Source: a virus (lineage: Duplodnaviria; Caudoviricetes). Taken from it: a stretch of 64,000 bases of DNA. A program made the translations under genes and the position numbers. The notes under the pieces were generated by a model, which saw nothing but the letters and a program-made list of their open reading frames with translations, did not search any database and was not told the DNA's origin. The stretch is taken from the IMG/VR virus record IMGVR_UViG_3300033067_000589, positions 22,058 to 86,057 of that record; one strand, written 5' to 3'. Of the stretch, positions 1-64,000 are shown piece by piece; position 1 is the stretch's first letter, and every line of letters begins with the position of its first letter.

Positions 1-3
1 ACA

Positions 4-1179
4 ATGAGTGATGTAAGAGATATATACGCATCTATTGGTGCTACTTTACCACCGGCAATAGTTGTGGGTCAAAGGAGTAACCCTACAACCACTCAGTCAA
101 TCGGAAACAGGCAAGCAACAGGTGGCGGTGGTGGCACATCAAGACCATCAAATAGGGCAACAGGGGGGAAGGCAGCACCTACTGCAAAACCTCCAGTGAA
201 AACAAATCCTATGGCTAGTTTTAGGGATTTGTATATGTTAGGTACTCCAGAAGTTATGAGTGGTGGAAACTTTGCAAGTATAGAAGGACTCCAAGTTCCA
301 CAAGCACCTGCTACTCCAACTCCTGACAACACAGCACCTGCAACGCCAACATCCGTTACATCCGAAGCTCAAACCAAAAAGTCTTTAATGGATAGATTGA
401 GAGACTTGAGAAACTCTAAGATAAATGATGCAGACGCAAATAGAAGAAAGGGTAATCTCGCTGATAGTGCTACTGCATTGTATCAAACAATCAGAGGTTC
501 AAGAATTGACCTACCTACATTTGAGCCAAATGCTCAATACCTAGAGTACGGAAATAGACTTGGGCAAATGGCACAATCAGGATTACCTGCAAGTCAAGAT
601 GCACAACTACGATCACAACTTGATAGACAATCGGCTATGACAATGGGTCAATTAGCTAACATTGGTGGTGGTAGTCAAGGTGCTGCATTGGGCGTATTGT
701 CAAATATGGCACAAGGTACACAGGGTGCGGTGGCTCAAAGGGATTTAGCTAATGACCAAGCACAGATGCAAGCATTGGGAATGTATGGTAACTTCTTGGG
801 CAATCAAAGGAATCAAGATTTTGCTCAAGTGTTTGCGCCACAATATGAGCAAGCTGCTGCTGATATTACATCGACAGCACAGAGTATTGCAGCACTAAGA
901 GGTAATATTGAGGCAAGAAACAACTTCTATAATACTTATGAAGACCCTAATTCTCCATATAGAAGAATGATCGAATCTCAAATTAGCTCTATTGGAAGAA
1001 CAGAGCAAAATATAGAAGATGAAAGCAACAAACTTCCGGGTCAATCTGGGGTTAGTTTATATTCTAATGTATTAAAGGATGATGATGCAACATTTAAGGC
1101 ACTAGAGAAAAGTAGGGCTGATTTGAACGCAAGAAATAGAAGGGTAACTGGAACTAGAAATTCTAAAATAGGAGAATAA
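4..1179 (+). CDS. Putative internal virion/ejection protein (391 aa; may be 5'-truncated)
   Basis: Long ORF rich in Q/A/G/T with predicted helical segments; first of three coupled ORFs ending in a giant protein, as in podovirus core-protein blocks. Confidence 0.5.
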   Translation: MSDVRDIYASIGATLPPAIVVGQRSNPTTTQSIGNRQATGGGGGTSRPSNRATGGKAAPTAKPPVKTNPMASFRDLYMLGTPEVMSGGNFASIEGLQVPQAPATPTPDNTAPATPTSVTSEAQTKKSLMDRLRDLRNSKINDADANRRKGNLADSATALYQTIRGSRIDLPTFEPNAQYLEYGNRLGQMAQSGLPASQDAQLRSQLDRQSAMTMGQLANIGGGSQGAALGVLSNMAQGTQGAVAQRDLANDQAQMQALGMYGNFLGNQRNQDFAQVFAPQYEQAAADITSTAQSIAALRGNIEARNNFYNTYEDPNSPYRRMIESQISSIGRTEQNIEDESNKLPGQSGVSLYSNVLKDDDATFKALEKSRADLNARNRRVTGTRNSKIGE

Positions 1180-2672
1180 TGAGAATAGCAGCAAATATAG
1201 GAGCAGCATTGGTGACTCCGGTTCAAAACTGGGCATCTCGTTCTCAAGCGAAGATGGCAGAAGCCCAGTTTAATCAAGTAACTATGCAGAATCTCCAAAT
1301 GCAAGAGCAGGAGATTGTAAGAAATAGAGAAGAGTTGGAGTTGGGATTTGAGCGATTACGTTCACTTCCTTTACCCGAAACGAACAAGCAAGATATTCTA
1401 GCTGAGATTGATAAATTTCAAGAGAATATACAAAAGAAAGTCAAGGGCAATTACGCTAATGCTGCTGAATACATAAGAAAGGAAGGTAAGAAAGATTTAG
1501 CAGCATTAGCAAATACTATTCAAAATTCTGACGCTTACAAGTTGGGGTTAAGAAATAAGGCAATCTTGGCTCAATATGAGGAAGATAGGAAAAAAGGATT
1601 AGTTCCGATGATGGTGAATGGTAAAACATTTGACCAACAACTGGCTGAATTTCAAGCTGGAAAAGTAAAAGAACTTACATACCTAGACCCATATAAACCT
1701 AGTGTTGAATTTGTAAAAACAATAGGAGGTAGCTATGGGAATGATAGGTTCACTAAGCAACAAGCAACGGTTCAAGAAATTGTGATGGAGATGATAAAAA
1801 CAAATCCGGGCATGACACCTGCACAGGCTTACGACCAACTTGTGCAAAGTGGATATGACAAGATTCCTCTATTCTACAAGTTTGATGACAAGTACGACAA
1901 GGCTAAGTATGACTTAGATATGTATGAGAAACGAGATAGGATAGCTAGTAGAAATGAAATGGCTGCCTTGAAGAGAAGAGAAGTAGGAATAGAAGAAGCT
2001 AAGTTAAATATATTCAGACAAAAACTAGACGTAGCTAGTCAAGCTGGGTTTGAGGCTGGAATGGGTGTTACTGCAATACAAACAACAGCCGAAAGGGAGG
2101 GTGGCTCTAAGTATAGATTAAAGAACGGAGTAACTAGGGTAACAACTTCTGACGGGCAAAGTCCTTTATTTGTAAGGGAGATAGCTAGAAACTTGGGTGT
2201 TGAAGTGAGTGATAGCAAGACTGGTGAAACTAAATTTATACTGCCTAAAACTTTTGCAGTTAAAAATGAGTATGGTGGTCAAATAGGTGGATTAGAGAAA
2301 AAGGATAGGGAAATTAATCCTATTCGACTAGAGGCACTTAGGGATAATCAAGGCAATATTCTGAAAACGTATTTGGTTTATACTACCGATATTTCTGAAT
2401 CTGAGTACGAAAACAAGTTTGGAAACTCTACCTACAAAAATAAGTACGTTGGTGGAGAGCCTGTAAAAAGAGTGCAAAGGGCATCAATGTACGACCCTAC
2501 TGGCGGAGCATTTCAGAATGACGAAGTGTATCGCATTACAGCTAGAACAGAAATCCCATCTGGAGGCGTTGATGCTTCATTGCTTGCTAAGGGCGTGGGT
2601 ATCTCTCTGAATGATATGCAGACGGTAAGAGTGGGTCAAAATAATCCCAATGCAGAATTGTATAACGATTAA
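1179..2672 (+). CDS. Putative internal virion protein (497 aa)
   Basis: TAATG overlap with the previous gene; N-terminal coiled-coil character; position. Confidence 0.5.
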   Translation: MRIAANIGAALVTPVQNWASRSQAKMAEAQFNQVTMQNLQMQEQEIVRNREELELGFERLRSLPLPETNKQDILAEIDKFQENIQKKVKGNYANAAEYIRKEGKKDLAALANTIQNSDAYKLGLRNKAILAQYEEDRKKGLVPMMVNGKTFDQQLAEFQAGKVKELTYLDPYKPSVEFVKTIGGSYGNDRFTKQQATVQEIVMEMIKTNPGMTPAQAYDQLVQSGYDKIPLFYKFDDKYDKAKYDLDMYEKRDRIASRNEMAALKRREVGIEEAKLNIFRQKLDVASQAGFEAGMGVTAIQTTAEREGGSKYRLKNGVTRVTTSDGQSPLFVREIARNLGVEVSDSKTGETKFILPKTFAVKNEYGGQIGGLEKKDREINPIRLEALRDNQGNILKTYLVYTTDISESEYENKFGNSTYKNKYVGGEPVKRVQRASMYDPTGGAFQNDEVYRITARTEIPSGGVDASLLAKGVGISLNDMQTVRVGQNNPNAELYND

Positions 2673-2695
2673 AAAAAAGAAACTAAACAATATAA

Positions 2696-5600
2696 ATGGG
2701 AAAGCAAAGAAGTAAGGCAGATATTCCAGTAAATGTAAGTGCGTATAGCCTAAGAGACGTAAATGAAACCTTAGTCGAAAATAGACTAAGGGATTCTGGA
2801 TTTAAAAATGTACCAAGAAGTGCAGTACAATCTATTGTAGCAAGGGGTGGTATTGCGAGTAAAGATAGAAAAACTGGTGAAGCTATCAATATACCCGTTT
2901 CAAGTTTACCAACACAAAAGACGTATGAGACCATAAAAGGAGATGTTGAGAGTGCATCAGAACTCTTCTTTCAAGGGCTAACAGATATTCCAGTAAGTGT
3001 AAGTGCAGGTATTCAACAAATGCTTGCAGGCACAGACAAGCAAAAGTTAGATGCCATTAGAAAATGGCAAGACGACAATACAAATCAACTTTCATTTGCA
3101 GCCAAAAGGATGCTTGAAAATGAAGAGATGAGTATTGAGAAATTTATGTTTACCGCAGGTAATACCGTTGGACAAATAGTTGGCTCAATGGCAACTGCTG
3201 CTGCTGGTACGGCTATTGGTGCTACTGCTGGTACTGCTGTGGGTGGCCCAGTTGGTACAGTTGGTGGTGCTATTGGTGGATTCTTGGGAGGTATGGCTGT
3301 GAATATGCCGTTTATGTACAACTCCTTATTAAATTCAGCTAGAGATGCAGGGATAAATGATGCAGATGCAGTAGGGTATGCTTATGGCGCAGGCATTGGA
3401 CTTGCTGCGCTAGAGGCAGTTCCATTATCTAAAATTGCAGGTTGGACAGCAAAATCAGTAGCTCCGTCACTTACAAAGAGTGTCCTTAATAAAATGACAA
3501 CCAAGTACGGTGCTAAAAGTGCAAATGAACTTATTGAAAGGATTGGTGCAGACAGGTTCAATAAAGAGGTTGCTGTTGGAATATATAAGGCTGCAAGAAA
3601 TGGAATTGCAGATAGGGTTATAGGGAAGGCTGGTGCAGTAGGCATGGGGGCTTTGGCAGAAGGTGGTCAAGAGATTACCGAGTTTTATTTAGAAAAACTA
3701 GCTCAAGCAACCTATGATTCAACAAGAGGAGAGGGTAGGCAAGCTGGCAAAGGAGCTTTTGGTACTCAATTTACTCAAGAAGAGTTTTTTGGCAAAAAGG
3801 CTAGAGACGAGGCGTTTTGGAATGGTGTATTTGGTGCTGTTGGTGGTGGATTTGCCGGAACAGTACAAGCTGTATCTTCTCCACTTTATAAAACTGGTGT
3901 TTACGATACAATCGACACTTTTGTAAAAAGAGGTAAAACTGTTGATGAAGCTGTTGCTGCGTTGAATGGAATTATTGATAGGAGAATTGGTGAAGGGGAG
4001 TTAGCACAAGATATTGCAGACACCGCAAAATCAGCCATCCAGAATGTAGCACAATCATATAATAAGATTGGCGGTAAATTTGATGAGCCAGAATTTAGAT
4101 ATGTTGTTTACGAAAGAATATCTAAGAAAGATGATTTAGTAAAAGAACTTGGCGCACTAGAATCTAAGAAAGCTGAGATACAGGGTATTATTTCTCAAAA
4201 TCAAGGTGATGCAGACATCTATACTGTGGATATGATGGAGATTGATAAGTTAATTGACCAAAAACAAAGGCAATTAGACTTTACATCTACTTGGCTGAAA
4301 GACTATACTCAAAAGTATTACGATAATAAGAAAGCAAAAAATACCGCTCGTGGTCAATTTATTGATGATTCGATCAACGACTTTATTGTAAGAACAGATA
4401 GTTTTGACAAAAAGAAACAGACACCTTACGAGTTTGCAAAAGAAGCAAACGATGCGTACAATGCAGGAATGAAGGAAATTGATTTACAGTACGACTCCCA
4501 AGTGAAATCAATGAATATTACTTCATTGAATGAGAATGTAAATCAAGACTTCGATGAGATTGATACAATAAAAACAAAAGTAAGAACAAATCCTTCCTCA
4601 AATGAAAATCCAGAGTTTGCTGATGTTGTTTTGGCTACCGACGAGGATGGGAATATAGCTATAAGAAGAGAGAGTATTATTGATGGGCAATCAAAAGTTG
4701 ATTACATTCCAATCGCCAATACTCCACAATACGAACCAGTAGTGGCTCGTGCAAAAAGTTACTTTGAAAATAGAGATAGTTTTGAGGGTATTGCATCTAA
4801 GTTAGTTCTTGGTCAAGAATTAACAGAAGATGAAGCTGAACTGTATGAGGATTTTGCAGATAACATTGATGGTTATAAGGAAGAAATGGAACGTGCTGCA
4901 AATTTCAATGCAAATTTGGCTTTAGCAAAAATGTTTGCAAAGCCAATAAAAGAAGCATTGCAAGGTATGGCCCCAGCTATTCAACGCTACCAAGAGAGGG
5001 TTGCAGAAATTGATGAGACATTAGCTAGAGATGAAAATATACCTGCATCAAATCAAGACCTAGGTAGTACAGAGAAAAACAAAAAACTATCTGCAAATGA
5101 GATAGCCAAGTTAAATCAAAACAAACAGGCCCTACTTGCTGAGATTGAAAAGTACAATAAAGAACTTCAAAGGGTTACAGAGATGAATCCCGATGATTCT
5201 CCATTAGAAGAGTTGAACAGTAAAGAGCTTGCACTCTATCAAACAAGAATGGCAGAGGTGGATATTCTTTTCAATGAGATGGTAGAGAAGTTCCTTACAA
5301 ACAAAGCAAGTAATCTTGATGATTTCTATGGAACATACGGACAGTATGGATTCCTTAGAAATATGGAGGAATATGCAAAAAGTATAGCAACTCAAAAAAG
5401 ACTATTTATGGATTCGTATAATCCAGAAATAGCAAATACAATCAATAAGATTATTGACAAAGCGAGGATTCTTGAAGCAAAAATGCAAGAGGTTCGTGCT
5501 GGTATCGAGGCTGCAAAACAAAAACAAGAAGAGGCGAAGGCTGCTGCGGAACAAATAAAACTAGAGAAGCAAAAGGCAAAAGAAGCTAAAAAGCTACTAG

Positions 5601-8600
5601 ATGAGGCTAATGCTAAACTTGACAAAGAAAAGAAAAAGAAACAAACAAAGAAAGGAGAACCTAAAAAAGAGGATACTCCACAAGAACAAGAGGTTCAAGA
5701 AGAACTAACCGAAACAGTAGCTGAACTAGAACAAGTAGTAAAAGAAGCTGGTGATATTATCATAGAGGCAGCAAACAACATAGAACAAATAAGAGGAGAA
5801 TTAACAAATGAACAGCAATTACCAACAGATAGTACAGAAAATGAGGGCGGAGTACAATCAGTCCAGACATCTACTACTCCAATATCAGGAACAAGTGAGA
5901 CTACTCTCCAAGAGAATGTTACCCAAGGAGAAATCACTCCAGAGGGAGAGGGTACAGCAACTATGGCAACAGATGCAACAGAATCCATCGTGCCAAGTGG
6001 AAGTGATGATACTGCAAGCACGCAAGGAGGAGGTACGCAAACGCAACTTCCGAATGTTAGCGGAGATGTAAAAACACAAGAAGAAAAAGTGAGTGATGCA
6101 CTTGAAGTATTGAATAGTGAAAAATTCAACGAACTATCAAGTAGTGATGTTGATATGCCATCACTTGATAATAAGAGTGCGGATAGCCTAGAGTCGCTAC
6201 TTGCACAAAAGCAAGAACTACTAAAAGGCAATCTATCTCCAGAAGATAGGCAATTAGTTCAAGACCAAATAGCCGAAATAGAAGGTCAAATCAAACAAAA
6301 GGCTATTGAGAATGATGAAATTGTAACCGATACTAAACCAGAGGTTCAAGCACTTAATGCTTACAATAACATACCAGATGTTGCTATCAAGGTAAAGATT
6401 CAAGATACTAAAGGGTTAATTAAGGTAACAAGGGGCAAACTAGGAGATTCACTTAATGACGAAACAAGAAATGTAATCATAAGTGACATAAAGCAAGTTG
6501 GCGACAAAATACAAGTAGTACTGTATGGTGATGAAAATGTAGTAAACCTTACAAAGAATAGCGAAAACAAGGTTATTGCAAGTAATCAGTTCAACGAGCC
6601 TATCACAGTAAAAATGAATGTAGATGAATTTGTGTCTATGTTCACCTTTGGGAATAGTAGTGAACTTCAAAGGAGGGCTACACTTGAAAATCTAGGAATA
6701 ACTGAAAAGCCTCAATCGGAAGGTACGGTTACTATTCCAAAAGGAACTAATGTGCAAATCGCATACGAACTCGGAAATGAGGTAAAAGGTAAAAGCGCAA
6801 CACTACAAAAGAGCCTTAAAATAGACTCAAATAATTACAAGTTAAATACGGATATTGGCTTAAATACAGGGGCTATTTTAAGTATTGCTGATGCAACCGG
6901 AAAAATAATTTACCAAAGAGGTGCAACAACTCAAACGCAAGAACAAGCTACATCTGCACAACAAGGAAGTACTGATATTCAAAACCAACTCTTGGAAATC
7001 AAGAGAAATGGGTCAATGACTTTTGATTCTGGTAGTCAGAAGTTCTTCAATAGATTTGCTGCTGGTATTGAAAGGATATTCCCCGGAGTAAGCATTGGTG
7101 TATTATCTGAACAAGACTGGATTGATTCTGGATTAAGCCCATCATCAAGAGGTGCTTTCAATAGAAAGACAGGTCAAGTGATGCTAAGAGAATCTATGTA
7201 TGATGGAAGTACATTCGTACATGAGGTTGGTCACGCTATAATGAAAATCATTGGAGATGTAGATACCAACCTTTACAATGCAATGCTTGATGCAGTAGAG
7301 GGTACAAAATACGAAGCATACGTAAGGGATAATTATCCTAATCTAACAACTAGGGAAGAGATACTTTCAGAGGCGATGGGGTATGCTATTCAAGACAAAG
7401 GTGTCAAAATGCAATCAAGACCAATGGCTGCATTTAGAGATATGATGACCAAGGCATTTAATGCTATCAAGAAATTCATGGGTTATCGTACCAATAAAGA
7501 TATTGGAGATATGACGCTTGATGATTTTACATCTGAGGTAGCAGGAATAATGTTTGGCATTAAAGATGCAGACATATTCTTAGATGAGTTTGATTTGACT
7601 CAAAATGCAGAACTGAATAATTATTTTGAGACAGAAGGCAATACTGACGAATCTAGTATCCAGTACCAGTACTTCAAATTCCAAGCTAATCAACAACAGG
7701 TAGCAAAAGGGATAATGAGGGGAAGTGAGTATGCTACATTTTCAGGTAGAGTTTCGGCTGGTGAAGCTACAATGCAAGAAACGATTGATACATTAAAGTC
7801 AATCGTAGATTCGCCAATACTTGAAAGTCAAATGGCAAGCGCACTTACTACTGGTAGCGGTAAAGATAAGTTTGATGGATATTCGTTTATTAAGGCAAAC
7901 CTAAATGACTTTGCTACTGACTACTATAATATCGTAACAAATACAGATGCAAAAAATCTAACTCCTTTGCAAAATTCCGATATTGTAGAACTTGGCAACA
8001 CAATGTTAGAGACGTATGCAGACCAACACAAAAGGTCACATATTGAAGTGGTACAAGACGGTAAACAAGTTCAAGTATTTGTAGATCCGGCAAAAGAAGC
8101 ATCTAATGTAAATAAAAATGTAAGGTCATTCTTTGATGCAGCCAGAGCTAAAGGAATTATGGCTAAATATACAGCCAAGTTCCTTACTGGAAGTATGTTC
8201 TCAAACCTATCCAACATGGATACTGTTGCACAGATGTTAAGTGGAGACAATGGTATAATGAAAGGTATTCAAGATTTGAGAGTACACATGAATAAGGTTG
8301 CAGCTAGAGTTCATAATGGCATGAGGAAAGCTATTTATGATGCAACAGAAGAATTGACTCAAATTGCAAGAAATAGAGGTAGGGTTTCTAAGTTAAAAGA
8401 AGGTAATTTTAAGCCACTTGAAGAAGAGGTAAACGTTTCGTTCCATAATAACTTTACAGGAGATGCTGAATTAGGAAATAGTAATTTGACACTAGGTCAA
8501 TTAGCCTACATATACTTAGCGAGACAAACTCAGGTTGATAGTGATTTTCAGAGAAGAAATGCAGGACTACTAAAGAGTATTGCGAACATTCAAAAGGAAA

Positions 8601-10636
8601 TAGATAAGGCTAAAAAGATAGGCAATAGCAAGAGAGTATCTTTATTGACCACTGAAATGGATGCAAAGCAACTAGAACTCAAGAATCTAAAAAGAGACCT
8701 AGATGCTTCTGATATTATCTATGACCCAACCGTTAAGGATGGAAGCCACTTATCTAAATATGTCATATCGAACAATAAAAGAACTAACAGAGGTATATCC
8801 TTTGAATTAGAAAACGAGCAAAAAGTAACTATACTATTAACTCGTGACCAAATGAAGGTTATTGATGATATGTTCGAGAATGGTGGTAAGTATGAAGAGG
8901 AAATGAAAGTACTAAGAAGATTTTGGAGTTCAGATGCTGTAAAAAATGTGTTCACAGAAGCAAATGAGGTAAAATACAGGATTGAAGGCGGAAGAGCACA
9001 AGAAGTGTTTGGCACTTATATTCCAATTAGAAAAGACACTGCTGATTCATTAAGTGAAACGTCAGTCGAACCTAACGTAAAGAATATGAGATTCGTTCTC
9101 GAGAGAACTGGTCTTGCAGGAAGAATAGTTGGATTAGATATGTTTTCCATTATGAATGAATACATGGAGCAAAATACAGAATATATCGCCAATGCCGAAT
9201 ATCGTGATTCGCTTCGTACTTATAGAAACTCATTGACTACTGATGATACCTCAAAAAACAGGCTTGTATCCGGTGCTGATATGGAGATTGTGGATGCCAT
9301 TAATACTACATTGAAGGGTATAGATGATATGGTGAGGTCTATTGACAGTGGGCTTAAATCGAGAAGAGATGCGAATCGTGAATTGGATAAAGCTGGTATT
9401 CCTCATAGGATATATAATTTGATACTATCTAATTTCTCTAAAGCTGTATTCTCATTTAACCTTGGTAACTTATTCAAACAGTCTGCTGGTTATTTAGCTG
9501 GTCTTGGTCAGGGTATTGTAGATGATAAATACATATACAGAGAGGTGGGATATATAGGTAAAATTATTCCAGCATCAATGAAGACATACATCACGAATGA
9601 TGGTAAGCTATTTGGTAAAGATTTTAATGGATTTTTCAAGGTAAAAGCAATCGAAAGGGAAATGGAATACCTTGAGAAACATGAATATCATTTTGCTGAC
9701 ATTCTAAGACGTATTCAAGATGAATCTGCATATACCGGAAATATAGAACTAGACTCTCTTGATTTTGTATTAAGGAAAAAAGGTAAACTAGGTGATGTGT
9801 ACCGAGCTGCTAATAAGACCATATTCAAAGGTTTATCTGCAATGAGAATGAATGATGCTGCTGTTATCATTGCTTTTGTAAGGGCTGCCAGAGCTGAGGT
9901 TACAGATTTAGTTAGAAATGGCAAACTATTGGATGCTGAAAATAATCCAATTACTGACGTAGAATCCCCGAAAGCACTGAGATTAATTGCGGAAAAGGCG
10001 AGTGAACTTGTGTATAGAACCAACAATATGTACATGGAGAATGATAAAACTCCACTACAAAGAAGTAATAATATTCTACATAAATCTATTGGTCTATTTT
10101 CATCACAGCCACAAAAAATTTCAAATCTTTTTGCGCAAAGGTTTATGTCTGCTGCTCAAGATGGGTTTAAGAATGAAGAGAAAAACAAGACAATGAGATC
10201 GACTATGGTATGGGCGATGCTTGCTGGTGCTACCCTACAATCGTCTATAACAATCATGTATGGTATTCTAAGAAACGGATATGATGAAGAAAGAGAGTAC
10301 GAGTTGGATTTCTTCTACGAATTTATTAGAAACTTTACTGGTATGTTCCCATCGTTGTCTGTGGAAGTTTTAAATGGACTTCTTAGTGCACTAGATAACG
10401 CACCTTGGACTGGAGATATTGCATCAAATCCTGTATTTAGCTTACTAGAAAATGCAATAAAAGCTACTGCTGCATTGAAAGAGTCTATGGATGAAGACAA
10501 GCCAGAGTTTATTAGAGACAGAAAGTACCAAGAAGGCGTAAGGCAAGGTGCTGATGCTCTTGCCAAGATATTTGGCGCACCAACGGTAGCGGTGAACTTT
10601 ATCGTAAAACAGGCACTACTAGAGGATAAAAAATAA
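2696..10636 (+). CDS. Giant virion/ejection protein with zincin-like metallopeptidase motif (2646 aa)
   Basis: FVHEVGHAIM (HExxH) followed by EEILSEA; Gly/Ala-rich hydrophobic N-terminal segments; acidic linker; long coiled coils. Confidence 0.65.
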   Translation: MGKQRSKADIPVNVSAYSLRDVNETLVENRLRDSGFKNVPRSAVQSIVARGGIASKDRKTGEAINIPVSSLPTQKTYETIKGDVESASELFFQGLTDIPVSVSAGIQQMLAGTDKQKLDAIRKWQDDNTNQLSFAAKRMLENEEMSIEKFMFTAGNTVGQIVGSMATAAAGTAIGATAGTAVGGPVGTVGGAIGGFLGGMAVNMPFMYNSLLNSARDAGINDADAVGYAYGAGIGLAALEAVPLSKIAGWTAKSVAPSLTKSVLNKMTTKYGAKSANELIERIGADRFNKEVAVGIYKAARNGIADRVIGKAGAVGMGALAEGGQEITEFYLEKLAQATYDSTRGEGRQAGKGAFGTQFTQEEFFGKKARDEAFWNGVFGAVGGGFAGTVQAVSSPLYKTGVYDTIDTFVKRGKTVDEAVAALNGIIDRRIGEGELAQDIADTAKSAIQNVAQSYNKIGGKFDEPEFRYVVYERISKKDDLVKELGALESKKAEIQGIISQNQGDADIYTVDMMEIDKLIDQKQRQLDFTSTWLKDYTQKYYDNKKAKNTARGQFIDDSINDFIVRTDSFDKKKQTPYEFAKEANDAYNAGMKEIDLQYDSQVKSMNITSLNENVNQDFDEIDTIKTKVRTNPSSNENPEFADVVLATDEDGNIAIRRESIIDGQSKVDYIPIANTPQYEPVVARAKSYFENRDSFEGIASKLVLGQELTEDEAELYEDFADNIDGYKEEMERAANFNANLALAKMFAKPIKEALQGMAPAIQRYQERVAEIDETLARDENIPASNQDLGSTEKNKKLSANEIAKLNQNKQALLAEIEKYNKELQRVTEMNPDDSPLEELNSKELALYQTRMAEVDILFNEMVEKFLTNKASNLDDFYGTYGQYGFLRNMEEYAKSIATQKRLFMDSYNPEIANTINKIIDKARILEAKMQEVRAGIEAAKQKQEEAKAAAEQIKLEKQKAKEAKKLLDEANAKLDKEKKKKQTKKGEPKKEDTPQEQEVQEELTETVAELEQVVKEAGDIIIEAANNIEQIRGELTNEQQLPTDSTENEGGVQSVQTSTTPISGTSETTLQENVTQGEITPEGEGTATMATDATESIVPSGSDDTASTQGGGTQTQLPNVSGDVKTQEEKVSDALEVLNSEKFNELSSSDVDMPSLDNKSADSLESLLAQKQELLKGNLSPEDRQLVQDQIAEIEGQIKQKAIENDEIVTDTKPEVQALNAYNNIPDVAIKVKIQDTKGLIKVTRGKLGDSLNDETRNVIISDIKQVGDKIQVVLYGDENVVNLTKNSENKVIASNQFNEPITVKMNVDEFVSMFTFGNSSELQRRATLENLGITEKPQSEGTVTIPKGTNVQIAYELGNEVKGKSATLQKSLKIDSNNYKLNTDIGLNTGAILSIADATGKIIYQRGATTQTQEQATSAQQGSTDIQNQLLEIKRNGSMTFDSGSQKFFNRFAAGIERIFPGVSIGVLSEQDWIDSGLSPSSRGAFNRKTGQVMLRESMYDGSTFVHEVGHAIMKIIGDVDTNLYNAMLDAVEGTKYEAYVRDNYPNLTTREEILSEAMGYAIQDKGVKMQSRPMAAFRDMMTKAFNAIKKFMGYRTNKDIGDMTLDDFTSEVAGIMFGIKDADIFLDEFDLTQNAELNNYFETEGNTDESSIQYQYFKFQANQQQVAKGIMRGSEYATFSGRVSAGEATMQETIDTLKSIVDSPILESQMASALTTGSGKDKFDGYSFIKANLNDFATDYYNIVTNTDAKNLTPLQNSDIVELGNTMLETYADQHKRSHIEVVQDGKQVQVFVDPAKEASNVNKNVRSFFDAARAKGIMAKYTAKFLTGSMFSNLSNMDTVAQMLSGDNGIMKGIQDLRVHMNKVAARVHNGMRKAIYDATEELTQIARNRGRVSKLKEGNFKPLEEEVNVSFHNNFTGDAELGNSNLTLGQLAYIYLARQTQVDSDFQRRNAGLLKSIANIQKEIDKAKKIGNSKRVSLLTTEMDAKQLELKNLKRDLDASDIIYDPTVKDGSHLSKYVISNNKRTNRGISFELENEQKVTILLTRDQMKVIDDMFENGGKYEEEMKVLRRFWSSDAVKNVFTEANEVKYRIEGGRAQEVFGTYIPIRKDTADSLSETSVEPNVKNMRFVLERTGLAGRIVGLDMFSIMNEYMEQNTEYIANAEYRDSLRTYRNSLTTDDTSKNRLVSGADMEIVDAINTTLKGIDDMVRSIDSGLKSRRDANRELDKAGIPHRIYNLILSNFSKAVFSFNLGNLFKQSAGYLAGLGQGIVDDKYIYREVGYIGKIIPASMKTYITNDGKLFGKDFNGFFKVKAIEREMEYLEKHEYHFADILRRIQDESAYTGNIELDSLDFVLRKKGKLGDVYRAANKTIFKGLSAMRMNDAAVIIAFVRAARAEVTDLVRNGKLLDAENNPITDVESPKALRLIAEKASELVYRTNNMYMENDKTPLQRSNNILHKSIGLFSSQPQKISNLFAQRFMSAAQDGFKNEEKNKTMRSTMVWAMLAGATLQSSITIMYGILRNGYDEEREYELDFFYEFIRNFTGMFPSLSVEVLNGLLSALDNAPWTGDIASNPVFSLLENAIKATAALKESMDEDKPEFIRDRKYQEGVRQGADALAKIFGAPTVAVNFIVKQALLEDKK

Positions 10637-10659
10637 GGAGAATCAATCTCTCCTTATTT
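10631..10659. terminator. Bidirectional intrinsic terminator
   Basis: AAATAAGGAGA/TCTCCTTATTT 11-bp stem between convergent genes. Confidence 0.75.
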
Positions 10660-11269
10660 TATGAATATATGTGCCACGACCAAGAGATTTACCTTGTTTG
10701 ACCATTTTGTCTTCAAGGTCTTTCTCTTGGTTTTTTATTAATTTCCCAACATCTGATACGACCTTTAATGTTTCTGAAATATGATCCATGAACGATCCCT
10801 TGAGCGACTGCAACCTTTCGGTTCTATCCTCATCTAGCTCTCCTCTCCTTGCTTCCTCTTCTAGTTCTTGTATCTGTTTGTTGTAGTCATCAATATATTC
10901 TTGCTTTACCTTGTTTATTTTTTCAAAGTCAGCAAGTAGTGAGCGATAAATGTCAGCTTGTACATCTGGGTAAATTACACCAAAGATAGATTGTGCGTTC
11001 TTAAATAGCTGATTTCTATAAAACTCTGATATATTTGTGCGATTATCTTCATCTGGTGGATATTGATTTACGATTCCGGTTACAATAGCATCTCTATCTT
11101 TTTCCGGGATTGCTCCAAAAGGGTGAGGATTACAGAATAAATAGAGGTAGTATAGGCCATTCATACCATACTTTGATTTGGCTATATCTCTAAATTGTGG
11201 CACTTGCAGGGCTGCATCAATATCTACAATGATGGAAAAATTATTTTGTTGGTCTATCTTGCAATACAT
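10643..11269 (-). CDS. Hypothetical protein (208 aa), possible terminase small subunit
   Basis: Clean ORF, helical, on the same strand as TerL; function inferred from position only. Confidence 0.45.
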   Translation of the reverse strand: MYCKIDQQNNFSIIVDIDAALQVPQFRDIAKSKYGMNGLYYLYLFCNPHPFGAIPEKDRDAIVTGIVNQYPPDEDNRTNISEFYRNQLFKNAQSIFGVIYPDVQADIYRSLLADFEKINKVKQEYIDDYNKQIQELEEEARRGELDEDRTERLQSLKGSFMDHISETLKVVSDVGKLIKNQEKDLEDKMVKQGKSLGRGTYIHKIRRD

Positions 11270-11283
11270 ATTTAAAAATTAAT

Positions 11284-11291
11284 TATATTTG
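11284..11291 (+). promoter_or_regulatory. Bacteroidota-type -7 promoter box
   Basis: TATATTTG matches TAnnTTTG, 24 nt before the ATG at 11315. Confidence 0.5.
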
Positions 11292-11314
11292 TACTCAGTA
11301 AATATACGGAAAAT

Positions 11315-11920
11315 ATGGCGTTCAAAACTCTAATCAAGAAAAGAAAAACATCCGGCACATCAAGTATATCAAAATCTAAGTTTGCAAAGTTAGATAAAAG
11401 AACACGAGCGCACGATATTCAAACAGAATACAGTTCATCAGACGTTGAAAATATTTCAATTACAGCAAGATATGAAGATGGTATTTTAGAGTTTACTACA
11501 AGAGGGAGATGGATTTCATTAAACTTCATTATGACCAAATCACATTGGGCTAAAGATTCTGGAATTAAGGAGATAACCAAGAAAAAGGTAAGAGAGGCAG
11601 TAAAAGGATTGAATGTAAAACTATCAGACTTTGTAATTATACTAAGATACAACTCAAGATTGGATGACCATAATACTGTAATGATGCCAAAGTATTTTAC
11701 AGACTCAATTAAGCACAACTGGCTAAAGAATAATAACGGAAGAATATTGGTAGATGCACAAGGAAAAAGAATAGTTGAATACGAAGGAATCATAACAGAA
11801 GATAATAAGAACTTTTCAAAGGGAACATTACTTATTCCAGATGCTACTTTACCACACGACACATATATAATGAAATACGTTCCATTTGATAAGATAAAAG
11901 ACGTATTGACTAAATTATGA
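11315..11920 (+). CDS. Putative RusA-like Holliday junction resolvase (divergent)
   Basis: RLDDHN...KYFTDSI...IITEDN resembles the RusA DxDN...K...D...DD pattern. Confidence 0.4.
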   Translation: MAFKTLIKKRKTSGTSSISKSKFAKLDKRTRAHDIQTEYSSSDVENISITARYEDGILEFTTRGRWISLNFIMTKSHWAKDSGIKEITKKKVREAVKGLNVKLSDFVIILRYNSRLDDHNTVMMPKYFTDSIKHNWLKNNNGRILVDAQGKRIVEYEGIITEDNKNFSKGTLLIPDATLPHDTYIMKYVPFDKIKDVLTKL

Positions 11921-12591
11921 AAGTATTTAAAAAGGGCGATCAAGTTATTGCAGGTAGATACAATAAAGATGTATGTTGTTTTATTCCTGATTACGTAAAG
12001 TATGTATTGAGGGAGAGATTGTCGAGCGACTACTATGGCATTATTACAACAGTAGGCATACGAGAGATTGTATTCAAGTTGAGTATGGATTACGAGAAAG
12101 ACGATGACAATAAAGTCTTGGTTTACGACAATAAGAAGAACTTTGAGATAGTTAATCAGTATGTCGAAATGCTCTATAAGCAAGATATTCGTATGCAGAC
12201 AGGTTTTGGTATGATGGCTAAGACAAAGGATTTCTTGGATGTGGCATACAAAATGATTGATGAGTACTTCGTAAAAGAGAACTTACCAGAGATATTGGAA
12301 GACGTAGAGATACATCATTCAAAGCCAGTATACAATATTAAAAGAGTAGTACCAATAGGAAGGTGGATGCACGATGGCATTATGATAGATGGAGCGAGAA
12401 GGTATTTACCGTTTAATACGGTATCCAATGTGGTAAAGGCTTGTGCCAATAGGATAAGAACACGAATGGAAGAAATTTATCCTTACGCTTATGAGTGGAA
12501 AAGTACCGGAGGTGATAAGAAAAAACGGTCTGAGTATATTAGATTTTGGCATTATGAATTACACACATTTGGTGGAAAAGAGGTTTCGTAA
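11917..12591 (+). CDS. Hypothetical protein (224 aa)
   Basis: ATGA-coupled to the previous gene; no recognised motif. Confidence 0.6.
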   Translation: MKVFKKGDQVIAGRYNKDVCCFIPDYVKYVLRERLSSDYYGIITTVGIREIVFKLSMDYEKDDDNKVLVYDNKKNFEIVNQYVEMLYKQDIRMQTGFGMMAKTKDFLDVAYKMIDEYFVKENLPEILEDVEIHHSKPVYNIKRVVPIGRWMHDGIMIDGARRYLPFNTVSNVVKACANRIRTRMEEIYPYAYEWKSTGGDKKKRSEYIRFWHYELHTFGGKEVS

Positions 12592-12645
12592 CTTATTGAT
12601 TATTAGGCTCGCTCATTTTAGGAAACCTGATAATCAATAAGTTAC
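12588..12645. repeat. 20-bp inverted repeat
   Basis: GTAACTTATTGATTATTAGG (12588-12607) and CCTGATAATCAATAAGTTAC (12626-12645), one mismatch. Confidence 0.9.
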
Positions 12646-12720
12646 AAACTATAAGAAATAAATTATTTTTTTTTACAACTTGTGAACTTTTTACGGACAA
12701 GTCTAGTTATACATACATAA

Positions 12721-12826
12721 CGGCTGGACACCGTAAAAAACAAAAAAGAAATTTAAGGGCATTTTGTTGAAAGCAACTGGGGTTTATTTGTTTCCCCTGT
12801 CCAAGTTGCTGAAACGAATTGCCCTT
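12721..12826 (+). ncRNA. Structured 5' leader of the antirepressor gene
   Basis: Nested stems AAGGGCA/TGCCCTT, GCAACT/AGTTGC and GGGG/CCCC; bulged TGTCCA is complementary to upstream TGGACA. Confidence 0.5.
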
Positions 12827-12848
12827 TTACATTTTATATATTTTACAA

Positions 12849-13583
12849 ATGGAAACATTGTCAATTGGTTTACCATCAAACGCAATCACATCTCTTCAAC
12901 TGCTAGAGCAAATTAATATCTTTAGGCTTGAAGATGGGAAGGGTGAATTGTTACACAAGAATCTTCTATCTATAATTCGAGACGAATTTGAAGAGGAGAT
13001 TAACGAGCTAAAAATTCAGCCCGTTACTTACAAGGATAAAAAAGGGGAAGAAAGGGTAATGTTTGAACTAACATTATCTCAAGCAAAGCAAGTCCTAACA
13101 AGAGAATCCAAGAGGGTTCGCAAGGCGGTGATTGCATATATTGAAAAGTTAGAAAAGGCATTTCCCAACTTTACTGACCCAGCCGAAGCTGCCGAAGCAT
13201 GGGCGAAGGAATACAGGGCAAAACAAAAGGCATTAGAAGAGAAAAAACAACTAGAACTAAAGGTACAAGAAGATGCTCCAAAGGTAGAGTTCTTTGATGA
13301 CCTAGTGGATAGAAAGCTAAATCTAAATTTCAGAACAACAGCAAAAGAGATTGGTGTCAAAGAATCTGTATTCATCCAGTATCTCTTAGATAAAAAATAT
13401 ATTTACAGAGGTAGTGGTAATAAGCTATTTCCCTATGCACAATACGTAGGAGAAGATAGCCTATTTGTTATTAAGGAACAAAAGACAGAAAAGTGGGCTG
13501 GCACACAAACACTAATTACACCAAAAGGTAGGGCTAGGTTCTTAATCCTACTTGGAGACAAAGGACAGCACCTTCTTAATTAA
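12849..13583 (+). CDS. Rha-like/antirepressor KilAC (ANT) domain protein
   Basis: N-terminal ITSLQL...HKNLLSIIR (Rha-like); C-terminal TTAKEIG...FIQYLLDKKYIY...PYAQY...QTLITPKG (KilAC); ATG at 12849 preferred over the track start. Confidence 0.8.
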   Translation: METLSIGLPSNAITSLQLLEQINIFRLEDGKGELLHKNLLSIIRDEFEEEINELKIQPVTYKDKKGEERVMFELTLSQAKQVLTRESKRVRKAVIAYIEKLEKAFPNFTDPAEAAEAWAKEYRAKQKALEEKKQLELKVQEDAPKVEFFDDLVDRKLNLNFRTTAKEIGVKESVFIQYLLDKKYIYRGSGNKLFPYAQYVGEDSLFVIKEQKTEKWAGTQTLITPKGRARFLILLGDKGQHLLN

Positions 13584-13587
13584 ATAA

Positions 13588-13614
13588 AAAATCCCACTCA
13601 TAAGGTGGGATTTT
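13588..13614. terminator. Bidirectional intrinsic terminator
   Basis: AAAATCCCAC/GTGGGATTTT stem with A and T tracts between convergent genes. Confidence 0.8.
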
Positions 13615-13617
13615 CTT

Positions 13618-15510
13618 TTACCTGCCAAATGAAAACATATTCTCACTTCTACCAAACCCGAAGTCTACATAAGCGGTTGGCACAAACTCATTATCAACTT
13701 CTTCATCTGTTCTTATTGTTCCAAGGTTCTTTGTTTTCTCAAGTGCCAATAATACCAAGTGGAAAGCTGATGTTATATCGTTGTTTACTTCTGACCTCCA
13801 ATAGTTAAATGAATCCATCAGGGCTGTATGTGATATTCTTAAATGCCTGTTTGCCTCAAAGTACTTAATACCAAGTACAGTCATGTCTGCTACGACTGAA
13901 TCTGAAAGCCTTACACCAATTTCTCCATTTACATAAAGTAAATTTTGCATAATACCCTTTTCTCTGGCGTATCCAATAAAACCTGCTGATTCATTATGCT
14001 CATACATCACCTTTGGGTCGTAGTATAAAATTGCCTTATAGAACTCTTGCCAATCAAGCATACGGTTTTTATAGCGACCAAGATAAAAAGCAACTGGCAA
14101 GTCTGATAATTCACTATACACTGATGGTCTTCTGTATATAACCATGGAGTTTAATGAATCTGAATAGGTTACTTTATCTTTATACACGTCATCTATCCCA
14201 GCTACAAAAGCATTTTCTACATCTTCCATATTATACCCAGCACCTTCTAGTACCTTCCAGAATCCGGTAGGATCTTCTTTGAAAATAACCCTACCTGTCA
14301 TCTTTCCTCTTACGTCTTTTTCTTCTACAAACTTTCCTGTAATCCAATGTGAATCTAAGTCATGTTCTAGTATATGTAGATAATGAGAGTCTATCTTTTC
14401 TTTGTCGTACTCTGTGTCATTGCTAGGAATAAATGATTCATAAACAGTAAGTGGGTTCTCTTGAATCTTCATTTTTAAATCCTCTGGCTTTAGGTCTGGA
14501 GAATTTCTTTCTTCTTTAATAACCTTTTCTGCCTCTTCCCTTAGTGATATACCTGTGTAGTAATCAATATAACCTTGATAGCAAATTGATGCCGGAGTAA
14601 ATATGGTTTTGAATTTATTACCTTTTGGTCTAAGAAAGTTATCTTTATAGTCTGTGGACTTGTTATTGATACTATCCGATGTACCTCCAACTAAAAGCAT
14701 ACCTACTTTATAATCCCCTTGCCTTAGTGTATCATTTGCTGAACCAATAAAAGGGGATAGGTGTGTGTGAATACCTGCCTCGACTACAACAATCAATCCT
14801 AGTGCATCTCCACGAACACCAGAACCTTTGGCATCTACAATAGTTAGGTTGATTGAATTTACGATAGAGAAATTTCGACCATCTATCCAGTAGCCTTGAG
14901 ATATGACTTCTGCATTATCTACAACTATATCGAGTTCTTTATCATCATCATCTCTTTTAAAGAATGGGTGGATATATTCATACATCTTTTTAAGTCTCCT
15001 TCTTTCTTTTTCGATGATTGGCTTATTGGGGTATGCTCTGAGTATATTTTGATTTTGATTAAATAAGAACCACCAGAGGGTTATCCCCCACTCGGAGGTA
15101 GACCATCCCTTACGACGACCTTTGGCCACAATGATATTATCAGCATCTTTAAATCCGTACTTTGTCATTCCAGACATTCCGTACCAAACTTTATCAAAAT
15201 ACACTTTATCTCCATCTCGATAATAAGGCGAGTAATACCCTTCTCTTCCTGTGAGTTCATCAAAGATACTTACCTTCATAAAATTTAAGAAAAAGTAATA
15301 GATAGGGTTGATAAAAACACCATCTGGGGCTATATACCCTTCTGTGCATCTTCTTAATTGTTCAACCCACCAATCCCTATCGCTCGCGAAAGAAGATGAT
15401 GTAGGATTTGGTAGGTCTGGTACTCTTTCTTGAAGAACTGGTCTGTATTTGACTTGTGCTGAATTAGGGTCTTTTAAAATCCTATCTTTATCTTTCCTTT
15501 TTAATTTCAT
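13618..15510 (-). CDS. terL: Terminase large subunit (630 aa)
   Basis: Walker A-like VAKGRRKGWS, Walker B-like LIVVVEAG, RNase H-like AGIDD and NDITSA; crAss-like length and organisation. Confidence 0.9.
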   Translation of the reverse strand: MKLKRKDKDRILKDPNSAQVKYRPVLQERVPDLPNPTSSSFASDRDWWVEQLRRCTEGYIAPDGVFINPIYYFFLNFMKVSIFDELTGREGYYSPYYRDGDKVYFDKVWYGMSGMTKYGFKDADNIIVAKGRRKGWSTSEWGITLWWFLFNQNQNILRAYPNKPIIEKERRRLKKMYEYIHPFFKRDDDDKELDIVVDNAEVISQGYWIDGRNFSIVNSINLTIVDAKGSGVRGDALGLIVVVEAGIHTHLSPFIGSANDTLRQGDYKVGMLLVGGTSDSINNKSTDYKDNFLRPKGNKFKTIFTPASICYQGYIDYYTGISLREEAEKVIKEERNSPDLKPEDLKMKIQENPLTVYESFIPSNDTEYDKEKIDSHYLHILEHDLDSHWITGKFVEEKDVRGKMTGRVIFKEDPTGFWKVLEGAGYNMEDVENAFVAGIDDVYKDKVTYSDSLNSMVIYRRPSVYSELSDLPVAFYLGRYKNRMLDWQEFYKAILYYDPKVMYEHNESAGFIGYAREKGIMQNLLYVNGEIGVRLSDSVVADMTVLGIKYFEANRHLRISHTALMDSFNYWRSEVNNDITSAFHLVLLALEKTKNLGTIRTDEEVDNEFVPTAYVDFGFGRSENMFSFGR

Positions 15511-15530
15511 CTCTACTCTTGTTATTATAT

Positions 15531-15538
15531 CAAAAATA
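15531..15538 (-). promoter_or_regulatory. -7 promoter box for terL
   Basis: The minus strand reads TATTTTTG(AT), 21 nt before the ATG. Confidence 0.5.
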
Positions 15539-15570
15539 GGTATTTTTACACAAAAAATTTGTAAAAAGCA

Positions 15571-16533
15571 ATGAACTTAGTTCCAAATTTTGAAATATCC
15601 GTACTAGCTGATTCATCGAAATTAATCTTTGAAGATACAACAAGTAGTTTTTCTATACAAAATCCCGGTGGTTATGGTTCTCCAAACGTAGCTATTACTG
15701 ATATTGCTGCCACTATTATAACTATTGGAACGCCAAATGGTAAGCAATTTTCATTAAGAACAAATTTTCTTCCAACTCAAGGTTCTTTTGAAATACCTGC
15801 ATATTGGCTTAATGAGGGCTTTGAAGTGCCAGTACCTCCTAATTTCATAAATAATGCGTGTGGAGACGTAATACCCGTATCACCTATTATTTCTTTTGAG
15901 GAATTTGATAGAGGTGTAAACATTCAAGATAGATGGAGATTGGGTCAAGAAGAACTCATGCAAAAAACATGGGTGGATAAATGCTACACATTCAGGTACG
16001 AACTATACATCAAAAATGCCATCGTTGATTATGCTGTAAAGGTAAAGGCGAAATCAACACAACAACTCTGGGTAATGATAAATAATAGCTGGGTAAATAA
16101 AACATCCCAAGCTGTCTATCAAAATGGTTACTATTACTACACCGTAATTGGCACTACCGATAAAATCACAAAATACGAGATACGCGATTTATTAAATATG
16201 ATTGCTTGTGGAGATGTATTTCCACAAAATGTTAGAGTCTCTCCAGTACCACAGAGTGATGATACATTGGTGCTTTGTGCGTTCACTCAATTACAAATTC
16301 CTCTATTTTCTAATGTAGATAAAAGACTATCTCAAATGGCATATCATCTAACGGCAGGTGGTAAATGGGGGAATAGTAACCATTGGTGTCATCATCCTAT
16401 TGACAATTTTTCATTAGCACTAGCTTTACTTGATACAGTAAAAAATGATACAAATTGTGGATGCGAGGTAATTAATTCTACGATTGATTCTGTAAATAAT
16501 ATCTTAGACGAAATTCAAGAAGAGTCATGCTAG
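15571..16533 (+). CDS. Putative structural protein (320 aa)
   Basis: First gene of the tail block; beta-rich. Confidence 0.5.
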   Translation: MNLVPNFEISVLADSSKLIFEDTTSSFSIQNPGGYGSPNVAITDIAATIITIGTPNGKQFSLRTNFLPTQGSFEIPAYWLNEGFEVPVPPNFINNACGDVIPVSPIISFEEFDRGVNIQDRWRLGQEELMQKTWVDKCYTFRYELYIKNAIVDYAVKVKAKSTQQLWVMINNSWVNKTSQAVYQNGYYYYTVIGTTDKITKYEIRDLLNMIACGDVFPQNVRVSPVPQSDDTLVLCAFTQLQIPLFSNVDKRLSQMAYHLTAGGKWGNSNHWCHHPIDNFSLALALLDTVKNDTNCGCEVINSTIDSVNNILDEIQEESC

Positions 16534-16733
16534 TAAATATCAAAAGAAACATTGCAAAGGCAAGGATGGATGCGTTAAAAAAATACGACAAATTAACGTA
16601 TCGTGGCGTTCAAGACTTTGAGCTTGAATTGAAGATAAAGAAAATGTATATTTTGGATAGATTTGTTACATCTTGGTCAGATGACCAAATTAAAAATACT
16701 GAAAGATATGTCAGGGAATTGCAATCCATGTAA
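16527..16733 (+). CDS. Hypothetical protein (68 aa)
   Basis: Overlaps both neighbours; plausible composition. Confidence 0.6.
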   Translation: MLVNIKRNIAKARMDALKKYDKLTYRGVQDFELELKIKKMYILDRFVTSWSDDQIKNTERYVRELQSM

Positions 16734-17127
16734 TGAAAATAATGGCTCTTGGGTTGAACCAGCACATCGAGTTTTTCCTGCTGTTGAGCCAAGTATCGAA
16801 AAAAGAACTTTAGTATCTACAAAAGTTAAAGTTGCTAAGACAATTAACGATGAGGTGTGTATTGATTGTTTGCAAGATGCAGATGTGGTTAATTGTCCAC
16901 AAGGTACAACTCAAAAGTTAGTTCCTACTGGTGTTTCTTATTGCGAAGAGATAAATGGAGAGAGAACTGGATTTTCGATTACTGAGTATATTGATACGAA
17001 TACTTGTTCTGCAACATTTGGTCAAAAATTTCCTATTAAGAATCAATCAATAAACTGCGTGGTTAAATTGCCGATAACTATAAATGTTGTAAATTTAACG
17101 TGCGGTAGTGGATTGATTCCAGTTTAA
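16708..17127 (+). CDS. Cys-rich hypothetical structural protein (139 aa)
   Basis: ATG at 16708 (MSGNCNPC); about 10 Cys. Confidence 0.55.
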   Translation: MSGNCNPCNENNGSWVEPAHRVFPAVEPSIEKRTLVSTKVKVAKTINDEVCIDCLQDADVVNCPQGTTQKLVPTGVSYCEEINGERTGFSITEYIDTNTCSATFGQKFPIKNQSINCVVKLPITINVVNLTCGSGLIPV

Positions 17128-17138
17128 AATAACAAGAG

Positions 17139-17474
17139 ATGCTAAAAGAAATATTGTCCTTGATAAACTTGTCAGCAAGAGAAATTCTCTTGACTCTAAG
17201 TATAACCTTAAATGCTGGTCTTGTGATAGCTTATCACGATAATTACAGCAAAAGAATTGAGGACATAAAGACATTAGAGAATCAAGTTAGAGCAAGGTAC
17301 GAAAAGTCAATAGAAGAAATTACGATGTCAAACTCTAAACAACTTATACGTTGTGCAGAAGAGAAAGAGGCAATACTTAGGTCTAGTTTAATTAAGATTG
17401 ACTCGATTGAAAGAAAGACAATCGACTTGTACAGGAAGTATGAACTTTTAAACAATAGCGTTAATAAGAGATGA
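17139..17474 (+). CDS. Single-TM coiled-coil protein (holin/spanin-like?)
   Basis: Hydrophobic ILLTLSITLNAGLVIAY followed by a coiled coil. Confidence 0.4.
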   Translation: MLKEILSLINLSAREILLTLSITLNAGLVIAYHDNYSKRIEDIKTLENQVRARYEKSIEEITMSNSKQLIRCAEEKEAILRSSLIKIDSIERKTIDLYRKYELLNNSVNKR

Positions 17475-17686
17475 GAAAAGTAGTCATTGTATCGGGTGTA
17501 TTATTGGTGGTGCTTGTTGCCTCCACATCGACTGGGAAAAAAGAACCAGAAGAATTAATACGGATAAAAACAAGCATAGAAAACACCGAAAAAACACTCA
17601 GTAAAATAGACTCATTATCTATAATTGTTGAAGAAAACATTGCACTAATTGAAAGAGATAGAGAACATACAGGAACTCAGGAATAG
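17471..17686 (+). CDS. Signal-anchored small coiled-coil protein
   Basis: MRKVVIVSGVLLVVLVAS N-terminus; ATGA coupling. Confidence 0.45.
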   Translation: MRKVVIVSGVLLVVLVASTSTGKKEPEELIRIKTSIENTEKTLSKIDSLSIIVEENIALIERDREHTGTQE

Positions 17687-18035
17687 AAAGGGCGGAAAAA
17701 GCCTAGCTATTGTAAAGCTACTTGGAAAACAGGTGGTAGGAGATGGCTATGCTGGTACTTTTTATTGGTGTTCAGAATGTACTCAAAGTGATGATGGCAT
17801 AAGTATAATTAAAAGCAATTTATCAGATACTGGTAGGTGGATTAGGGCATCTCAAAACGAATATCTATCTGACATTTTTATAACTAATAATCAAGATATA
17901 ACTCTTGAGCAAATATTCAACGCATTTAATGTAGAACTCAGGGATGTAAACGAAAAAAGGCTAGGTTTTATTATTGATCCACACGCCAATTCTCCTGAGA
18001 TAGAAATAACAATAACCAACCTAACTTGTATATGA
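17649..18035 (+). CDS. Tailspike N-terminal-like domain protein
   Basis: GDGYAGTFYW...DDGISII...GRWIR resembles the N-terminal module of tailspikes/depolymerases; TTG start. Confidence 0.5.
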   Translation: MKEIENIQELRNRKGGKSLAIVKLLGKQVVGDGYAGTFYWCSECTQSDDGISIIKSNLSDTGRWIRASQNEYLSDIFITNNQDITLEQIFNAFNVELRDVNEKRLGFIIDPHANSPEIEITITNLTCI

Positions 18036-18373
18036 AAGTAATAAATGTAGTTACTAGAGATAACTTAGGTAATACAATAAAGTTAGGTAGATTAACTTTA
18101 GGAAAGCTGGATGTAAATATAGATAATGAAACCATAGTTGTAAATGCAAATGGCGAACTATCTGTAAAAGAAAATCTAAATTACCTAATGTATCAGAGTG
18201 TAGGTGAGCAGCAAACTTGGATAATTGAACATAACTTTGGAGAAAAGCCAATGGTTCAAGTGTACAACTTAGACAACAAGCAAGTGTGGGTAAGCCCAAC
18301 ACATACAAATGAAAATGTAGTACAGATAACTTTCGATAAACCAAGAGCTGGATATGCTCTTATAATAATATAG
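18026..18373 (+). CDS. Small tail-associated beta protein
   Basis: WIIEHNFGEKPMVQVY motif, related to the C-terminus of the next gene. Confidence 0.5.
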   Translation: MYMKVINVVTRDNLGNTIKLGRLTLGKLDVNIDNETIVVNANGELSVKENLNYLMYQSVGEQQTWIIEHNFGEKPMVQVYNLDNKQVWVSPTHTNENVVQITFDKPRAGYALIII

Positions 18374-18375
18374 AT

Positions 18376-19608
18376 ATGCCAATACCAGTTTTAGATAACA
18401 TTGACTTATCCCAAAATCAAATAGTAAATGTCGTTGTACATAAAAACGGAGAATTTCCACTATCTCCAACCCCCATATCTGGTCAGATATTTTATAAGAC
18501 TGGAGCTAACGAAGGCTTCTATTATTATGATGGAACTACTTGGAGGGGTGTCGGAGATATTACATCAGTAAATGCTACAAATGGAGGTGGTCTTACTGGT
18601 GGTGCAAATGCAGGAGATGTAAATCTTGTAGTGAATACTGATAATACTACACTAGAAATAAACTCCGCCACTAATCAAGTAATAATTAAAGATGGTGGTG
18701 TATCTACTGTAAAGTTAGCAGATAATGCTGTTACTACTGTAAAGGTAAGTAACAACGCCATTACGCTTGCAAAAATACAACAAGTTCCAACAATGACCTT
18801 GGTTGGTAGGGTTACGGCAGGAACAGGAAATGTAGAGCAAGTTTCTATCATTACAGCAACCGATTTATCAGGGGCCAGTAATTCAAATTTAGCTACATCT
18901 CAAGCTGTAAAGACATACATAGATAATAGATTTTCTGGTATAGGTAGCCTTGTTGATGCTTATGTTCCAGCTACCAATTTTCCAACAAATCCACTAGGAA
19001 CAAAAAAGGGAGACTACTGGTATGTAACAGGGAGTGGAACGGTACAAGGTGTAGTTTTAAATAATGGTGATGTAATTATTGCAAATAAAGATGCAGCGTC
19101 TGTAACATCTTCTGCTGATTGGATATTTGTAGAATCGAACAGAGACCAAGCAACAACAACTGTATTGGGCGTAATTAGGCTTGCAACTCAAGCCGAGGTG
19201 AACGCAGGAACGGTGACTAATGCTGCCGTAGCTCCATCAACGCTTGTAGCGTACATTAATCAAAGGGTTGCTACTGAAACAATAACAGGTGTAGCTGAAA
19301 TTGCGACAACAGCCGAAGTTACGGCAGGTACAGATAATACAAGGATAGTAACTCCATTAAAGCTAAAACAATATGTAGATTCAAGTGTACTTGCAAATAA
19401 CGGAGTTGAGTTTCCGTCTGCATTAGCTAGTAGTGCCGTTATTACCCATAACTTAAATACACTAAATTTGAATGTAGACATTTATAGAGTTTCTGATGGT
19501 GCTCAAATTTTAACTGGCGTAACTCTTAATACAGTAAATCAAGTTACAGTAAATTTTGGGTCTCCTCAAGCTATAAATTCATTTAGAATTGTAATAGGAA
19601 GAAGATAA
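18376..19608 (+). CDS. Tail fibre protein (410 aa)
   Basis: ATQAEVNAGT and ATTAEVTAGTDNTRIVTPLKL fibre repeats; DGGVSTVKLADNAVTT repeats. Confidence 0.75.
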   Translation: MPIPVLDNIDLSQNQIVNVVVHKNGEFPLSPTPISGQIFYKTGANEGFYYYDGTTWRGVGDITSVNATNGGGLTGGANAGDVNLVVNTDNTTLEINSATNQVIIKDGGVSTVKLADNAVTTVKVSNNAITLAKIQQVPTMTLVGRVTAGTGNVEQVSIITATDLSGASNSNLATSQAVKTYIDNRFSGIGSLVDAYVPATNFPTNPLGTKKGDYWYVTGSGTVQGVVLNNGDVIIANKDAASVTSSADWIFVESNRDQATTTVLGVIRLATQAEVNAGTVTNAAVAPSTLVAYINQRVATETITGVAEIATTAEVTAGTDNTRIVTPLKLKQYVDSSVLANNGVEFPSALASSAVITHNLNTLNLNVDIYRVSDGAQILTGVTLNTVNQVTVNFGSPQAINSFRIVIGRR

Positions 19609-19609
19609 T

Positions 19610-22600
19610 ATGTCAATACCATTATTAGATACATTTAACATTCCAACTGGAATACTTACTTCAACAACATCTGAGTTACTACTAGCTAGGGATACAGATG
19701 GTGATGTTAAGTTATTTAATGGTGCTTCTTATTTGAGAGGTAGTGGCACTGTAAATTATTTGCCTGTTTACTCTGCAACCAATACACTTGCAAGTAGTAT
19801 ATTACTCCAAACTGGTGGAAATATAGGAATTGGATTAACTACGAACATTGACCATAAGTTAAAAGTTGGTGGTGGTATTTATGGAGACTACTTACAGGTA
19901 AATACAGCTTATAGTAACGGAAATGTTCCGGGTAGGTTTTCTTGGGATTCTGACCATGATTTAATTGAGCTTGGTCTTAACAATCAATTTTCTGCAAAGT
20001 TACCTCAAGATGAAGTTTGGTCATGTATTGCTGCTACTACTATAACAAAAGGACAGCTTGTTTACGCTAGTGGAACAGTAGGAAGCTCTGGTAAGATACA
20101 AGCAACTCCTTTTATTGCAGATGGCACTATACCAGCAAGATTTTTAATTGGTGTTGCCACTGAAAACGCAGCACAGGGCGAATCTTTCCATGCAATGAGG
20201 TCTGGTATATTAAGAGGCATAAATACCTTTATGTACACAGAAGGTCAAGATTTGTGGGCATCTATAACAACAATAGGCGGTTACCAAACCACTGCGCCAG
20301 TAGCACCTAATCAAAAGTTATCGGTTGCTTTTGTAGTTGCAAGCCACGCTCAGAACGGAGAATTAGCTATACGTATTAACAATGGATTTGAATTAGGTGG
20401 AGCTAGTGATGCACAAATTACATCACCAACTACGAATCAATTACTTAGGTATAATAGTAATCGTTGGGAGAATTGGACACATAATTTTGTTAGTTTGTCC
20501 GTAAATGGTACAGTAAATAGGATAGCTAAGTTTACAGGTGCTACTACTTTAGGAAATAGTTTAATTCAAGACGATGGTACAAATGTATTGATTTTTGGCA
20601 ATATAGGAATAGGTGCGAGTGCTAATAGTGCTATATCTTTAAATTTAAGGAGAGATTTAATAGGTAGTGGTACGTTTGGTATCCTAAACGCATCAGGGGG
20701 GTTTGAGAACGGTTCTGATAATATTGGTATAGACAACGAATTTAGAATAAACTCTAATATAGGTATAAGTAGTTATATTGCATTTAGGTCAAGGAATACA
20801 ACAATACCCTCTGGGGCAACGAATCAGCTTTATGTTGGATTTCAAAACTTAAATATAGCCTTTGCTGCTGCTAGTACAGTTTATTCTTTTCAAGGGCAAG
20901 TTTCGTCAGGCACAAATCGTTGGAACTTGTACATGGACGGTACGGCTATAAACTACCTAAGAGGAGGTTTGCTGCTTAACACTACATCAAATACAGGCGA
21001 ACAATTAATAGTTAATGGTAACGCAAAAATCACTACAATGGCTACCGGTACAAGTACTGATGAAGTTGTAACAGTAACAAGTTCGGGTGTTTTAAATAAA
21101 AGAACAGTAACTGCCTTACTTAGTGATATAAATGGTATAACAGGAACAGGAACTACAAATAGGATAGCTAAGTTTACAGGTGCTACTACTTTAGGAGATA
21201 GTTTAATTCAAGATGATGCTAATCGTGTAGGTATAGGTGCGTTATTTACTAACACGAGTTTAAATATAGCACTCGGGTTAAGTCAAACTAATAGTATAGG
21301 ATTACTTCAACGTGGTACGGTTTCTATTGTATCTGGAGGTGATGTTATTGGTGTATATAATCAATCAAACATTTCTTCATCTGTAACAAGTGGTAATTAT
21401 ACTCATTTCGCAGCAATACAAGGGAGTGTTACTGGTGCATCTTTAACAAATCAAACTGGATTCTTAGCAGGATTTAATCTAAATCTAGGAACTAATAATT
21501 ATGGATTTAGAGGTTTACTTTCATCTGCAACTGGCCGTTGGAATTTGTATATGGATGGTACAGCTAGTAATTATTTAGCAGGAAGATTAGTTATTGGTAC
21601 TTTAGTTGATTTTGGTTTAAATACTGATAATGGTCTAAGATTGGCTGCATTAAGAAATCACGTAACTCCATCAACCAGCGGAATAAGCATAGATACGGTT
21701 GGTGTATTTTCAAACAACGCATCAACTAATGGTAACGCTACTGTTTCTATATTATCAAGGTCATCAGGAACTCAACGATTAAATTTTGGAAATCAACTTG
21801 TAGAAAGTGCATCATTTATATCTTCCGTCTTGGGTGATTTAAGATTTGGAACAGGAAGTGGATCGGTAGATGCTGTCGAAAGAATGAGGTTATTAGCAAG
21901 TGGATCTTTAGGGTTAGGAACTACATCTCCAATCTCTTTGCTTGAGTTATCTAATGATTCTAGTGGTAGTATAATAAAACTCACAAGACCAACATTAGCA
22001 TCAAACAATCTAGGTGTTGGTGCTATTTCATTTGGTGATAGCACTGGATATAAAGCAGCAATAACGTCAAGGGTGTCAGCTACAAATATGCAAGACCTTA
22101 GATTTCATACTGGAACAGCAAATGCCTCGGTTTATAATGTTTCAGAGAGGATGAGGATAGAATCTAATGGTAATCTACTCATTGGTCTTACTATTGATGG
22201 TGGTCAGTTATTGCAAGTTGGTGGTTCAATAAGACAAACTTCCGTAACAAATAATCTTTTATTTGCCGATTCAAATGGTGTACTTACAGGATATGCAAAT
22301 ACAGCAAGTATAGCACTAGGCACAGGAACTGGCGGATATATAGTCAGGTATTCTGGTACTGGTGTAACTCAAAACATCGGCAATTCAGCATTATTTCAAT
22401 CCGGTAGCAATATAGGGTTAGGTAAAACAAATCCCGGTTATACATTTGATGTGAATGGAGATATTGGGGTGTCAGGTACTTTATCTGTCTATTCTGGTGC
22501 ATCTAGCGTTAGTATAGTATCTAGTATACAGGGGGTTATATCTACTTATATCAATAACTCTATTAATGTTTTTGGTGATACTAATTCATTTATAATAAGT

Positions 22601-22987
22601 AATTCCAATTCCTTACCTAGTGGTGGTTCTGGTTATAGGGTACAAATAGATTCTGGTACAACAGGAGGTAATGGTCTTTTTGTGAGGGGAAATATTTACT
22701 CAACTGCTACGATTACATCATTCTCTGATATTCGACTAAAAAGTGAACTAGAAAGAATAGAAAATGCCATTGATAAGATAAAGAAAATTAGTGGTTATAC
22801 CTATTTATTTAATGATAAGAAAACACTGGGCCTTATATCTCAAGAAGTGAAAAATATAGCACCAGAAGCTATTGAAGAAAAAGGTGGATATATGACACTG
22901 AACTATCAAGGCTTCTCTGCTGTAATTGTAGAAGCAATCAAAGAATTGTCTAGTGAAATTCAAAAATTGAAAGAGAAATGCCAATAA
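19610..22987 (+). CDS. Long tail fibre with C-terminal intramolecular chaperone (peptidase S74-like)
   Basis: C-terminal SDIRLKSELERIENAIDKIKKISGYTY...LGLISQEV; ERMRI repeats; internal duplicated modules. Confidence 0.85.
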   Translation: MSIPLLDTFNIPTGILTSTTSELLLARDTDGDVKLFNGASYLRGSGTVNYLPVYSATNTLASSILLQTGGNIGIGLTTNIDHKLKVGGGIYGDYLQVNTAYSNGNVPGRFSWDSDHDLIELGLNNQFSAKLPQDEVWSCIAATTITKGQLVYASGTVGSSGKIQATPFIADGTIPARFLIGVATENAAQGESFHAMRSGILRGINTFMYTEGQDLWASITTIGGYQTTAPVAPNQKLSVAFVVASHAQNGELAIRINNGFELGGASDAQITSPTTNQLLRYNSNRWENWTHNFVSLSVNGTVNRIAKFTGATTLGNSLIQDDGTNVLIFGNIGIGASANSAISLNLRRDLIGSGTFGILNASGGFENGSDNIGIDNEFRINSNIGISSYIAFRSRNTTIPSGATNQLYVGFQNLNIAFAAASTVYSFQGQVSSGTNRWNLYMDGTAINYLRGGLLLNTTSNTGEQLIVNGNAKITTMATGTSTDEVVTVTSSGVLNKRTVTALLSDINGITGTGTTNRIAKFTGATTLGDSLIQDDANRVGIGALFTNTSLNIALGLSQTNSIGLLQRGTVSIVSGGDVIGVYNQSNISSSVTSGNYTHFAAIQGSVTGASLTNQTGFLAGFNLNLGTNNYGFRGLLSSATGRWNLYMDGTASNYLAGRLVIGTLVDFGLNTDNGLRLAALRNHVTPSTSGISIDTVGVFSNNASTNGNATVSILSRSSGTQRLNFGNQLVESASFISSVLGDLRFGTGSGSVDAVERMRLLASGSLGLGTTSPISLLELSNDSSGSIIKLTRPTLASNNLGVGAISFGDSTGYKAAITSRVSATNMQDLRFHTGTANASVYNVSERMRIESNGNLLIGLTIDGGQLLQVGGSIRQTSVTNNLLFADSNGVLTGYANTASIALGTGTGGYIVRYSGTGVTQNIGNSALFQSGSNIGLGKTNPGYTFDVNGDIGVSGTLSVYSGASSVSIVSSIQGVISTYINNSINVFGDTNSFIISNSNSLPSGGSGYRVQIDSGTTGGNGLFVRGNIYSTATITSFSDIRLKSELERIENAIDKIKKISGYTYLFNDKKTLGLISQEVKNIAPEAIEEKGGYMTLNYQGFSAVIVEAIKELSSEIQKLKEKCQ

Positions 22988-25900
22988 CACAAGCACCAAA
23001 CGAGATACGCACTATTGATATATTAAGAGAGCTTGGTTATACAAATCCAAATATTGATATATCTAAAAAGATAGAATTGGATTTAAGATTAAATGGAAGC
23101 ATTATTGAGGTAAAAGTAGAAGATGTATTTATTCCATTAAATATGTGTTCCACTTTTCTTCCAGACCCAAACAAACCGCATGAATTAGAACACTGGTATG
23201 GATATGATCATTTAGAGGTTGGTGATTGTTGTGGTGTGTATGACCCACTAACAAACTCAAATTTTGGAAAGATACCAACAGGAGATAGGGTTATTGTGAA
23301 TAGCGACAAATCTGTTACATTTTATGATTTAGGTAGTAACCCTAGAATCGACCCATATAAGACACCATCTATAAATGGTATGTCGTTAAATCCTGCTGTT
23401 TTATCGACAGAATTTAATGGATTCTATGAATTTCCGAATACAAGATTTTCATCAGAGCCTACTCTTATTTGTAATACAAGTCAAATGATGACGGTGTATG
23501 CTGAATCTGAAAATATCCTTACCAATTCATTAACTAAATTATATAGAAAGTCTGGCTCTTCCCTAGTTCCATTAACAGGAACGACACAATATAGATACGT
23601 AAGAATTGGTAATTATGTGTATGTAGTGGATTTTAATAGTACAGGTAATGTACTTATTCGAGATAATACTATCTCCTGTGGAAACCCATCTACGCCAGAA
23701 GTTAATGATATAGGATTGCCAGCACCTTTTTTTGGTAAGGATTACCAAATAGTAAAGGTATCATTTAAGTCAAGTATAACATCTGTTGGTGAGTGGTTCA
23801 TGTTTTTTGTAGGTAAAGATTCTAACAATAATCAACTAACAGGAAGTGTACAAAGAACCCAAGCATTAGAAGCTCAATATAGGGAATTTACATTTGATAT
23901 GTCAAATACTCCTAATTGGAACAATGCCATTATAGAGAATGTTTATTTTCTATTTCTTCGGTCATCTATGTTTGACTTGTCACTAAAGAACTTTACAATA
24001 TGTTCAAAAGATGGATTAAAAGCATTTAGTGGAGTTAGATTAGGTACTGAAATTACAATACCGGAGCAGTGGTTAAGAAATAGTCAATTTCAAGGTTCTG
24101 TAAGTGTAACCAATACTGGTAATCAAAACACATCAGGAACAATAACTATAAAGGTTTATTTTCCTAGTTCAAATATAACTTACGTAGCAACTACAACAAG
24201 TGGGTACACATATAGTTTCGCATCAAACGTACTTACAATTACCACTACAAATGTCATACAGATAGGGCAAATTGTTAATATCCCAATCAATATGACTTCT
24301 TCCGTAGAGGGAATATACACTCTTTACTCAAAAGTATATGGAGGTGGTGATTTAGTAAGTACAAACGAAACGAATGGAGCTAGGAGTAAGGATAAACAAA
24401 TACAAATATTTGCTACCCTCCCATGTGTTCCTATAAATTCAGTAGAAATACAAGGTCAAAATATAGTTGATTTTGATTCGCTTCAAACATATAATGTATT
24501 TTACTCTGGTGGTAATTATGCACCAACAATTCTTTGGTCAGTAGTTGGTGGAACTATTGTAGGGTCAAATAATGGAAATCAAGTTTCAATAAGGTGGAAT
24601 CTGAATCCAGCCACATCAGGTAGTGTATCTGTAAGATTAGATAATCAATGTACCACAAATCTAAACACAACATTATCGGTAACTAGAAGATCTTATGGAA
24701 ATGATTATCAAGTAAGAACTTCTGTTAAAAATAACTGTCCAGTTGGGCAGTTTGGCACAGCATATACAACAGAGGTGCAAGCTAATACCTATTTTGCAAA
24801 AACAAAACAAGAAGCAAATGATTTAGCTATTGCTTTTTTAAACGCAAATAGCCAAACAAATGCGAATAACTTTGGTACTTGTATTATTGGGTGTAATAAT
24901 ATTACGAATGTAACAATAAGTGGAAGTACTACGGTAGGTTGGCAAGCATCGGCAGTATATACTGCAACTGTTACAGGGGGCACTGGGGTGAAATACGAAT
25001 GGAGTGTAACTAATGGTGTAGTTACAGGTGGACAGGGCACGAGTAGTGCTACTATACTTTTCAATTTTAATGCTTCTGGAGCTTCATTTTCTAATGCAGT
25101 GGTAACTGTTCGTGCTTTTCAAGATTGCAATTCTTCTGAAAGAAGTACTCAAAGGACTGTGAGTCCAATATTATTTACAGCTAGTGACACAAGAACCTTG
25201 AGTAAGAATAATTGCCCAACCAACTTCGAGTCAGCATCAACAAAAGAATATTTTGGACAAGTATCTTCCGCTATAAGTCAGCAAACAGCCAATGAGGCAT
25301 TAAATATATTATTTGCAACTACGCTTCAAGATTTAGCTAACACAGAGCTTACTTGTCGTCAAAGTGTATTCTTTAATGCACAGGCATCAAGAACCTACAC
25401 AAAGACTTGTCCTAGCGGATATACTCCATCGCAGCAATCATATACTCATATTGTTCCAGCAGGTAAATATAGTGCGCCTACTCAAGCAGGTGCAGATGCT
25501 CTAGCTACGGCTGAGTTGGATAGTATTGATGTAAACCAATATATTTCATGTGTGTTTACCGGTACGGTTACGGCAAGCGCGTCTATCCGAGAAATTAATG
25601 TATTTGCAGGAAATCCAACGGCATCTAACTTTATTAGAGTTGATGTGTTTATATCAAATGGTTTAGGTTTTGTGTCAAGTGTAAATATGTTTGATACGTC
25701 TAACAATCAAATGGTGGCATCTGGCTCTCCATCATCCAGTTTGATACTCACGCACAATGGGGCCGTCTCTGTTTTAACTACACCCGGAACGTCCATATTT
25801 AAAGAATATAGGGTGGACATGGGATTGACTGGTGGAGGTACAATAAGTGTATTTGCAAGTGCAGTAATAACGAATAAAGATTATTCAAATGGATACGCCA

Positions 25901-26388
25901 TTACCTATGGTTATCAAAATAGAAGAAATCCATTATTAGGGCAACCTAGAAGATTATTGACCATAAGAATATCACCTCCTTTGTACTTTTACGAGCAATC
26001 ACTTAATTTTTATTTAGGATTTATACGATGGAGAATTGGTACATCTGGTGCTTGGAATAATTTTACTAGGATATTGTCAAGTGGCGTAGGTGCTCCAGAA
26101 TTGACAAATGCGCCTATTGTGTCATTATTGGGAAATACAGGAAATTTAGTTGATATTCGTAATGTAACTACGATGGCAACAGATTCTGGGTCTGGACTAC
26201 CATTAGAATTTGTAAGAATAGTTTTGACAGGAGAGGTGCTGGATTCTGATTTACCAACTTATCAAAATATAAATTTGGAGATAAGGTATTTAACTCAAGT
26301 GTCATCAAGTTCATCTAAGGCTCACTATACGGCACTTTCACCACCATTTATTTACAGCGTAAATTACACAGATATAGATTTAGGATAA
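22978..26388 (+). CDS. Multi-domain adhesin-like virion protein with PKD/Ig-like and DUF5977-like repeats (1136 aa)
   Basis: Repeats of the type KNNCP...YTTEVQANTY...QEANDLA; V.I.G...Y.WSV.GG repeats. Confidence 0.65.
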   Translation: MPITQAPNEIRTIDILRELGYTNPNIDISKKIELDLRLNGSIIEVKVEDVFIPLNMCSTFLPDPNKPHELEHWYGYDHLEVGDCCGVYDPLTNSNFGKIPTGDRVIVNSDKSVTFYDLGSNPRIDPYKTPSINGMSLNPAVLSTEFNGFYEFPNTRFSSEPTLICNTSQMMTVYAESENILTNSLTKLYRKSGSSLVPLTGTTQYRYVRIGNYVYVVDFNSTGNVLIRDNTISCGNPSTPEVNDIGLPAPFFGKDYQIVKVSFKSSITSVGEWFMFFVGKDSNNNQLTGSVQRTQALEAQYREFTFDMSNTPNWNNAIIENVYFLFLRSSMFDLSLKNFTICSKDGLKAFSGVRLGTEITIPEQWLRNSQFQGSVSVTNTGNQNTSGTITIKVYFPSSNITYVATTTSGYTYSFASNVLTITTTNVIQIGQIVNIPINMTSSVEGIYTLYSKVYGGGDLVSTNETNGARSKDKQIQIFATLPCVPINSVEIQGQNIVDFDSLQTYNVFYSGGNYAPTILWSVVGGTIVGSNNGNQVSIRWNLNPATSGSVSVRLDNQCTTNLNTTLSVTRRSYGNDYQVRTSVKNNCPVGQFGTAYTTEVQANTYFAKTKQEANDLAIAFLNANSQTNANNFGTCIIGCNNITNVTISGSTTVGWQASAVYTATVTGGTGVKYEWSVTNGVVTGGQGTSSATILFNFNASGASFSNAVVTVRAFQDCNSSERSTQRTVSPILFTASDTRTLSKNNCPTNFESASTKEYFGQVSSAISQQTANEALNILFATTLQDLANTELTCRQSVFFNAQASRTYTKTCPSGYTPSQQSYTHIVPAGKYSAPTQAGADALATAELDSIDVNQYISCVFTGTVTASASIREINVFAGNPTASNFIRVDVFISNGLGFVSSVNMFDTSNNQMVASGSPSSSLILTHNGAVSVLTTPGTSIFKEYRVDMGLTGGGTISVFASAVITNKDYSNGYAITYGYQNRRNPLLGQPRRLLTIRISPPLYFYEQSLNFYLGFIRWRIGTSGAWNNFTRILSSGVGAPELTNAPIVSLLGNTGNLVDIRNVTTMATDSGSGLPLEFVRIVLTGEVLDSDLPTYQNINLEIRYLTQVSSSSSKAHYTALSPPFIYSVNYTDIDLG

Positions 26389-26390
26389 TT

Positions 26391-26759
26391 ATGGAAAAGA
26401 ACTTAGAATTAAGTCAGGACTTTGTAGTCCAGTTGAAGCCAAATAGACTTTTTATAAAAGCTATTGGTGATGTATCAGGAAGTCAAACTCAAGTATATTA
26501 TAAATTAATATACGACCATTATGAGAACGAACCGCAACAAGTTCCAACTGAACAAGAAGATGGTAGTATTATTATGCAAGGTAGTCAAGAAGAAAATCTT
26601 GTACTAAGATATTCTATTACATTGTTTGAGGGCAATCAAACAATACCTACTGAGTATTGGATACCATTACTTATGGGAGATAAGGAAACGATAAATCAAA
26701 TACTCTCAGGATTTACTTGGTATGGGCCATTTGAAGGACTTGTTTTACAGGTAAAATAA
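26391..26759 (+). CDS. Hypothetical tail-associated protein (122 aa)
   Basis: ORF directly after the fibre genes. Confidence 0.5.
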   Translation: MEKNLELSQDFVVQLKPNRLFIKAIGDVSGSQTQVYYKLIYDHYENEPQQVPTEQEDGSIIMQGSQEENLVLRYSITLFEGNQTIPTEYWIPLLMGDKETINQILSGFTWYGPFEGLVLQVK

Positions 26760-26792
26760 CAATATATTTGAAGTGAAATAAACACACTAAAT

Positions 26793-27200
26793 ATGACTAA
26801 CAAGGAAGCAATTAGATTAAGAAGTGCACTCGTTGCAATCGAGAGAGATTATTTCTCGGAAAAACCAAAGTATTTGGATTTAAAAAAAGAGTTTATCTCT
26901 AAGGTGATAGATAACAATATGAAGTTATCTAAGCTAGAGGAGGAAGCTCAGGCCATTGTAACAAAATGGAGAAAGATTTTCTTAAAGGAGCATGGATATT
27001 CAGAGGAAAGGCTACAAGAGCGAGATGTATTATCTCAATTTACCTTATTCTTAGATAGTGACGGATTACCAAAAGAAGAGCTTGAAAAATTTGACAAAGC
27101 ACCATACAAGGTAAAGTTAGACAAGTTCGAGAAGTCTGACTTAAATGGCGTAATCCTCCCTTCTGACATTAGAGTCATATTAGAGTCAGTAACCGTTTAA
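26793..27200 (+). CDS. Hypothetical protein (135 aa)
   Basis: Helical ORF preceded by a TATATTTG box at 26763-26770. Confidence 0.55.
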   Translation: MTNKEAIRLRSALVAIERDYFSEKPKYLDLKKEFISKVIDNNMKLSKLEEEAQAIVTKWRKIFLKEHGYSEERLQERDVLSQFTLFLDSDGLPKEELEKFDKAPYKVKLDKFEKSDLNGVILPSDIRVILESVTV

Positions 27201-27212
27201 TTATTATATATT

Positions 27213-27341
27213 ATGATGAAAGGTGGTAAAGGTGGGAAAATGGATAAGATGAAAGGTCTTCCAAAAGGATTAAAAGAAGCTATGATGAAAAAGTCTGGCG
27301 GAAAAAAGATGGCAGCTAAAAAAGGCAAAAAATCTTATTAA
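27213..27341 (+). CDS. Lys/Gly/Met-rich microprotein (42 aa; not in the ORF track)
   Basis: Hand translation MMKGGKGGKMDKMKGLPKGLKEAMMKKSGGKKMAAKKGKKSY; A/T-rich start context; followed by a terminator. Confidence 0.7.
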   Translation: MMKGGKGGKMDKMKGLPKGLKEAMMKKSGGKKMAAKKGKKSY

Positions 27342-27356
27342 TCTAACTCACAGATA

Positions 27357-27396
27357 AAAATGATAGAGATGTAAAAAGTTTCTATCATTTTTTTTT
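27357..27396 (+). terminator. Intrinsic terminator
   Basis: AAAATGATAGA/TCTATCATTTT stem plus T tract. Confidence 0.7.
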
Positions 27397-27397
27397 G

Positions 27398-27405
27398 TAT
27401 TTTTG
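27398..27405 (+). promoter_or_regulatory. -7 promoter box
   Basis: TATTTTTG(AT), 20 nt before the ATG at 27425. Confidence 0.5.
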
Positions 27406-27424
27406 ATTCAAATGATTATTAACT

Positions 27425-27601
27425 ATGGCAACGAAGAGTAAGGTAAATGCTGCTGGTAATTATACAAAACCATCTATGAGAAAGTCTTTGTTTAATAAAA
27501 TAAAGGCAGGAAGTAAAGGTGGAAGGCCGGGGCAATGGTCGGCTCGTAAGGCTCAAATGTTAGCTAAGGCATACAAATCCAACGGAGGGGGATATAAATG
27601 A
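27425..27601 (+). CDS. Basic microprotein, DUF5872-like (58 aa; not in the ORF track)
   Basis: Hand translation MATKSKVNAAGNYTKPSMRKSLFNKIKAGSKGGRPGQWSARKAQMLAKAYKSNGGGYK; ATGA overlap with the next gene. Confidence 0.8.
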   Translation: MATKSKVNAAGNYTKPSMRKSLFNKIKAGSKGGRPGQWSARKAQMLAKAYKSNGGGYK

Positions 27602-27834
27602 AAAAGCCACAAAAAGATTTAGTCAGATGGACAAAGCAAAAATGGAGGACTCCTAGCGGTAAACCATCTGGAGAAACAGGAGAGGTTTATGCACCATCTG
27701 CCACGATAAAATCATTGAAGTCATCTAGTTCTGGTAGAGCTAAATTAGCAAGAGCTACTGCTGTAAAAAGAAAAGCAACCAAGGCAGGAGTTCAACACGC
27801 AAGGCATGGATTACATAAAGGTAAAAAGAGATAG
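27598..27834 (+). CDS. Basic microprotein (78 aa)
   Basis: WTKQKWRTPSGKPSGETGE motif; K/R-rich. Confidence 0.75.
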   Translation: MKKPQKDLVRWTKQKWRTPSGKPSGETGEVYAPSATIKSLKSSSSGRAKLARATAVKRKATKAGVQHARHGLHKGKKR

Positions 27835-27836
27835 AT

Positions 27837-28154
27837 ATGAGTAAAGACCCTAAATTAGCAAGAGCAGGTGTTAGTGGTTATAATAAACCAAAGAGAACAC
27901 CAAGTCACCCTAAGAAAAGTCACGTAGTTGTGGCTAAGGAAGGCTCAAAGACCAAATTAATTCGCTTCGGACAACAGGGAGTATCTGGGTCTCCAAAGAA
28001 AAAAGGCGAGTCGGAAGCGTACAGAAAAAGAAGAGAGAGCTTTAAAGCAAGACACGCTGCAAACATAAAGAAGGGTAAAATGTCTGCGGCTTATTGGTCG
28101 AGCCGTACAAAATGGATTGTAGCCTTCATATTTAACTTATTAATTTTTATATAA
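27837..28154 (+). CDS. Basic small protein (105 aa)
   Basis: YNKPKRTP...KSHVVVAK...LIRFGQQG...FKARH...SAAYWS; K/R-rich. Confidence 0.75.
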   Translation: MSKDPKLARAGVSGYNKPKRTPSHPKKSHVVVAKEGSKTKLIRFGQQGVSGSPKKKGESEAYRKRRESFKARHAANIKKGKMSAAYWSSRTKWIVAFIFNLLIFI

Positions 28155-28155
28155 A

Positions 28156-29100
28156 ATGGCATCAACAGGAACAATAACATTATCAAACGCAGCACTAGGC
28201 AATATATCTAGTGTGTCTGTAAAAATAAACGGAGACCCTACCGAAAGGTACATATCTCTTAATCAACAAACAGGGCTACTTACGTTTAATTCATTAGATG
28301 ACGGATTTAGATACACGTATGTAATTTTACTTACATTTAATGACCAAAGGGTTGCTAGTGCTATTTTTAGCCATGGCTGCGGAGAAGGTACGACCACTCA
28401 AGGCACAACAAGTACAACCTCTGGAACAACAACATCTAGTACTACTACATCTAGTACAACAAGTACAAGTACAACAGCATCTAGTACTACTACACCAGTC
28501 CCAACCACTCCATCTTGTCAAGAACCCACGTCGGTGACTATTCAGGGTAATTTAACTCCACTTATTAACACTACTGAAACTTACACATTATCAGTAGTAG
28601 GAGGGCAAAACAATACTTACGTTTGGACTGTTAGTGGTGGTACTATATCTGGCTCATCAACATCAAATACAGTAACAGTAATATGGGGAAACAACACATC
28701 TGTAACATCAAGCATATCTGTATCAGTCGGGTGTACGGGAGGAAGTAACCCTGCAATAGATTTTGATTCATTTGTACTTGGAGTTCCAGAAACAACTCCA
28801 GCACCAACAACTCCAGAGCCTACTACTACTCCAATTCCTTTTATTCAGCTATCAATTAGTTCACAAGAGTACTTAACATCAAGTGAGGCTTGCGCTGCAC
28901 TAGAGGTTACCATAAATATTTACAGAAATAACAATGGTGCTACAATTACAACAGGAGTTGGTGTATTCCAAGAATCTACACTAACTAATCCTTATGTACC
29001 GGCAAACACAGCGTCTTGGTATTTACTCCAAGAGGGCGTAACTAGGTATGCAGTGCAAATTAATTCATTTGGTACAATATCACAACTTATAGCTTGTTGA
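28156..29100 (+). CDS. Ser/Thr/Pro-rich (mucin-like) multidomain protein with a PKD-like domain
   Basis: TTSTTSGTTTSSTTTSSTTSTSTTASSTTTP and TTPAPTTPEPTTTP linkers; PKD-like repeat shared with the 22978 gene. Confidence 0.7.
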   Translation: MASTGTITLSNAALGNISSVSVKINGDPTERYISLNQQTGLLTFNSLDDGFRYTYVILLTFNDQRVASAIFSHGCGEGTTTQGTTSTTSGTTTSSTTTSSTTSTSTTASSTTTPVPTTPSCQEPTSVTIQGNLTPLINTTETYTLSVVGGQNNTYVWTVSGGTISGSSTSNTVTVIWGNNTSVTSSISVSVGCTGGSNPAIDFDSFVLGVPETTPAPTTPEPTTTPIPFIQLSISSQEYLTSSEACAALEVTINIYRNNNGATITTGVGVFQESTLTNPYVPANTASWYLLQEGVTRYAVQINSFGTISQLIAC

Positions 29101-30032
29101 TGAGATATATATGCGCACAACCTGCTACTCCTTATTTTGAGTGGCAGGTTGAAGTTATGATAAATAACTTTATCGAAAAGGGCGTGAATCCTACTAAGAT
29201 GGATATACTCGTATCTTACGATACGGAAATTCCTCAAAAGTGGCTAAAACTTAGAGATGGATATAGGTTTGTAAACTTTCATTTTTACAAAGACGAAAGA
29301 GAACATAAACACTATCAGCCATCAATCTACTTTTATTTACTCAAGAAACACTTTGAGGCAAATCCTTGGTTAAAGAGTGAGACTTTATTCTTACACGATT
29401 CAGACATTTTATTTACCAAGAATTACAACTTTTCTTTCGCTACTAATCCGGGAGATAAGAAGTGGTATCTATCAAATACTAACTCATATTTGAATTACGA
29501 TTATATTCAACAGAAGGGTAATTATATCTATCGAGATATGTGTTCTATTGTGGGTATCGACCCATTAGTTCCACGGTTAATGAAATCCCACTCTGGAGGA
29601 GCGCAGTATATAGTCAAGGATACAAATTATGATTTTTGGGATATAGTAGAAAAAACAAGTGTAGAGTTGTATGATTATTTCGTACAATCCGAATCGCAAT
29701 TTAAAAAAGATAATCCAAATGTAGAGCCAATTCAAAAATGGACAGCAGGTATGTGGTCTATACTTTGGAACGCATGGCTGGCAGGGCATGAAACGGTGGT
29801 GGATAGTCGTATGGATTTCTGTTTTGCAACATCAGATATATCAGAGGTGGATAGGGTAAATATCTTTCACAATGCAGGAGTAATGCAAAGTCACACTGAC
29901 CTTTTTAGGAAGACGGCATATACTCAACTTTACCCATACAATATAGCACCAGAACCAAGAAGAGATAGTGCTAGTTGGTATTATTGGAATGAAGTTCAAA
30001 AGGTATCAAAGAAAACAGTTTTGGCAAATTAG
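29100..30032 (+). CDS. GT-A glycosyltransferase resembling GT95/GT96 (HPAT/SGT1)
   Basis: CAQPATPYFEWQVEVM N-terminus, HDSDILF DxD motif, KWTAGMWS; TGATG overlap with the upstream gene. Confidence 0.65.
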   Translation: MRYICAQPATPYFEWQVEVMINNFIEKGVNPTKMDILVSYDTEIPQKWLKLRDGYRFVNFHFYKDEREHKHYQPSIYFYLLKKHFEANPWLKSETLFLHDSDILFTKNYNFSFATNPGDKKWYLSNTNSYLNYDYIQQKGNYIYRDMCSIVGIDPLVPRLMKSHSGGAQYIVKDTNYDFWDIVEKTSVELYDYFVQSESQFKKDNPNVEPIQKWTAGMWSILWNAWLAGHETVVDSRMDFCFATSDISEVDRVNIFHNAGVMQSHTDLFRKTAYTQLYPYNIAPEPRRDSASWYYWNEVQKVSKKTVLAN

Positions 30033-30046
30033 TTTAGGTTGAGTGC

Positions 30047-30086
30047 ATATTGGTGGTTTCATTTTGATTCCACCAATATATTTTTT
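30047..30086 (+). terminator. Intrinsic terminator
   Basis: ATATTGGTGG/CCACCAATAT stem plus T-rich tail. Confidence 0.7.
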
Positions 30087-30119
30087 ATTTTTATATGACA
30101 AAACAAACATTAAACACAC

Positions 30120-30470
30120 ATGAGTTTATTTGGAAATATAGCTGAATACGCAAAGGCATACGCATCTATTATTAAGAATATGTCAGCATCTGACATCGAA
30201 AGTATCATTAAGGCATACGGAGACTCCATCAAGTTTGATATGGATAATCTTCCAGAATCAGGAGAGGGTATGACAAAACAGGTTTACTTAGATAGACTTG
30301 ACAAGTGCTTGAAGTGCCCATTAAAAAATGGAAACACGTGTGATCCAACAAGACAAAGGATTCACGTAGATACAGGGCAAATAGTGAATGGTTGTGGATG
30401 TAACTTGGTAGTAAAACAAAAATCACCACAGTACGGATGTCCGGCAGGAGAATGGAAACCAGTAATTTAA
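30120..30470 (+). CDS. Cys-rich putative Zn-binding protein (DUF6171-like)
   Basis: RLDKCLKCP...TC...GCGCNL..K......CPAGEW. Confidence 0.55.
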   Translation: MSLFGNIAEYAKAYASIIKNMSASDIESIIKAYGDSIKFDMDNLPESGEGMTKQVYLDRLDKCLKCPLKNGNTCDPTRQRIHVDTGQIVNGCGCNLVVKQKSPQYGCPAGEWKPVI

Positions 30471-30477
30471 AAATATA

Positions 30478-31074
30478 ATGATTTCAGAAGAGCAACACAA
30501 GGAACTTCTTGACGAGGTTCAAAAATTAAGAAAAAGAATAGAGGATATTGAATTTGCTAATGATGCTGCATTATTCACATCGTACATGGCAAACCTAGAT
30601 AGACCAACTATCTATCGGTGTATTGAAACAGCAGTAGCCAGATATTTTAATATCCCATTTACTGACTTCTATAATTCATTACTTATAGGAAAAAGAGGCG
30701 GTAAAAGCACAAGTGCTAGATTATTACCAGAAGACCCATCTAATATAGAAGATAAGTACACAAGGGAAATTATTGCTAGGCAGTGCTTATTTGGTATCTT
30801 GCATATAGAATTTCATGTACCAATCCCAAGATTGATGGAGTTTTATAACACAAATCCTACCAATTATATTAGAGAGTGGAGAGAGCGATTTGTTCGCATA
30901 TTTTACTCAGGAGGTGAAATGCCAGCTAGGTACGATTTGGTTTACGAAAAATACTGGAGAGGATGTTTTAAAGAGGCAGTATTTGTTTCACAAGAAATGG
31001 GATTGTATGATGAGTTAATCGAGAGATTATCAGAGGGGAATGTAGATAAACTCTCAAAGTGGAGGGTAAAATAA
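30478..31074 (+). CDS. Hypothetical protein (198 aa)
   Basis: Clean ORF before the portal gene. Confidence 0.6.
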   Translation: MISEEQHKELLDEVQKLRKRIEDIEFANDAALFTSYMANLDRPTIYRCIETAVARYFNIPFTDFYNSLLIGKRGGKSTSARLLPEDPSNIEDKYTREIIARQCLFGILHIEFHVPIPRLMEFYNTNPTNYIREWRERFVRIFYSGGEMPARYDLVYEKYWRGCFKEAVFVSQEMGLYDELIERLSEGNVDKLSKWRVK

Positions 31075-31083
31075 AAATATAGA

Positions 31084-33519
31084 ATGGCATACAAATCAAT
31101 ATTAGACAGAATTGACTACCTAGAATTTCCAACAATTCTTTGGTCAGAGGATTACGATAAAGACCCGGAGTTGCTGAATATGCTTGTTCAGCACATTTCA
31201 GACTTTATGCTATTTAACAGTAATGTACCTTTTGATGATGCCAAAAACCCATCAGTTAATATTGATATATTTGAAGGGAATACACAGTCTGGAGAATTAA
31301 GAGAAGAGTTTGAAGGGTTACTCTATACTTATGGAGAAGAAGGCCCAGCCGAGCTTAATGATTATAAATTCCACCGTACAGCATTTGAGGCTATCGAAGG
31401 TACACTTATTGGTATGCCACTCAAATTTACAATGCACAATGTATCTCAAGCATTTACTGATAAGCAACTCACGAAAATGTCAGAGAAAGCTGCTGCTTAT
31501 ATCCGTAATGCAGCTATTGATGCAATAATGCAACAGACAGGAGAGAATTTAGAGGATTTAAAAGACCCAGATGCAGAAGCTCCATCAACAATGGAAGAAC
31601 TATTAGAGGAGCTAGATGGCAGTCAGCAACTAGAATGGGTAGCTACAAGATTACTACTAAATCTTAGCCGAAGATATAACACAGAAGATGAACTACGCAA
31701 AGCAAATAAAGACCATTATGTAAGAAATTGTATGTTTGCTCATGTAGATACAGAAAGTGCTACACCACAATTAAAGTACGTATCTCCTGACCAAATAAAA
31801 TTTATCTCTCCTGTTTCAGTCGAAGACATGGATGATCCAAACATTATTGCATGGAGTATAAACAATTACATTTCTTTAGAAAACGCATTGAGGAAATATG
31901 GTCAAGATTTAGCTGAGCAAAAAAGCCTTCAAGAGATTATTGATATTGTTGTAAGGCTTAGACAAAATGGTAATATCAATGGTGCTTATGACCCAACTAG
32001 GCTAGCTACAACCTACCTTACAGAACAGGTACAAGGCGACCACGGATATTCTGTTACTATCCCATTTGAATCTACCTTTTTCCCTACATCTGACCTAACA
32101 AATCATAATGGGGTTTGTGCTATCCTTGAGCAAAAGATATACTTCAAAGTAATCAAGCAAAAGAAGTTTATCGTGAAGGTAAACGGAAAAAACCCTACCG
32201 CTCAAGAAAGGAAAAGAATGAAGTTTGGTATCACAGTGGAGGGTATTACATATAAAAGGGTTGATGATAAGTATAAGGCAAAGCCGGGTGAGTATTTAAT
32301 CAAGAAGCCATACGAAGAGATGTGGGAGGCTACAAGGTTAGCTCATAATACAATTATTCGTGTTGGCCCATATAAGTACCAAACAAGATACGAGAAAGAC
32401 CAAAATAGAGTATTCCCTCCGGTTATTGGACTTATATCTCATACTGAATCTTTAGTTAGTGTAAGTAAATCATTCTGGAAGATGTACAACTCTTTCATGT
32501 ACAAGGCTGATGAGCTAACTAAACTAACAGGATCAGAAGATGTATTGATGATTGATAGAGCACAATCTAATGGCGATGTGAAATCTATGCTTTACAATGC
32601 AAGAAAAGCTGGATTTGTTGAGTTTGATTCTACTCTAGTACAAGACAGAGAGAATCCACTGGCTAGGTTACACATGAATAAAGTTTCATTCTCCCCATCT
32701 GCAAAATCTGTAATGAATTATTTAGAGGCTGCTGATGCCATAAAAAGAATGTGGGGAGATATAGTAGGTATCAATGCTCACTCTTTGGGTCAGGCATCTC
32801 CTTATGACTCAAACGGAAAGGTAAATACACTTATCCAACAGGCATCTTTGATTATGCGTAGATACTATTATGAGGACTACACATTTAGAAAAAGAGCTTA
32901 TCAGAGATACACAGATATTGTCAAGAAATTCTTTGGCTCAAAGAATCAAAACATATCTATTTATTGGGGGCCACAAGAGAAAGAAATCCTAAGAGTTACC
33001 AAAGACTTATCTACATACGACATGGAGGTTTACTTGGATATGGGTACTAAGTCTATGGAAGATAAGGCGTTCTTGGAAAATATGGCTAGCATGGCACTCT
33101 CTTCTGGTGCAATGGATGTAGCTACAATGGCTGAAATTAGACTGAATGAGAACCCCACAGAAGCGTTGGCTATCATTAAATCTACTGCCAAGAAGATGGA
33201 AGAAATGCAAAATCAAAGAGCGCAACAACAACAACAAATTCTTCAAGAGAAAAATCAAATTGATAAAGCTGCTAAGGTCGATGTTCCACTTCAAAGAACC
33301 CAAATCCAGTCAGAAACAGATAGATTTATTGCTGAATTGAAAGAGCAATCTAAGAGAGCTTCTGATAACTTCAAGGGAGAGATGTATGACATTAAAGAGG
33401 CGAATGATAGACAGAAATTGTTATTAAATGCAGAGGCTGATTTAGAGAAACAATCTCAACTCCAAGAAGAACAAGCTATCATAAATGAATCACAACAACA
33501 AGCACCACCTCCAATGTAA
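31084..33519 (+). CDS. Portal protein (811 aa, crAss-like)
   Basis: Size, position before scaffold and MCP, C-terminal Q/E-rich coiled-coil barrel, WGDIVGINAHSLGQ stem-helix region. Confidence 0.8.
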   Translation: MAYKSILDRIDYLEFPTILWSEDYDKDPELLNMLVQHISDFMLFNSNVPFDDAKNPSVNIDIFEGNTQSGELREEFEGLLYTYGEEGPAELNDYKFHRTAFEAIEGTLIGMPLKFTMHNVSQAFTDKQLTKMSEKAAAYIRNAAIDAIMQQTGENLEDLKDPDAEAPSTMEELLEELDGSQQLEWVATRLLLNLSRRYNTEDELRKANKDHYVRNCMFAHVDTESATPQLKYVSPDQIKFISPVSVEDMDDPNIIAWSINNYISLENALRKYGQDLAEQKSLQEIIDIVVRLRQNGNINGAYDPTRLATTYLTEQVQGDHGYSVTIPFESTFFPTSDLTNHNGVCAILEQKIYFKVIKQKKFIVKVNGKNPTAQERKRMKFGITVEGITYKRVDDKYKAKPGEYLIKKPYEEMWEATRLAHNTIIRVGPYKYQTRYEKDQNRVFPPVIGLISHTESLVSVSKSFWKMYNSFMYKADELTKLTGSEDVLMIDRAQSNGDVKSMLYNARKAGFVEFDSTLVQDRENPLARLHMNKVSFSPSAKSVMNYLEAADAIKRMWGDIVGINAHSLGQASPYDSNGKVNTLIQQASLIMRRYYYEDYTFRKRAYQRYTDIVKKFFGSKNQNISIYWGPQEKEILRVTKDLSTYDMEVYLDMGTKSMEDKAFLENMASMALSSGAMDVATMAEIRLNENPTEALAIIKSTAKKMEEMQNQRAQQQQQILQEKNQIDKAAKVDVPLQRTQIQSETDRFIAELKEQSKRASDNFKGEMYDIKEANDRQKLLLNAEADLEKQSQLQEEQAIINESQQQAPPPM

Positions 33520-33537
33520 GGGGTTGGTGCTTTTTTT
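33501..33537 (+). terminator. Intrinsic terminator after the portal gene
   Basis: AGCACCA/TGGTGCT stem plus T7. Confidence 0.65.
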
Positions 33538-33553
33538 ACATAGATAAAGTTTA

Positions 33554-33561
33554 TATTTTTG
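33554..33561 (+). promoter_or_regulatory. -7 promoter box for the capsid operon
   Basis: TATTTTTG upstream of 33595. Confidence 0.5.
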
Positions 33562-33594
33562 TATAGAACAAACAACTAAAAATAAGTAAAGATT

Positions 33595-34521
33595 ATGCAG
33601 TTCGACAACTTACCATCGGAAGATGACGGTTTAATCCCAAATCTACCACTCGACAATTTTACACCTACTAATGATTCAGTTGGTGTAGGTTACGAAGATA
33701 CTATTAAGGATATTCTCGAAGATACTAATTCAACATCAGATGAAGGTGTATCTGGCGAAGAGGGTAGTTCTAGTAATGAGGGTGTTGCAGATGGAGATGA
33801 TGATTTTTCATACACGCCACCATCTGAAAAAGATTACTCAGATATAATCAAGAAAGAGCTTGGTAGCGATCTTCAAACATTAGGAGAGGAGTTGCCAGAA
33901 AGTGCAACAGAGCAGGATTATCTTGATTTAAAAAAGAAAGTAACACTTGTTGCTAATACGGTAAATGAGTCTGAAACTTTTGTAGAGGCAATCAATAGAT
34001 TCAATTCTACCGATGATGAGATTATTGTTTATGAGCTAATGGAGCAATATCCACTGGAGTCTGACGATGAAATTTCTGAAAGGTTAAATAAGCTCTATAT
34101 TGATGGCGACAAGGACAATGGATTAACTCCAAGAGCCAAAGCACTAGCTGATAAGAAGAGAAAGGAATACCAAAGGATAGCTGTAAATATCGCTAATGAA
34201 GCAAAGAAATCAGCCGAAGAAGAATTAAAGAAAATTATTTCCGAAAGAGAGGAGTCAGTGAAAGCTGTAAAAGAATTAAAGCTAGATACCTTAGAGGTTG
34301 ATGATGATGGAGATAAATTTAAGGTAGAAATGCCTAAAATACCAAACTCCATGAAATATGAGTTATTGAATTTTATGCGTGATAACGAAGTAAAAGGCAA
34401 AACTCCACAAGAAAAAGCTCAAAATGCTGCGCTATTATTCCCAAAGACTAGAGATTTGATTCTCAAAGAAGTTGCGAAAAAGGCGTACATTGCAGGGCAA
34501 ACGAGGGCATTGAAAAATTAA
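33595..34521 (+). CDS. Acidic scaffolding-like protein (308 aa)
   Basis: Very D/E-rich, helical, directly upstream of the MCP. Confidence 0.55.
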   Translation: MQFDNLPSEDDGLIPNLPLDNFTPTNDSVGVGYEDTIKDILEDTNSTSDEGVSGEEGSSSNEGVADGDDDFSYTPPSEKDYSDIIKKELGSDLQTLGEELPESATEQDYLDLKKKVTLVANTVNESETFVEAINRFNSTDDEIIVYELMEQYPLESDDEISERLNKLYIDGDKDNGLTPRAKALADKKRKEYQRIAVNIANEAKKSAEEELKKIISEREESVKAVKELKLDTLEVDDDGDKFKVEMPKIPNSMKYELLNFMRDNEVKGKTPQEKAQNAALLFPKTRDLILKEVAKKAYIAGQTRALKN

Positions 34522-34536
34522 TTTTTAACGTAGAAT

Positions 34537-36135
34537 ATGACTCAAATCAAAATCCAAAATATCAAGCGTTCAACAAAGTTGAACTATGATATGAAATTCT
34601 TAGGCAACCACTTGCTCCGTGACGAAAAGGCGGTAGCTAGGGTTATCTATAAATTTGCAGGTCGTGATTCTTTCATTGGATTCCTAGCACAGTACGGTAT
34701 CTCCACAGGAGAGCAAGGTGCTGCTGGTGTAGCTAATGAAACAATCGCTGAATCGCTGGTAAGATGGAGAATTGTAGATAACACCTATGAGGCTTGCCGA
34801 ATTGTGGATGTTTCTACTGTTCCTCAAACTATTACAGCAAACACTCCATTTGAAATTTCACTTAACGAAGGTTGGGTAGATACAGATGGTTTGCTTTTAT
34901 CAAGTGATGGTAAAACTATCTTCTACGTAAGAGGTAAGAAGCCAAACTTGGGCATCATTTCTCAAGGTGTTACATACATCTTAGAGTGGCCTTCTCCAGA
35001 TCCAGCTTCAACAATCACATCTGAGATGTTGCAAGTTGGTAAGTACATGAACTACATCTCCAACGCAAAAGGCGAGCGTTCATCTACTTCTCAGGAGATT
35101 AAAATTGACCATGCAAGTTATGACTTGTTTAACGTAACTCAGGTAGTTCGTCACAAGATTTCTGCTTCTGGTCATGCTTTAAGTACAGACATCACAAATG
35201 AGATTCTTCTTTATGAAGAAGTTGATTCTGCTACGAAAAAAGCAATCAACCAATATGTACTTCCATTCTCAGGTAAGTTATTACAGAAACACTTAGAGTC
35301 TGTATCTAGCTTAATCTACTTTGGTCGTACCAACTTTGATGCTTACAACCGTGTTGTTCGTACTCTTCGTCAGAATGGTGGAGGAAACGAAATTCCATTA
35401 ATGGCAGGGGTTAAGCAACAATTTGAATATACTGAGCGTGTGGGTGAATATAACCCATTTGACTCTCCGGCACGTAACCTTGAGATTGTAGAGTCCATTA
35501 TCTCTCAGTCGAAAGATTATTACCGTAAAGAAATGGTTGATTTCATTGTTATCACTGGTGGTGGTGGTCGTGCAGTATTGAAGAAAATCCAAAAAGAGAA
35601 AACAAAACAACAAGGCATCTCGCTTCGTGTTTCTGATTCTGCTGTTGGAAATGGACAAGGCACAATCGCTGCTGGCTTGAGATGGGATGAAACATACCAA
35701 TCAGATGATGGTACACTAAAAATCATGAACACTCAGTTCTCTACGAAACCACGTGGTTTCCAGATTGACAAGAAGGTTCTTGATGGTGTGGCATACGACA
35801 TTGATGGTTACGATATGTATTTCGTGCCAATCGGTATGTCTGAAACTGTAAACGGCGCACGTACAGTTCGGATTGCAACTAAAAAGAAAGGTTCACTTAA
35901 CCGTGGTCTTGTTCTTGGTTCAATCGCTGGTATGTCAGGTTTACATGGAAACGGTATGGATATGCCTAACCTTACTGATAGTGACATGAAATTCATCAAC
36001 TCAGTAGCTAACCAACAGAACTACAAAGTAGCATCTCCTGTTGATGGTGAAGAGTTTATGGTTCTTTCTGAGCTAACAGTTATCGTTGAAAACCCAGATG
36101 ACATCTACTGGTTGAAAGCGAAATTTGACGCATAA
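34537..36135 (+). CDS. Major capsid protein (532 aa, crAss-like HK97 fold)
   Basis: Strong codon bias (CGT/GGT/ATC), FIVITGGGGR motif, position, downstream hairpin. Confidence 0.85.
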   Translation: MTQIKIQNIKRSTKLNYDMKFLGNHLLRDEKAVARVIYKFAGRDSFIGFLAQYGISTGEQGAAGVANETIAESLVRWRIVDNTYEACRIVDVSTVPQTITANTPFEISLNEGWVDTDGLLLSSDGKTIFYVRGKKPNLGIISQGVTYILEWPSPDPASTITSEMLQVGKYMNYISNAKGERSSTSQEIKIDHASYDLFNVTQVVRHKISASGHALSTDITNEILLYEEVDSATKKAINQYVLPFSGKLLQKHLESVSSLIYFGRTNFDAYNRVVRTLRQNGGGNEIPLMAGVKQQFEYTERVGEYNPFDSPARNLEIVESIISQSKDYYRKEMVDFIVITGGGGRAVLKKIQKEKTKQQGISLRVSDSAVGNGQGTIAAGLRWDETYQSDDGTLKIMNTQFSTKPRGFQIDKKVLDGVAYDIDGYDMYFVPIGMSETVNGARTVRIATKKKGSLNRGLVLGSIAGMSGLHGNGMDMPNLTDSDMKFINSVANQQNYKVASPVDGEEFMVLSELTVIVENPDDIYWLKAKFDA

Positions 36136-36141
36136 TAAAAT

Positions 36142-36173
36142 AGGTAGCCTAGTAAGAAACAGCTAGGCTACCT
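36142..36173 (+). terminator. Hairpin after the MCP (attenuating terminator or stabiliser)
   Basis: AGGTAGCCTAG/CTAGGCTACCT 11-bp perfect stem, weak T tract. Confidence 0.6.
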
Positions 36174-36203
36174 TACTTTAACAACACAAAAAAAAGATAT
36201 TAT

Positions 36204-37286
36204 ATGTTAGTACCAGTTCATTCAGAAGTGATTACCCATCACTCACCAAATCCAAAGATTCGTAATTACACTTTAAGACAATCATTCAAGGTTCTTCAAA
36301 AAGATGGAACGTATAAAGAGATTTTCTATACGGATGACTCCGGTAATCCAATCAGCATTACAGTTGGTAAGGACTTTGTTTTTGACCTAAGTAAAAAATG
36401 TGATGCTGATAACTATAAGAAGTTGCAGATTCAATTACAGCTTGATCCAGAGTTGAAGCAGCACATTAAAATCCTTGATGACAATCTAAATATCGACAAG
36501 GCAATCAAGTTTGATAAAATTAAAATTCGAGTGAAAAATCAATTACTCGACTTGTACGAAAAGGAAAATGAGGAATACCTAGCTAAGATATTCCGAAGAA
36601 TGTACAAGAATACAAGAGGCTTGACCATTGGTGTAATCTACAAAAAACTATCAGAGGTTGCAGAGACAGAGCCACAGAAGATTCAAGAAATGATTGATGA
36701 TGCTGACTTTGAACTCAAAGCACTTATCGACCAAGCAAGAGAATCACGTGTATTAGATTATGATGGTGTTTACAAATCTCGTGATGGTAAAATCTTGGCA
36801 GGCAATGATGAAGAAATGGTTTATTTACTCAAGCAGCAGCCAGAGTTTAAGAAGAACCTAGAGGCACTATTGAGACAAACTGCAAAGGTCGAAGCCATTA
36901 CTCCAGAGATTATTGGAAGGGTAAATGAGGAAGCACTTGCTCTACTTGAAGAACTTGATGATTCTCCAGTTGTATTAAATGGGAAGTCTATTGCATCATC
37001 GGATGACGACGATGAAGTGAACGAAGATTATACTCCAGAGCTAATCGCTGAGACCATTAAGGAAGCTCTCAAAGAGAATGTCATTAAAGTTGTTGCAGCG
37101 AAAGGGCCAAACGCAGGAATGGTTAATGTTCCGGGTATTTCACAGAATATCCCTAAGAAAACATTACAGGCTTTCTACGAGAACTCTCATCCACAATTCA
37201 AGATATTGCTTGAAGAATTGAGGGCTATCGAGTTGGATAGACTAGAGAGTGATGAATTAGAGAAAACTTTAAATAATTTGAATTAA
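36204..37286 (+). CDS. Conserved post-capsid protein (crAss gene-75-like position)
   Basis: Synteny with crAss-like capsid modules; 360 aa. Confidence 0.5.
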   Translation: MLVPVHSEVITHHSPNPKIRNYTLRQSFKVLQKDGTYKEIFYTDDSGNPISITVGKDFVFDLSKKCDADNYKKLQIQLQLDPELKQHIKILDDNLNIDKAIKFDKIKIRVKNQLLDLYEKENEEYLAKIFRRMYKNTRGLTIGVIYKKLSEVAETEPQKIQEMIDDADFELKALIDQARESRVLDYDGVYKSRDGKILAGNDEEMVYLLKQQPEFKKNLEALLRQTAKVEAITPEIIGRVNEEALALLEELDDSPVVLNGKSIASSDDDDEVNEDYTPELIAETIKEALKENVIKVVAAKGPNAGMVNVPGISQNIPKKTLQAFYENSHPQFKILLEELRAIELDRLESDELEKTLNNLN

Positions 37287-37921
37287 TGAAAACCAACGAA
37301 CAGGTTTATAGAGAGATTGAACAATATAGAGATACAGTAAACTTCCCCTATTTTAACGAGGAAGTTGTAGCCGATTTCTTTCACAATAAATACCTGTCGT
37401 ACATTAATTCGATTGTTATGCAAGGGGAGAGTGAGATGATTCGCTCAAGAATCTCTCCCCTTATATACACTCAGGAGTTAGATGGAGTAAAATCATTTTT
37501 TACAACGGAGATAGAGCATAGTGTATTTTTAATAAGAAATATACTTGCCAATATGGAATTTGAGTGTAGAGGATTGAAAAGGATTATAACAAGACCAGTA
37601 CTTCCAGTTACGGATGATGCTATTGGTTTTGTGCTAGATGATCCATTTTCTACTCCTGATGATTACTTTCCATTATACATGGAGACAAGTTCTGGGCTTG
37701 AAGGACATAGAATGATAACTATTCATTCAAAGACCACACCAAAAGGTATTATCTTTACCTATGTTAAGATGCCAAAAAAGATAGACTTTATAGGAGACCC
37801 TGATGGCTATATGGAAGTCAATGAGATGGCGCAAAAGGAGATAATAAAGAGCGTTGTATCGGAGCTGTCTGCGATTATACCTGATGCAAGATACAATGGT
37901 CTAAAGAACGAGCAAATTTAA
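37286..37921 (+). CDS. Head-tail ring/connector-like protein
   Basis: PLY...ITIHS...FTYVKMPKKI pattern and synteny. Confidence 0.5.
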   Translation: MKTNEQVYREIEQYRDTVNFPYFNEEVVADFFHNKYLSYINSIVMQGESEMIRSRISPLIYTQELDGVKSFFTTEIEHSVFLIRNILANMEFECRGLKRIITRPVLPVTDDAIGFVLDDPFSTPDDYFPLYMETSSGLEGHRMITIHSKTTPKGIIFTYVKMPKKIDFIGDPDGYMEVNEMAQKEIIKSVVSELSAIIPDARYNGLKNEQI

Positions 37922-37934
37922 AATTCATATATAT

Positions 37935-38879
37935 ATGTTGATGAAAGGTTATAACAACAGTGATGCAGCTAGAGCACAAGGTAGCATTGTGAATAATTCA
38001 CAAATGTACACCTACGCTCCATGTTACACAATGGAGAAACCTAATTATTTTGTTATGCTAGGTAAAGGCGATAATAGCGCACTTACATTAGCCAACAGTT
38101 TAATTAAGGCGACTGGTTGTACATCACAAGGAAAGGCACTTGAGATTGCTTTCAAGTCTATTCAAAGTAACGTGCAAGTTTTATCTAGCACAGAGGCAGC
38201 AAAGCAAAAGGTAACATTCACAGTTGATAAAACAAAGATTGATTGTAATGCTAAGTTAATCGGTTTTACAATCGAGAAACGCCAAAACGATTGTTCTGCT
38301 GATGCAAATGTTTACAATGTATATGTTCCACTTGTAAAAACTTGTGAAGACGATACACAAACAAATGCAACGCTTGCTGCCGAACTCGCAGCTAGAGCGG
38401 TACAAACGCCTGATTATCCAGTTACAGTAACTGTAAACCCTAGTAACACAGCTCAGGTTATTGTTGAGGCAAAAACAGCAGGTGAAGGATTTTACGTTCA
38501 AGGTTTTGAGAACTTGACGTATGCTCTAGTGACTGCTAACTCTGCTGAAACTTTGAAGGGTAAAAACTTAGGAGATTTCGGTATTGTGCCTTGTGGTACT
38601 GTTGCTGATAATGCTTCGTTGAAGGTTATTTTGCTTCAAATCAAAGAAGATGTACAGTTGGATATTCACTTCTATGGTGATTCTAATTACTCTTCTGAGT
38701 CAGGAAGTTATGTAGGTGCATTGAAAACAGTTGCTTTCATTAGTGATGGAACTCATGCTGCCAATGTACAATACAACACATTAGCTACTATTCTTGCAGG
38801 TGGATTCTCTCCAGCTTCTGAATACTATGCTGTGTCAGATACAATTACACCGCTACCTACTACAACAGCAGGAGCGTAA
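37935..38879 (+). CDS. Abundant structural/decoration protein (314 aa)
   Basis: A/T/V-rich, codon bias similar to the MCP, followed by a terminator. Confidence 0.55.
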   Translation: MLMKGYNNSDAARAQGSIVNNSQMYTYAPCYTMEKPNYFVMLGKGDNSALTLANSLIKATGCTSQGKALEIAFKSIQSNVQVLSSTEAAKQKVTFTVDKTKIDCNAKLIGFTIEKRQNDCSADANVYNVYVPLVKTCEDDTQTNATLAAELAARAVQTPDYPVTVTVNPSNTAQVIVEAKTAGEGFYVQGFENLTYALVTANSAETLKGKNLGDFGIVPCGTVADNASLKVILLQIKEDVQLDIHFYGDSNYSSESGSYVGALKTVAFISDGTHAANVQYNTLATILAGGFSPASEYYAVSDTITPLPTTTAGA

Positions 38880-38913
38880 TTCTTCATATACTTGTGTTGT
38901 TTGTTTCAAAATT

Positions 38914-38940
38914 GGGCGAGGATTTCTTCGCCCTTTTTTT
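38914..38940 (+). terminator. Intrinsic terminator
   Basis: GGGCGAG/TTCGCCC stem plus T7. Confidence 0.75.
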
Positions 38941-38941
38941 G

Positions 38942-38949
38942 TATTTTTG
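38942..38949 (+). promoter_or_regulatory. -7 promoter box
   Basis: TATTTTTG(AT) directly after the terminator. Confidence 0.5.
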
Positions 38950-38966
38950 ATTTAAAAGAATGAGTT

Positions 38967-39485
38967 ATGATACGAAGAGATGATGGTAGGATTTCTTATT
39001 TAAACACTGAGCAGCGACTTGAAGAGTTAATGTGTCGAATAACCAGTAGCTTGATTATAGTAGCTACATTAAAGCAGATTAACGACTCTTGCTCTCCAAA
39101 TGCTCCTGATGTTTGGTTTCTAAATGAGAAGACTAATAAAGGTTTCTTTGCTTTCGATAAAGATGATAAAGTATCTCCTGATGATGGCTACGATATATTG
39201 GTTGGAAAAGATGGTAGGAGATATAAAAGAGTTGAAGTTGTTGATGATTTCTTTGGCTTATTTTATGGTGGCGAATATACTACATCTGCCACTGGGCAAA
39301 CCGTTGTTGTTATAAGTCATGGAACAGGTATTGACTCAAAAAGAATATCGGTTGAACCATCAAGTCCAGATGCTGCTGGCTTCTCAATGATCACAACCGA
39401 TACGGATAACATCTATGTACATTACGATGTTTCTCCTAGACTTGGAACGAATAATCTAAAATACTACTGGACTATTACACGATAG
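38967..39485 (+). CDS. Tail-associated protein with tailspike N-terminal-like motif (172 aa)
   Basis: DDGYDILVGKDGRRYKRV motif; C-terminal small beta domain. Confidence 0.5.
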   Translation: MIRRDDGRISYLNTEQRLEELMCRITSSLIIVATLKQINDSCSPNAPDVWFLNEKTNKGFFAFDKDDKVSPDDGYDILVGKDGRRYKRVEVVDDFFGLFYGGEYTTSATGQTVVVISHGTGIDSKRISVEPSSPDAAGFSMITTDTDNIYVHYDVSPRLGTNNLKYYWTITR

Positions 39486-39903
39486 ATGAGTCTATATATT
39501 CCAGAGCTTCTTCTTCTGTCTTGAATACATAGAAACCTACGTGTAACTTTCCCTTCATGTGAGGAATGAAGTCGCCTAGCCACAGCACTGTATTTACGTC
39601 ATCGACTTCTGTAACAAAAGTCCAATCTTCATAGTGTTGCGTGATGTACCTTTCTCTATCTATCTCTTCTGCAAAGGATAATTCCCTAACTGAGCCATCG
39701 CCATATATTGACGCTTTATATGCCATCAATGGTTTTCTTTGATAATAGTTTGGATCATACTTAGCTATATGTCTTTGCATTTCTGTTTGACGTGTAAACT
39801 CTTTTGCATAGTTATACGCTAGATACACGTGCTCTGAAACTTCAAACTTGTCAGACTTATTGGCTATGATAATTTTTAAAAACTCTAATGCTAATTCTTC
39901 CAT
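39475..39903 (-). CDS. Hypothetical protein (142 aa)
   Basis: ACACAAGT-ATG start context; convergent 11-nt overlap with the structural operon. Confidence 0.65.
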   Translation of the reverse strand: MEELALEFLKIIIANKSDKFEVSEHVYLAYNYAKEFTRQTEMQRHIAKYDPNYYQRKPLMAYKASIYGDGSVRELSFAEEIDRERYITQHYEDWTFVTEVDDVNTVLWLGDFIPHMKGKLHVGFYVFKTEEEALEYIDSSIV

Positions 39904-39923
39904 ACTTGTGTTTGTTTAATAAA

Positions 39924-40109
39924 TTAATTATTTTTTGTGTAAGGATTTAACTCCCAAGACATATCGTTGTAATCAATTCCCTTTTCATATCCAATTTGAA
40001 TCTTCTTTTTTTCGAGTAATTCTTGGTGATCAATATCTAAATCATTACTTATTGATAAGAGATAAATTACTGCACCTGTAATGTGGTTGTAAAGTCTGTA
40101 ATGTGTCAT
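39924..40109 (-). CDS. Hypothetical protein (61 aa)
   Basis: In operon; A-rich leader. Confidence 0.55.
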   Translation of the reverse strand: MTHYRLYNHITGAVIYLLSISNDLDIDHQELLEKKKIQIGYEKGIDYNDMSWELNPYTKNN

Positions 40110-40128
40110 TTTGATTTCATTTAATTGT

Positions 40129-40371
40129 TTAATATTCTACTTTTGATTTCCAGCAATTACAATCAATACATTTTTTAGTTACCCTATCTGACTTACACAT
40201 TACTATATCCACTTCAAGGTATATCTTCTCTTTTATTAACTTGTGATAGTCCATATAGGCACGATACGCAATAATATCCGTGAGGTCTAATTCTGGGAAC
40301 TTTTCCTTTAATGTAGCTAGGGATTTGTTTACCCTAGCTAGTTTTTGTTTTTTGCTTTTTGCTTTGCTCAT
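40129..40371 (-). CDS. Hypothetical basic protein (80 aa)
   Basis: ATG at 40371 (MSKAKSKKQKLARVNK); C-terminal CxxC-like segment. Confidence 0.55.
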   Translation of the reverse strand: MSKAKSKKQKLARVNKSLATLKEKFPELDLTDIIAYRAYMDYHKLIKEKIYLEVDIVMCKSDRVTKKCIDCNCWKSKVEY

Positions 40372-40507
40372 ACATTTTTTCTTTAAATTTACAGCTACCA
40401 ACGTAGCTCAAGAATGAACCATCTTCTTTATGGTCGATGTCAGGAAACTGTGAATCTATTTGGGCTAGGATTTTATCAACCCTAGCCGGTTTTTGTTTTT
40501 TACTCAT
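40334..40507 (-). CDS. Microprotein paralogous to the 40129 gene N-terminus (57 aa; not in the track)
   Basis: Hand translation MSKKQKPARVDKILAQIDSQFPDID...; ATGA-coupled to the upstream gene. Confidence 0.55.
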   Translation of the reverse strand: MSKKQKPARVDKILAQIDSQFPDIDHKEDGSFLSYVGSCKFKEKMYEQSKKQKTKTS

Positions 40508-40974
40508 GTTGGTTTGATAATAAATTCACTTACAGAGACGTGTGTTAAAAGGTCTATACCCCTATTTACCCTATATGTTTCTAGCAATGCAACAAAAGTA
40601 CCTATCTCTTCAAGTGGAAAAGCAACCGAGTGTCCTAAATCTAAATTGCTTACCATATCCCAGATGTACGCCTTAAAAGTATTGTGGTGCTTGTCTTTAT
40701 ACTTTTGAGCAGCTTTGACAATTATTTCCGGTAAATCACCAGACATATCGAACTCAACCATGATGTATTGGTCATCAATATCGTAAATAGATACACCATT
40801 ATCAATGAAGAATAACCTATCAAACTTGTCAAGGTTACTAACTATGACATTGGCTTTGTTTTTTACAATCTCAATCGAGCGTTGAGAATTACCGTGCTTA
40901 CCTTCTATAATCAAATCCCATTGCTTGAGAATGTCATAGATAATTGTTTGTGCGAATAGTTCGTGATACTGCAT
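40504..40974 (-). CDS. Hypothetical protein (156 aa)
   Basis: In operon. Confidence 0.6.
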   Translation of the reverse strand: MQYHELFAQTIIYDILKQWDLIIEGKHGNSQRSIEIVKNKANVIVSNLDKFDRLFFIDNGVSIYDIDDQYIMVEFDMSGDLPEIIVKAAQKYKDKHHNTFKAYIWDMVSNLDLGHSVAFPLEEIGTFVALLETYRVNRGIDLLTHVSVSEFIIKPT

Positions 40975-40986
40975 AGGCGACTTGTT

Positions 40987-41814
40987 TTAGATTACTAATT
41001 GATTACATTGATTAAAAACTTTTCTATCTACTCTATACTCCACATAAGAGTCTGGTGTTACATTTACAATAATAGCACCTAGTATTGGAAATTCATAATT
41101 TGTCATCTCCGATATTAGTCTTGCATATAAACCTAGTTGAACCGAATACTCACCATGGGCTGTGTCTAATAAGTAATCAAATGGTTTGTACATCAAATCA
41201 CTAAACCTAGTTACCTCAAACTTATCTGGTTTGTTTGTCTTCCAGTCGGTAATAACAAGTCCAGTATTGCCATCTTTACCTTGCATGACCCATAGCTTAT
41301 CTAACTGACCAAACATACCTATTTGCAAAGAACCCATCTCAATTTCAGTTCCAATAAGATATGCTCCTCTATCAATCATAGTACGCACCCATTGTTTACC
41401 TTGCTCTATCATTGCATCGGCTTCCAGTTGATACATATCTACATTTTCAAAGATTGGCTGCCTTACATCGGACTTGTGTGAGTATATTTCATTAAGGTAC
41501 TTTTCTAGGTGATAATGAACATAACTTCCTTTATGTGCTTGAAGTGTACCATTCGCAGCCCATTCTGCCATGAGTGCTTCGGCAAGAACCCTATCGCCCT
41601 TACACTTCCTGAGAGAGATGGTTTCTGCATCAAACTGCTTCTTGTATCTCTTGTAAACCTTAGACACACTGGGCAAGTCGGTAATGACCTGCCCAGTTGT
41701 TTTATTTAGTATAGAATACTTGTGTGTCTCTTCTTCAAATGTGAGTTGATTATCTTGTCTATACTTATCTATCAGTTGCCTGATGTAGTGCGCTGTACTT
41801 CCTTTATATTCCAT
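40987..41814 (-). CDS. PD-(D/E)XK exonuclease (Cas4/YqaJ-like)
   Basis: GTEIE...FGQLDKLW...ITDWKTN...QLGLY. Confidence 0.8.
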   Translation of the reverse strand: MEYKGSTAHYIRQLIDKYRQDNQLTFEEETHKYSILNKTTGQVITDLPSVSKVYKRYKKQFDAETISLRKCKGDRVLAEALMAEWAANGTLQAHKGSYVHYHLEKYLNEIYSHKSDVRQPIFENVDMYQLEADAMIEQGKQWVRTMIDRGAYLIGTEIEMGSLQIGMFGQLDKLWVMQGKDGNTGLVITDWKTNKPDKFEVTRFSDLMYKPFDYLLDTAHGEYSVQLGLYARLISEMTNYEFPILGAIIVNVTPDSYVEYRVDRKVFNQCNQLVI

Positions 41815-42328
41815 ACTTGATAATTAGTTTCTCTAAATCCTTATTAAACTTGATGACTGTCTTTGAGTCCATCTCATTGATACGTAATCCTAGCGCATAG
41901 AACATATCTGCGTAATCACTAATCTTGATGAACTGGTCAAGGGCCTCTGTCTTTTTCATTGCCTCGCGCTCTTCTGTCTCCATCTTGAGGTCGAAGTCTA
42001 TCTTGCCAATAAGCATCTTGAGTGCTGTGATAGCCTTTGTTTGTACCTCTAACTTAGTGGTTTTTGCTACCATAAGGATACTCATCATTTCTCTAGCTGC
42101 TGAACGGTACTGCTTGTACTTCTTGATGTCTTCCTTGGTAAAGGCGGACTTGTTAAATAAGTCGCCTATTAAATCAATCAATGGCTCTGTCGCCTTGATA
42201 ATGTCATCTCTTAATTCCGTTTGTGCCGGAATTAAATCTAAGTCTAGTATATCAACTGTCTTTTGCAAGATAGCATGATTAACGATTACTCTTTCGTGTT
42301 CTGATAGTGGTCTTTTAAAGTGACTCAT
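41804..42328 (-). CDS. Hypothetical helical protein (174 aa)
   Basis: ATG at 42328 overlaps the stop of the upstream gene (ATGA). Confidence 0.6.
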   Translation of the reverse strand: MSHFKRPLSEHERVIVNHAILQKTVDILDLDLIPAQTELRDDIIKATEPLIDLIGDLFNKSAFTKEDIKKYKQYRSAAREMMSILMVAKTTKLEVQTKAITALKMLIGKIDFDLKMETEEREAMKKTEALDQFIKISDYADMFYALGLRINEMDSKTVIKFNKDLEKLIIKYGI

Positions 42329-42882
42329 ACGTTTTGATTGTTTGATTGTTTTAATAATTGACAAATTGCATCGAATCCATCATAGACAGCATTAAGAGAA
42401 GGGTGACGTACCTTAACAAATGGTACATCTTCGTATTCCATATTCGATGGCATTTCTCTGTACGCAGTATATATATACTCAGGCTCATCGTTCACATTGT
42501 ATTCTAAACGTTCAAGCCACTCCATTTCATCTTCGTCCATTTCTCTACCATAATTATCTACGAATGAATCTTTAAATTCTCGTATGAGTTCTAATGTTCT
42601 TTCAGGGTCGAACCTATGAGATTCTTGAACGGAATGGATTTGTAATTTCCCATCCCAGTACATACTACTTACACCACTATCATTGTCGCCAGAAGGATGA
42701 AACTCTCTACAAAACACCCAGTTACCAAAGTCGCCAGTCACAGTCATTACACCGCAAGTATTGATAAATACCAATCTATACATATTGGTATCTGGTCTTT
42801 TGAACTCATGTATCAGTACACCATCTAACTGTGTAATTTTCAATTCGTGCTTACTAAAATCAACACTTGTCCTCTTTTTCAT
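42325..42882 (-). CDS. Hypothetical protein (185 aa)
   Basis: VTGDFGNWVF motif; A-rich leader. Confidence 0.6.
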   Translation of the reverse strand: MKKRTSVDFSKHELKITQLDGVLIHEFKRPDTNMYRLVFINTCGVMTVTGDFGNWVFCREFHPSGDNDSGVSSMYWDGKLQIHSVQESHRFDPERTLELIREFKDSFVDNYGREMDEDEMEWLERLEYNVNDEPEYIYTAYREMPSNMEYEDVPFVKVRHPSLNAVYDGFDAICQLLKQSNNQNV

Positions 42883-42887
42883 TTTGA

Positions 42888-43190
42888 TTATTTTGATTTA
42901 TTAGTTAAAGAAATTATTTTGTCATCATATATTTCCATTGTGGATTTTAGATATTCAATATTGCCACTTAATGTATTTAATTTTGACTCCGTGACATACC
43001 TAGCAGCACTAGCTAATTTGCCAGCCAGCTTTAATACTTCTTTTTGTTCATCTACCTTATCCATAAAAGCCTCTATCTTATCAATAGCATCTTGAAATCT
43101 AATCATATAGCCTTCATATTCACTTTCTTGATATACGTTTTTCATTCTTTCGTATATAAACTTCAAATTATCAATGTCTCTTTCTTCCAT
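42888..43190 (-). CDS. Hypothetical coiled-coil protein (100 aa)
   Basis: In operon. Confidence 0.6.
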   Translation of the reverse strand: MEERDIDNLKFIYERMKNVYQESEYEGYMIRFQDAIDKIEAFMDKVDEQKEVLKLAGKLASAARYVTESKLNTLSGNIEYLKSTMEIYDDKIISLTNKSK

Positions 43191-43195
43191 TTTGA

Positions 43196-44248
43196 TTATT
43201 TTAATTTAAGTTCTTGTTTTTTATTTACTGTTGCCTTTCCTGCATCTGCAAGGCCATGGAATAACACATCGTATGCAGCAGCGTAACTAATATCCTTGAT
43301 AGGATTCTGTAACATGAATCTAACTACATCTCTGGTCATCTCTATTGCTTTATCCAATTTCTCTGCATCTGTGAACTGAATTACTGGTGCTTCTTGTTGG
43401 ATCGGATTAGGAATGACTGGAGTAACAGGTACTACTGGTGGTATATGTACCGGAGGTGGCGGTGCTTGTACTTTTGCCTGAGATTCAAATGCGTTTACAG
43501 CTACCACTGGATTTTGCCTAATCTCTTCAAATCCAACAGCTTTAAATTGCTCTACAACAGGTGAAGGAGTTGCGACAGGTTGTGGTGTATTTTTTATCGC
43601 CTCTAAGTCTAACCTATGTTGCTCCTCTTGCTTTTTACGAAGCTCCTCCATATCGGACTTGTATTTTTCTTCCACTCTGGCAAGTATCTTGTCAAATACT
43701 TCTTGAGGAAGATTACCAAGTTGCTCTTCTGAGAAAGCGTGGTCTTGATTGTATGGAATTAGCAGAGCAATTCTTTGTTTACCCAACTCCATTTTTTCCT
43801 TAACACGTTGTTCTTCAATCCTTTCTTTTGTCTTTTCTTTTTCAGACAATTCAGCTTCGAGTGGCTTCCAGATGTTTTGGTAATCATTATCAATTTTCTT
43901 TAAATCAGCAATGATTTTTCTTTCATTCGCAATGGTAGCCTCAACTTCCTCAATCTTTTTCTTGATATTCTTTGTGAGCTTTATTCTGGTTTCCCTAGCT
44001 GCCAATCTAGCTTGCCTTGCTAGTTTCATACCAGATACATCATTCTCATCGGTAACAGCGATTGTCTCTACTGTCTTGCGCCATTTATCAGAGTCTTTCA
44101 TTATATCTTCAAACTCTTCAATAAGAGTGGTAATATCAATGAATCTATCTTCTGATTCAAATGTTTTAACCAAATCCCCTCTCGTTTCTGAGAGGGGTGC
44201 TTGTAAGTGGTCAATATTGATTACTTGTGTTTCCTTTTTCTTTGCCAT
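43196..44248 (-). CDS. Coiled-coil protein with Pro-rich linker (350 aa)
   Basis: E/K-rich heptads; PPPPVHIPPVVP linker. Confidence 0.6.
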   Translation of the reverse strand: MAKKKETQVINIDHLQAPLSETRGDLVKTFESEDRFIDITTLIEEFEDIMKDSDKWRKTVETIAVTDENDVSGMKLARQARLAARETRIKLTKNIKKKIEEVEATIANERKIIADLKKIDNDYQNIWKPLEAELSEKEKTKERIEEQRVKEKMELGKQRIALLIPYNQDHAFSEEQLGNLPQEVFDKILARVEEKYKSDMEELRKKQEEQHRLDLEAIKNTPQPVATPSPVVEQFKAVGFEEIRQNPVVAVNAFESQAKVQAPPPPVHIPPVVPVTPVIPNPIQQEAPVIQFTDAEKLDKAIEMTRDVVRFMLQNPIKDISYAAAYDVLFHGLADAGKATVNKKQELKLK

Positions 44249-44250
44249 AA

Positions 44251-44451
44251 TTAGATTGTTTTGTATTTGAATGTTTCGATTGCTTCTCTTTCTTTATCAG
44301 CCCTCATTTGTGCCAACCTAAACTCTGTCTTTCTTGCATGAAACACTTGCTCGTAAATATCATTCACGATAGCTGGTTGTAATTGTGGCTCTAGTTCTAA
44401 GATTCTTGCCACTACTTCTTCTACGAATTGTTTTTGCTGTTCTTGTGTCAT
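44251..44451 (-). CDS. Hypothetical protein (66 aa)
   Basis: In operon. Confidence 0.55.
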   Translation of the reverse strand: MTQEQQKQFVEEVVARILELEPQLQPAIVNDIYEQVFHARKTEFRLAQMRADKEREAIETFKYKTI

Positions 44452-44475
44452 TTGTTTGCTTGTTTATTATGTTAA

Positions 44476-45060
44476 TTAATTATTGAATAAATCCACTGGT
44501 TTTGGTTTTGATAATTCTTTTTGTGCTCTTTCTACACTAATCATCTCAACAAATGTATCGAAGTCTTCTTTGGACTTAAATGATATAAGAGAGAACTCGT
44601 TTTTTATGAATTGATTACTGTTTGAGATTGTAGACTCTGCGGTTAATACTAATACATATCCTTCTTCATCTACCATAAATTTAGCTTGAATATTATCGAA
44701 ACCTTTATGTACTGTGCTTCCATAATAAAAGTAAACATCGACCCATAATGGTTTATGTTGAATATCTTTCATGAGCTTATTCACATTATTCTCTTTGGCA
44801 ATCTTTGTCCACTCTTCATACTTTTCTCCAATGCCTTTTAGAATCTCTATAAACTCCTGATGTCTTGATTGTTTAATCGCGTAGATAGACTTACTCATAT
44901 CTTTGTTGTAAACTTCAAAACACATAAGGTATCCCTTCCTATCCTCCTCAAGAGTCACCTCCATTTGGCCCTTATATAAAGGGTCATTATAGATTGCGTG
45001 CTGAGAAAAAGAAGTGAATGATAATAAGAATAAGGCGATTGTTAAAATTTGATTTTTCAT
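44476..45060 (-). CDS. Exported protein with Sec signal peptide (194 aa)
   Basis: MKNQILTIALFLLSFTSFSQ, a typical Bacteroidota signal peptide with Gln at +1. Confidence 0.65.
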   Translation of the reverse strand: MKNQILTIALFLLSFTSFSQHAIYNDPLYKGQMEVTLEEDRKGYLMCFEVYNKDMSKSIYAIKQSRHQEFIEILKGIGEKYEEWTKIAKENNVNKLMKDIQHKPLWVDVYFYYGSTVHKGFDNIQAKFMVDEEGYVLVLTAESTISNSNQFIKNEFSLISFKSKEDFDTFVEMISVERAQKELSKPKPVDLFNN

Positions 45061-45080
45061 TTTTACTTTGTGTTTAATTA

Positions 45081-45305
45081 TTAATAAATACGATTGAATT
45101 TTACTGAGTAGTACACCATGTGGTCTTCATAAAATAGGCAACCTTTGATGGCTGAGTCTAATATCCATTTATGGTCTTCTTCTGTTGGTTCTGGAAGCCC
45201 CATTCTATGCCAAGATTCTATTGTCTCTTTCCTCAATTCACTTGCAAACGATACCTTCTTTTCTTTTGGTAAATCTTTCCACTCGAATAATTTTACGTTT
45301 CTCAT
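45081..45305 (-). CDS. Hypothetical protein (74 aa)
   Basis: ACAAGT-ATG start context. Confidence 0.55.
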   Translation of the reverse strand: MRNVKLFEWKDLPKEKKVSFASELRKETIESWHRMGLPEPTEEDHKWILDSAIKGCLFYEDHMVYYSVKFNRIY

Positions 45306-45313
45306 ACTTGTTT

Positions 45314-45583
45314 TTACTGTTTGATATAAATTTTAGTTGTTTGTTTACTTATTTCTAATCCAAAGTTAGGACTGGGAGATATTAGTCCTTGATACCTTAA
45401 TCTCCCAATCTCTATCTGGTTACGCATCCAACCTCCCGATACCCTATATGTTTTACTGGATTGACCATCTAGTATTTCATATTCCACTGATTCGCCTTTT
45501 GCTTCCACAAAAGATTCAGACATCACAAAGAATAGTTTACTATCTTTTGTATCCAGTAAAACATCGCCACATCTAATTACCAT
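45314..45583 (-). CDS. Hypothetical protein (89 aa)
   Basis: In operon. Confidence 0.55.
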   Translation of the reverse strand: MVIRCGDVLLDTKDSKLFFVMSESFVEAKGESVEYEILDGQSSKTYRVSGGWMRNQIEIGRLRYQGLISPSPNFGLEISKQTTKIYIKQ

Positions 45584-45906
45584 GACTTAACTTCTATACC
45601 CGAAAATGGATTACTTTCTACTAAATCAAGATGTGTGCCTTTGTGAACCTTGCTTTTTAGGTAAGCACCGAGTCCTTTAATCATCACACCTTGCTTGCCA
45701 ATAAGTAATCCCGGATAAGACAATTCAATTCTGAGTATAACTCTATCTGAATGGGGTATAGCTGTTACGCTATGTATCCCAAATGTTCTCCACATTATAT
45801 TATGATGCGAAAAGTAATTGAGCAACTCTTGTTTGTATTTCTCTGTAAGTTCTGGAGAGTGCATCTCCACCAATGGTGTTTCTTTTTTCTTGAATAAATT
45901 AAACAT
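45577..45906 (-). CDS. Type II KH-domain RNA-binding protein (ribosomal protein S3 N-domain-like)
   Basis: VILRIELSYPGLLIGKQGVMIKGL matches the S3-type ..I....PG..IGK.G..I..L GxxG loop. Confidence 0.7.
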   Translation of the reverse strand: MFNLFKKKETPLVEMHSPELTEKYKQELLNYFSHHNIMWRTFGIHSVTAIPHSDRVILRIELSYPGLLIGKQGVMIKGLGAYLKSKVHKGTHLDLVESNPFSGIEVKSW

Positions 45907-45930
45907 AATAATTGTTTTTGAGTAAAATAA

Positions 45931-46131
45931 TTAAGACAACGATTCTAGCAACTTCTCATGAACAAAACATGAGTCTTGATTTAATTCATCTAGCTCTTCA
46001 TCTGACAAGGGAACGCCATTGATTTCCGCATGAGATATAAAAGCATCTGAATAATCTGGGTGGTCGTTTTTATCCACGTTCTCGAATACGATGTTGTTAA
46101 TCATTTTTGTGTTTAATTTTGAATTTTGCAT
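45931..46131 (-). CDS. Small acidic phage protein
   Basis: DHPDYSDAFIS.A...G..L.DEEL motif; true start may be 46104. Confidence 0.6.
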   Translation of the reverse strand: MQNSKLNTKMINNIVFENVDKNDHPDYSDAFISHAEINGVPLSDEELDELNQDSCFVHEKLLESLS

Positions 46132-46146
46132 AATAATTAATTGTTT

Positions 46147-48069
46147 TTACCAAGGTTCACCATCAATAACCTCGTTTGGAATTTGATAATCTATTTTTCT
46201 CTCTGATTCAAAACTAGCAATCGCCTCAGATGGTGTGATGACTTTTACTGTTTGCTCTTCTTTAGATGAGCCGTACATAATATTCCATGCCTGCTCTAGT
46301 GGATTAAATCCGAACTCATCAAAATATCTACTTGACTTTCTATCGTAATTGAATATAGTAACACCGGGGATACCTACCAATTTTTGTTTCTTAATTTTAA
46401 GAGAGTGTATCTCAAAGGTGGTATCTTCTGGTGCTGACTTTTGCTTTGGTCTTCTGCCTGACAAGAAGTTATCTACCTTAGCCGACCATATTGCTCCACC
46501 AGATAAGTCCATGAAGTGAATAACTGGATACTCTCCATCTTTATCTACTCGTACACTTTTTGGGTGTGTGATGATGTGATAATATATATTATTTTCTCGC
46601 GCAAACCGAGTTCTGATTGCTAAGAAGTTACCTATATAAATATCATCTCTACCGTCATATTGGTGAGTAAGCTGATTGAATGGGTCAAGTATAACGCCAC
46701 CAACACCAAACTCCTTGATACAATACAAGAAGTTGGCTTCTAACTCCTCAACTGTGTGAGCGGTTTCTGGATAAATAAAGAAGAAATGCTCATTGATGAA
46801 TTTAGCTGCCACCTCATATTCTTCTAGCGTAGCAAAGTTACCATATTTTTTAGATTCTGGATCGACAGACTTGCCAATTAACATCTCAATCAATGTGTCA
46901 TAAAACTCAATAGATGGATAGTTCTCTGGTGAGAATATCGCCCATTTAGTTCCTACCATTACTGATTGGATAAGATACAGTTGCATTACAAATGTTGTCT
47001 TACCGCTATTACCCATACCTGATACAATCGTGAGTTCTTTCTTCTTGAATGTAAAGTGAGGGTCAAGCGTTGGAAAGAATGTAGTCGTACCACGCTCTTT
47101 CCCTTCGTAATACTGCCTTTTCATCTCACCCCAGTTATCCATCAATCTAATGACTGCATTGTTAGTAGGATTCTTTTCAGCAACCTCTGGCTCTGCATCA
47201 TATATAGGTTTCTCTTTACCAGACAGGATTGAATCGTGCAAAGCCCTAAGTTCTATCTTGTAATCTTCTCCATCAAATAATGTAATTACAGCGTTCTCGA
47301 TAAGATATAAATCTTTTTCAAGGATTTTGCCTGATGCCATAAATCCACCACACAACATACCAGCTTTTAATACCGTATTGTGGCGACTTCCTACTTGTGC
47401 ATTTCTAATCAACTCTACTACACGTTGAATAGCCTTGTAGTCTGACCAGTTACCGCCACCAGCAGGTGCAATAAACGATGGTCTAGCTACATCTTTCTCT
47501 TTTTCATACAAGAAATGTTCCCATATTGTAGCATCTTCATTAAGATATAAATCTGGGTCATAACTCTCAAAGCATAACCTAGATTCATTGATACCAGATG
47601 GATCTACTCCACTCCATCCATCTTTGGTAAAGAAATCTGCAAGACCTAAGAAATGCCCTCTGTGCCCTTCTTTTTTTGGAGGTATCTTTACTATTACCTT
47701 TACGCCATTCTCACTAGGAGAGATAAAAGCTATGTACACAAATGGTAATTCCTTTAACTTCTCTTTGAACTCATAAGGAGTAAGACCTCCAAGTTGCAAT
47801 TCATCAAAATCAAGAACAATTAAACCTGAGTGCGTAACCAATCCAGAGTCTTCTGGGTACATAAATTCACCAGATACACGATAGCCCGGAAGTGTATACT
47901 TTATTGCATTGATTTCTTTTTTATTTGCACCATTAGCAATGAGGCTTCTAATTTGATTTACCTTATTTACTGTCTTTGGTACACCATTCTTAATTCTCTT
48001 GATTAATGTCTGTATTGGCAAGATGTGAGGATCTTTATTCCATACACCATTATAGATAGTTACATTCAT
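46147..48069 (-). CDS. Primase-helicase fusion (BT4734/VirE-N AEP-like + SF4 DnaB/Twinkle-like helicase)
   Basis: HSGLIVLDFD...FISPSENGVK; GSRHN PriCT-like segment; Walker A SGMGNSGKT; Walker B VILDP. Confidence 0.85.
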   Translation of the reverse strand: MNVTIYNGVWNKDPHILPIQTLIKRIKNGVPKTVNKVNQIRSLIANGANKKEINAIKYTLPGYRVSGEFMYPEDSGLVTHSGLIVLDFDELQLGGLTPYEFKEKLKELPFVYIAFISPSENGVKVIVKIPPKKEGHRGHFLGLADFFTKDGWSGVDPSGINESRLCFESYDPDLYLNEDATIWEHFLYEKEKDVARPSFIAPAGGGNWSDYKAIQRVVELIRNAQVGSRHNTVLKAGMLCGGFMASGKILEKDLYLIENAVITLFDGEDYKIELRALHDSILSGKEKPIYDAEPEVAEKNPTNNAVIRLMDNWGEMKRQYYEGKERGTTTFFPTLDPHFTFKKKELTIVSGMGNSGKTTFVMQLYLIQSVMVGTKWAIFSPENYPSIEFYDTLIEMLIGKSVDPESKKYGNFATLEEYEVAAKFINEHFFFIYPETAHTVEELEANFLYCIKEFGVGGVILDPFNQLTHQYDGRDDIYIGNFLAIRTRFARENNIYYHIITHPKSVRVDKDGEYPVIHFMDLSGGAIWSAKVDNFLSGRRPKQKSAPEDTTFEIHSLKIKKQKLVGIPGVTIFNYDRKSSRYFDEFGFNPLEQAWNIMYGSSKEEQTVKVITPSEAIASFESERKIDYQIPNEVIDGEPW

Positions 48070-48449
48070 AAATTAGTCTTAGTTACTTTTGTTTCAAAAA
48101 CGATAGATAAGAAAGTTCCAGCCCACACTTCGCACTTTGTAATATAGTCGTGAAATTCTCTTCTTGTCATTTCTGACGTTCTTTTTACTCGATACGTATC
48201 ATCATCGCACAAATGCTTTGAGAATTGAGTTAGCAGAAATTCATGCACCTCATCTTTCTCATGGCCAGTCTCTTGCGATATTGAATCAACAACCACTCCC
48301 CAATAATAAGGGAGTTGGTTGTCGTTTCTATCTCCAGAGCAAAGAACTACTTTTGTTATCTCACTACCAAACACCTCGATAATGTCCGACAGCATCTTTC
48401 TATCACTCGCTTTCGAGCCATTGATATTTACAGAGATAACTTCTTTCAT
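48066..48449 (-). CDS. NinB-like recombination protein
   Basis: RNDNQLPYYWG...EVHEFL...RTSEMTRREFHDYI. Confidence 0.65.
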   Translation of the reverse strand: MKEVISVNINGSKASDRKMLSDIIEVFGSEITKVVLCSGDRNDNQLPYYWGVVVDSISQETGHEKDEVHEFLLTQFSKHLCDDDTYRVKRTSEMTRREFHDYITKCEVWAGTFLSIVFETKVTKTNL

Positions 48450-48895
48450 TACTTGATAGTAGCTTTAATTACATCGCTAGTCTTTTTTACTGGAGGATAT
48501 ACTCTTGTAAACTCTCCAGTCTCCTCATCAATTTCGGTCTTACCTGTTGATGGTAATCCTTTTAAGAAAGCCTCTCTCTCTTTCAGTTGGCGATTTAATT
48601 CAACCCATTTAGCATCATTGCTATAATCATAGCGTGATGTAGTTGAATAAGCAATTTCCATGTTACCATATCCTGCTTTGTTCCCATCTTGTTTAAGAAG
48701 TTCATTGACAAGAGATTCCTTAAAGGACTTATCTTCTATGATGGCTTCGGTAAACTTCCCTACCTTTTTGAGTTGTGCAATTACTGCAATAGGAGAAGTA
48801 TAACCTTCTGTTACTCTCCTTACGATAGTTTTAGCTGCAATAGTTAAATCTTCTTTTGTTGCAGTTACGATTGAATTTAGATTAGTAAGTTCCAT
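48449..48895 (-). CDS. Hypothetical protein (148 aa)
   Basis: Between the SSB-like and NinB-like genes; YDYSND...LKEREAFLK. Confidence 0.6.
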   Translation of the reverse strand: MELTNLNSIVTATKEDLTIAAKTIVRRVTEGYTSPIAVIAQLKKVGKFTEAIIEDKSFKESLVNELLKQDGNKAGYGNMEIAYSTTSRYDYSNDAKWVELNRQLKEREAFLKGLPSTGKTEIDEETGEFTRVYPPVKKTSDVIKATIK

Positions 48896-48937
48896 AATAA
48901 GAATTGAATTATTTTAGATTTGATAATTAATTTAAAA

Positions 48938-48961
48938 CCCCCACTCAATTAAGAGTGAGGG
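48938..48961 (-). terminator. Terminator after the SSB-like gene
   Basis: Minus strand CCCTCACTC/GAGTGGGGG stem followed by TTTT. Confidence 0.55.
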
Positions 48962-48990
48962 AATTTTATAGGATAACACATAAGTCAGAA

Positions 48991-49815
48991 TCAGAATGGC
49001 AAATCATCATCATTGCCGTTGCTCACCATAGGTGGCATCGTTTGCTGTACAGGTTGCGCATATTGTTGCTGTTGCACTGGTGTAGCATATTGTGCCGGAG
49101 CTGGCGCAGCATATTGAGGTGCAGCTTGGTTTGGCAGTGCATATCCTGCTTGTGGTGCAGGTTGCTGTTGCTGTTGTTGTTTGGCAGCACGCTCTTGTAC
49201 ATAGGCGTTAATCTTATCCCTCAAAGGTTGAGACAAGTGGGCTTTGTTAGCCTTAATCTCTTCCGATAAGAGAATCTCATTCTTCATGTAAGGAGGGATT
49301 CTATCCCACATAGCCACAGCATCTGGTGATGCCAAGAATGGTGCATCATAGTACCAATATAGAATTGGGTTGAATGGCTGCGGAGGCTGTTGGCCATTCA
49401 TAAGTGGCATAATAGAAGTAAGGACTTCCTTCATACCGTTACCATTTTGTTTCTCAACATGAGACACAACGACGTTGATACTCTTGTCAAGTAAGCTAAA
49501 CACATTGAAAGTTTTGGCTTGAGCATCGTTTAATGTCTGCCCTAATACTTGATTAACAAACTTGCGAAGGCTAGCCTTATCTCCCATTGATAAAGTGAAC
49601 TTCTGTGAGTAAACAAGAGGCTTAACTCCATCATCGAATTGGTGATGTTGGTCAGTTTCGATAGTAATCTGGGCTTTTAGCATCTGCTTGGTTACGCCCA
49701 TGTAGGTATCTGGAAGTGTACCCAAGATAATTACTGAATAGATACGACCAACGTGTTGGCCCTGAGAAATCATTGGTCTTGCCGGAGTAACCGGTGCTGT
49801 GAATGATGGTAACAT
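48991..49815 (-). CDS. Single-stranded DNA-binding-like protein (274 aa)
   Basis: OB-like N-terminus, Q/P/A-rich linker, acidic DDDLPF tail; strong codon bias. Confidence 0.65.
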   Translation of the reverse strand: MLPSFTAPVTPARPMISQGQHVGRIYSVIILGTLPDTYMGVTKQMLKAQITIETDQHHQFDDGVKPLVYSQKFTLSMGDKASLRKFVNQVLGQTLNDAQAKTFNVFSLLDKSINVVVSHVEKQNGNGMKEVLTSIMPLMNGQQPPQPFNPILYWYYDAPFLASPDAVAMWDRIPPYMKNEILLSEEIKANKAHLSQPLRDKINAYVQERAAKQQQQQQPAPQAGYALPNQAAPQYAAPAPAQYATPVQQQQYAQPVQQTMPPMVSNGNDDDLPF

Positions 49816-49822
49816 AATAAAC

Positions 49823-49878
49823 TTGATAAACGTGATAAAATTGATAAACTTGATAAAACTTAACTAACCTTGATAAAA
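49823..49878. repeat. Five copies of (T/G)TGATAAA in the SSB leader
   Basis: Copies at 49823, 49832, 49841, 49850 and 49870. Confidence 0.8.
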
Positions 49879-50015
49879 CCTTGCTTCTTTCTCTTTTCTT
49901 CTTGATGCTTATATATCCACCTCAAAGTTATAAAGGAATCTATTAAACTCCAAATAACTAATCCCATGACTGGATAAAAGAAAACCAACTTAAATACTAA
50001 TGCGATTACTTTCAT
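49860..50015 (-). CDS. Single-TM microprotein (51 aa; not in the track)
   Basis: Hand translation MKVIALVFKLVFFYPVMGLVIWSLIDSFITLRWIYKHQEEKRKKQGFIKVS; ACACAAGTAT-ATG context. Confidence 0.6.
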   Translation of the reverse strand: MKVIALVFKLVFFYPVMGLVIWSLIDSFITLRWIYKHQEEKRKKQGFIKVS

Positions 50016-50049
50016 ATACTTGTGTTTTATTAGGTTTTAAAATACTCAA

Positions 50050-50081
50050 CAAAGGTAGTAAGAAAAATTTATATTTACAAA
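50050..50081 (-). promoter_or_regulatory. Full Bacteroidota sigma-ABfr promoter for the replication operon
   Basis: Minus strand TTTG-N20-TACCTTTG. Confidence 0.75.
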
Positions 50082-50098
50082 ATACCTTTGTAATGGCG

Positions 50099-50332
50099 TT
50101 ATTCTATTTCTGGAACTTCAATTTCACTAAGCTGCTCCACTAGATTTCTTAGGTCATCTAATAGCTGCAAAGCTAATTCTTCTTCTGTGTCCGACTTGAA
50201 CTTGCCATTCTCCACATACTCATCTACTTTCTCCTCGAAATCATCGAGATGTTCTGTCATGTCATCTAACATAGCCATAACCTCTCTTACTTTTCGGAGA
50301 AATGGTTGTTGTTGTTTTACTTTGAGAGCCAT
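50099..50332 (-). CDS. Acidic helical hypothetical protein (77 aa)
   Basis: In operon. Confidence 0.55.
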   Translation of the reverse strand: MALKVKQQQPFLRKVREVMAMLDDMTEHLDDFEEKVDEYVENGKFKSDTEEELALQLLDDLRNLVEQLSEIEVPEIE

Positions 50333-50775
50333 CTTGAATCCTCTTTAATTAGTTTTAAACAATAAACATTCCTTAAATCATCTAAATTAGAAATCAAGAC
50401 ATACAGCCTTGCTCTTCTATCCGATATGTTAATGATAACATATCCACTAGGCACACCTTCCTTTAACAATTCTTTTGCTCTTGACCTTGATAGGTCTTGG
50501 CAATCATTGTACTTATTGAACTTACAGTTATCCGGCAACTCATCGGCTAACTGTACAAGCTCCCTTAATCTACTTTTAGAGAGGTCAGTAATGAATGTAC
50601 CTCCATGATTGTGTCTATTTACGTACTCATCAGCAAAAGACACCAACCCTCTGACTCTGTGTTTATCAACCAAAAGTCCATGCACCATAAACTTGTCACA
50701 CTCCACAGGGTATGGGAATTTCATCCTACCCCTGTGGAATTGTTTTAATATTTCTATACCTGTTTTTCTAATCAT
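50317..50775 (-). CDS. Hypothetical protein (152 aa)
   Basis: ATGA-coupled. Confidence 0.55.
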   Translation of the reverse strand: MIRKTGIEILKQFHRGRMKFPYPVECDKFMVHGLLVDKHRVRGLVSFADEYVNRHNHGGTFITDLSKSRLRELVQLADELPDNCKFNKYNDCQDLSRSRAKELLKEGVPSGYVIINISDRRARLYVLISNLDDLRNVYCLKLIKEDSRWLSK

Positions 50776-50939
50776 CCTTTCAGTTGATTAATAATTAACT
50801 GTATCGCCTCTTCTTTAGTTAAAATGCCCATACCTTCACGTATAGAATCCTCATCACCATATACCCCATTTGGGTCATTATTAGAGAGCCACTGTATTAG
50901 CGACTCTCTAGTCCATTGATTTAATTGTACTCTGTCCAT
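50772..50939 (-). CDS. Microprotein (55 aa; not in the track)
   Basis: Hand translation MDRVQLNQWTRESLIQWLSNNDPNGVYGDEDSIREG...; fills the gap with an ATGA overlap. Confidence 0.65.
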   Translation of the reverse strand: MDRVQLNQWTRESLIQWLSNNDPNGVYGDEDSIREGMGILTKEEAIQLIINQLKG

Positions 50940-51145
50940 GCGTTGAATCTTACTGGGTCTAATCTTCTAATCATCTTGCCTATCGTGCCGACTTTGTATG
51001 CACGACGAATGAATGCTTCACTTGTTCTGTGTAATCGCCTAGGATTAGTTAGATATATCAAATTTTTAACCACCTCTTCTTCTGTGAAGTTTTCAAGGTA
51101 ATAAGTATTGATGTGAATCTCTTTTTGCTTGTCTGATTTAAACAT
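50921..51145 (-). CDS. Hypothetical protein (74 aa)
   Basis: GKMIRRLDPVRFN motif. Confidence 0.55.
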   Translation of the reverse strand: MFKSDKQKEIHINTYYLENFTEEEVVKNLIYLTNPRRLHRTSEAFIRRAYKVGTIGKMIRRLDPVRFNAWTEYN

Positions 51146-51380
51146 ATTGATTAATTGGTTTGATTGTGTCTGTAATTAACTCTGTATCGCTAAGGTAGCC
51201 AATAATATTGAAACCATTAGCTACTAAGTCCTCAATCACAATGTCTCTGGCACTCACAAGGTATTTGTGTTTTAGCAGAATCTTTTTGTGGTCAAAGAAT
51301 ATATCGCTCTCAACTTTAGCATACCTCCACTTGCCACGAAGAGGAAGTATGCTAATTGTTATCTTATGTAGTCGCTTCAT
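51138..51380 (-). CDS. Hypothetical protein (80 aa)
   Basis: In operon. Confidence 0.55.
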   Translation of the reverse strand: MKRLHKITISILPLRGKWRYAKVESDIFFDHKKILLKHKYLVSARDIVIEDLVANGFNIIGYLSDTELITDTIKPINQYV

Positions 51381-51822
51381 CTACCATTGTGATGAGTAGC
51401 GCGTACTCGTAATCGTTTAGATTATGTGCCAATCTAATGATTTCACAAGCCTGCACTTTTGTTAGTGATACACTTGCGTTGCCTTCGATAATCCTCATTG
51501 CAGCGTCAAATGATTGCTGTAAACCTATCTTAGCTCTATCTAGTAGCTTATCTAGCGCATTTGCAACTTCAATTAAATACAACTCAGGTACTATATTATA
51601 ACCTCCTGCATCAAGATACATTAATTCTTCGTGCCCTGTTTTCATTACGAGAAATCCCATGACTGGCTCACCATCAATAGTATGAGCTACGCCACATGGA
51701 ATACCTACAAATAAGGCTTCGTTACCGAGGACATTTCTTGTGTAACCATGTTGTTTAATATACTCAATCATTTCTGAGTATATCGCTTCTTGTAAATCCC
51801 TTACTTGGTCTGTGTATTTCAT
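51364..51822 (-). CDS. Hypothetical protein (152 aa)
   Basis: ATG at 51822 with AAACAATACAAAACA leader. Confidence 0.55.
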   Translation of the reverse strand: MKYTDQVRDLQEAIYSEMIEYIKQHGYTRNVLGNEALFVGIPCGVAHTIDGEPVMGFLVMKTGHEELMYLDAGGYNIVPELYLIEVANALDKLLDRAKIGLQQSFDAAMRIIEGNASVSLTKVQACEIIRLAHNLNDYEYALLITMVDEATT

Positions 51823-51835
51823 TGTTTTGTATTGT

Positions 51836-52129
51836 TTAAAAATTAAGTATTGGAATAGACTTACCGATTTCAGTCCCTTCAAATGGTCTGTATCTTGGAA
51901 TCTCTAATCCCTTTTTTGTGTAATTTATGTAATTAAACAGTCTTAATTTTGCTTCGTAACGAGTATCAATATAAGCTGTCTTTGTTTGCATCAACCTCTT
52001 CACTCCTACTCCTAGTTCGGGGACTTCTTCCCATGTTTGAAGCTGATGCAGTAGGGGTTCTTGGTTTGTTTCCATTATCACATTTTTAGTCTTGTTACAA
52101 AGGATAAAATATTTATAAGGTCTATCCAT
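51836..52129 (-). CDS. Hypothetical protein (about 97 aa)
   Basis: ATG at 52129 with an A-rich leader; start uncertain. Confidence 0.5.
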   Translation of the reverse strand: MDRPYKYFILCNKTKNVIMETNQEPLLHQLQTWEEVPELGVGVKRLMQTKTAYIDTRYEAKLRLFNYINYTKKGLEIPRYRPFEGTEIGKSIPILNF

Positions 52130-52154
52130 AATGATATTGATTTGTTTTATTTGT

Positions 52155-52406
52155 TTAATATTGAACATTTGATACATCGCATACGTCTGCGAGGTCGAAC
52201 TCTGGATAATATTTGGATACATACTTCTCCATAGATTCCATAGTTCTAAATTTTCTTACAGACTCCCTGTCTGACCATTCGTTTTGGAATGTGTATTCTT
52301 TTATGATACACTTGTACCCACCTTTGAACTTGTAACCATCTGGGGCTACAAGTAATAAATTGTCTGATAAAACTCTCTCTGAGAGTACGTAACTTAAATA
52401 GTCCAT
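52155..52406 (-). CDS. Hypothetical protein (83 aa)
   Basis: A-rich leader. Confidence 0.6.
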   Translation of the reverse strand: MDYLSYVLSERVLSDNLLLVAPDGYKFKGGYKCIIKEYTFQNEWSDRESVRKFRTMESMEKYVSKYYPEFDLADVCDVSNVQY

Positions 52407-52427
52407 AACTGGTTTGTTTTGATTGTT

Positions 52428-52715
52428 TTAAAATAATTTAACTCCTGCATAGATATTAGTAATGGCAAGCATCACCTCTTGTTTGTCTTCCACTGGGAAT
52501 GGTGGTGGAATAGATAGGATAAAATGAAAGTGCAAGTCTTCTTCCACTTGCTCTATCTCCCATCTAACATTGGGTATTTTGTCTTCGTACCCACCTTTTT
52601 GAATCATCTCTACAAGAAGCTGCCTAAGTGTAAGCAGCCTCAAATAAGAACCTTTTGTGTACGAGATGAACTCATCAATGTGATGTTGTGCTACTTTAAC
52701 CTTCATTTTCTTCAT
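52428..52715 (-). CDS. Hypothetical protein (about 95 aa)
   Basis: ATG start preferred over the GTG in the track. Confidence 0.5.
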   Translation of the reverse strand: MKKMKVKVAQHHIDEFISYTKGSYLRLLTLRQLLVEMIQKGGYEDKIPNVRWEIEQVEEDLHFHFILSIPPPFPVEDKQEVMLAITNIYAGVKLF

Positions 52716-52899
52716 AAGTTTTAACTTGAATACCTGTAATATCTTTACCACACGATGGGCAAAAGACTACTTTGTACTTTGTTTTCCCATCAAGCCCATC
52801 AAGATGTGGCAAGACAAGTGTACCATCTTCCAATCTCATCCACTTGATGTTCATTTCAAATAGTGTGTCGCAGCACACATTACTATCTTCTATTACCAT
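52696..52899 (-). CDS. Small Zn-ribbon-like protein (67 aa)
   Basis: VCCD...FCPSCGKDI. Confidence 0.55.
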   Translation of the reverse strand: MVIEDSNVCCDTLFEMNIKWMRLEDGTLVLPHLDGLDGKTKYKVVFCPSCGKDITGIQVKTYEENEG

Positions 52900-53177
52900 C
52901 GTTTTGTATTTGTTTATGTTTGAAAACTATTTATAAGTCAGAGCCTGTATGCCATCCACCATCATTTACTTCATGGTTTTCGTCATAAACATTAGAGTCG
53001 TAATCATCACCACTATATTTTGCTTGTTGATTTCTTACGTGCTGTATATATCCTTCTCTTGCTTCTTTAGAGGCAACCCTTGCCTCTTCTTTTGTTCCAC
53101 CATTTTTTCTTGTCTCACTGTAAGCCTTATTGGCCCAAGATGTTCCTACTTTCATCGTTTTGTATTTGTTTATGTTT
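52897..53177 (-). repeat. Identical 25-nt leader duplicated before two adjacent genes
   Basis: CATCGTTTTGTATTTGTTTATGTTT at 52897-52921 and 53153-53177. Confidence 0.9.
52931..53155 (-). CDS. Hypothetical protein (74 aa)
   Basis: Basic N-half, acidic C-half. Confidence 0.6.
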   Translation of the reverse strand: MKVGTSWANKAYSETRKNGGTKEEARVASKEAREGYIQHVRNQQAKYSGDDYDSNVYDENHEVNDGGWHTGSDL

Positions 53178-53182
53178 AAAAA

Positions 53183-53686
53183 TTAATCAAGTTCTTTGCT
53201 TTCCTCGTTACCATCTAGTAACTCATCAACCAACGCCTTATACTTTGTGTCAGTTGAGTTGGTATATGACATTATGAGTTCCATTAGGATTTCATCATTA
53301 GGATAATCTTTTAAAGAGTACACCTCATTAATGAATACTTCTTGATCCCAGATGGAATATAATCCATACCAGTAGTTATTAGACGAATCATTCTCTTCTA
53401 ATGAACCATCTTCACTGATGGTGTACTCGCCCACTATTTGACTGCCAAATTCATGGTATTTGCCTGTACAAGAGAATGGTATATCTTTCTGTAAAGATAT
53501 TAGCCACTCGATTGGTGGCGACCACTTAGATTGGAACATAAAGAAGTCGCCATGACTAATCACCTCGAATATCGGATAGCCATCTACTCCGCCATAAATA
53601 TCTTGCTCTATATCAAGCAAGAGTTTTCCAAATTTACCAGTTGGGTCACTGGTAATAACCAATTCGTTCTCACAAATATTTGCCAT
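53183..53686 (-). CDS. YubB/DUF1281-like ferredoxin-fold protein
   Basis: MANICENEL...FQSKWSPP...YHEFG. Confidence 0.65.
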   Translation of the reverse strand: MANICENELVITSDPTGKFGKLLLDIEQDIYGGVDGYPIFEVISHGDFFMFQSKWSPPIEWLISLQKDIPFSCTGKYHEFGSQIVGEYTISEDGSLEENDSSNNYWYGLYSIWDQEVFINEVYSLKDYPNDEILMELIMSYTNSTDTKYKALVDELLDGNEESKELD

Positions 53687-53702
53687 AGTTACATTTGTTT
53701 AT

Positions 53703-53726
53703 ACCCACCACTGTTACATGGTGGGT
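53703..53726. repeat. Intergenic hairpin, type A
   Basis: ACCCACCA/TGGTGGGT stem, 8-nt loop CTGTTACA. Confidence 0.8.
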
Positions 53727-53737
53727 TGGTTTATTAA

Positions 53738-54751
53738 TTATACATAAGGATTCAACATTACAGGCATCAATAGATATTCTCCATTAATGATACCTGATCT
53801 GGTAGGGGTGGAAAGTGATATTGTGGTTGTCTCTCTCTTTTTATCCAACTTGAGATACTCAAGCATAAGCCTAGCATTGAATCCGATGGTTATTTCATCA
53901 TTACACATAATGTCAATCTTTCCGCTATACTCGGTTTTCCAATTTTCGTCTTCTGCCTGCAATTCAAGCGTGTCTCCTTTAAATAGAAATTCAACTTGAT
54001 GAGTGACTTGATTGGTAAAGCTATCAGCTAGTTCTAGTTTTTCAATCAGGTCCTTTGTTGGTACTGATGCTATTATAGAATTAGATTTAGGAATCACATT
54101 TCTGAAATCAGGAAAACGCTCATCTACCATCTTTATGTATAGCTTGTATTCATTATTAGATAATGAAATCCACAAGCCTTTTACTTCACACTCATACTTG
54201 CCACTAAGCCAAGCCAGTGGTGGTAGCAGAATATTTTTACCATTCGGAATGAAGCTATTGTCCACATCTCTAAATAACATACGATGAGCATCGGTGGAAG
54301 TTATTTGTTCGCTATCAATATATATCTGCATCATTGCAGGTCTAAGTTCGTTTTTGCCTGCAAATACACAGTACTCTTTGAATCCTTGTAGGTTAAGTGT
54401 ACCTGAATAATCGGGGTTATTCATGTCTGGCAATTTAGGATAATCCTCAACATCTTGACCATGTAATTTAAAGCTACCCTTGTTAGAATTGATAACAAGG
54501 GGTCGTTTTTCTTCCTGATACCCACTCGTATCAAAGTTGCTAATCTCCACCTTACTTGCTATCTTGTTTAATTTAGCAAAGTCCACGGTGAATGGACTAT
54601 CAAATTTTACTGGTGAATCAATCACCATAAATATTTGACAGTCTCCAGATAACTTAATCATCTGATTGTTTAAGAATAAAACATCCTCTGTAATGGGTAG
54701 AAGAGCTTTCTTTGATTTGACTTTGGACAATAGTCCTAATTGATTTTTCAT
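53738..54751 (-). CDS. dnaN: DNA polymerase III beta sliding clamp homolog
   Basis: NELRPAMM, STDAHRM, ERFPDFRNVIP, IGFNARLM, YLLMPV. Confidence 0.85.
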   Translation of the reverse strand: MKNQLGLLSKVKSKKALLPITEDVLFLNNQMIKLSGDCQIFMVIDSPVKFDSPFTVDFAKLNKIASKVEISNFDTSGYQEEKRPLVINSNKGSFKLHGQDVEDYPKLPDMNNPDYSGTLNLQGFKEYCVFAGKNELRPAMMQIYIDSEQITSTDAHRMLFRDVDNSFIPNGKNILLPPLAWLSGKYECEVKGLWISLSNNEYKLYIKMVDERFPDFRNVIPKSNSIIASVPTKDLIEKLELADSFTNQVTHQVEFLFKGDTLELQAEDENWKTEYSGKIDIMCNDEITIGFNARLMLEYLKLDKKRETTTISLSTPTRSGIINGEYLLMPVMLNPYV

Positions 54752-54802
54752 AAGAAATTAAAAGTAAAAATTAAAAGTAAAAAGAATATTTATTTATTCC
54801 TA

Positions 54803-54842
54803 AGCACCCAGTAACTAACAACTGGGTGCTGTTGGTGCGATT
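54803..54842. repeat. Intergenic hairpin, type A
   Basis: AGCACCCAGT/ACTGGGTGCT stem, 8-nt loop, flank GTTGGTGCGATT. Confidence 0.8.
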
Positions 54843-55580
54843 TTAAAGATACACTACATTTTTTTGTGGAGGATTTGCATCCCATATTGCCTCTTCTAAT
54901 TCGTCAATATCTCCATCAAATCCATAGGCGATGGAGGTATCAAAGGCATATAGAATGGTCATTTCTTTTTGTTTGCCATATTTCTTAGCAAACTTGATTG
55001 TGGACTCCATAGACACATGAGAGTCTATATTCATCTTGTTCTTGAACCACTCTCTTAGATAACTATAATCCCTGTGACTACTTATTCTTTGTTGAATAAG
55101 GTAGTTCTTGAATATCATGTTTACTCCTTTCTTGTCGTATCCATACCTGTATTGCAGATATGATATAACAGTCTGCCCGTCATAGAAGTATTCTTTCAAT
55201 TTAGAAAGAACAAACTCAAGAGGCGTTACACTTTCTTTTCCTGTCAGTCTGTACATACTAGGAAACTCTTTGTTTCTTCTGTCCAGATTGATAGATATAT
55301 GAGTATAGGTTTCGTCCTTGTATCTTGCAGCATGAACTACAAAGTACCATGTTACTTCATACAAACCAAATTCTAATTTTCCTTCTAATTCAATTTCAGG
55401 AATTTGTTTTTGTGTGTTATTCCTGATTACTTCCCATCGGTTATTCCCGGATCGGTTATTGGCTTTCTTTAAAAACCTATCTTGCCATTCTTGATTGTAC
55501 GGAATGGCATATAGGTCTTGAACCTGTTTAGTGTAAGGATTGTGCCTTACTTTATCGTAATACGACTTGATTGTTTTCAT
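54843..55580 (-). CDS. Hypothetical protein (245 aa)
   Basis: Clean ORF. Confidence 0.65.
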   Translation of the reverse strand: MKTIKSYYDKVRHNPYTKQVQDLYAIPYNQEWQDRFLKKANNRSGNNRWEVIRNNTQKQIPEIELEGKLEFGLYEVTWYFVVHAARYKDETYTHISINLDRRNKEFPSMYRLTGKESVTPLEFVLSKLKEYFYDGQTVISYLQYRYGYDKKGVNMIFKNYLIQQRISSHRDYSYLREWFKNKMNIDSHVSMESTIKFAKKYGKQKEMTILYAFDTSIAYGFDGDIDELEEAIWDANPPQKNVVYL

Positions 55581-55615
55581 CTGTTTTAAAATGTTTAAAT
55601 TAAAAATATTCCATC

Positions 55616-55651
55616 ACCCCACTACTATTACATAGTGGGGTTGGTGCGATT
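55616..55651. repeat. Intergenic hairpin, type A
   Basis: ACCCCACTA/TAGTGGGGT stem, 8-nt loop CTATTACA, flank TGGTGCGATT. Confidence 0.8.
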
Positions 55652-56225
55652 AGTAACGAGAGCCATCATCGTGGAACTCATATCCATTAACTTCCGCCTC
55701 TTCTTTGAAGTACTCAAAAGAAGATTGATAGTCGTACTCTTTTTCAATAGACTTGAGTACTGACCTGACGCAATCCTCCATGATGTCTTTAAAATTGATT
55801 ACGGCACTAGGTCGTTGTACAAACTCCTTAATTGGACAAAGGAAATCCTCATCGTAACATACTCCAGTAAATGGGTAATTACCATCAAGTAGTGGCTTGT
55901 ATTTTCTGTCGTACTTACAGAAGTACTGTAATAATAACTGATTACGAAAATACTTCCACAGTCTTACGCCTACCAATTCTTCCCTGTCGTTTTCGTTGTA
56001 GTGGTTTTGCGTGTACTCTATTCTAAAATAGGCATTAGATGCTCTATAATAATCAATATCCCAATCAACCAATTTGAATCCGAAGTGGATTAGGCCCTTT
56101 TTTATAGAGTCCATAGCCTCGGAGAAATCGTAATCTCTCCTTGCTAAATACTCATTATGCGCTTTTTCTTGTGCAAATACACTTAACTCATCGAGTTTGT
56201 AAATCTTTGTCTCTATTGTTCTCAT
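55650..56225 (-). CDS. Conserved early/leading-region protein (MRTIET...DELS...EKA family)
   Basis: N-terminal MRTIETKIYKLDELS and C-terminal NGYEFHDDG; the family is often auto-annotated as an antitoxin, function unproven. Confidence 0.6.
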   Translation of the reverse strand: MRTIETKIYKLDELSVFAQEKAHNEYLARRDYDFSEAMDSIKKGLIHFGFKLVDWDIDYYRASNAYFRIEYTQNHYNENDREELVGVRLWKYFRNQLLLQYFCKYDRKYKPLLDGNYPFTGVCYDEDFLCPIKEFVQRPSAVINFKDIMEDCVRSVLKSIEKEYDYQSSFEYFKEEAEVNGYEFHDDGSRY

Positions 56226-56230
56226 TTGTT

Positions 56231-56428
56231 TTATTTGTTTAAATTATTAGAATCGTAAATTAGGTAGGTGATATGTCCATCACCTAATTGTTCGATAGTG
56301 AGCCTATCGTGGAATGGAACATCCATGTGTCTTAGTTGCTTGTGCATCTCCTCTTCGGAGGATGCACAGATTGAACCTTGTCCGCAACTAAATCCACGGA
56401 TGAAGATTTTGATTAGATAAGTTGCCAT
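56231..56428 (-). CDS. Hypothetical protein (65 aa)
   Basis: In operon. Confidence 0.5.
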   Translation of the reverse strand: MATYLIKIFIRGFSCGQGSICASSEEEMHKQLRHMDVPFHDRLTIEQLGDGHITYLIYDSNNLNK

Positions 56429-56434
56429 ACCTTT

Positions 56435-57085
56435 TTACTTGTTTGCGAGATAGATTTTGGCTACCTCATTTTTTAATTGATTATAATCACTTTTACTGAA
56501 ACTCTCATCGAGGTATTTAGCCTCGAAGTTACGTCTTGCAGTTAGCCCACGACTTACCACATGGCGTTTACCGTTTCTTACTTTATTCCAAGACAAGAAA
56601 CTACGTCTTGCCTTTTTTATATTACCTCTCCTCAACTCTTTTACAAAAGTTGATTTTTCCACTAACTCAAAAGAGCCAGTGTTGTAAACTAGAGATATTA
56701 CCGCCACCCTTTGAAGTGGAGTTAAGTCGCTATAATCTCTATCCACACGCTCTTTGATTGGCGTGAATATTTTACGAAATTTTTCATCTGCATCATTAGC
56801 AGAACGAATCTCCTTGATGCCAGTAGCTTTCATGTTAAAGCCCCAGCCAATAGTCCAAATTCCAGCTTCACATTTGTAAGGCTTGAACTTTAAGTTCTCG
56901 TACCTCTTGATATTCCAAGAGGCAATTTGATATATTTCTGTGGAGGAAAAGCCTTTGTCCAGAGATTGATTCTTAACACTACCATACTCTTGAGATAATG
57001 GTAGTGTTTGTTTCTTTGATGGCCACGCCCATGAACATACGACCAACACCCACCCAAGAGAGATGGGAATAATGTATTTTTTCAT
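56435..57085 (-). CDS. GH24 lysozyme with N-terminal signal/SAR-like segment
   Basis: E63-x8-C72-x5-T78 triad, TIGWG, ALIS-like AVISLVYNTG, GLTARRNFE; hydrophobic N-terminus. Confidence 0.85.
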   Translation of the reverse strand: MKKYIIPISLGWVLVVCSWAWPSKKQTLPLSQEYGSVKNQSLDKGFSSTEIYQIASWNIKRYENLKFKPYKCEAGIWTIGWGFNMKATGIKEIRSANDADEKFRKIFTPIKERVDRDYSDLTPLQRVAVISLVYNTGSFELVEKSTFVKELRRGNIKKARRSFLSWNKVRNGKRHVVSRGLTARRNFEAKYLDESFSKSDYNQLKNEVAKIYLANK

Positions 57086-57156
57086 AATTACTTGTGTTGC
57101 CTGATATTAATTAGTAACCGTACACAAGTATCAGGACATTTACCTTGTGTACGGTT
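57086..57156 (-). promoter_or_regulatory. Predicted H-type pseudoknot / alternative-fold leader of the lysozyme gene
   Basis: 13-bp stem 1 (57116-57128/57144-57156); 7-bp stem 2 (57129-57135/57100-57106); competing 9-bp pairing with the start region. Confidence 0.6.
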
Positions 57157-57163
57157 GTTTTTG

Positions 57164-58054
57164 CTATTTAATAGCCTTCATAAATTCATCCACATTTCGC
57201 TTTGGTACATACATACCAGCCTTAATATGCACGACCTTTTCGCCATCTTCTAAAAATCCCCTTTCTACGAGATTCTTATATCCTTCTCTAAATTGTTCAT
57301 TGGAGAAAGCAAAAAACGCACCGTATTTCTCTATGGCGTTTCTTACTTTTTTTGATGCCTTATCTTGTGCATCTTTTATTCTTTCTTGATTCAATAGCTC
57401 AATCTCTTCTTCTTCACCCCAGAGGCGAATAGCTAGAGATACTTTTTCTTGCAATTCCTTTACAGCTTTGTTAGAATACTGCAAGCTCATGCTGTGTGGG
57501 CGTTTGTCTGGGTTGTCAAGTAGAAACTGATGGCGCTTTTTAGCCTTCTCAAGCTCAAACTCAAAATATTCTAAACAGTCAGGCATTGACAAATCTATCT
57601 TATTAGCCCTTTCTGCCCAGTATTCGGCACGGCGTTCATATTCTTTTGCCTTTTCGCTTTCTGCTACACTTTTACCCATGCGCTCCCAGTTGCGCTCAAT
57701 GAGCTTCCTATGCCTCCGTTCGGAGTGATGCCCTATCTTAATTGGTTCACCTAGTGCAAGGAACTCTCGCCCCTCTTGGCTTGCCTCATAGTATTTTTCA
57801 CTCCTCTTTTCAGCATTGGCAGCATAGCCTTCTAGCTTGCTTGCCTTGTTCTTTGCTCTCTCTTGGGAATTAAACCCATCTGTACGGGTAACGGAATATA
57901 AGAAACATCCGTCCTTTGTTCCCATGAAGTTGTGGACTTCATTTTCGATTTCTTTTCCGTGTTTTGTTTCGATGATAATAATATCACCTTTTTTGTATTG
58001 TTGCTCACACTTAGCAACAAACACGTTTGGACAATACTTTAAGTACGTGTTCAT
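57164..58054 (-). CDS. DUF3560-domain protein
   Basis: LGEPIKIGHHSERRHRKLIER...AKEYERRA. Confidence 0.8.
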   Translation of the reverse strand: MNTYLKYCPNVFVAKCEQQYKKGDIIIIETKHGKEIENEVHNFMGTKDGCFLYSVTRTDGFNSQERAKNKASKLEGYAANAEKRSEKYYEASQEGREFLALGEPIKIGHHSERRHRKLIERNWERMGKSVAESEKAKEYERRAEYWAERANKIDLSMPDCLEYFEFELEKAKKRHQFLLDNPDKRPHSMSLQYSNKAVKELQEKVSLAIRLWGEEEEIELLNQERIKDAQDKASKKVRNAIEKYGAFFAFSNEQFREGYKNLVERGFLEDGEKVVHIKAGMYVPKRNVDEFMKAIK

Positions 58055-58067
58055 AAAAACTTTTTAA

Positions 58068-58529
58068 TTAATGATTTAATAACTGATTGATTTCTTGCAT
58101 GAGTTCTTCATGCTTTTTGTACTTACTCCTTAATCCATAGTAATACTTGTCGTCTAACCTTGCATAAAAGGCATACAAGTCAGCCGTATAGCATTCGCTG
58201 ATAAAGAAATAAGACCCATTATCAAACTTGGTGTACCTCATCGGAGGTAAACACTCAAATGCCTCCCACCAGCGTTCTTCTGTGATCTCTTTTAGTGGTT
58301 TACATAAGCCATCTAAGTATGGTTGATAATACTTAGAATCAAATTCCTCCCAAGTAAGGGCCACCAAGTTTGGTAGCCCCTTTTCTTTCTTGTATTCGTC
58401 GAAAGTATAATCGGAATACTCCATTCGTATAGTGCCGTCACTTTCTTTTCTAGCTGATGTTATTATTCGACCACAAAAAATGTCAGGGTCGATTACATAT
58501 AATCTGTTCATAACTTTAATCACACCCAT
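58068..58529 (-). CDS. DUF1419-like protein
   Basis: EITEERWWEAFECLPPMR...FFISECYT. Confidence 0.65.
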   Translation of the reverse strand: MGVIKVMNRLYVIDPDIFCGRIITSARKESDGTIRMEYSDYTFDEYKKEKGLPNLVALTWEEFDSKYYQPYLDGLCKPLKEITEERWWEAFECLPPMRYTKFDNGSYFFISECYTADLYAFYARLDDKYYYGLRSKYKKHEELMQEINQLLNH

Positions 58530-58538
58530 TGGTTAATA

Positions 58539-58577
58539 AACTCCAATAGTAGTGGGTGCTTTCCTACCACTGGAGTT
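58539..58577. repeat. Intergenic hairpin, type B
   Basis: AACTCCA/TGGAGTT outer stem; contains AATAGTAGTGGG. Confidence 0.7.
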
Positions 58578-58582
58578 ATTAC

Positions 58583-58735
58583 TTAAATTGCGAATCCGTA
58601 CTCCGCCAAAGACTTGCCGGACTTGGTGGTAAATCTACCTTTTACCCTGCGGAATGTATCCACTGGGTAGTTTTCTTCGTTGAATACTACCATATAGGAT
58701 AGCCTATTCAACTTTTCAATTCTGAATGTTGCCAT
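58583..58735 (-). CDS. Microprotein (50 aa; not in the track)
   Basis: Hand translation MATFRIEKLNRLSYMVVFNEENYPVDTFRRVKGRFTTKSGKSLAEYGFAI; AAAGT-ATG context. Confidence 0.55.
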   Translation of the reverse strand: MATFRIEKLNRLSYMVVFNEENYPVDTFRRVKGRFTTKSGKSLAEYGFAI

Positions 58736-58800
58736 ACTTTTTTAAATAATTAAATTGATTAAACGCCTACTCTATTAATGGATTTTCAGCAAACCTCCAA

Positions 58801-58968
58801 TTACAGCTTAAAAAGTTTTAGTAACAAAATTGACACAAACGTAACTCCCATACCTTCCAGTACAAGGGTTACATCTTTAAGCCCATAGCCACGAACCATG
58901 AGCCCACCTGCTACACCTAGGCACAAAAGCACCAAGATGTAGCATAAAATCAAACGCACCACTCTCAT
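58801..58968 (-). CDS. Two-TM membrane microprotein (55 aa)
   Basis: ATG at 58968 overlaps the upstream stop (ATGA); MRVVRLILCYILVLLCLGVAGG... Confidence 0.6.
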   Translation of the reverse strand: MRVVRLILCYILVLLCLGVAGGLMVRGYGLKDVTLVLEGMGVTFVSILLLKLFKL

Positions 58969-59129
58969 CGCTTCGAGAATTTGTTGCGAATTAACATCGC
59001 TCCCATAAAAGAGAACGATGTTAATTCGCCAATAGCCAATAACGTGATATGTTTCAGCGCAATACCACAAAGCGCAACTCCCACTGATAAGCACAAGCCC
59101 ACCAATAGGACAATTTCCTTTTTGTCCAT
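58965..59129 (-). CDS. Two-TM membrane microprotein (54 aa; not in the track)
   Basis: Hand translation MDKKEIVLLVGLCLSVGVALCGIALKHITLLAIGELTSFSFMGAMLIRNKFSKR. Confidence 0.6.
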   Translation of the reverse strand: MDKKEIVLLVGLCLSVGVALCGIALKHITLLAIGELTSFSFMGAMLIRNKFSKR

Positions 59130-59167
59130 GATTTAATTGATTAATAATTGTCCACCCATTATAATTA

Positions 59168-59206
59168 ACCCCAATAGTGGTGGGTGGTATTGCCTACTAT
59201 TGGGGT
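59168..59206. repeat. Intergenic hairpin, type B
   Basis: ACCCCAATAGT/ACTATTGGGGT 11-bp stem; contains AATAGTGGTGGG. Confidence 0.8.
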
Positions 59207-59219
59207 GTTGATGGTGTTT

Positions 59220-59456
59220 TTATTCAATCGGAATAAGTAAATACCTTTGAGATTCTATAAAATCTCTTTCCTCATTAGACAAGATGACTTGCGCCTCTGA
59301 GCCTGTTGCATGGATAGAGCCAGAGTCATTGACTCCAACTATTTCTACTTTTCCAGATGTACGAACTAGAAAGTCCGTCTCTGAGACATTCTCAGTTGCA
59401 TCTGAGAAGTGCGCATTCTTGATTTTAGTCCAGATTAAATCTATGATTGTAGCCAT
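59220..59456 (-). CDS. Hypothetical protein (78 aa)
   Basis: Clean small ORF. Confidence 0.55.
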   Translation of the reverse strand: MATIIDLIWTKIKNAHFSDATENVSETDFLVRTSGKVEIVGVNDSGSIHATGSEAQVILSNEERDFIESQRYLLIPIE

Positions 59457-59612
59457 AATAATAATACCTGATTCACCTACTCATCAGGAGGTTTTAATTT
59501 GTTTACGTCACACGACCGCTCTAAGCCTAAAAACCTGTTTATGCACGCTTAGACGTGTTTACAAATGCTGTGGCAATGAGCAACAAGCCCACCACCACAG
59601 CGTTTAGAAGAA

Positions 59613-59924
59613 TTACAGACACTCTACTGGGATTTTAGGTACTGCCACATATTCCCATAAGGGATTGGGGCAATATTCTTCTATTTGATTGGTGACATAG
59701 TCACCATTGCTAATGTGAAAGATAACACGTTTTTCTTCCATTGGGACTGGAAAGGTCTTCCTTACAAAGTCCTCCAATTCCTTAAAGCCGTATCCCATTT
59801 TAAGGAATACCTTTTCATTATTTGGCAAGTGTGCCACAGCACACACTACATATTTCTTGTGGCGAATCAGCCATCCCAACAACTCTGAATTGTTTTTTAA
59901 TCCGAATAATTCTACGAACTCCAT
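59613..59924 (-). CDS. Hypothetical protein (103 aa)
   Basis: A-rich leader; C-terminal WEYVAVPKIP. Confidence 0.6.
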   Translation of the reverse strand: MEFVELFGLKNNSELLGWLIRHKKYVVCAVAHLPNNEKVFLKMGYGFKELEDFVRKTFPVPMEEKRVIFHISNGDYVTNQIEEYCPNPLWEYVAVPKIPVECL

Positions 59925-60750
59925 AAGATTATTGATTTATATTTTAAAAATTTGAATAAACTCAGAACCATAGACTTAACCAATAGCCAAACCTAATATC
60001 TACCTAATCAAAAGTAAATAATAGATAAGACACAATAAGCCTAATAAATAATACATCCATAGCTATACTACATAACACTAGACATACATACATATTCACT
60101 ACTATCTATACATATAGTACCAAACATACATACATTACCCAGTGTTACTATACATATTAACCCACACTCACAAACCACACACTATATACTAATAGTGCTA
60201 TTTGTAGTCATGAATAACTATGTAGATACGTGCTTTGTGCTATGTACACAAGGTTTACACTGTACGCATTTGTAGCGTGGTTTACACTGAAACAAAGTGT
60301 TATGTATGTAAATATTACCCATGATATGCAAACTACATACATAATACATAGGTAATAAGTACTATACATGAGCCACGTACCTAATACATACGCTACAATT
60401 ACGATACATACGCTACAATTATAATACATGAGCCACACGGAGTGGGGGTAAACCCCAACCCACACACTCACAAATCGCACACAATAAACCACACAAATAT
60501 TGCACTATTCTAATATCATAGATACCAAAATAGCGTGTTTGTATCCTAAAACATAGGATAAAACTAAGTTTGTGTAGTTTTAGCTATAAACAAGGTGGCT
60601 TTGAGTACGTACTTTGAGCCACGTGGTACGAATTGTAAATACAAATCACTAGCCAAAAATTGACCAAAGATTTGTACAAACAAAAAACCACAAGCCACAA
60701 ACCACGAACTCAAAGCCACGAACCTTAGCAGAAAAGCAGAAAAAAAATTT
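59925..60750. repeat. Non-coding C/A-skewed region with degenerate direct repeats
   Basis: ATACATACGCTACAATTA x2 (60384, 60404), ATACATGAGCCAC x2 (60364, 60424), CCCACACTCACAAA x2. Confidence 0.7.
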
Positions 60751-60754
60751 GGGC

Positions 60755-60782
60755 AAAAAAAAAGCCCTGCTTTCGCAGGGCT
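60755..60782 (-). terminator. Intrinsic terminator
   Basis: Minus strand AGCCCTGC-GAAA-GCAGGGCT followed by T9. Confidence 0.9.
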
Positions 60783-60788
60783 CGTTTG

Positions 60789-61664
60789 TTAGGATTCTTT
60801 GAGCGTTTTCTTAATCTCATTTAGCACTCTAACTTTTGCAATTGTCTCAATTGCGTGCTTATTGTGTTTACCATCTTTGAGTAATTTTTCGGCTTTCTTT
60901 ATTGCCTTTTCCTTTTCATTTTTCATGTATTCATTTTCTGAGTATGGTAAAGAATAAGATGGTTTATATTCAAAACCTAAACTTTCCAAAAATAAACCTA
61001 CATTTCTTTTTTCCAATAACTTAGAAAAACCAAAAGAAAATCTCAATTCTCTTTTGTTACTATATACAACTAGAAATAAGCCATCTAGTTTAAAGTAGTT
61101 GTAGCCATAATCTTTGTGGTAACAAATACCTTTGTATGTAAACATAGATGGCTTAAAAGCATCTTTAAAATCTTTGATTTTAATAAAAGAGCCATCAAAG
61201 TACTTTTCTAAGATGGCTTGTTTGCCATCTAATATCATACTTTCTATATTTGTTTTTGAGATTACTTTACACCAATCAGTTGGAATATTAATTGAGATAC
61301 CATCTAACTTTGCTTTCCTTTCTTCTAAACTCTTTTTATTGCGTTTTTCTCTAATTGTTTTGTAAATAAGATGGATTTGCTCACTTGTTAAAATTGTACC
61401 AATTTCCAAATTTGGCACGCCATCTATTTGTGTTATTTCTAGTAAATCCATCTCACTTTTGAGACGGTTATTAATACTGATTTTTACATCTAGAGATGGC
61501 GTACTAACTTTACGTAATTTTGGCTCTTTAAATGCCTCTCTTTTGCTTTCTTTAAATTTGAAAATTTCGCTTGCGCTCATTTCGTCAAATGATGGCTGAT
61601 TTACCGATAATGCACCTTTTCCAATAAGGAAATCAAATTGAGAAATTTTGTTTTCTACTTGCAT
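60789..61664 (-). CDS. Isolated hypothetical protein (291 aa) carrying motif repeats in its DNA
   Basis: Monocistronic with its own terminator; K-rich; five CCATCTA/TAGATGG copies inside. Confidence 0.65.
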   Translation of the reverse strand: MQVENKISQFDFLIGKGALSVNQPSFDEMSASEIFKFKESKREAFKEPKLRKVSTPSLDVKISINNRLKSEMDLLEITQIDGVPNLEIGTILTSEQIHLIYKTIREKRNKKSLEERKAKLDGISINIPTDWCKVISKTNIESMILDGKQAILEKYFDGSFIKIKDFKDAFKPSMFTYKGICYHKDYGYNYFKLDGLFLVVYSNKRELRFSFGFSKLLEKRNVGLFLESLGFEYKPSYSLPYSENEYMKNEKEKAIKKAEKLLKDGKHNKHAIETIAKVRVLNEIKKTLKES

Positions 61665-61702
61665 GATTTTAAAAAATTAATTGATTAAAAATTGATTAAA
61701 AA

Positions 61703-61796
61703 TGTATCAAATTTGATACATAGCTAACTAATTAGGTTATAAGCCTAATTAGATGGCTAACTAAAAAAACGTCACAATTTTTTAGTTAGCCATCTA
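61703..61796. repeat. Three adjacent or overlapping inverted repeats
   Basis: TGTATCAAATTTGATACA perfect palindrome; CTAATTAGG/CCTAATTAG; 19-bp TAGATGGCTAACTAAAAAA stem. Confidence 0.9.
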
Positions 61797-62241
61797 GCAA
61801 TATTGCTAGTTAGTCTTATTCGCTACCTAAACTCACAACTATTAGGTTATGGCGTAATAAGAGTATATATATAAAGCCATCTAGCTTTATATTGTGCCAA
61901 TAAGTCAAAGATAAAATCTTTATTTCTATGGAATTGAATTTCGGAGTATTCCTATGTATTGGCTTTCTTTTTGCAAAAACTTGCATTTAGTCGCCATATT
62001 GCCATCATTTTAGAAAAAACAAATAATCCATCTAGTTAGATGGCTAAACGTCTAAAAATCTAGCAACCGATTACGATACATTTTACCATATACTACTAAA
62101 GAGCTATACAAGTCTATTATACTTGTATATGCGACTTGCATACATATACAAGAGTTTTCATGTTGTCTATTACGACACAACAAATATGGTATATGTATTT
62201 CGCAATTCCAAATGTAATTTCGATATTCTTTATTTTGTGCA

Positions 62242-62350
62242 ATAGATTATAGGAATAGTACAATGTTTCTATGAATATTAATATAGATTATAAGAATAGT
62301 ACAACTATTTTCATATTGGTTTTGTCCAATCCAAAATAAGAATAGTACAA
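62242..62350. repeat. Three iteron-like direct repeats
   Basis: ATAGATTATARGAATAGTACAA at 62242 and 62283; ATAAGAATAGTACAA at 62336. Confidence 0.8.
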
Positions 62351-62388
62351 TTTTAAATACTATTGTAGTAAACAATCCTTTTTGCCCT

Positions 62389-62508
62389 ATGGATCACGGC
62401 TCTGGGGGGGTGCAAAAAAAAATGGATCACCGGCCCACGCGCGTGGGGGTAACTCCTCAAACACTAATTTACAAATCAACCACCTTCCCCTCAAACACTA
62501 ATTTACAA
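62389..62508. other. GC-rich island with palindrome and direct repeats (candidate pac/cos or terminus)
   Basis: G7, A9, CCCACGCGCGTGGG palindrome, ATGGATCAC x2, CTCAAACACTAATTTACAA x2. Confidence 0.45.
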
Positions 62509-62590
62509 CTGAATCACTTTCCACAAAAAAAAGCCCCACTTGTATTTCTACAAATGAGGCACTGGTTAGGGGGGGTAAGAAAAAACTACT

Positions 62591-62764
62591 TCAAGGGCTT
62601 GCAACGTAACGATACAACGAAAGAATAAAACAGGTTGCAATAAATAACGACCTTTTATCTTCGCTCCATCTTGCTGGATTAAACTCTAGTGGTATAAATG
62701 AGAATACTAGGTATGATACTAGGACTATCAGCACATAGGGTAATAGTTTGTTTATCTGTTTCAT
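62591..62764 (-). CDS. Two-TM membrane microprotein (57 aa; not in the track)
   Basis: Hand translation MKQINKLLPYVLIVLVSYLVFSFIPLEFNPARWSEDKRSLFIATCFILSLYRYVASP; ATGA-coupled. Confidence 0.6.
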   Translation of the reverse strand: MKQINKLLPYVLIVLVSYLVFSFIPLEFNPARWSEDKRSLFIATCFILSLYRYVASP

Positions 62765-63204
62765 TGTTGCATTTGTTGTTTAATATGTTCTGGAATGTCG
62801 TGAGAGAAGCTCCTCCAGCACAATCCCGAACATGACACATAAGGGTGGGTTGCGTCTTTAATTTCAAGCAATTTTCCTAAGATAATATGTTGTGTAGAAC
62901 CTTCCTTTTCGAAGTCCCAAAAATATCCCCAATCGCCCACCTTGGGTTTATTCCAATAGTCCGAAATTGGTGTAAACCCACCGTTTTCAAGGGTGTATTC
63001 GGTGAGGGATAACATAGGTGTTATAGGTGTTAAGTTTTCTTTTAATACCTTCCCATCTAATGTATAAGATGTGCTAATTTCATAATCATAAAACCATGTT
63101 AAGAGCAAAAATGTGTCGCCTGTGTACACCATTTGAATTTCACCCCACCCATACCGAACATCAAAAACTCGAGTGCCTACTGGCAATAATTTCTCTTCTT
63201 TCAT
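62761..63204 (-). CDS. Hypothetical protein (about 147 aa)
   Basis: VGTRVFDVRYGWG and KPKVGDWGYFWD repeats; start may be 63231. Confidence 0.6.
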   Translation of the reverse strand: MKEEKLLPVGTRVFDVRYGWGEIQMVYTGDTFLLLTWFYDYEISTSYTLDGKVLKENLTPITPMLSLTEYTLENGGFTPISDYWNKPKVGDWGYFWDFEKEGSTQHIILGKLLEIKDATHPYVSCSGLCWRSFSHDIPEHIKQQMQQ

Positions 63205-63217
63205 AATCGTGTTGTTA

Positions 63218-63478
63218 TTAAATGATTCCATCTTCTTTTAGTCTTTGTTTTAACCCTAACATAATAGCCAGTGCTGACTCTGGTGTTAGCGCTATCGCGG
63301 TTGTAACCATCTTTCCTTTTGACACATCATGGTGAGCACGTGGTTCGTGGTCTTCTGATAATACTTTCATCTCAATAACATAGTCGCCATTCTTTCTGGT
63401 GACTACTGATATTCTTTTGTTCTTGAACTTAAAGACATCACTGTCAGTGTATCTTATGATTTTCTCTGGTTCTTTCAT
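63218..63478 (-). CDS. Hypothetical protein (86 aa)
   Basis: ATG at 63478 forms an ATGA overlap. Confidence 0.6.
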   Translation of the reverse strand: MKEPEKIIRYTDSDVFKFKNKRISVVTRKNGDYVIEMKVLSEDHEPRAHHDVSKGKMVTTAIALTPESALAIMLGLKQRLKEDGII

Positions 63479-63690
63479 ACTATGTTGATGATTTCTACCT
63501 TCTTTACCTTCTTTCCTATTTGTTTTTCGATAAACCATTTGTGTTCATCAATGTAGTCCAACGCTCTTAGTTCCGTAATGTCTCCTTCACTAAAGAGGTT
63601 TTCCCAGAACCAAAGCCTATATTTCTGCACCTGTGGTATGTACGTTTCAGTACCATTGTTTCTTATTATCTTCTTGATTCTATACTTCAT
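63475..63690 (-). CDS. Hypothetical protein (71 aa)
   Basis: MKYRI...YIPQV...WFW motif. Confidence 0.6.
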   Translation of the reverse strand: MKYRIKKIIRNNGTETYIPQVQKYRLWFWENLFSEGDITELRALDYIDEHKWFIEKQIGKKVKKVEIINIV

Positions 63691-63977
63691 AATTGTACGG
63701 TGTTTGAGACTTTTAAGATTAAATCCAAGTCGCCCTTGTTCGCCTCGTAAAAACTCTCTGCATCAGAACCACTCTTGAAAGGCACTCTGAGTAGTCCATA
63801 TTGCCTGTAAGTAGGTGCATCAAACTCCCCCACTAACTCCCGATACCTTTTGTACGTCTGCGAAACCCGCGCGGTGGCTAGGGCTGCTTTGGCAAGGTGT
63901 TCGGTGGTGAAGATGTTGAAGTTGTTTGAACTTGCAGTATAGTCCATTTCGTAGATGATTTCACTATCGCTTTTCAC
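63687..63977 (-). CDS. Hypothetical protein (96 aa)
   Basis: ATGA-coupled. Confidence 0.55.
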   Translation of the reverse strand: MKSDSEIIYEMDYTASSNNFNIFTTEHLAKAALATARVSQTYKRYRELVGEFDAPTYRQYGLLRVPFKSGSDAESFYEANKGDLDLILKVSNTVQL

Positions 63978-64000
63978 ATAATACCCTTTAATCCCCTCCA

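Follow-up and report, generated by a model that had tools for sequence, protein, structure and literature searches.

The crAss-like phage represented by the 86-kb record IMGVR_UViG_3300033067_000589 (~99 ORFs) is likely to put sugar on a protein of its own particle, since the enzyme family encoded at the locus described here accompanies Thr/Ser tracts across hundreds of unrelated phages. Two adjacent genes of the window, i.e., the 64,000-nucleotide stretch that was analyzed and to which all positions refer, are at the center of this reading. ORF A (28156–29100, + strand; 314 aa as called and translated) is the candidate acceptor protein, and ORF B (29100–30032, + strand; 310 aa) is a predicted soluble glycosyltransferase with a GT-A fold, belonging to the family phrog_4417. 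We put the probability at roughly 0.7 that the phage uses ORF B as a protein O-glycosyltransferase, with the neighboring Thr/Ser tracts of ORF A as its target. An earlier note on this DNA had proposed that a glycosyltransferase is coupled to the phage’s own Ser/Thr-rich particle protein, and this proposal is strongly supported by the GT-A fold, the adjacency of the genes and their co-loss, the support being comparative in kind.

Organization of the Locus

The ORF A–ORF B pair is flanked by the tail-fiber genes on one side and by those for portal and capsid on the other. The TGA of ORF A (29098–29100) has one base in common with the ATG of ORF B (29100), and this ATG, rather than one of the upstream TTG codons, is taken as the start because the homologues align from residue 1. 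Downstream, a hairpin (30047–30079) and the U-run following it (together 30047–30093, + strand) form a likely intrinsic terminator closing the unit. The hairpin has a 10-bp stem and, on direct folding, a ΔG of −16.3 kcal/mol and a z of −3.9, with 0 of 200 shuffles folding as well; it was passed over in a scan for consensus terminators because its loop exceeds the 3–8 bases permitted there. Both the overlap and the common terminator at 30047 that had been claimed earlier are thus borne out, and together they make it probable that the two proteins are co-produced. A megablast search with the 12 kb around the pair against phage records gave zero matches.

ORF A contains the two Ser/Thr/Pro tracts previously ascribed to it, and its translation reads, in order, as an N-terminal domain, Thr/Ser tract 1, an Ig-like module with Pro/Thr tract 2, and a C-terminal domain. 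Tract 1 (T79–P119; 28390–28512, + strand) is near-pure Thr/Ser ending in TTTPVPTTP and is the proposed main acceptor region, while tract 2 (P211–P228, PETTPAPTTPEPTTTPIP; 28786–28839, + strand) is a short Pro/Thr linker and a possible second acceptor. Ser and Thr make up 34% of the residues of ORF A, with a maximum of 12 Ser/Thr per 12-residue stretch, as against at most 8 of 12 in all other ORFs of the 86-kb record (~99 ORFs). The sole high-Ser/Thr ORF of the record adjoins the transferase gene, a pairing that exceeds chance.

The Ig-like module (approximately C121–G196; 28516–28743, + strand) resembles a 1136-aa fiber-like protein (22978–26388) in BLASTP comparison, with residues 121–191 of ORF A aligning both to residues 483–554 (36% over 72 aa, E 6e-8) and to residues 639–700 (32% over 62 aa, E 1e-5) of that protein. 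The earlier suggestion of a PKD-like domain common to the two proteins holds as to the shared module (32–36%), its name PKD being without Pfam confirmation. ORF A as a whole has no match in Pfam or PHROG, and its homologues amount to three near-identical proteins, in a search saturated by low-complexity candidates; the three ORF A domains, when searched in the fetched loci, gave no relatives. An AlphaFold2 model from the single sequence, without alignment, was uninformative (pLDDT 38). The position of the gene and the one shared module suggest a place for ORF A in the virion.

Fold and Putative Active Site of ORF B

Residues 1–303 of ORF B match positions 1–292 of the 293 of the profile of phrog_4417 (E 2.1e-61), a PHROGs family annotated as function unknown. 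Clustering at 50% identity gives at least 806 sequence clusters for the family, which is found in phages of Bacteroidota (one of them crAss-like) and Bacillota (Enterococcus, Lactobacillus, Staphylococcus, Clostridium), among others. Searches of ORF B gave no real match in Pfam at E ≤ 1 and one weak match among PDB sequences; TALE-repeat matches in a profile search against the PDB were discarded as spurious. The predicted model (pLDDT 93.7) is a single Rossmann-like α/β/α domain and can be superposed on GT-A enzymes of solved structure, the nearest of which are the retaining enzymes glycogenin, LgtC and UGGT; the families indicated by the solved structures are GT8, GT24 and GT6-like. As these nearest folds belong to retaining enzymes, a retaining (α-linking) mechanism is weakly suggested for ORF B. 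The likeness to the GT8-type retaining GT-A enzymes (glycogenin, LgtC, Streptococcus pneumoniae GlyE) is structural only: identity to ORF B is 7–11%, Glyco_transf_8 (CAZy GT8) matches neither ORF B (E ≤ 1) nor its 54 relatives (E ≤ 5), and the acceptors and the biological setting differ.

The motifs that had been pointed out in the 310-aa protein, YFEWQ, DSD and W-x-x-x-M-W, were all found, at residues 12–16, 100–102 and 214–219, respectively. D100-S101-D102 (codons 29397–29405, + strand) is a DxD motif and the putative site of metal and nucleotide-sugar binding; among 54 relatives (31% mean identity) D102 is invariant and D100 is present in at least 90%, and both are invariant among 73 multidomain relatives. 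H257, within HNAG (codon 29868–29870, + strand), is invariant in both alignments and is a putative third ligand of the metal, on the model of GT8-type enzymes; D100, D102 and H257 are also invariant or nearly so in a further alignment of homologues, this role of H257 and the DxD...H placement of the active site being proposed by analogy with the GT-A DxD...H pattern. K271 is likewise conserved across the relatives (31% mean identity). The longer relatives carry added transferase domains (GT2, Glyco_transf_7C, GT6, GT29) or methyltransferases, a make-up that resembles that of glycan-building enzymes. It is quite unlikely that the group which ORF B puts on the tracts is not a plain sugar but, for example, a sugar-phosphate (as with Stealth, GlcNAc-1-phosphotransferases) or another nucleotide-activated group.

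Possible Relation to the Plant GT95/GT96 Enzymes

The plant hydroxyproline O-arabinosyltransferases (HPAT) and the peptidyl-serine α-galactosyltransferase SGT1/SERGT1 act on low-complexity Ser/Pro-rich tracts and are type II Golgi membrane proteins with an N-terminal anchor. ORF B had been called a plant/algal-type GT95/GT96 enzyme in the earlier note, in part for a presumed motif likeness to SGT1 (GT96) and HPAT (GT95). What stands of this label is a remote similarity between predicted models. HPAT (CAZy GT95, PF23452) and SGT1/SERGT1 (GT96) are the nearest Pfam-labeled neighbors of ORF B in the ESM Atlas, where one group takes in 21 of the 30 nearest named clusters (PF23452 is present on 10% of the members of the cluster shown for that group), and a green-algal HPAT+ShK model superposes on ORF B with a TM of 0.75 over 283 residues, both sides being predicted. 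PF23452 itself matches 2 of the 54 relatives, weakly (best E 1.3e-4), and HPAT is the sole Pfam family to match more than one of them.

Other parts of the label did not hold. PF23452 (cutoff 23.9 bits) does not match ORF B, and a transmembrane segment, and with it the anchor of the plant enzymes, is absent from it (maximum 19-residue Kyte–Doolittle mean 0.74). No solved GT95 or GT96 structure was seen among its PDB matches. A six-frame search of the whole 86-kb record with PF23452 was also without a match, a result of little weight because the control genomes were silent too. The presumed acceptors differ as well, being Thr runs for the ORF B family and hydroxyproline or Ser-Hyp motifs for HPAT/SGT1. 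The homology of ORF B to GT95/GT96 is thus a weakly indicated lead, suggested by the models, rather than an established relationship.

Thr/Ser Tracts Accompany the Enzyme across Viral Contigs

The association between enzyme and tract was surveyed in 80 viral contigs with an ORF B-family enzyme, 79 of which had a scorable upstream gene. A tract was called at ≥10 Ser/Thr within 12 residues, an arbitrary threshold, and the genes were crudely called as longest ORFs by greedy choice. By this measure the same-strand gene directly upstream of the enzyme contains a tract in 58 of 79 cases, as compared with 48 of 1083 other genes (odds ratio 60), and the co-occurrence with Thr-rich neighbors anticipated earlier is therefore seen across phage genomes. 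The enrichment is confined to the upstream side, with tracts in 0–2% of the genes downstream. It must be added that the p-value for this adjacency overstates independence, because kinship exists among the loci that were counted. The contigs are not mere relatives of the crAss-like phage, as none of the genes neighboring the ORF A–ORF B pair in the window is shared by the 80 contigs. The downstream genes fall into 32 clusters and the tract proteins upstream of the enzyme into 11.

These data bear on the possibility that ORF B glycosylates another target (a host envelope polysaccharide, a lipid carrier or the phage DNA), its adjacency to ORF A reflecting shared late expression or mobility. Such a role would be in keeping with the known functions of phage glycosyltransferases, which are mainly DNA glucosylation and serotype conversion (PMC12619734), and with the two-domain chromosomal forms of Bacteroidota (Chitinophaga, Pedobacter, Mucilaginibacter), of which only 3 of 35 have tract neighbors; the family is hence not bound to tracts everywhere, and a polysaccharide role fits at least part of it. 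For ORF B itself, however, another target is unlikely: the adjacency is repeated with at least 11 unrelated tract proteins in many genomic backgrounds, ORF B has no membrane segment, and the 86-kb record has no other listed Pfam family of transferases, sugar pathways or base hydroxymethylation. The families that are listed include a C5 cytosine methylase, ThyX and a PAPS-reductase domain. DNA modification in particular is ranked low, because no base-hydroxymethylation family is listed in the record and the enzyme lies among structural genes.

Poly-Thr Tags and Their Co-Loss in Firmicutes Phages

The ORF B relatives of Firmicutes phages adjoin structural genes whose products end in poly-Thr. 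The gene immediately before the enzyme has a C-terminal poly-Thr in Enterococcus phiFL1A and Clostridium phiCTP1, and in Lactobacillus iLp84, Iacchus and a Staphylococcus phage the enzyme is immediately preceded by genes for small poly-Thr proteins; the capsid and tail-tube proteins of iLp84 end in poly-Thr as well. At most loci of Bacillaceae prophages, upstream proteins of ~390, ~105 and ~210 aa, which by size and order would be the capsid, a small head protein and the tail tube, also end in poly-Thr. Five phages were without the enzyme anywhere in their genomes (a search that detected it in 3 of 3 positive controls), and their tail-tube orthologues, 50–60% identical, stop just short of the start of the phiFL1A poly-Thr tag. 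Among the orthologous tail-tube sequences compared, tract and enzyme are thus jointly present or absent, which also argues against another target for ORF B.

Could the Thr/Ser tracts be unmodified flexible linkers, with the transferase an unrelated accessory gene that a common mobile block carries along? Secreted proteins of Bacteroidota often contain Thr/Pro linkers, and in about one-quarter of the viral contigs the upstream gene is without a tract. The tracts of the Firmicutes phages, however, are C-terminal tags that join nothing, they are missing from the orthologues in enzyme-free genomes, and the enrichment of tracts is found only upstream of the enzyme, all of which leaves the linker explanation very improbable.

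Proposed Mode of Action

In the preferred reading, namely O-glycosylation of ORF A by ORF B, the two proteins would be late products of infection, expressed jointly with each other and with the structural genes. ORF B would act as a soluble, metal-dependent GT-A enzyme in the host cytoplasm, a timing that is itself presumptive, and would draw on a host nucleotide-sugar to attach sugar to the hydroxyl groups of Thr/Ser in the ORF A tracts. The identity of the acceptor is suggested by gene neighborhood and co-occurrence. This would give a fiber-like or decoration protein of the particle a mucin-like linker covered in sugar. Protease resistance, stalk rigidity or receptor masking, the benefits proposed in the earlier note, might follow from it. 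At slightly better than even odds, the arrangement may be a portable “tag and transferase” module, in which one small soluble enzyme recognizes Thr runs whatever the carrier protein, the family being a prokaryotic/viral relative of the plant enzymes that start the O-glycans of cell-wall proteins.

Comparison with Known Virus-Encoded Systems

The closest precedent is that of the mycobacteriophages Che8, Corndog and Myrna, whose glycosyltransferases, according to the accounts of Freeman et al. 2023 given in PMC12619734 and PMC13313380, decorate the C-termini of their own capsid and tail-tube proteins. The two systems are alike in that, in Firmicutes phages, relatives of ORF B adjoin genes for capsid and tail-tube proteins that bear poly-Thr at the C-terminus. 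They differ in their hosts, which for the ORF B family are Bacteroidota and Bacillota, not Actinobacteria; in the enzyme gene, which in the ORF B system directly adjoins that of the presumed substrate; and in the modified region, since the tracts of ORF A are internal and in a fiber-like protein, whereas the mycobacteriophage glycans, as those accounts describe them, are on the capsid and tail tube. Glycosylation of the particle is reported for the mycobacteriophages and is a prediction from gene content for the ORF B system, whose family phrog_4417 has no Pfam model.

A virus-encoded transferase for a major capsid protein is also found in the chlorovirus PBCV-1 (A64R), to which the match of ORF B is weaker and only partial; PBCV-1 is a virus of eukaryotes, and A64R differs from the present case in its acceptor sites and glycans. 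In the literature searched, nothing was found that links the phrog_4417 family or poly-Thr tags to phage glycosylation, and two leads from it, HFTV1 and S. aureus phages, proved irrelevant.

Implications

In the literature searched, mycobacteriophages are the only phages reported to have their particles glycosylated by phage enzymes, and if the ORF B family acts as its neighborhood implies, virion glycosylation would be widespread. Several of the carrier phages are cultured, among them Enterococcus phiFL1A (gp50/gp51), Lactobacillus iLp84, Clostridium phiCTP1, Staphylococcus phages of the genus Sextaecvirus and Chryseobacterium phage MA9V-3, so the idea is directly testable, and the ORF A–ORF B pair would be its minimal case, with one enzyme and one candidate substrate per 86 kb. 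If the tag-and-transferase reading is true, glycoengineering could also gain a tool in such a soluble enzyme, with a simple poly-Thr tag as its acceptor, for O-glycosylating chosen proteins in the bacterial cytoplasm. For the phages themselves it would mean that members infecting several phyla could sugar-coat capsid, tail-tube, decoration or fiber proteins just by taking up one enzyme gene and evolving a poly-Thr tag. Such sugar coats could alter the stability of the particles, their recognition by antibodies and their adhesion to mucus or polysaccharides, effects that would be relevant to phage ecology and to phage therapy.

The gene pair and its setting in the phage genome

The candidate acceptor and its candidate glycosyltransferase are encoded by two consecutive plus-strand genes, ORF A (28156-29100, 314 aa) and ORF B (29100-30032, 310 aa), with the TGA of the former (29098-29100) overlapping the ATG of the latter by one base. 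The ATG at 29100 is taken as the start codon of ORF B because alignments with its homologues begin at residue 1. ORF A consists of 34% Ser + Thr and carries two tracts rich in hydroxylated residues, an almost pure Thr/Ser stretch at T79-P119 and a Pro/Thr stretch at P211-P228; its 12-residue Ser/Thr maximum is 12/12, as compared with at most 8/12 for every other of the approximately 99 ORFs of the 86-kb record. ORF B contains the motifs YFEWQ (residues 12-16), a single DxD (D100-S-D102) and WTAGMW (214-219), and ORF calling and translation thus reproduce the coordinates, tracts, motifs and overlap described in the earlier note. A hairpin (30047-30079; 10-bp stem, dG -16.3 kcal/mol, z -3.9) followed by a U-run lies 3' of the ORF B stop codon and was missed by a consensus terminator scan because of its loop length.

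The pair sits inside the structural module, with tail-fibre genes upstream (18376-26388, one of them with an endosialidase-chaperone domain) and the genes for the portal (31084-33519) and the major head protein (34537-36135) downstream. Residues 121-191 of ORF A align in BLASTP with two modules of the 1136-aa protein encoded nearby (E 6e-8 and 1e-5, at 32-36% identity). The module which the earlier note had assigned to both proteins stands as a BLAST-level match; its name, PKD, found no confirming model in a Pfam search. In the 1136-aa fibre-like protein itself (22978-26388), three DUF5977 repeats (E 6e-28) alternate with the two Ig-like modules that it has in common with ORF A; a PHROG search gave no match for it, although its gene overlaps a clear tail-fibre gene at the latter's end. 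The interval immediately before ORF A (27425-28154) encodes three small, very basic Lys/Arg-rich proteins of 58, 78 and 105 aa, for which DNA binding or a place inside the virion is conceivable; the first and last match phage families that are conserved but of unknown function (phrog_17747, E 1e-34, and phrog_7595, E 1e-38).

The virus record, of whose 86,057 bp the window covers bases 22058-86057 and whose completeness is about half according to CheckV, is judged from its proteins to be a crAss-like phage, because a protein of 1323 aa encoded shortly before the start of the window (record 17031-20999) matches the Crassvirus muzzle protein (E 8e-80) and its C-terminal domain, and a match to the tail ring protein 2 family lies within the first 22 kb. 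The DUF5977 and BT4734-like domains listed for the record, families whose occurrence we take to be characteristic of Bacteroidota, suggest a host from that phylum. The first 22 kb also encode a C5 cytosine DNA methylase, ThyX, a PAPS-reductase-like domain, a patatin-like phospholipase and an N-acetylmuramidase, and within the window a giant 2646-aa ORF without a Pfam match occupies 2696-10636.

Fold and family of the candidate glycosyltransferase

ORF B has no match in a Pfam search and corresponds over its full length to phrog_4417 (function unknown; E 2e-61), a family with 1930 matches in 90% clusters and 806 clusters at 50% identity. Its AlphaFold2 model, built from a 40-sequence alignment, is of high confidence (pLDDT 93.7, pTM 0.91), and the structure comparison proposed in the earlier note finds the best likeness among solved structures in GT8-type enzymes, although by sequence ORF B is not a GT8 member. 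Y72, D102, Y130, Y135, G167, M218, F240, H257 and K271 are invariant in 54 relatives (31% mean identity), D100 is nearly so, and the same is true of 73 multidomain relatives. The D-x-D...H...K arrangement would correspond to the metal and diphosphate site of GT8-type enzymes, as read from the motif pattern rather than from a residue-level superposition. It is possible that ORF B instead transfers a non-sugar group to the tracts, e.g. a sugar-phosphate, but this is structurally less favoured than a glycosyltransferase.

The plant/algal-type GT95/GT96 label of the earlier note is only partly supported. On the one hand, 21 of the 30 nearest named ESM Atlas clusters fall into the group of PF23452, the family of hydroxyproline O-arabinosyltransferases (HPAT, GT95), a group whose shown cluster carries PF23452 on 10% of its members, and the predicted model of a green-algal HPAT superimposes on that of ORF B with a TM of 0.75; on the other hand, the PF23452 profile does not match ORF B and matches only two of the 54 relatives, both weakly. 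Kinship with HPAT/GT95 may be considered a lead, drawn from predicted models.

No hydrophobic segment is present in ORF B, which therefore should be a soluble cytoplasmic protein. Longer relatives carry additional GT2, GT6, GT29 (sialyltransferase-like), GT25 or GT1 domains, Glyco_transf_7C in some of the long forms, or methyltransferases, additions typical of glycan-building or glycan-trimming enzymes. In the 658-aa protein P0126, a close relative (55% identity with ORF B over residues 1-308), a radical-SAM + SPASM module is attached to the transferase, which is an uncommon combination for such an enzyme.

Association of the enzyme with Thr/Ser-rich tracts

The key evidence for a link between enzyme and tracts is their association in annotated phages, viral contigs and bacterial genomes, together with their joint loss; the co-occurrence with Thr-rich ORFs that the earlier note had proposed to look for across phage genomes is indeed seen in annotated phages, viral contigs and prophages. 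Poly-Thr proteins adjoin the enzyme homologue in every annotated phage inspected. In Enterococcus phage phiFL1A, the homologue gp51 begins at the last base of the gene for the major tail protein, which bears a C-terminal 26-residue Thr/Ser tag; in Lactobacillus phage iLp84, the enzyme gene directly follows that of a small protein built mostly of Thr runs, and the capsid and tail-tube proteins both terminate in TTTTTTTSK. A like pattern is found in Chryseobacterium phage MA9V-3, Clostridium phage phiCTP1, Lactobacillus phage Iacchus, a Staphylococcus Sextaecvirus phage, Enterococcus phage Planchet and Arcanobacterium phage TPWB06. In Planchet (L087:7772-8001), an unannotated Thr-rich reading frame, which may be a small gene or a frameshift extension, spans the interval from the capsid gene stop to the transferase, and in Staphylococcus phage vB-SscS-F1 (L084:5773-7925) the annotation divides the major tail protein into two fragments with a 295-aa ORF between them, and a small poly-Thr ORF follows.

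Among 80 IMG/VR contigs with the enzyme, the best 80 of several hundred and not phylogenetically independent, crude gene calls and an arbitrary threshold of at least 10/12 Ser/Thr place a tract in the same-strand gene just upstream in 58/79 cases, as opposed to 48/1083 other genes (odds ratio 60) and 0-2% of downstream genes. The proteins encoded upstream are 105 to 2231 aa long and form 11 clusters once tracts are masked. Inheritance of one conserved block by descent was rejected as the source of this link, because the window's neighbouring genes occur in none of the 80 contigs and the downstream genes fall into 32 clusters.

In bacterial genomes, a tract occurs among the six genes upstream of single-domain forms at 30/41 loci, compared to 4/44 downstream and a background of 6/636. 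In the majority of Bacillaceae prophage loci, upstream proteins of about 390, 105 and 210 aa, taken by size and order to be capsid, small head protein and tail tube, end in poly-Thr, and the enzyme follows the last. Two-domain chromosomal forms (about 570-590 aa; Chitinophaga, Pedobacter, Mucilaginibacter) have tract neighbours in only 3/35 cases, which suggests that some members of the family serve another, cellular purpose.

Five phages with tail-tube proteins 50-60% identical to that of phiFL1A (Streptococcus Javan47, Javan505 and Javan377; Lactobacillus phiJL-1 and ATCC8014) provide a natural comparison: all five proteins terminate right after a conserved PGE(T)TG(D/E)(Y/F) segment, with no poly-Thr tag, and their whole genomes yield no match to the enzyme family in a search that recovered 3/3 positive controls. 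That the tracts are unmodified linkers appears very unlikely, since it would leave unexplained the C-terminal tags, which link nothing. Action of ORF B on another acceptor, in the host envelope or DNA, would fit the tract-free chromosomal relatives but is also improbable, if somewhat less so, given the recurrent adjacency to tracts, the co-loss of tag and enzyme, the missing membrane segment and the fact that no base-hydroxymethylation family is among those listed for the record.

Proposed mechanism and implications

The core reading of the earlier note, a transferase coupled to the phage's own Ser/Thr-rich protein, is thus well supported by comparison. We infer ORF A to be a virion protein, as we infer every function proposed here for the pair. 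Because the two genes overlap by one base, end at a common terminator and lie among structural genes, they are probably co-transcribed and co-translated late in infection. ORF B would act in the cytoplasm, either ahead of particle assembly or while it proceeds, taking up a nucleotide-sugar of the host at its predicted metal site and passing the sugar on to Thr/Ser hydroxyls of the ORF A tracts. As a weak guess, the retaining-type fold of the model would point to an alpha linkage. The coat may consist of single sugars or short chains, because no further glycosyltransferase or sugar-pathway Pfam families are listed across the 86-kb record, itself perhaps incomplete. A fibre-like protein would in this way gain an extended stalk or brush that is hydrophilic and resists proteases.

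The closest biological precedent, as described in papers that cite it (PMC12619734 and PMC13313380), is virion glycosylation in mycobacteriophages. The pair would represent a form of phage self-glycosylation that relies on another enzyme family and a simple tag principle, is widespread and can be examined directly in cultured phages; the window would be a minimal case of it in a crAss-like carrier, a single enzyme next to a single candidate substrate.

Follow-up and report, generated by a model that had tools for sequence, protein, structure and literature searches.

Ten exact copies of the word CCATCTA, or TAGATGG in the opposite orientation, are gathered within 963 bp (61081-62043) of the genome of an uncultured phage. 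These sites are real and are under selection as DNA, even where this runs against the coding of protein. That they are binding sites selected at the DNA level and tied to the orphan gene that carries half of them is well supported by sequence comparison, because the enrichment survived codon-preserving nulls and the motif is kept in a close relative. Judged by alignment with a further phage, they are shown to be co-inherited with the allele of that gene. The best reading, a tentative one that we hold at somewhat less than an even chance, is a cognate protein-plus-sites module, probably a replication origin with an autoregulatory inverted pair, in which we infer both the identity of the binder and replication initiation as the outcome.

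The window, that is the whole stretch of DNA analyzed here, makes up the final 64 kb of an IMG/VR contig of 86,057 bp, which is classed as linear and has a CheckV completeness estimate of 49%. On its left the window carries tailed-phage genes (large terminase, portal, major head protein, and tail fibres), and a minus-strand block encodes primase-helicase, sliding clamp, and endolysin; the orphan gene is located among early-type small genes. The host is probably a marine member of Flavobacteriia, because the nearest cultured relatives of the primase-helicase are those of Maribacter, Tenacibaculum, Cellulophaga, and Flavobacterium phages (25-37% identity). Matches to the primase-helicase in PHROGs span residues 1-618 of 640, with no sign of an extra domain. 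Encoded in the contig's first 22 kb are thymidylate synthase, a DNA methyltransferase, a helicase, an Ant-like protein, and a DnaD-like protein of 257 aa (contig 10795-11568, minus strand, outside the window). The C-terminal 60 residues of the latter match DnaD-like helicase-loader, O-like, and replisome-organiser PHROGs, and on this similarity it is a candidate for a conventional origin-binding or loader protein; its gene and the DNA around it showed no repeat array, and the two CCATCTA copies lying 192 bp apart inside it are within chance. Two Rfam matches were also recorded on the minus strand of the window: a full-length Pistol self-cleaving ribozyme (59501-59558; 47.7 bits against a gathering score of 34.5), situated in the non-coding gap separating two small early genes and with a similar sequence at the equivalent place of the close relative, and a DUF805b RNA motif (58764-58800) that at 35.8 bits is barely at the threshold of 35.6.

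Outside the array the 7-mer occurs at about 0.13-0.27 per kb. In the 64-kb window 27 copies were counted, compared to 8.4 ± 2.9 after dinucleotide shuffling, and among all 7-mers of the contig CCATCTA has the joint highest local count in 1 kb, the sole tie being the low-complexity ATACATA. The 8-mer GCCATCTA is found 13 times in the whole 86-kb contig, with eight of the 13 at the array locus, and no second cluster of the word was found in the available 86 kb. When the ten sites are aligned, the pattern T(7/10) W A(7/10) G(8/10) CCATCTA R emerges, corresponding to a full site of about 11-12 bp with the approximate consensus TWAGCCATCTAR. The 6-mer core CCATCT/AGATGG is present in 16 copies from 60871 to 62043, 11 of them in the orphan gene, which holds five exact and six core-only sites, while the other five exact sites lie upstream in non-coding DNA (Table 1). 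The exact sites are mixed in orientation (seven sense and three antisense) and irregularly spaced, 9-330 bp apart overall and 64-120 bp apart within the gene; by arithmetic on the site coordinates, the spacings of 9-330 bp match no 10.5-bp helical phase.

Table 1. Positions, in the window, of the word array, its surroundings, and other phage genes.
Feature	Position	Strand	Remarks
Orphan gene	60789-61664	-	291 aa, basic, pI 9.4 (ORF translation)
Site 1, CCATCTA	61081-61087	+	encodes LDG on sense strand; 11-bp inverted pair with site 2
Site 2, TAGATGG on + strand	61145-61151	-	encodes (K)PSM
Site 3	61225-61231	+	encodes LDG; partner is core-only site 61211-61216 (AGATGGC-N6-GCCATCT)
Site 4	61300-61306	+	encodes LDG; unpaired
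Site 5	61420-61426	+	encodes IDG; partner is core-only site 61494-61499 via common ACG flank
Core-only 6-mer sites (six)	60871, 60957, 61211, 61369, 61448, 61494		span 60871-61499
Sites 6 and 7	61750-61796		outer ends of perfect 19-bp inverted repeat; candidate operator
Site 8	61877-61883	+	adjoins TATATATATA run and conserved TTGACTTATTGGCA box
Sites 9 and 10	62028-62043		head-to-head palindromic pair CCATCTA-GT-TAGATGG; 7-bp arms 62028-62034/62037-62043
AT-rich stretch	61663-61742		15% GC; between in-gene and upstream site groups; holds 20-bp palindrome 61703-61722
Hairpin 2 of conserved three-hairpin architecture	61728-61752		
Intrinsic terminator	60762-60783	-	directly after orphan gene
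Intrinsic terminator	62533-62560	-	ends upstream transcription unit
Divergent cassette	60791-62093		alignable to L012 only at island 61612-61727 (leader and first codons)
Large terminase	13618-15510		46 kb from orphan gene on map
Primase-helicase	46147-48069	-	640 aa; 13 kb from orphan gene
Sliding clamp	53738-54751	-	

An earlier, sequence-only reading of this DNA had reported the ten exact 7-mers, the 291-aa frame on the minus strand, two hairpin pairs among the upstream sites, and near-matches of the form GATGGC; the copies were recovered at every position and orientation given, the frame encodes what was claimed, the hairpin pairs are real (perfect arms of 19 bp and 7 bp), and the near-matches correspond to the 6-mer core. 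Its estimate of about 33% GC fits neither the window (about 36% overall) nor the array locus, which alone is about 30%. It had further placed the locus near the genome end and suggested DNA-entry signals there, which is unsupported, as the locus lies 2 kb from what is only a contig end, with no demonstrated genome end, and the close relative L009 carries on in synteny.

Selection is supported by a codon-aware null, in which the protein sequence is fixed and synonymous codons are resampled by the phage's own usage. Five in-gene 7-mers are observed against 1.6 expected (P = 0.003), and four 8-mers against 0.27 expected (P < 5e-5, 0 of 20,000 resamplings), whereas permutation of synonymous codons within the gene itself gave P = 0.014 and P = 0.001 for the two word lengths. 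The 6-mer core, with its 11 in-gene copies, compares with 3.0 expected and a maximum of 8 in 5000 resamplings, and its density is 12.6 per kb in the orphan gene vs. 1.22 per kb in other ORFs. The sequence-only reading had staked its claim beforehand on a codon-preserving null of this kind and on retention of the motif in relatives; the enrichment of the 7-mer survived the former, and the outcome of the latter is given below. That chance, codon usage, or a repeated LDG peptide makes the word, without any DNA-level function, is thus effectively refuted. Four of the five in-gene 7-mers do encode [LI]DG, and elsewhere in the phage about 45% of [LI]DG is also written TAGATGG. However, besides the rejected nulls, a repeated peptide cannot cause the word because the core is present in each of the three reading frames and in either orientation, encoding tripeptides as various as PSL, EMD, IDG, IHL, LDG, AIL, PSM, PSY, and KDG. 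Moreover, half of the sites are non-coding, the close relative keeps every site, and LDG is not conserved among homologues: when residues were compared across the five-member protein family, with homologues 24-32% identical, four of the five exact in-gene sites fell on non-conserved residues, the only conserved ones being L193-D194.

The only close relative found, L009, is a 14-kb Logan contig from an independent run, which ends short of the primase-helicase gene. Its orphan gene is 92% identical in amino acids and 88% in nucleotides (102 of 876 positions differ), and the gene is, by this comparison, under purifying selection. All ten exact sites, with 70 of 70 motif bases, are retained in L009. 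None of the ten positions inside the sites that could change synonymously has done so, compared to 26% elsewhere (P = 0.047, a value of limited power as it comes from a single relative). The non-coding zone 61665-62060 is 96% identical, above the identity of the gene. L009 also has an eleventh, in-gene site, which arose from a burst of substitutions that turned FDEMS into LDGLT at the price of five amino-acid replacements. The degenerate core-only sites turn over, since two of them (60871 and 61369) are gone in L009. Apart from the array, L009 carries an extra 208-aa gene (1439-2065, equivalent to about 62560-62600 of the window) whose motifs look DNA methyltransferase-like by eye; this whole-gene indel between close relatives is inserted between two GGGGG(A)GGTAAGAAAAA-like repeat copies, of which the window has a single one.

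The orphan protein gave nothing above noise in Pfam and only phrog_12874 (unknown function, E = 0.009) in PHROGs; altogether, nothing usable was obtained from Pfam, PHROGs, PADLOC, PDB sequences, the ESM Atlas, Foldseek, or VIA-align. By Pfam and PHROG it falls outside the O-like and replisome-organiser families, the PHROG hits of that kind belonging to the DnaD-like gene described above, and no Pfam, NCBI-type, or PDB sequence hit links it to the Rep_3/RepA family. In its predicted structure, the N-terminal 60 residues are disordered, and an alpha/beta core is followed by a helical hairpin at the C-terminus. The AF2 models are moderate (pLDDT 65 and 71), and with them Foldseek returned nothing at E ≤ 0.001 against PDB and BFVD, and VIA-align gave a best Z of 5.8, for the C-terminal helices only, and 3.9 for the core. 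Because the models are only moderate, the lack of a fold match should not be taken as a negative.

The two intrinsic terminators isolate the orphan gene, which is thereby monocistronic behind an 870-bp non-coding leader. The AT-rich stretch at its 5' end is the third least stable 80-bp window among about 86,000 in the 86-kb contig and is a candidate for an unwinding element or for a promoter/leader. The second least stable one, 62242-62321, lies in the AT-rich distal leader with three copies of a 13-mer, A(A/G)GAATAGTACAA (62251-62263, 62292-62304, and 62338-62350, plus strand), which recurs inverted at 60500-60512. These copies bracket the cassette described below, and since the word is also carried by two distant phages (L010 and L012), it is part of a conserved scaffold rather than a lineage-specific element; the word may be a promoter or the binding site of a second factor.

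Three stacked hairpins occupy the 140 nt before the ATG (61665-61800) in five of five loci (the window, L009, L010, L012, and L013), always in the same order: first a long one with a TTGTGAC-containing loop, then a short one, then an 8-bp palindrome, followed by the AT-rich leader. The stem sequences vary between lineages through compensatory changes and the TTGTGAC loop is conserved; in the window the long stem, hairpin 1, consists of two word copies, with arms at 61750-61768/61778-61796 and TTGTGAC in the 9-nt spacer. In addition, seven neighbouring site pairs of opposite orientation share pair-specific flanks outside the core (P = 0.001, permutation test; P = 0.009-0.024 with the big hairpin excluded), two exact sites are left single, and in L009 two weaker pairs have been disrupted with no compensating change. 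An exceptionally structured mRNA was also considered and rejected: the folding z-score of the orphan gene, -4.75, is uninformative because eight control genes of the phage gave -1.2 to -7.0. Those control genes (e.g., 54843-55580, 57164-58054, and 37935-38879) themselves fold more stably than their synonymous-codon-permuted versions, with a median z of about -3, which suggests that intrastrand structure either is selected for across the genome or has a compositional cause.

Beyond L009, profile searches revealed three distant homologues of the protein (P0003, P0006, and P0007; 24-32% identity), all on short Logan contigs, two such searches of a 5.8-billion protein set adding only P0006 and P0007. 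No relatives were found when IMG/VR and JGI metagenomes were scanned with the protein or its profile, the phage GenBank collection gave neither a DNA nor a protein match, and exact-pattern scans with the conserved flank yielded none for the 24-mer and chance matches only for the 14-mer and 19-mer. In L012, the DNA downstream of the orphan gene (58513-60763 of the window) is 80-88% identical in nucleotides and a neighbouring 78-aa gene is 83% identical in amino acids, whereas the orphan gene product is only 28% identical, and the gene body and the upstream DNA at 61727-62093 are unalignable at the DNA level. All ten sites lie within this divergent cassette (Table 1). Because the sites lie in the swapped segment and its flanks are conserved, the orphan-gene allele and the site-bearing DNA have been exchanged together, and such joint exchange between otherwise close phages is the pattern expected of a protein plus its cognate sites. 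At the homologous loci of the distant phages L010, L012, and L013, whose short contigs cover only 0.4-0.6 kb upstream, CCATCTA is absent, and neither the top k-mers nor those derived from hairpin arms form a significant word array of their own. A family-wide rule by which each homologue has its own word array was therefore rejected, and the array belongs to one lineage and is not a trait that can be seen across the family; in L013, GAAGTA(C) does occur at three positionally equivalent places, counts that are too small for a claim. The comparison with L012 showed that the non-coding stretch of about 860 bp beyond the 3' end of the orphan gene (59925-60790; L012: 1307-2093), with many ATACATA/GAGCCAC words and inverted repeats, is 80-88% identical in L012 next to a gene at 28%, which is unusually strong for non-coding phage DNA; it has no Rfam match.

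Taken together, we propose that the ten sites and some six degenerate copies would be cis-acting recognition sites of a sequence-specific DNA-binding protein, most likely the basic orphan protein itself, protein and sites forming one lineage-specific cassette. The protein would load on the single and inverted sites flanking the AT-rich stretch, and the resulting nucleoprotein complex, about 1 kb long, would open that stretch as a replication origin, while the perfect inverted pair, some 90-130 bp upstream of the ATG, could double as an operator limiting the protein's own synthesis. This reading is supported by the word enrichment, the codon-aware nulls, conservation in L009, the behavior of the cassette, and the non-conserved residues at the sites, together with the AT-rich window between the site groups, the pI of 9.4, and the monocistronic setting between terminators. 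Against it stand the failure to recognize any initiator or DNA-binding domain by sequence or by fold, as far as moderate models can tell; sites that at 7-12 bp and irregular spacing are unlike tandem iterons; the absence of an adjacent helicase or loader gene, a DnaD-like gene being elsewhere in the contig; and three distant homologues, on short contigs, with no significant word array of their own. Furthermore, AT-rich DNA and an upstream inverted repeat are equally expected for a promoter/operator, and the pair-specific flanks and covarying upstream hairpins also fit a single-strand structure. The sequence-only reading, in proposing an initiator gene with an internal origin, was borne out as to DNA-level sites tied to the gene; it found no backing in an initiator or DNA-binding family or fold, in the sites, which are short and dispersed rather than tandem iterons, in the gene, which is monocistronic and far from those of the primase-helicase, the clamp, and the DnaD-like protein, or in the distant homologues, which have no comparable array, so that an initiator can only be proposed. 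A bolder version, possible and on balance doubtful, would make the protein a new orphan-fold family of phage origin-binding/specificity proteins, with the word running through its own gene in every frame and either orientation and dictating residues such as the four [LI]DG, the whole being exchanged as a cassette between about 85%-identical marine Flavobacteriia phages as a replication-specificity or incompatibility determinant.

The same layout could be explained by transcription control with no role in replication, in which the orphan protein or another phage regulator represses or times an early gene, perhaps through a DNA loop that joins sites in the gene to those upstream of it. The long leader of a monocistronic gene, holding both the perfect inverted pair and the palindromic pair, would suit such a system, gene and upstream DNA vary together as a cassette, much as in immunity modules, and the gene stands outside any replication module. 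However, 11 core sites in coding sequence that force amino-acid choices are many for operators, and the least stable DNA lies exactly between the site groups; we regard this explanation as unlikely. Quite unlikely is an origin or site array read by a different phage protein, with the orphan gene merely hosting the sites. The phage does encode a primase-helicase and a DnaD-like, O-like protein, no DNA-binding fold was detected in the moderate models of the orphan protein, and a precedent for short bidirectional sites exists in P4 alpha and SaPI-type primase-helicases, which read short sites in both orientations. This is opposed by the swap of the sites along with the orphan-gene allele between conserved flanks, and by the PHROG coverage of the primase-helicase, which leaves little room for an added DNA-binding domain.

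It is improbable that the word acts in single strands, as the core of local inverted repeats whose hairpins, in mRNA, 5' UTR, or ssDNA, would be recognized by shape and sequence. The seven pairs with specific flanks are what such a role would produce, as is the three-hairpin architecture kept in all five loci with different stems and a constant TTGTGAC loop. Yet the folding z-score is ordinary among the control genes, two weaker pairs decayed in L009 with no compensation, two exact sites have no partner, the orientations are mixed, and palindromic protein sites would show like covariation. Highly improbable, finally, is an array for packaging (pac, read by a small-terminase-like protein) or for partition (a centromere) plus its binding protein. 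A basic, uncharacterized protein would be compatible with it, and the pac sites of P1, SPP1, and P22, which are short repeated boxes inside small-terminase genes, offer a precedent; but the large terminase, instead of being adjacent, is 46 kb off on the map, the orphan gene sits among early-type small genes, and there is no sign of a genome end at the locus.

If the preferred reading of origin and initiator is true, it would offer a first way into how marine Flavobacteriia phages control their replication, and a protein family with no recognized fold would join the proteins that bind origins. Regardless of what the array does, the locus is a clean natural case of DNA-site selection overriding protein coding, as well as an example of a protein-plus-sites specificity cassette swapped among close phages. 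The placing of sites inside the binder's gene is a known, textbook design; here it occurs in a protein family with neither recognizable relatives nor fold, and with an unusual layout of the sites, dispersed and frame-independent.

Several known systems share parts of this design. In phage P4, ori and crr carry an 8-bp word in direct and inverted copies, in two groups, and the binder is the C-terminal domain of the alpha primase-helicase; the present locus is similar in its short word, both orientations, and two groups, but its array is inherited along with an unrelated orphan gene, and the phage's primase-helicase shows no obvious extra domain. In iteron plasmids and P1 RepA, iterons of 17-22 bp, regularly phased, lie on both sides of rep, and an inverted partial iteron serves as operator. 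Comparable here are the single sites on both sides of the gene start and the inverted pair of the same word upstream of the gene (the 19-bp perfect arms), whereas the orphan protein has no Rep_3/RepA winged-helix signature and no DnaA boxes were noted.

Origins within the initiator gene are found in lambda and Stx phages, and extra Stx iterons add 13 residues to the protein (PMC7466680). As in ori-lambda, sites for a phage protein would lie in that protein's own coding sequence with an AT-rich region beside them, site gain alters the protein (13 residues in Stx phages, FDEMS to LDGLT here), and the specificity of site plus protein is lineage-specific. Lambda differs in that its iterons, 4-6 in tandem and each about 19 bp long, occupy a linker in mid-O, and P comes after O. 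Here, the 7-12-bp sites are spread over 1 kb in both orientations with half of them upstream of the gene, so that no lambda-type tandem array (at least 3-4 iterons of about 18-20 bp in the gene) was found; the protein has no O-like domain, and in place of a loader or helicase gene directly downstream, the stop codon is followed by the terminator and about 860 bp of non-coding DNA. In SPP1, the origin oriL is inside gene 38 of the replisome organiser G38P, and there is a second origin, oriR (PMC6316719). Repeats together with an AT-rich unwinding element, here a candidate one, positioned at the gene of a known or putative origin-binding protein are common to both; G38P, however, belongs to a recognizable replisome-organiser family, with the loader and helicase genes 39 and 40 next to it, and its second origin has no counterpart in a second cluster within our 86 kb. 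The module therefore fails membership in the lambda O, SPP1, and iteron-plasmid systems, because it has no homology to them, no tandem iterons, and no adjacent loader or helicase gene, and it is best read, by analogy, as working like lambda O/ori, SPP1 G38P/oriL, or the iteron plasmids.
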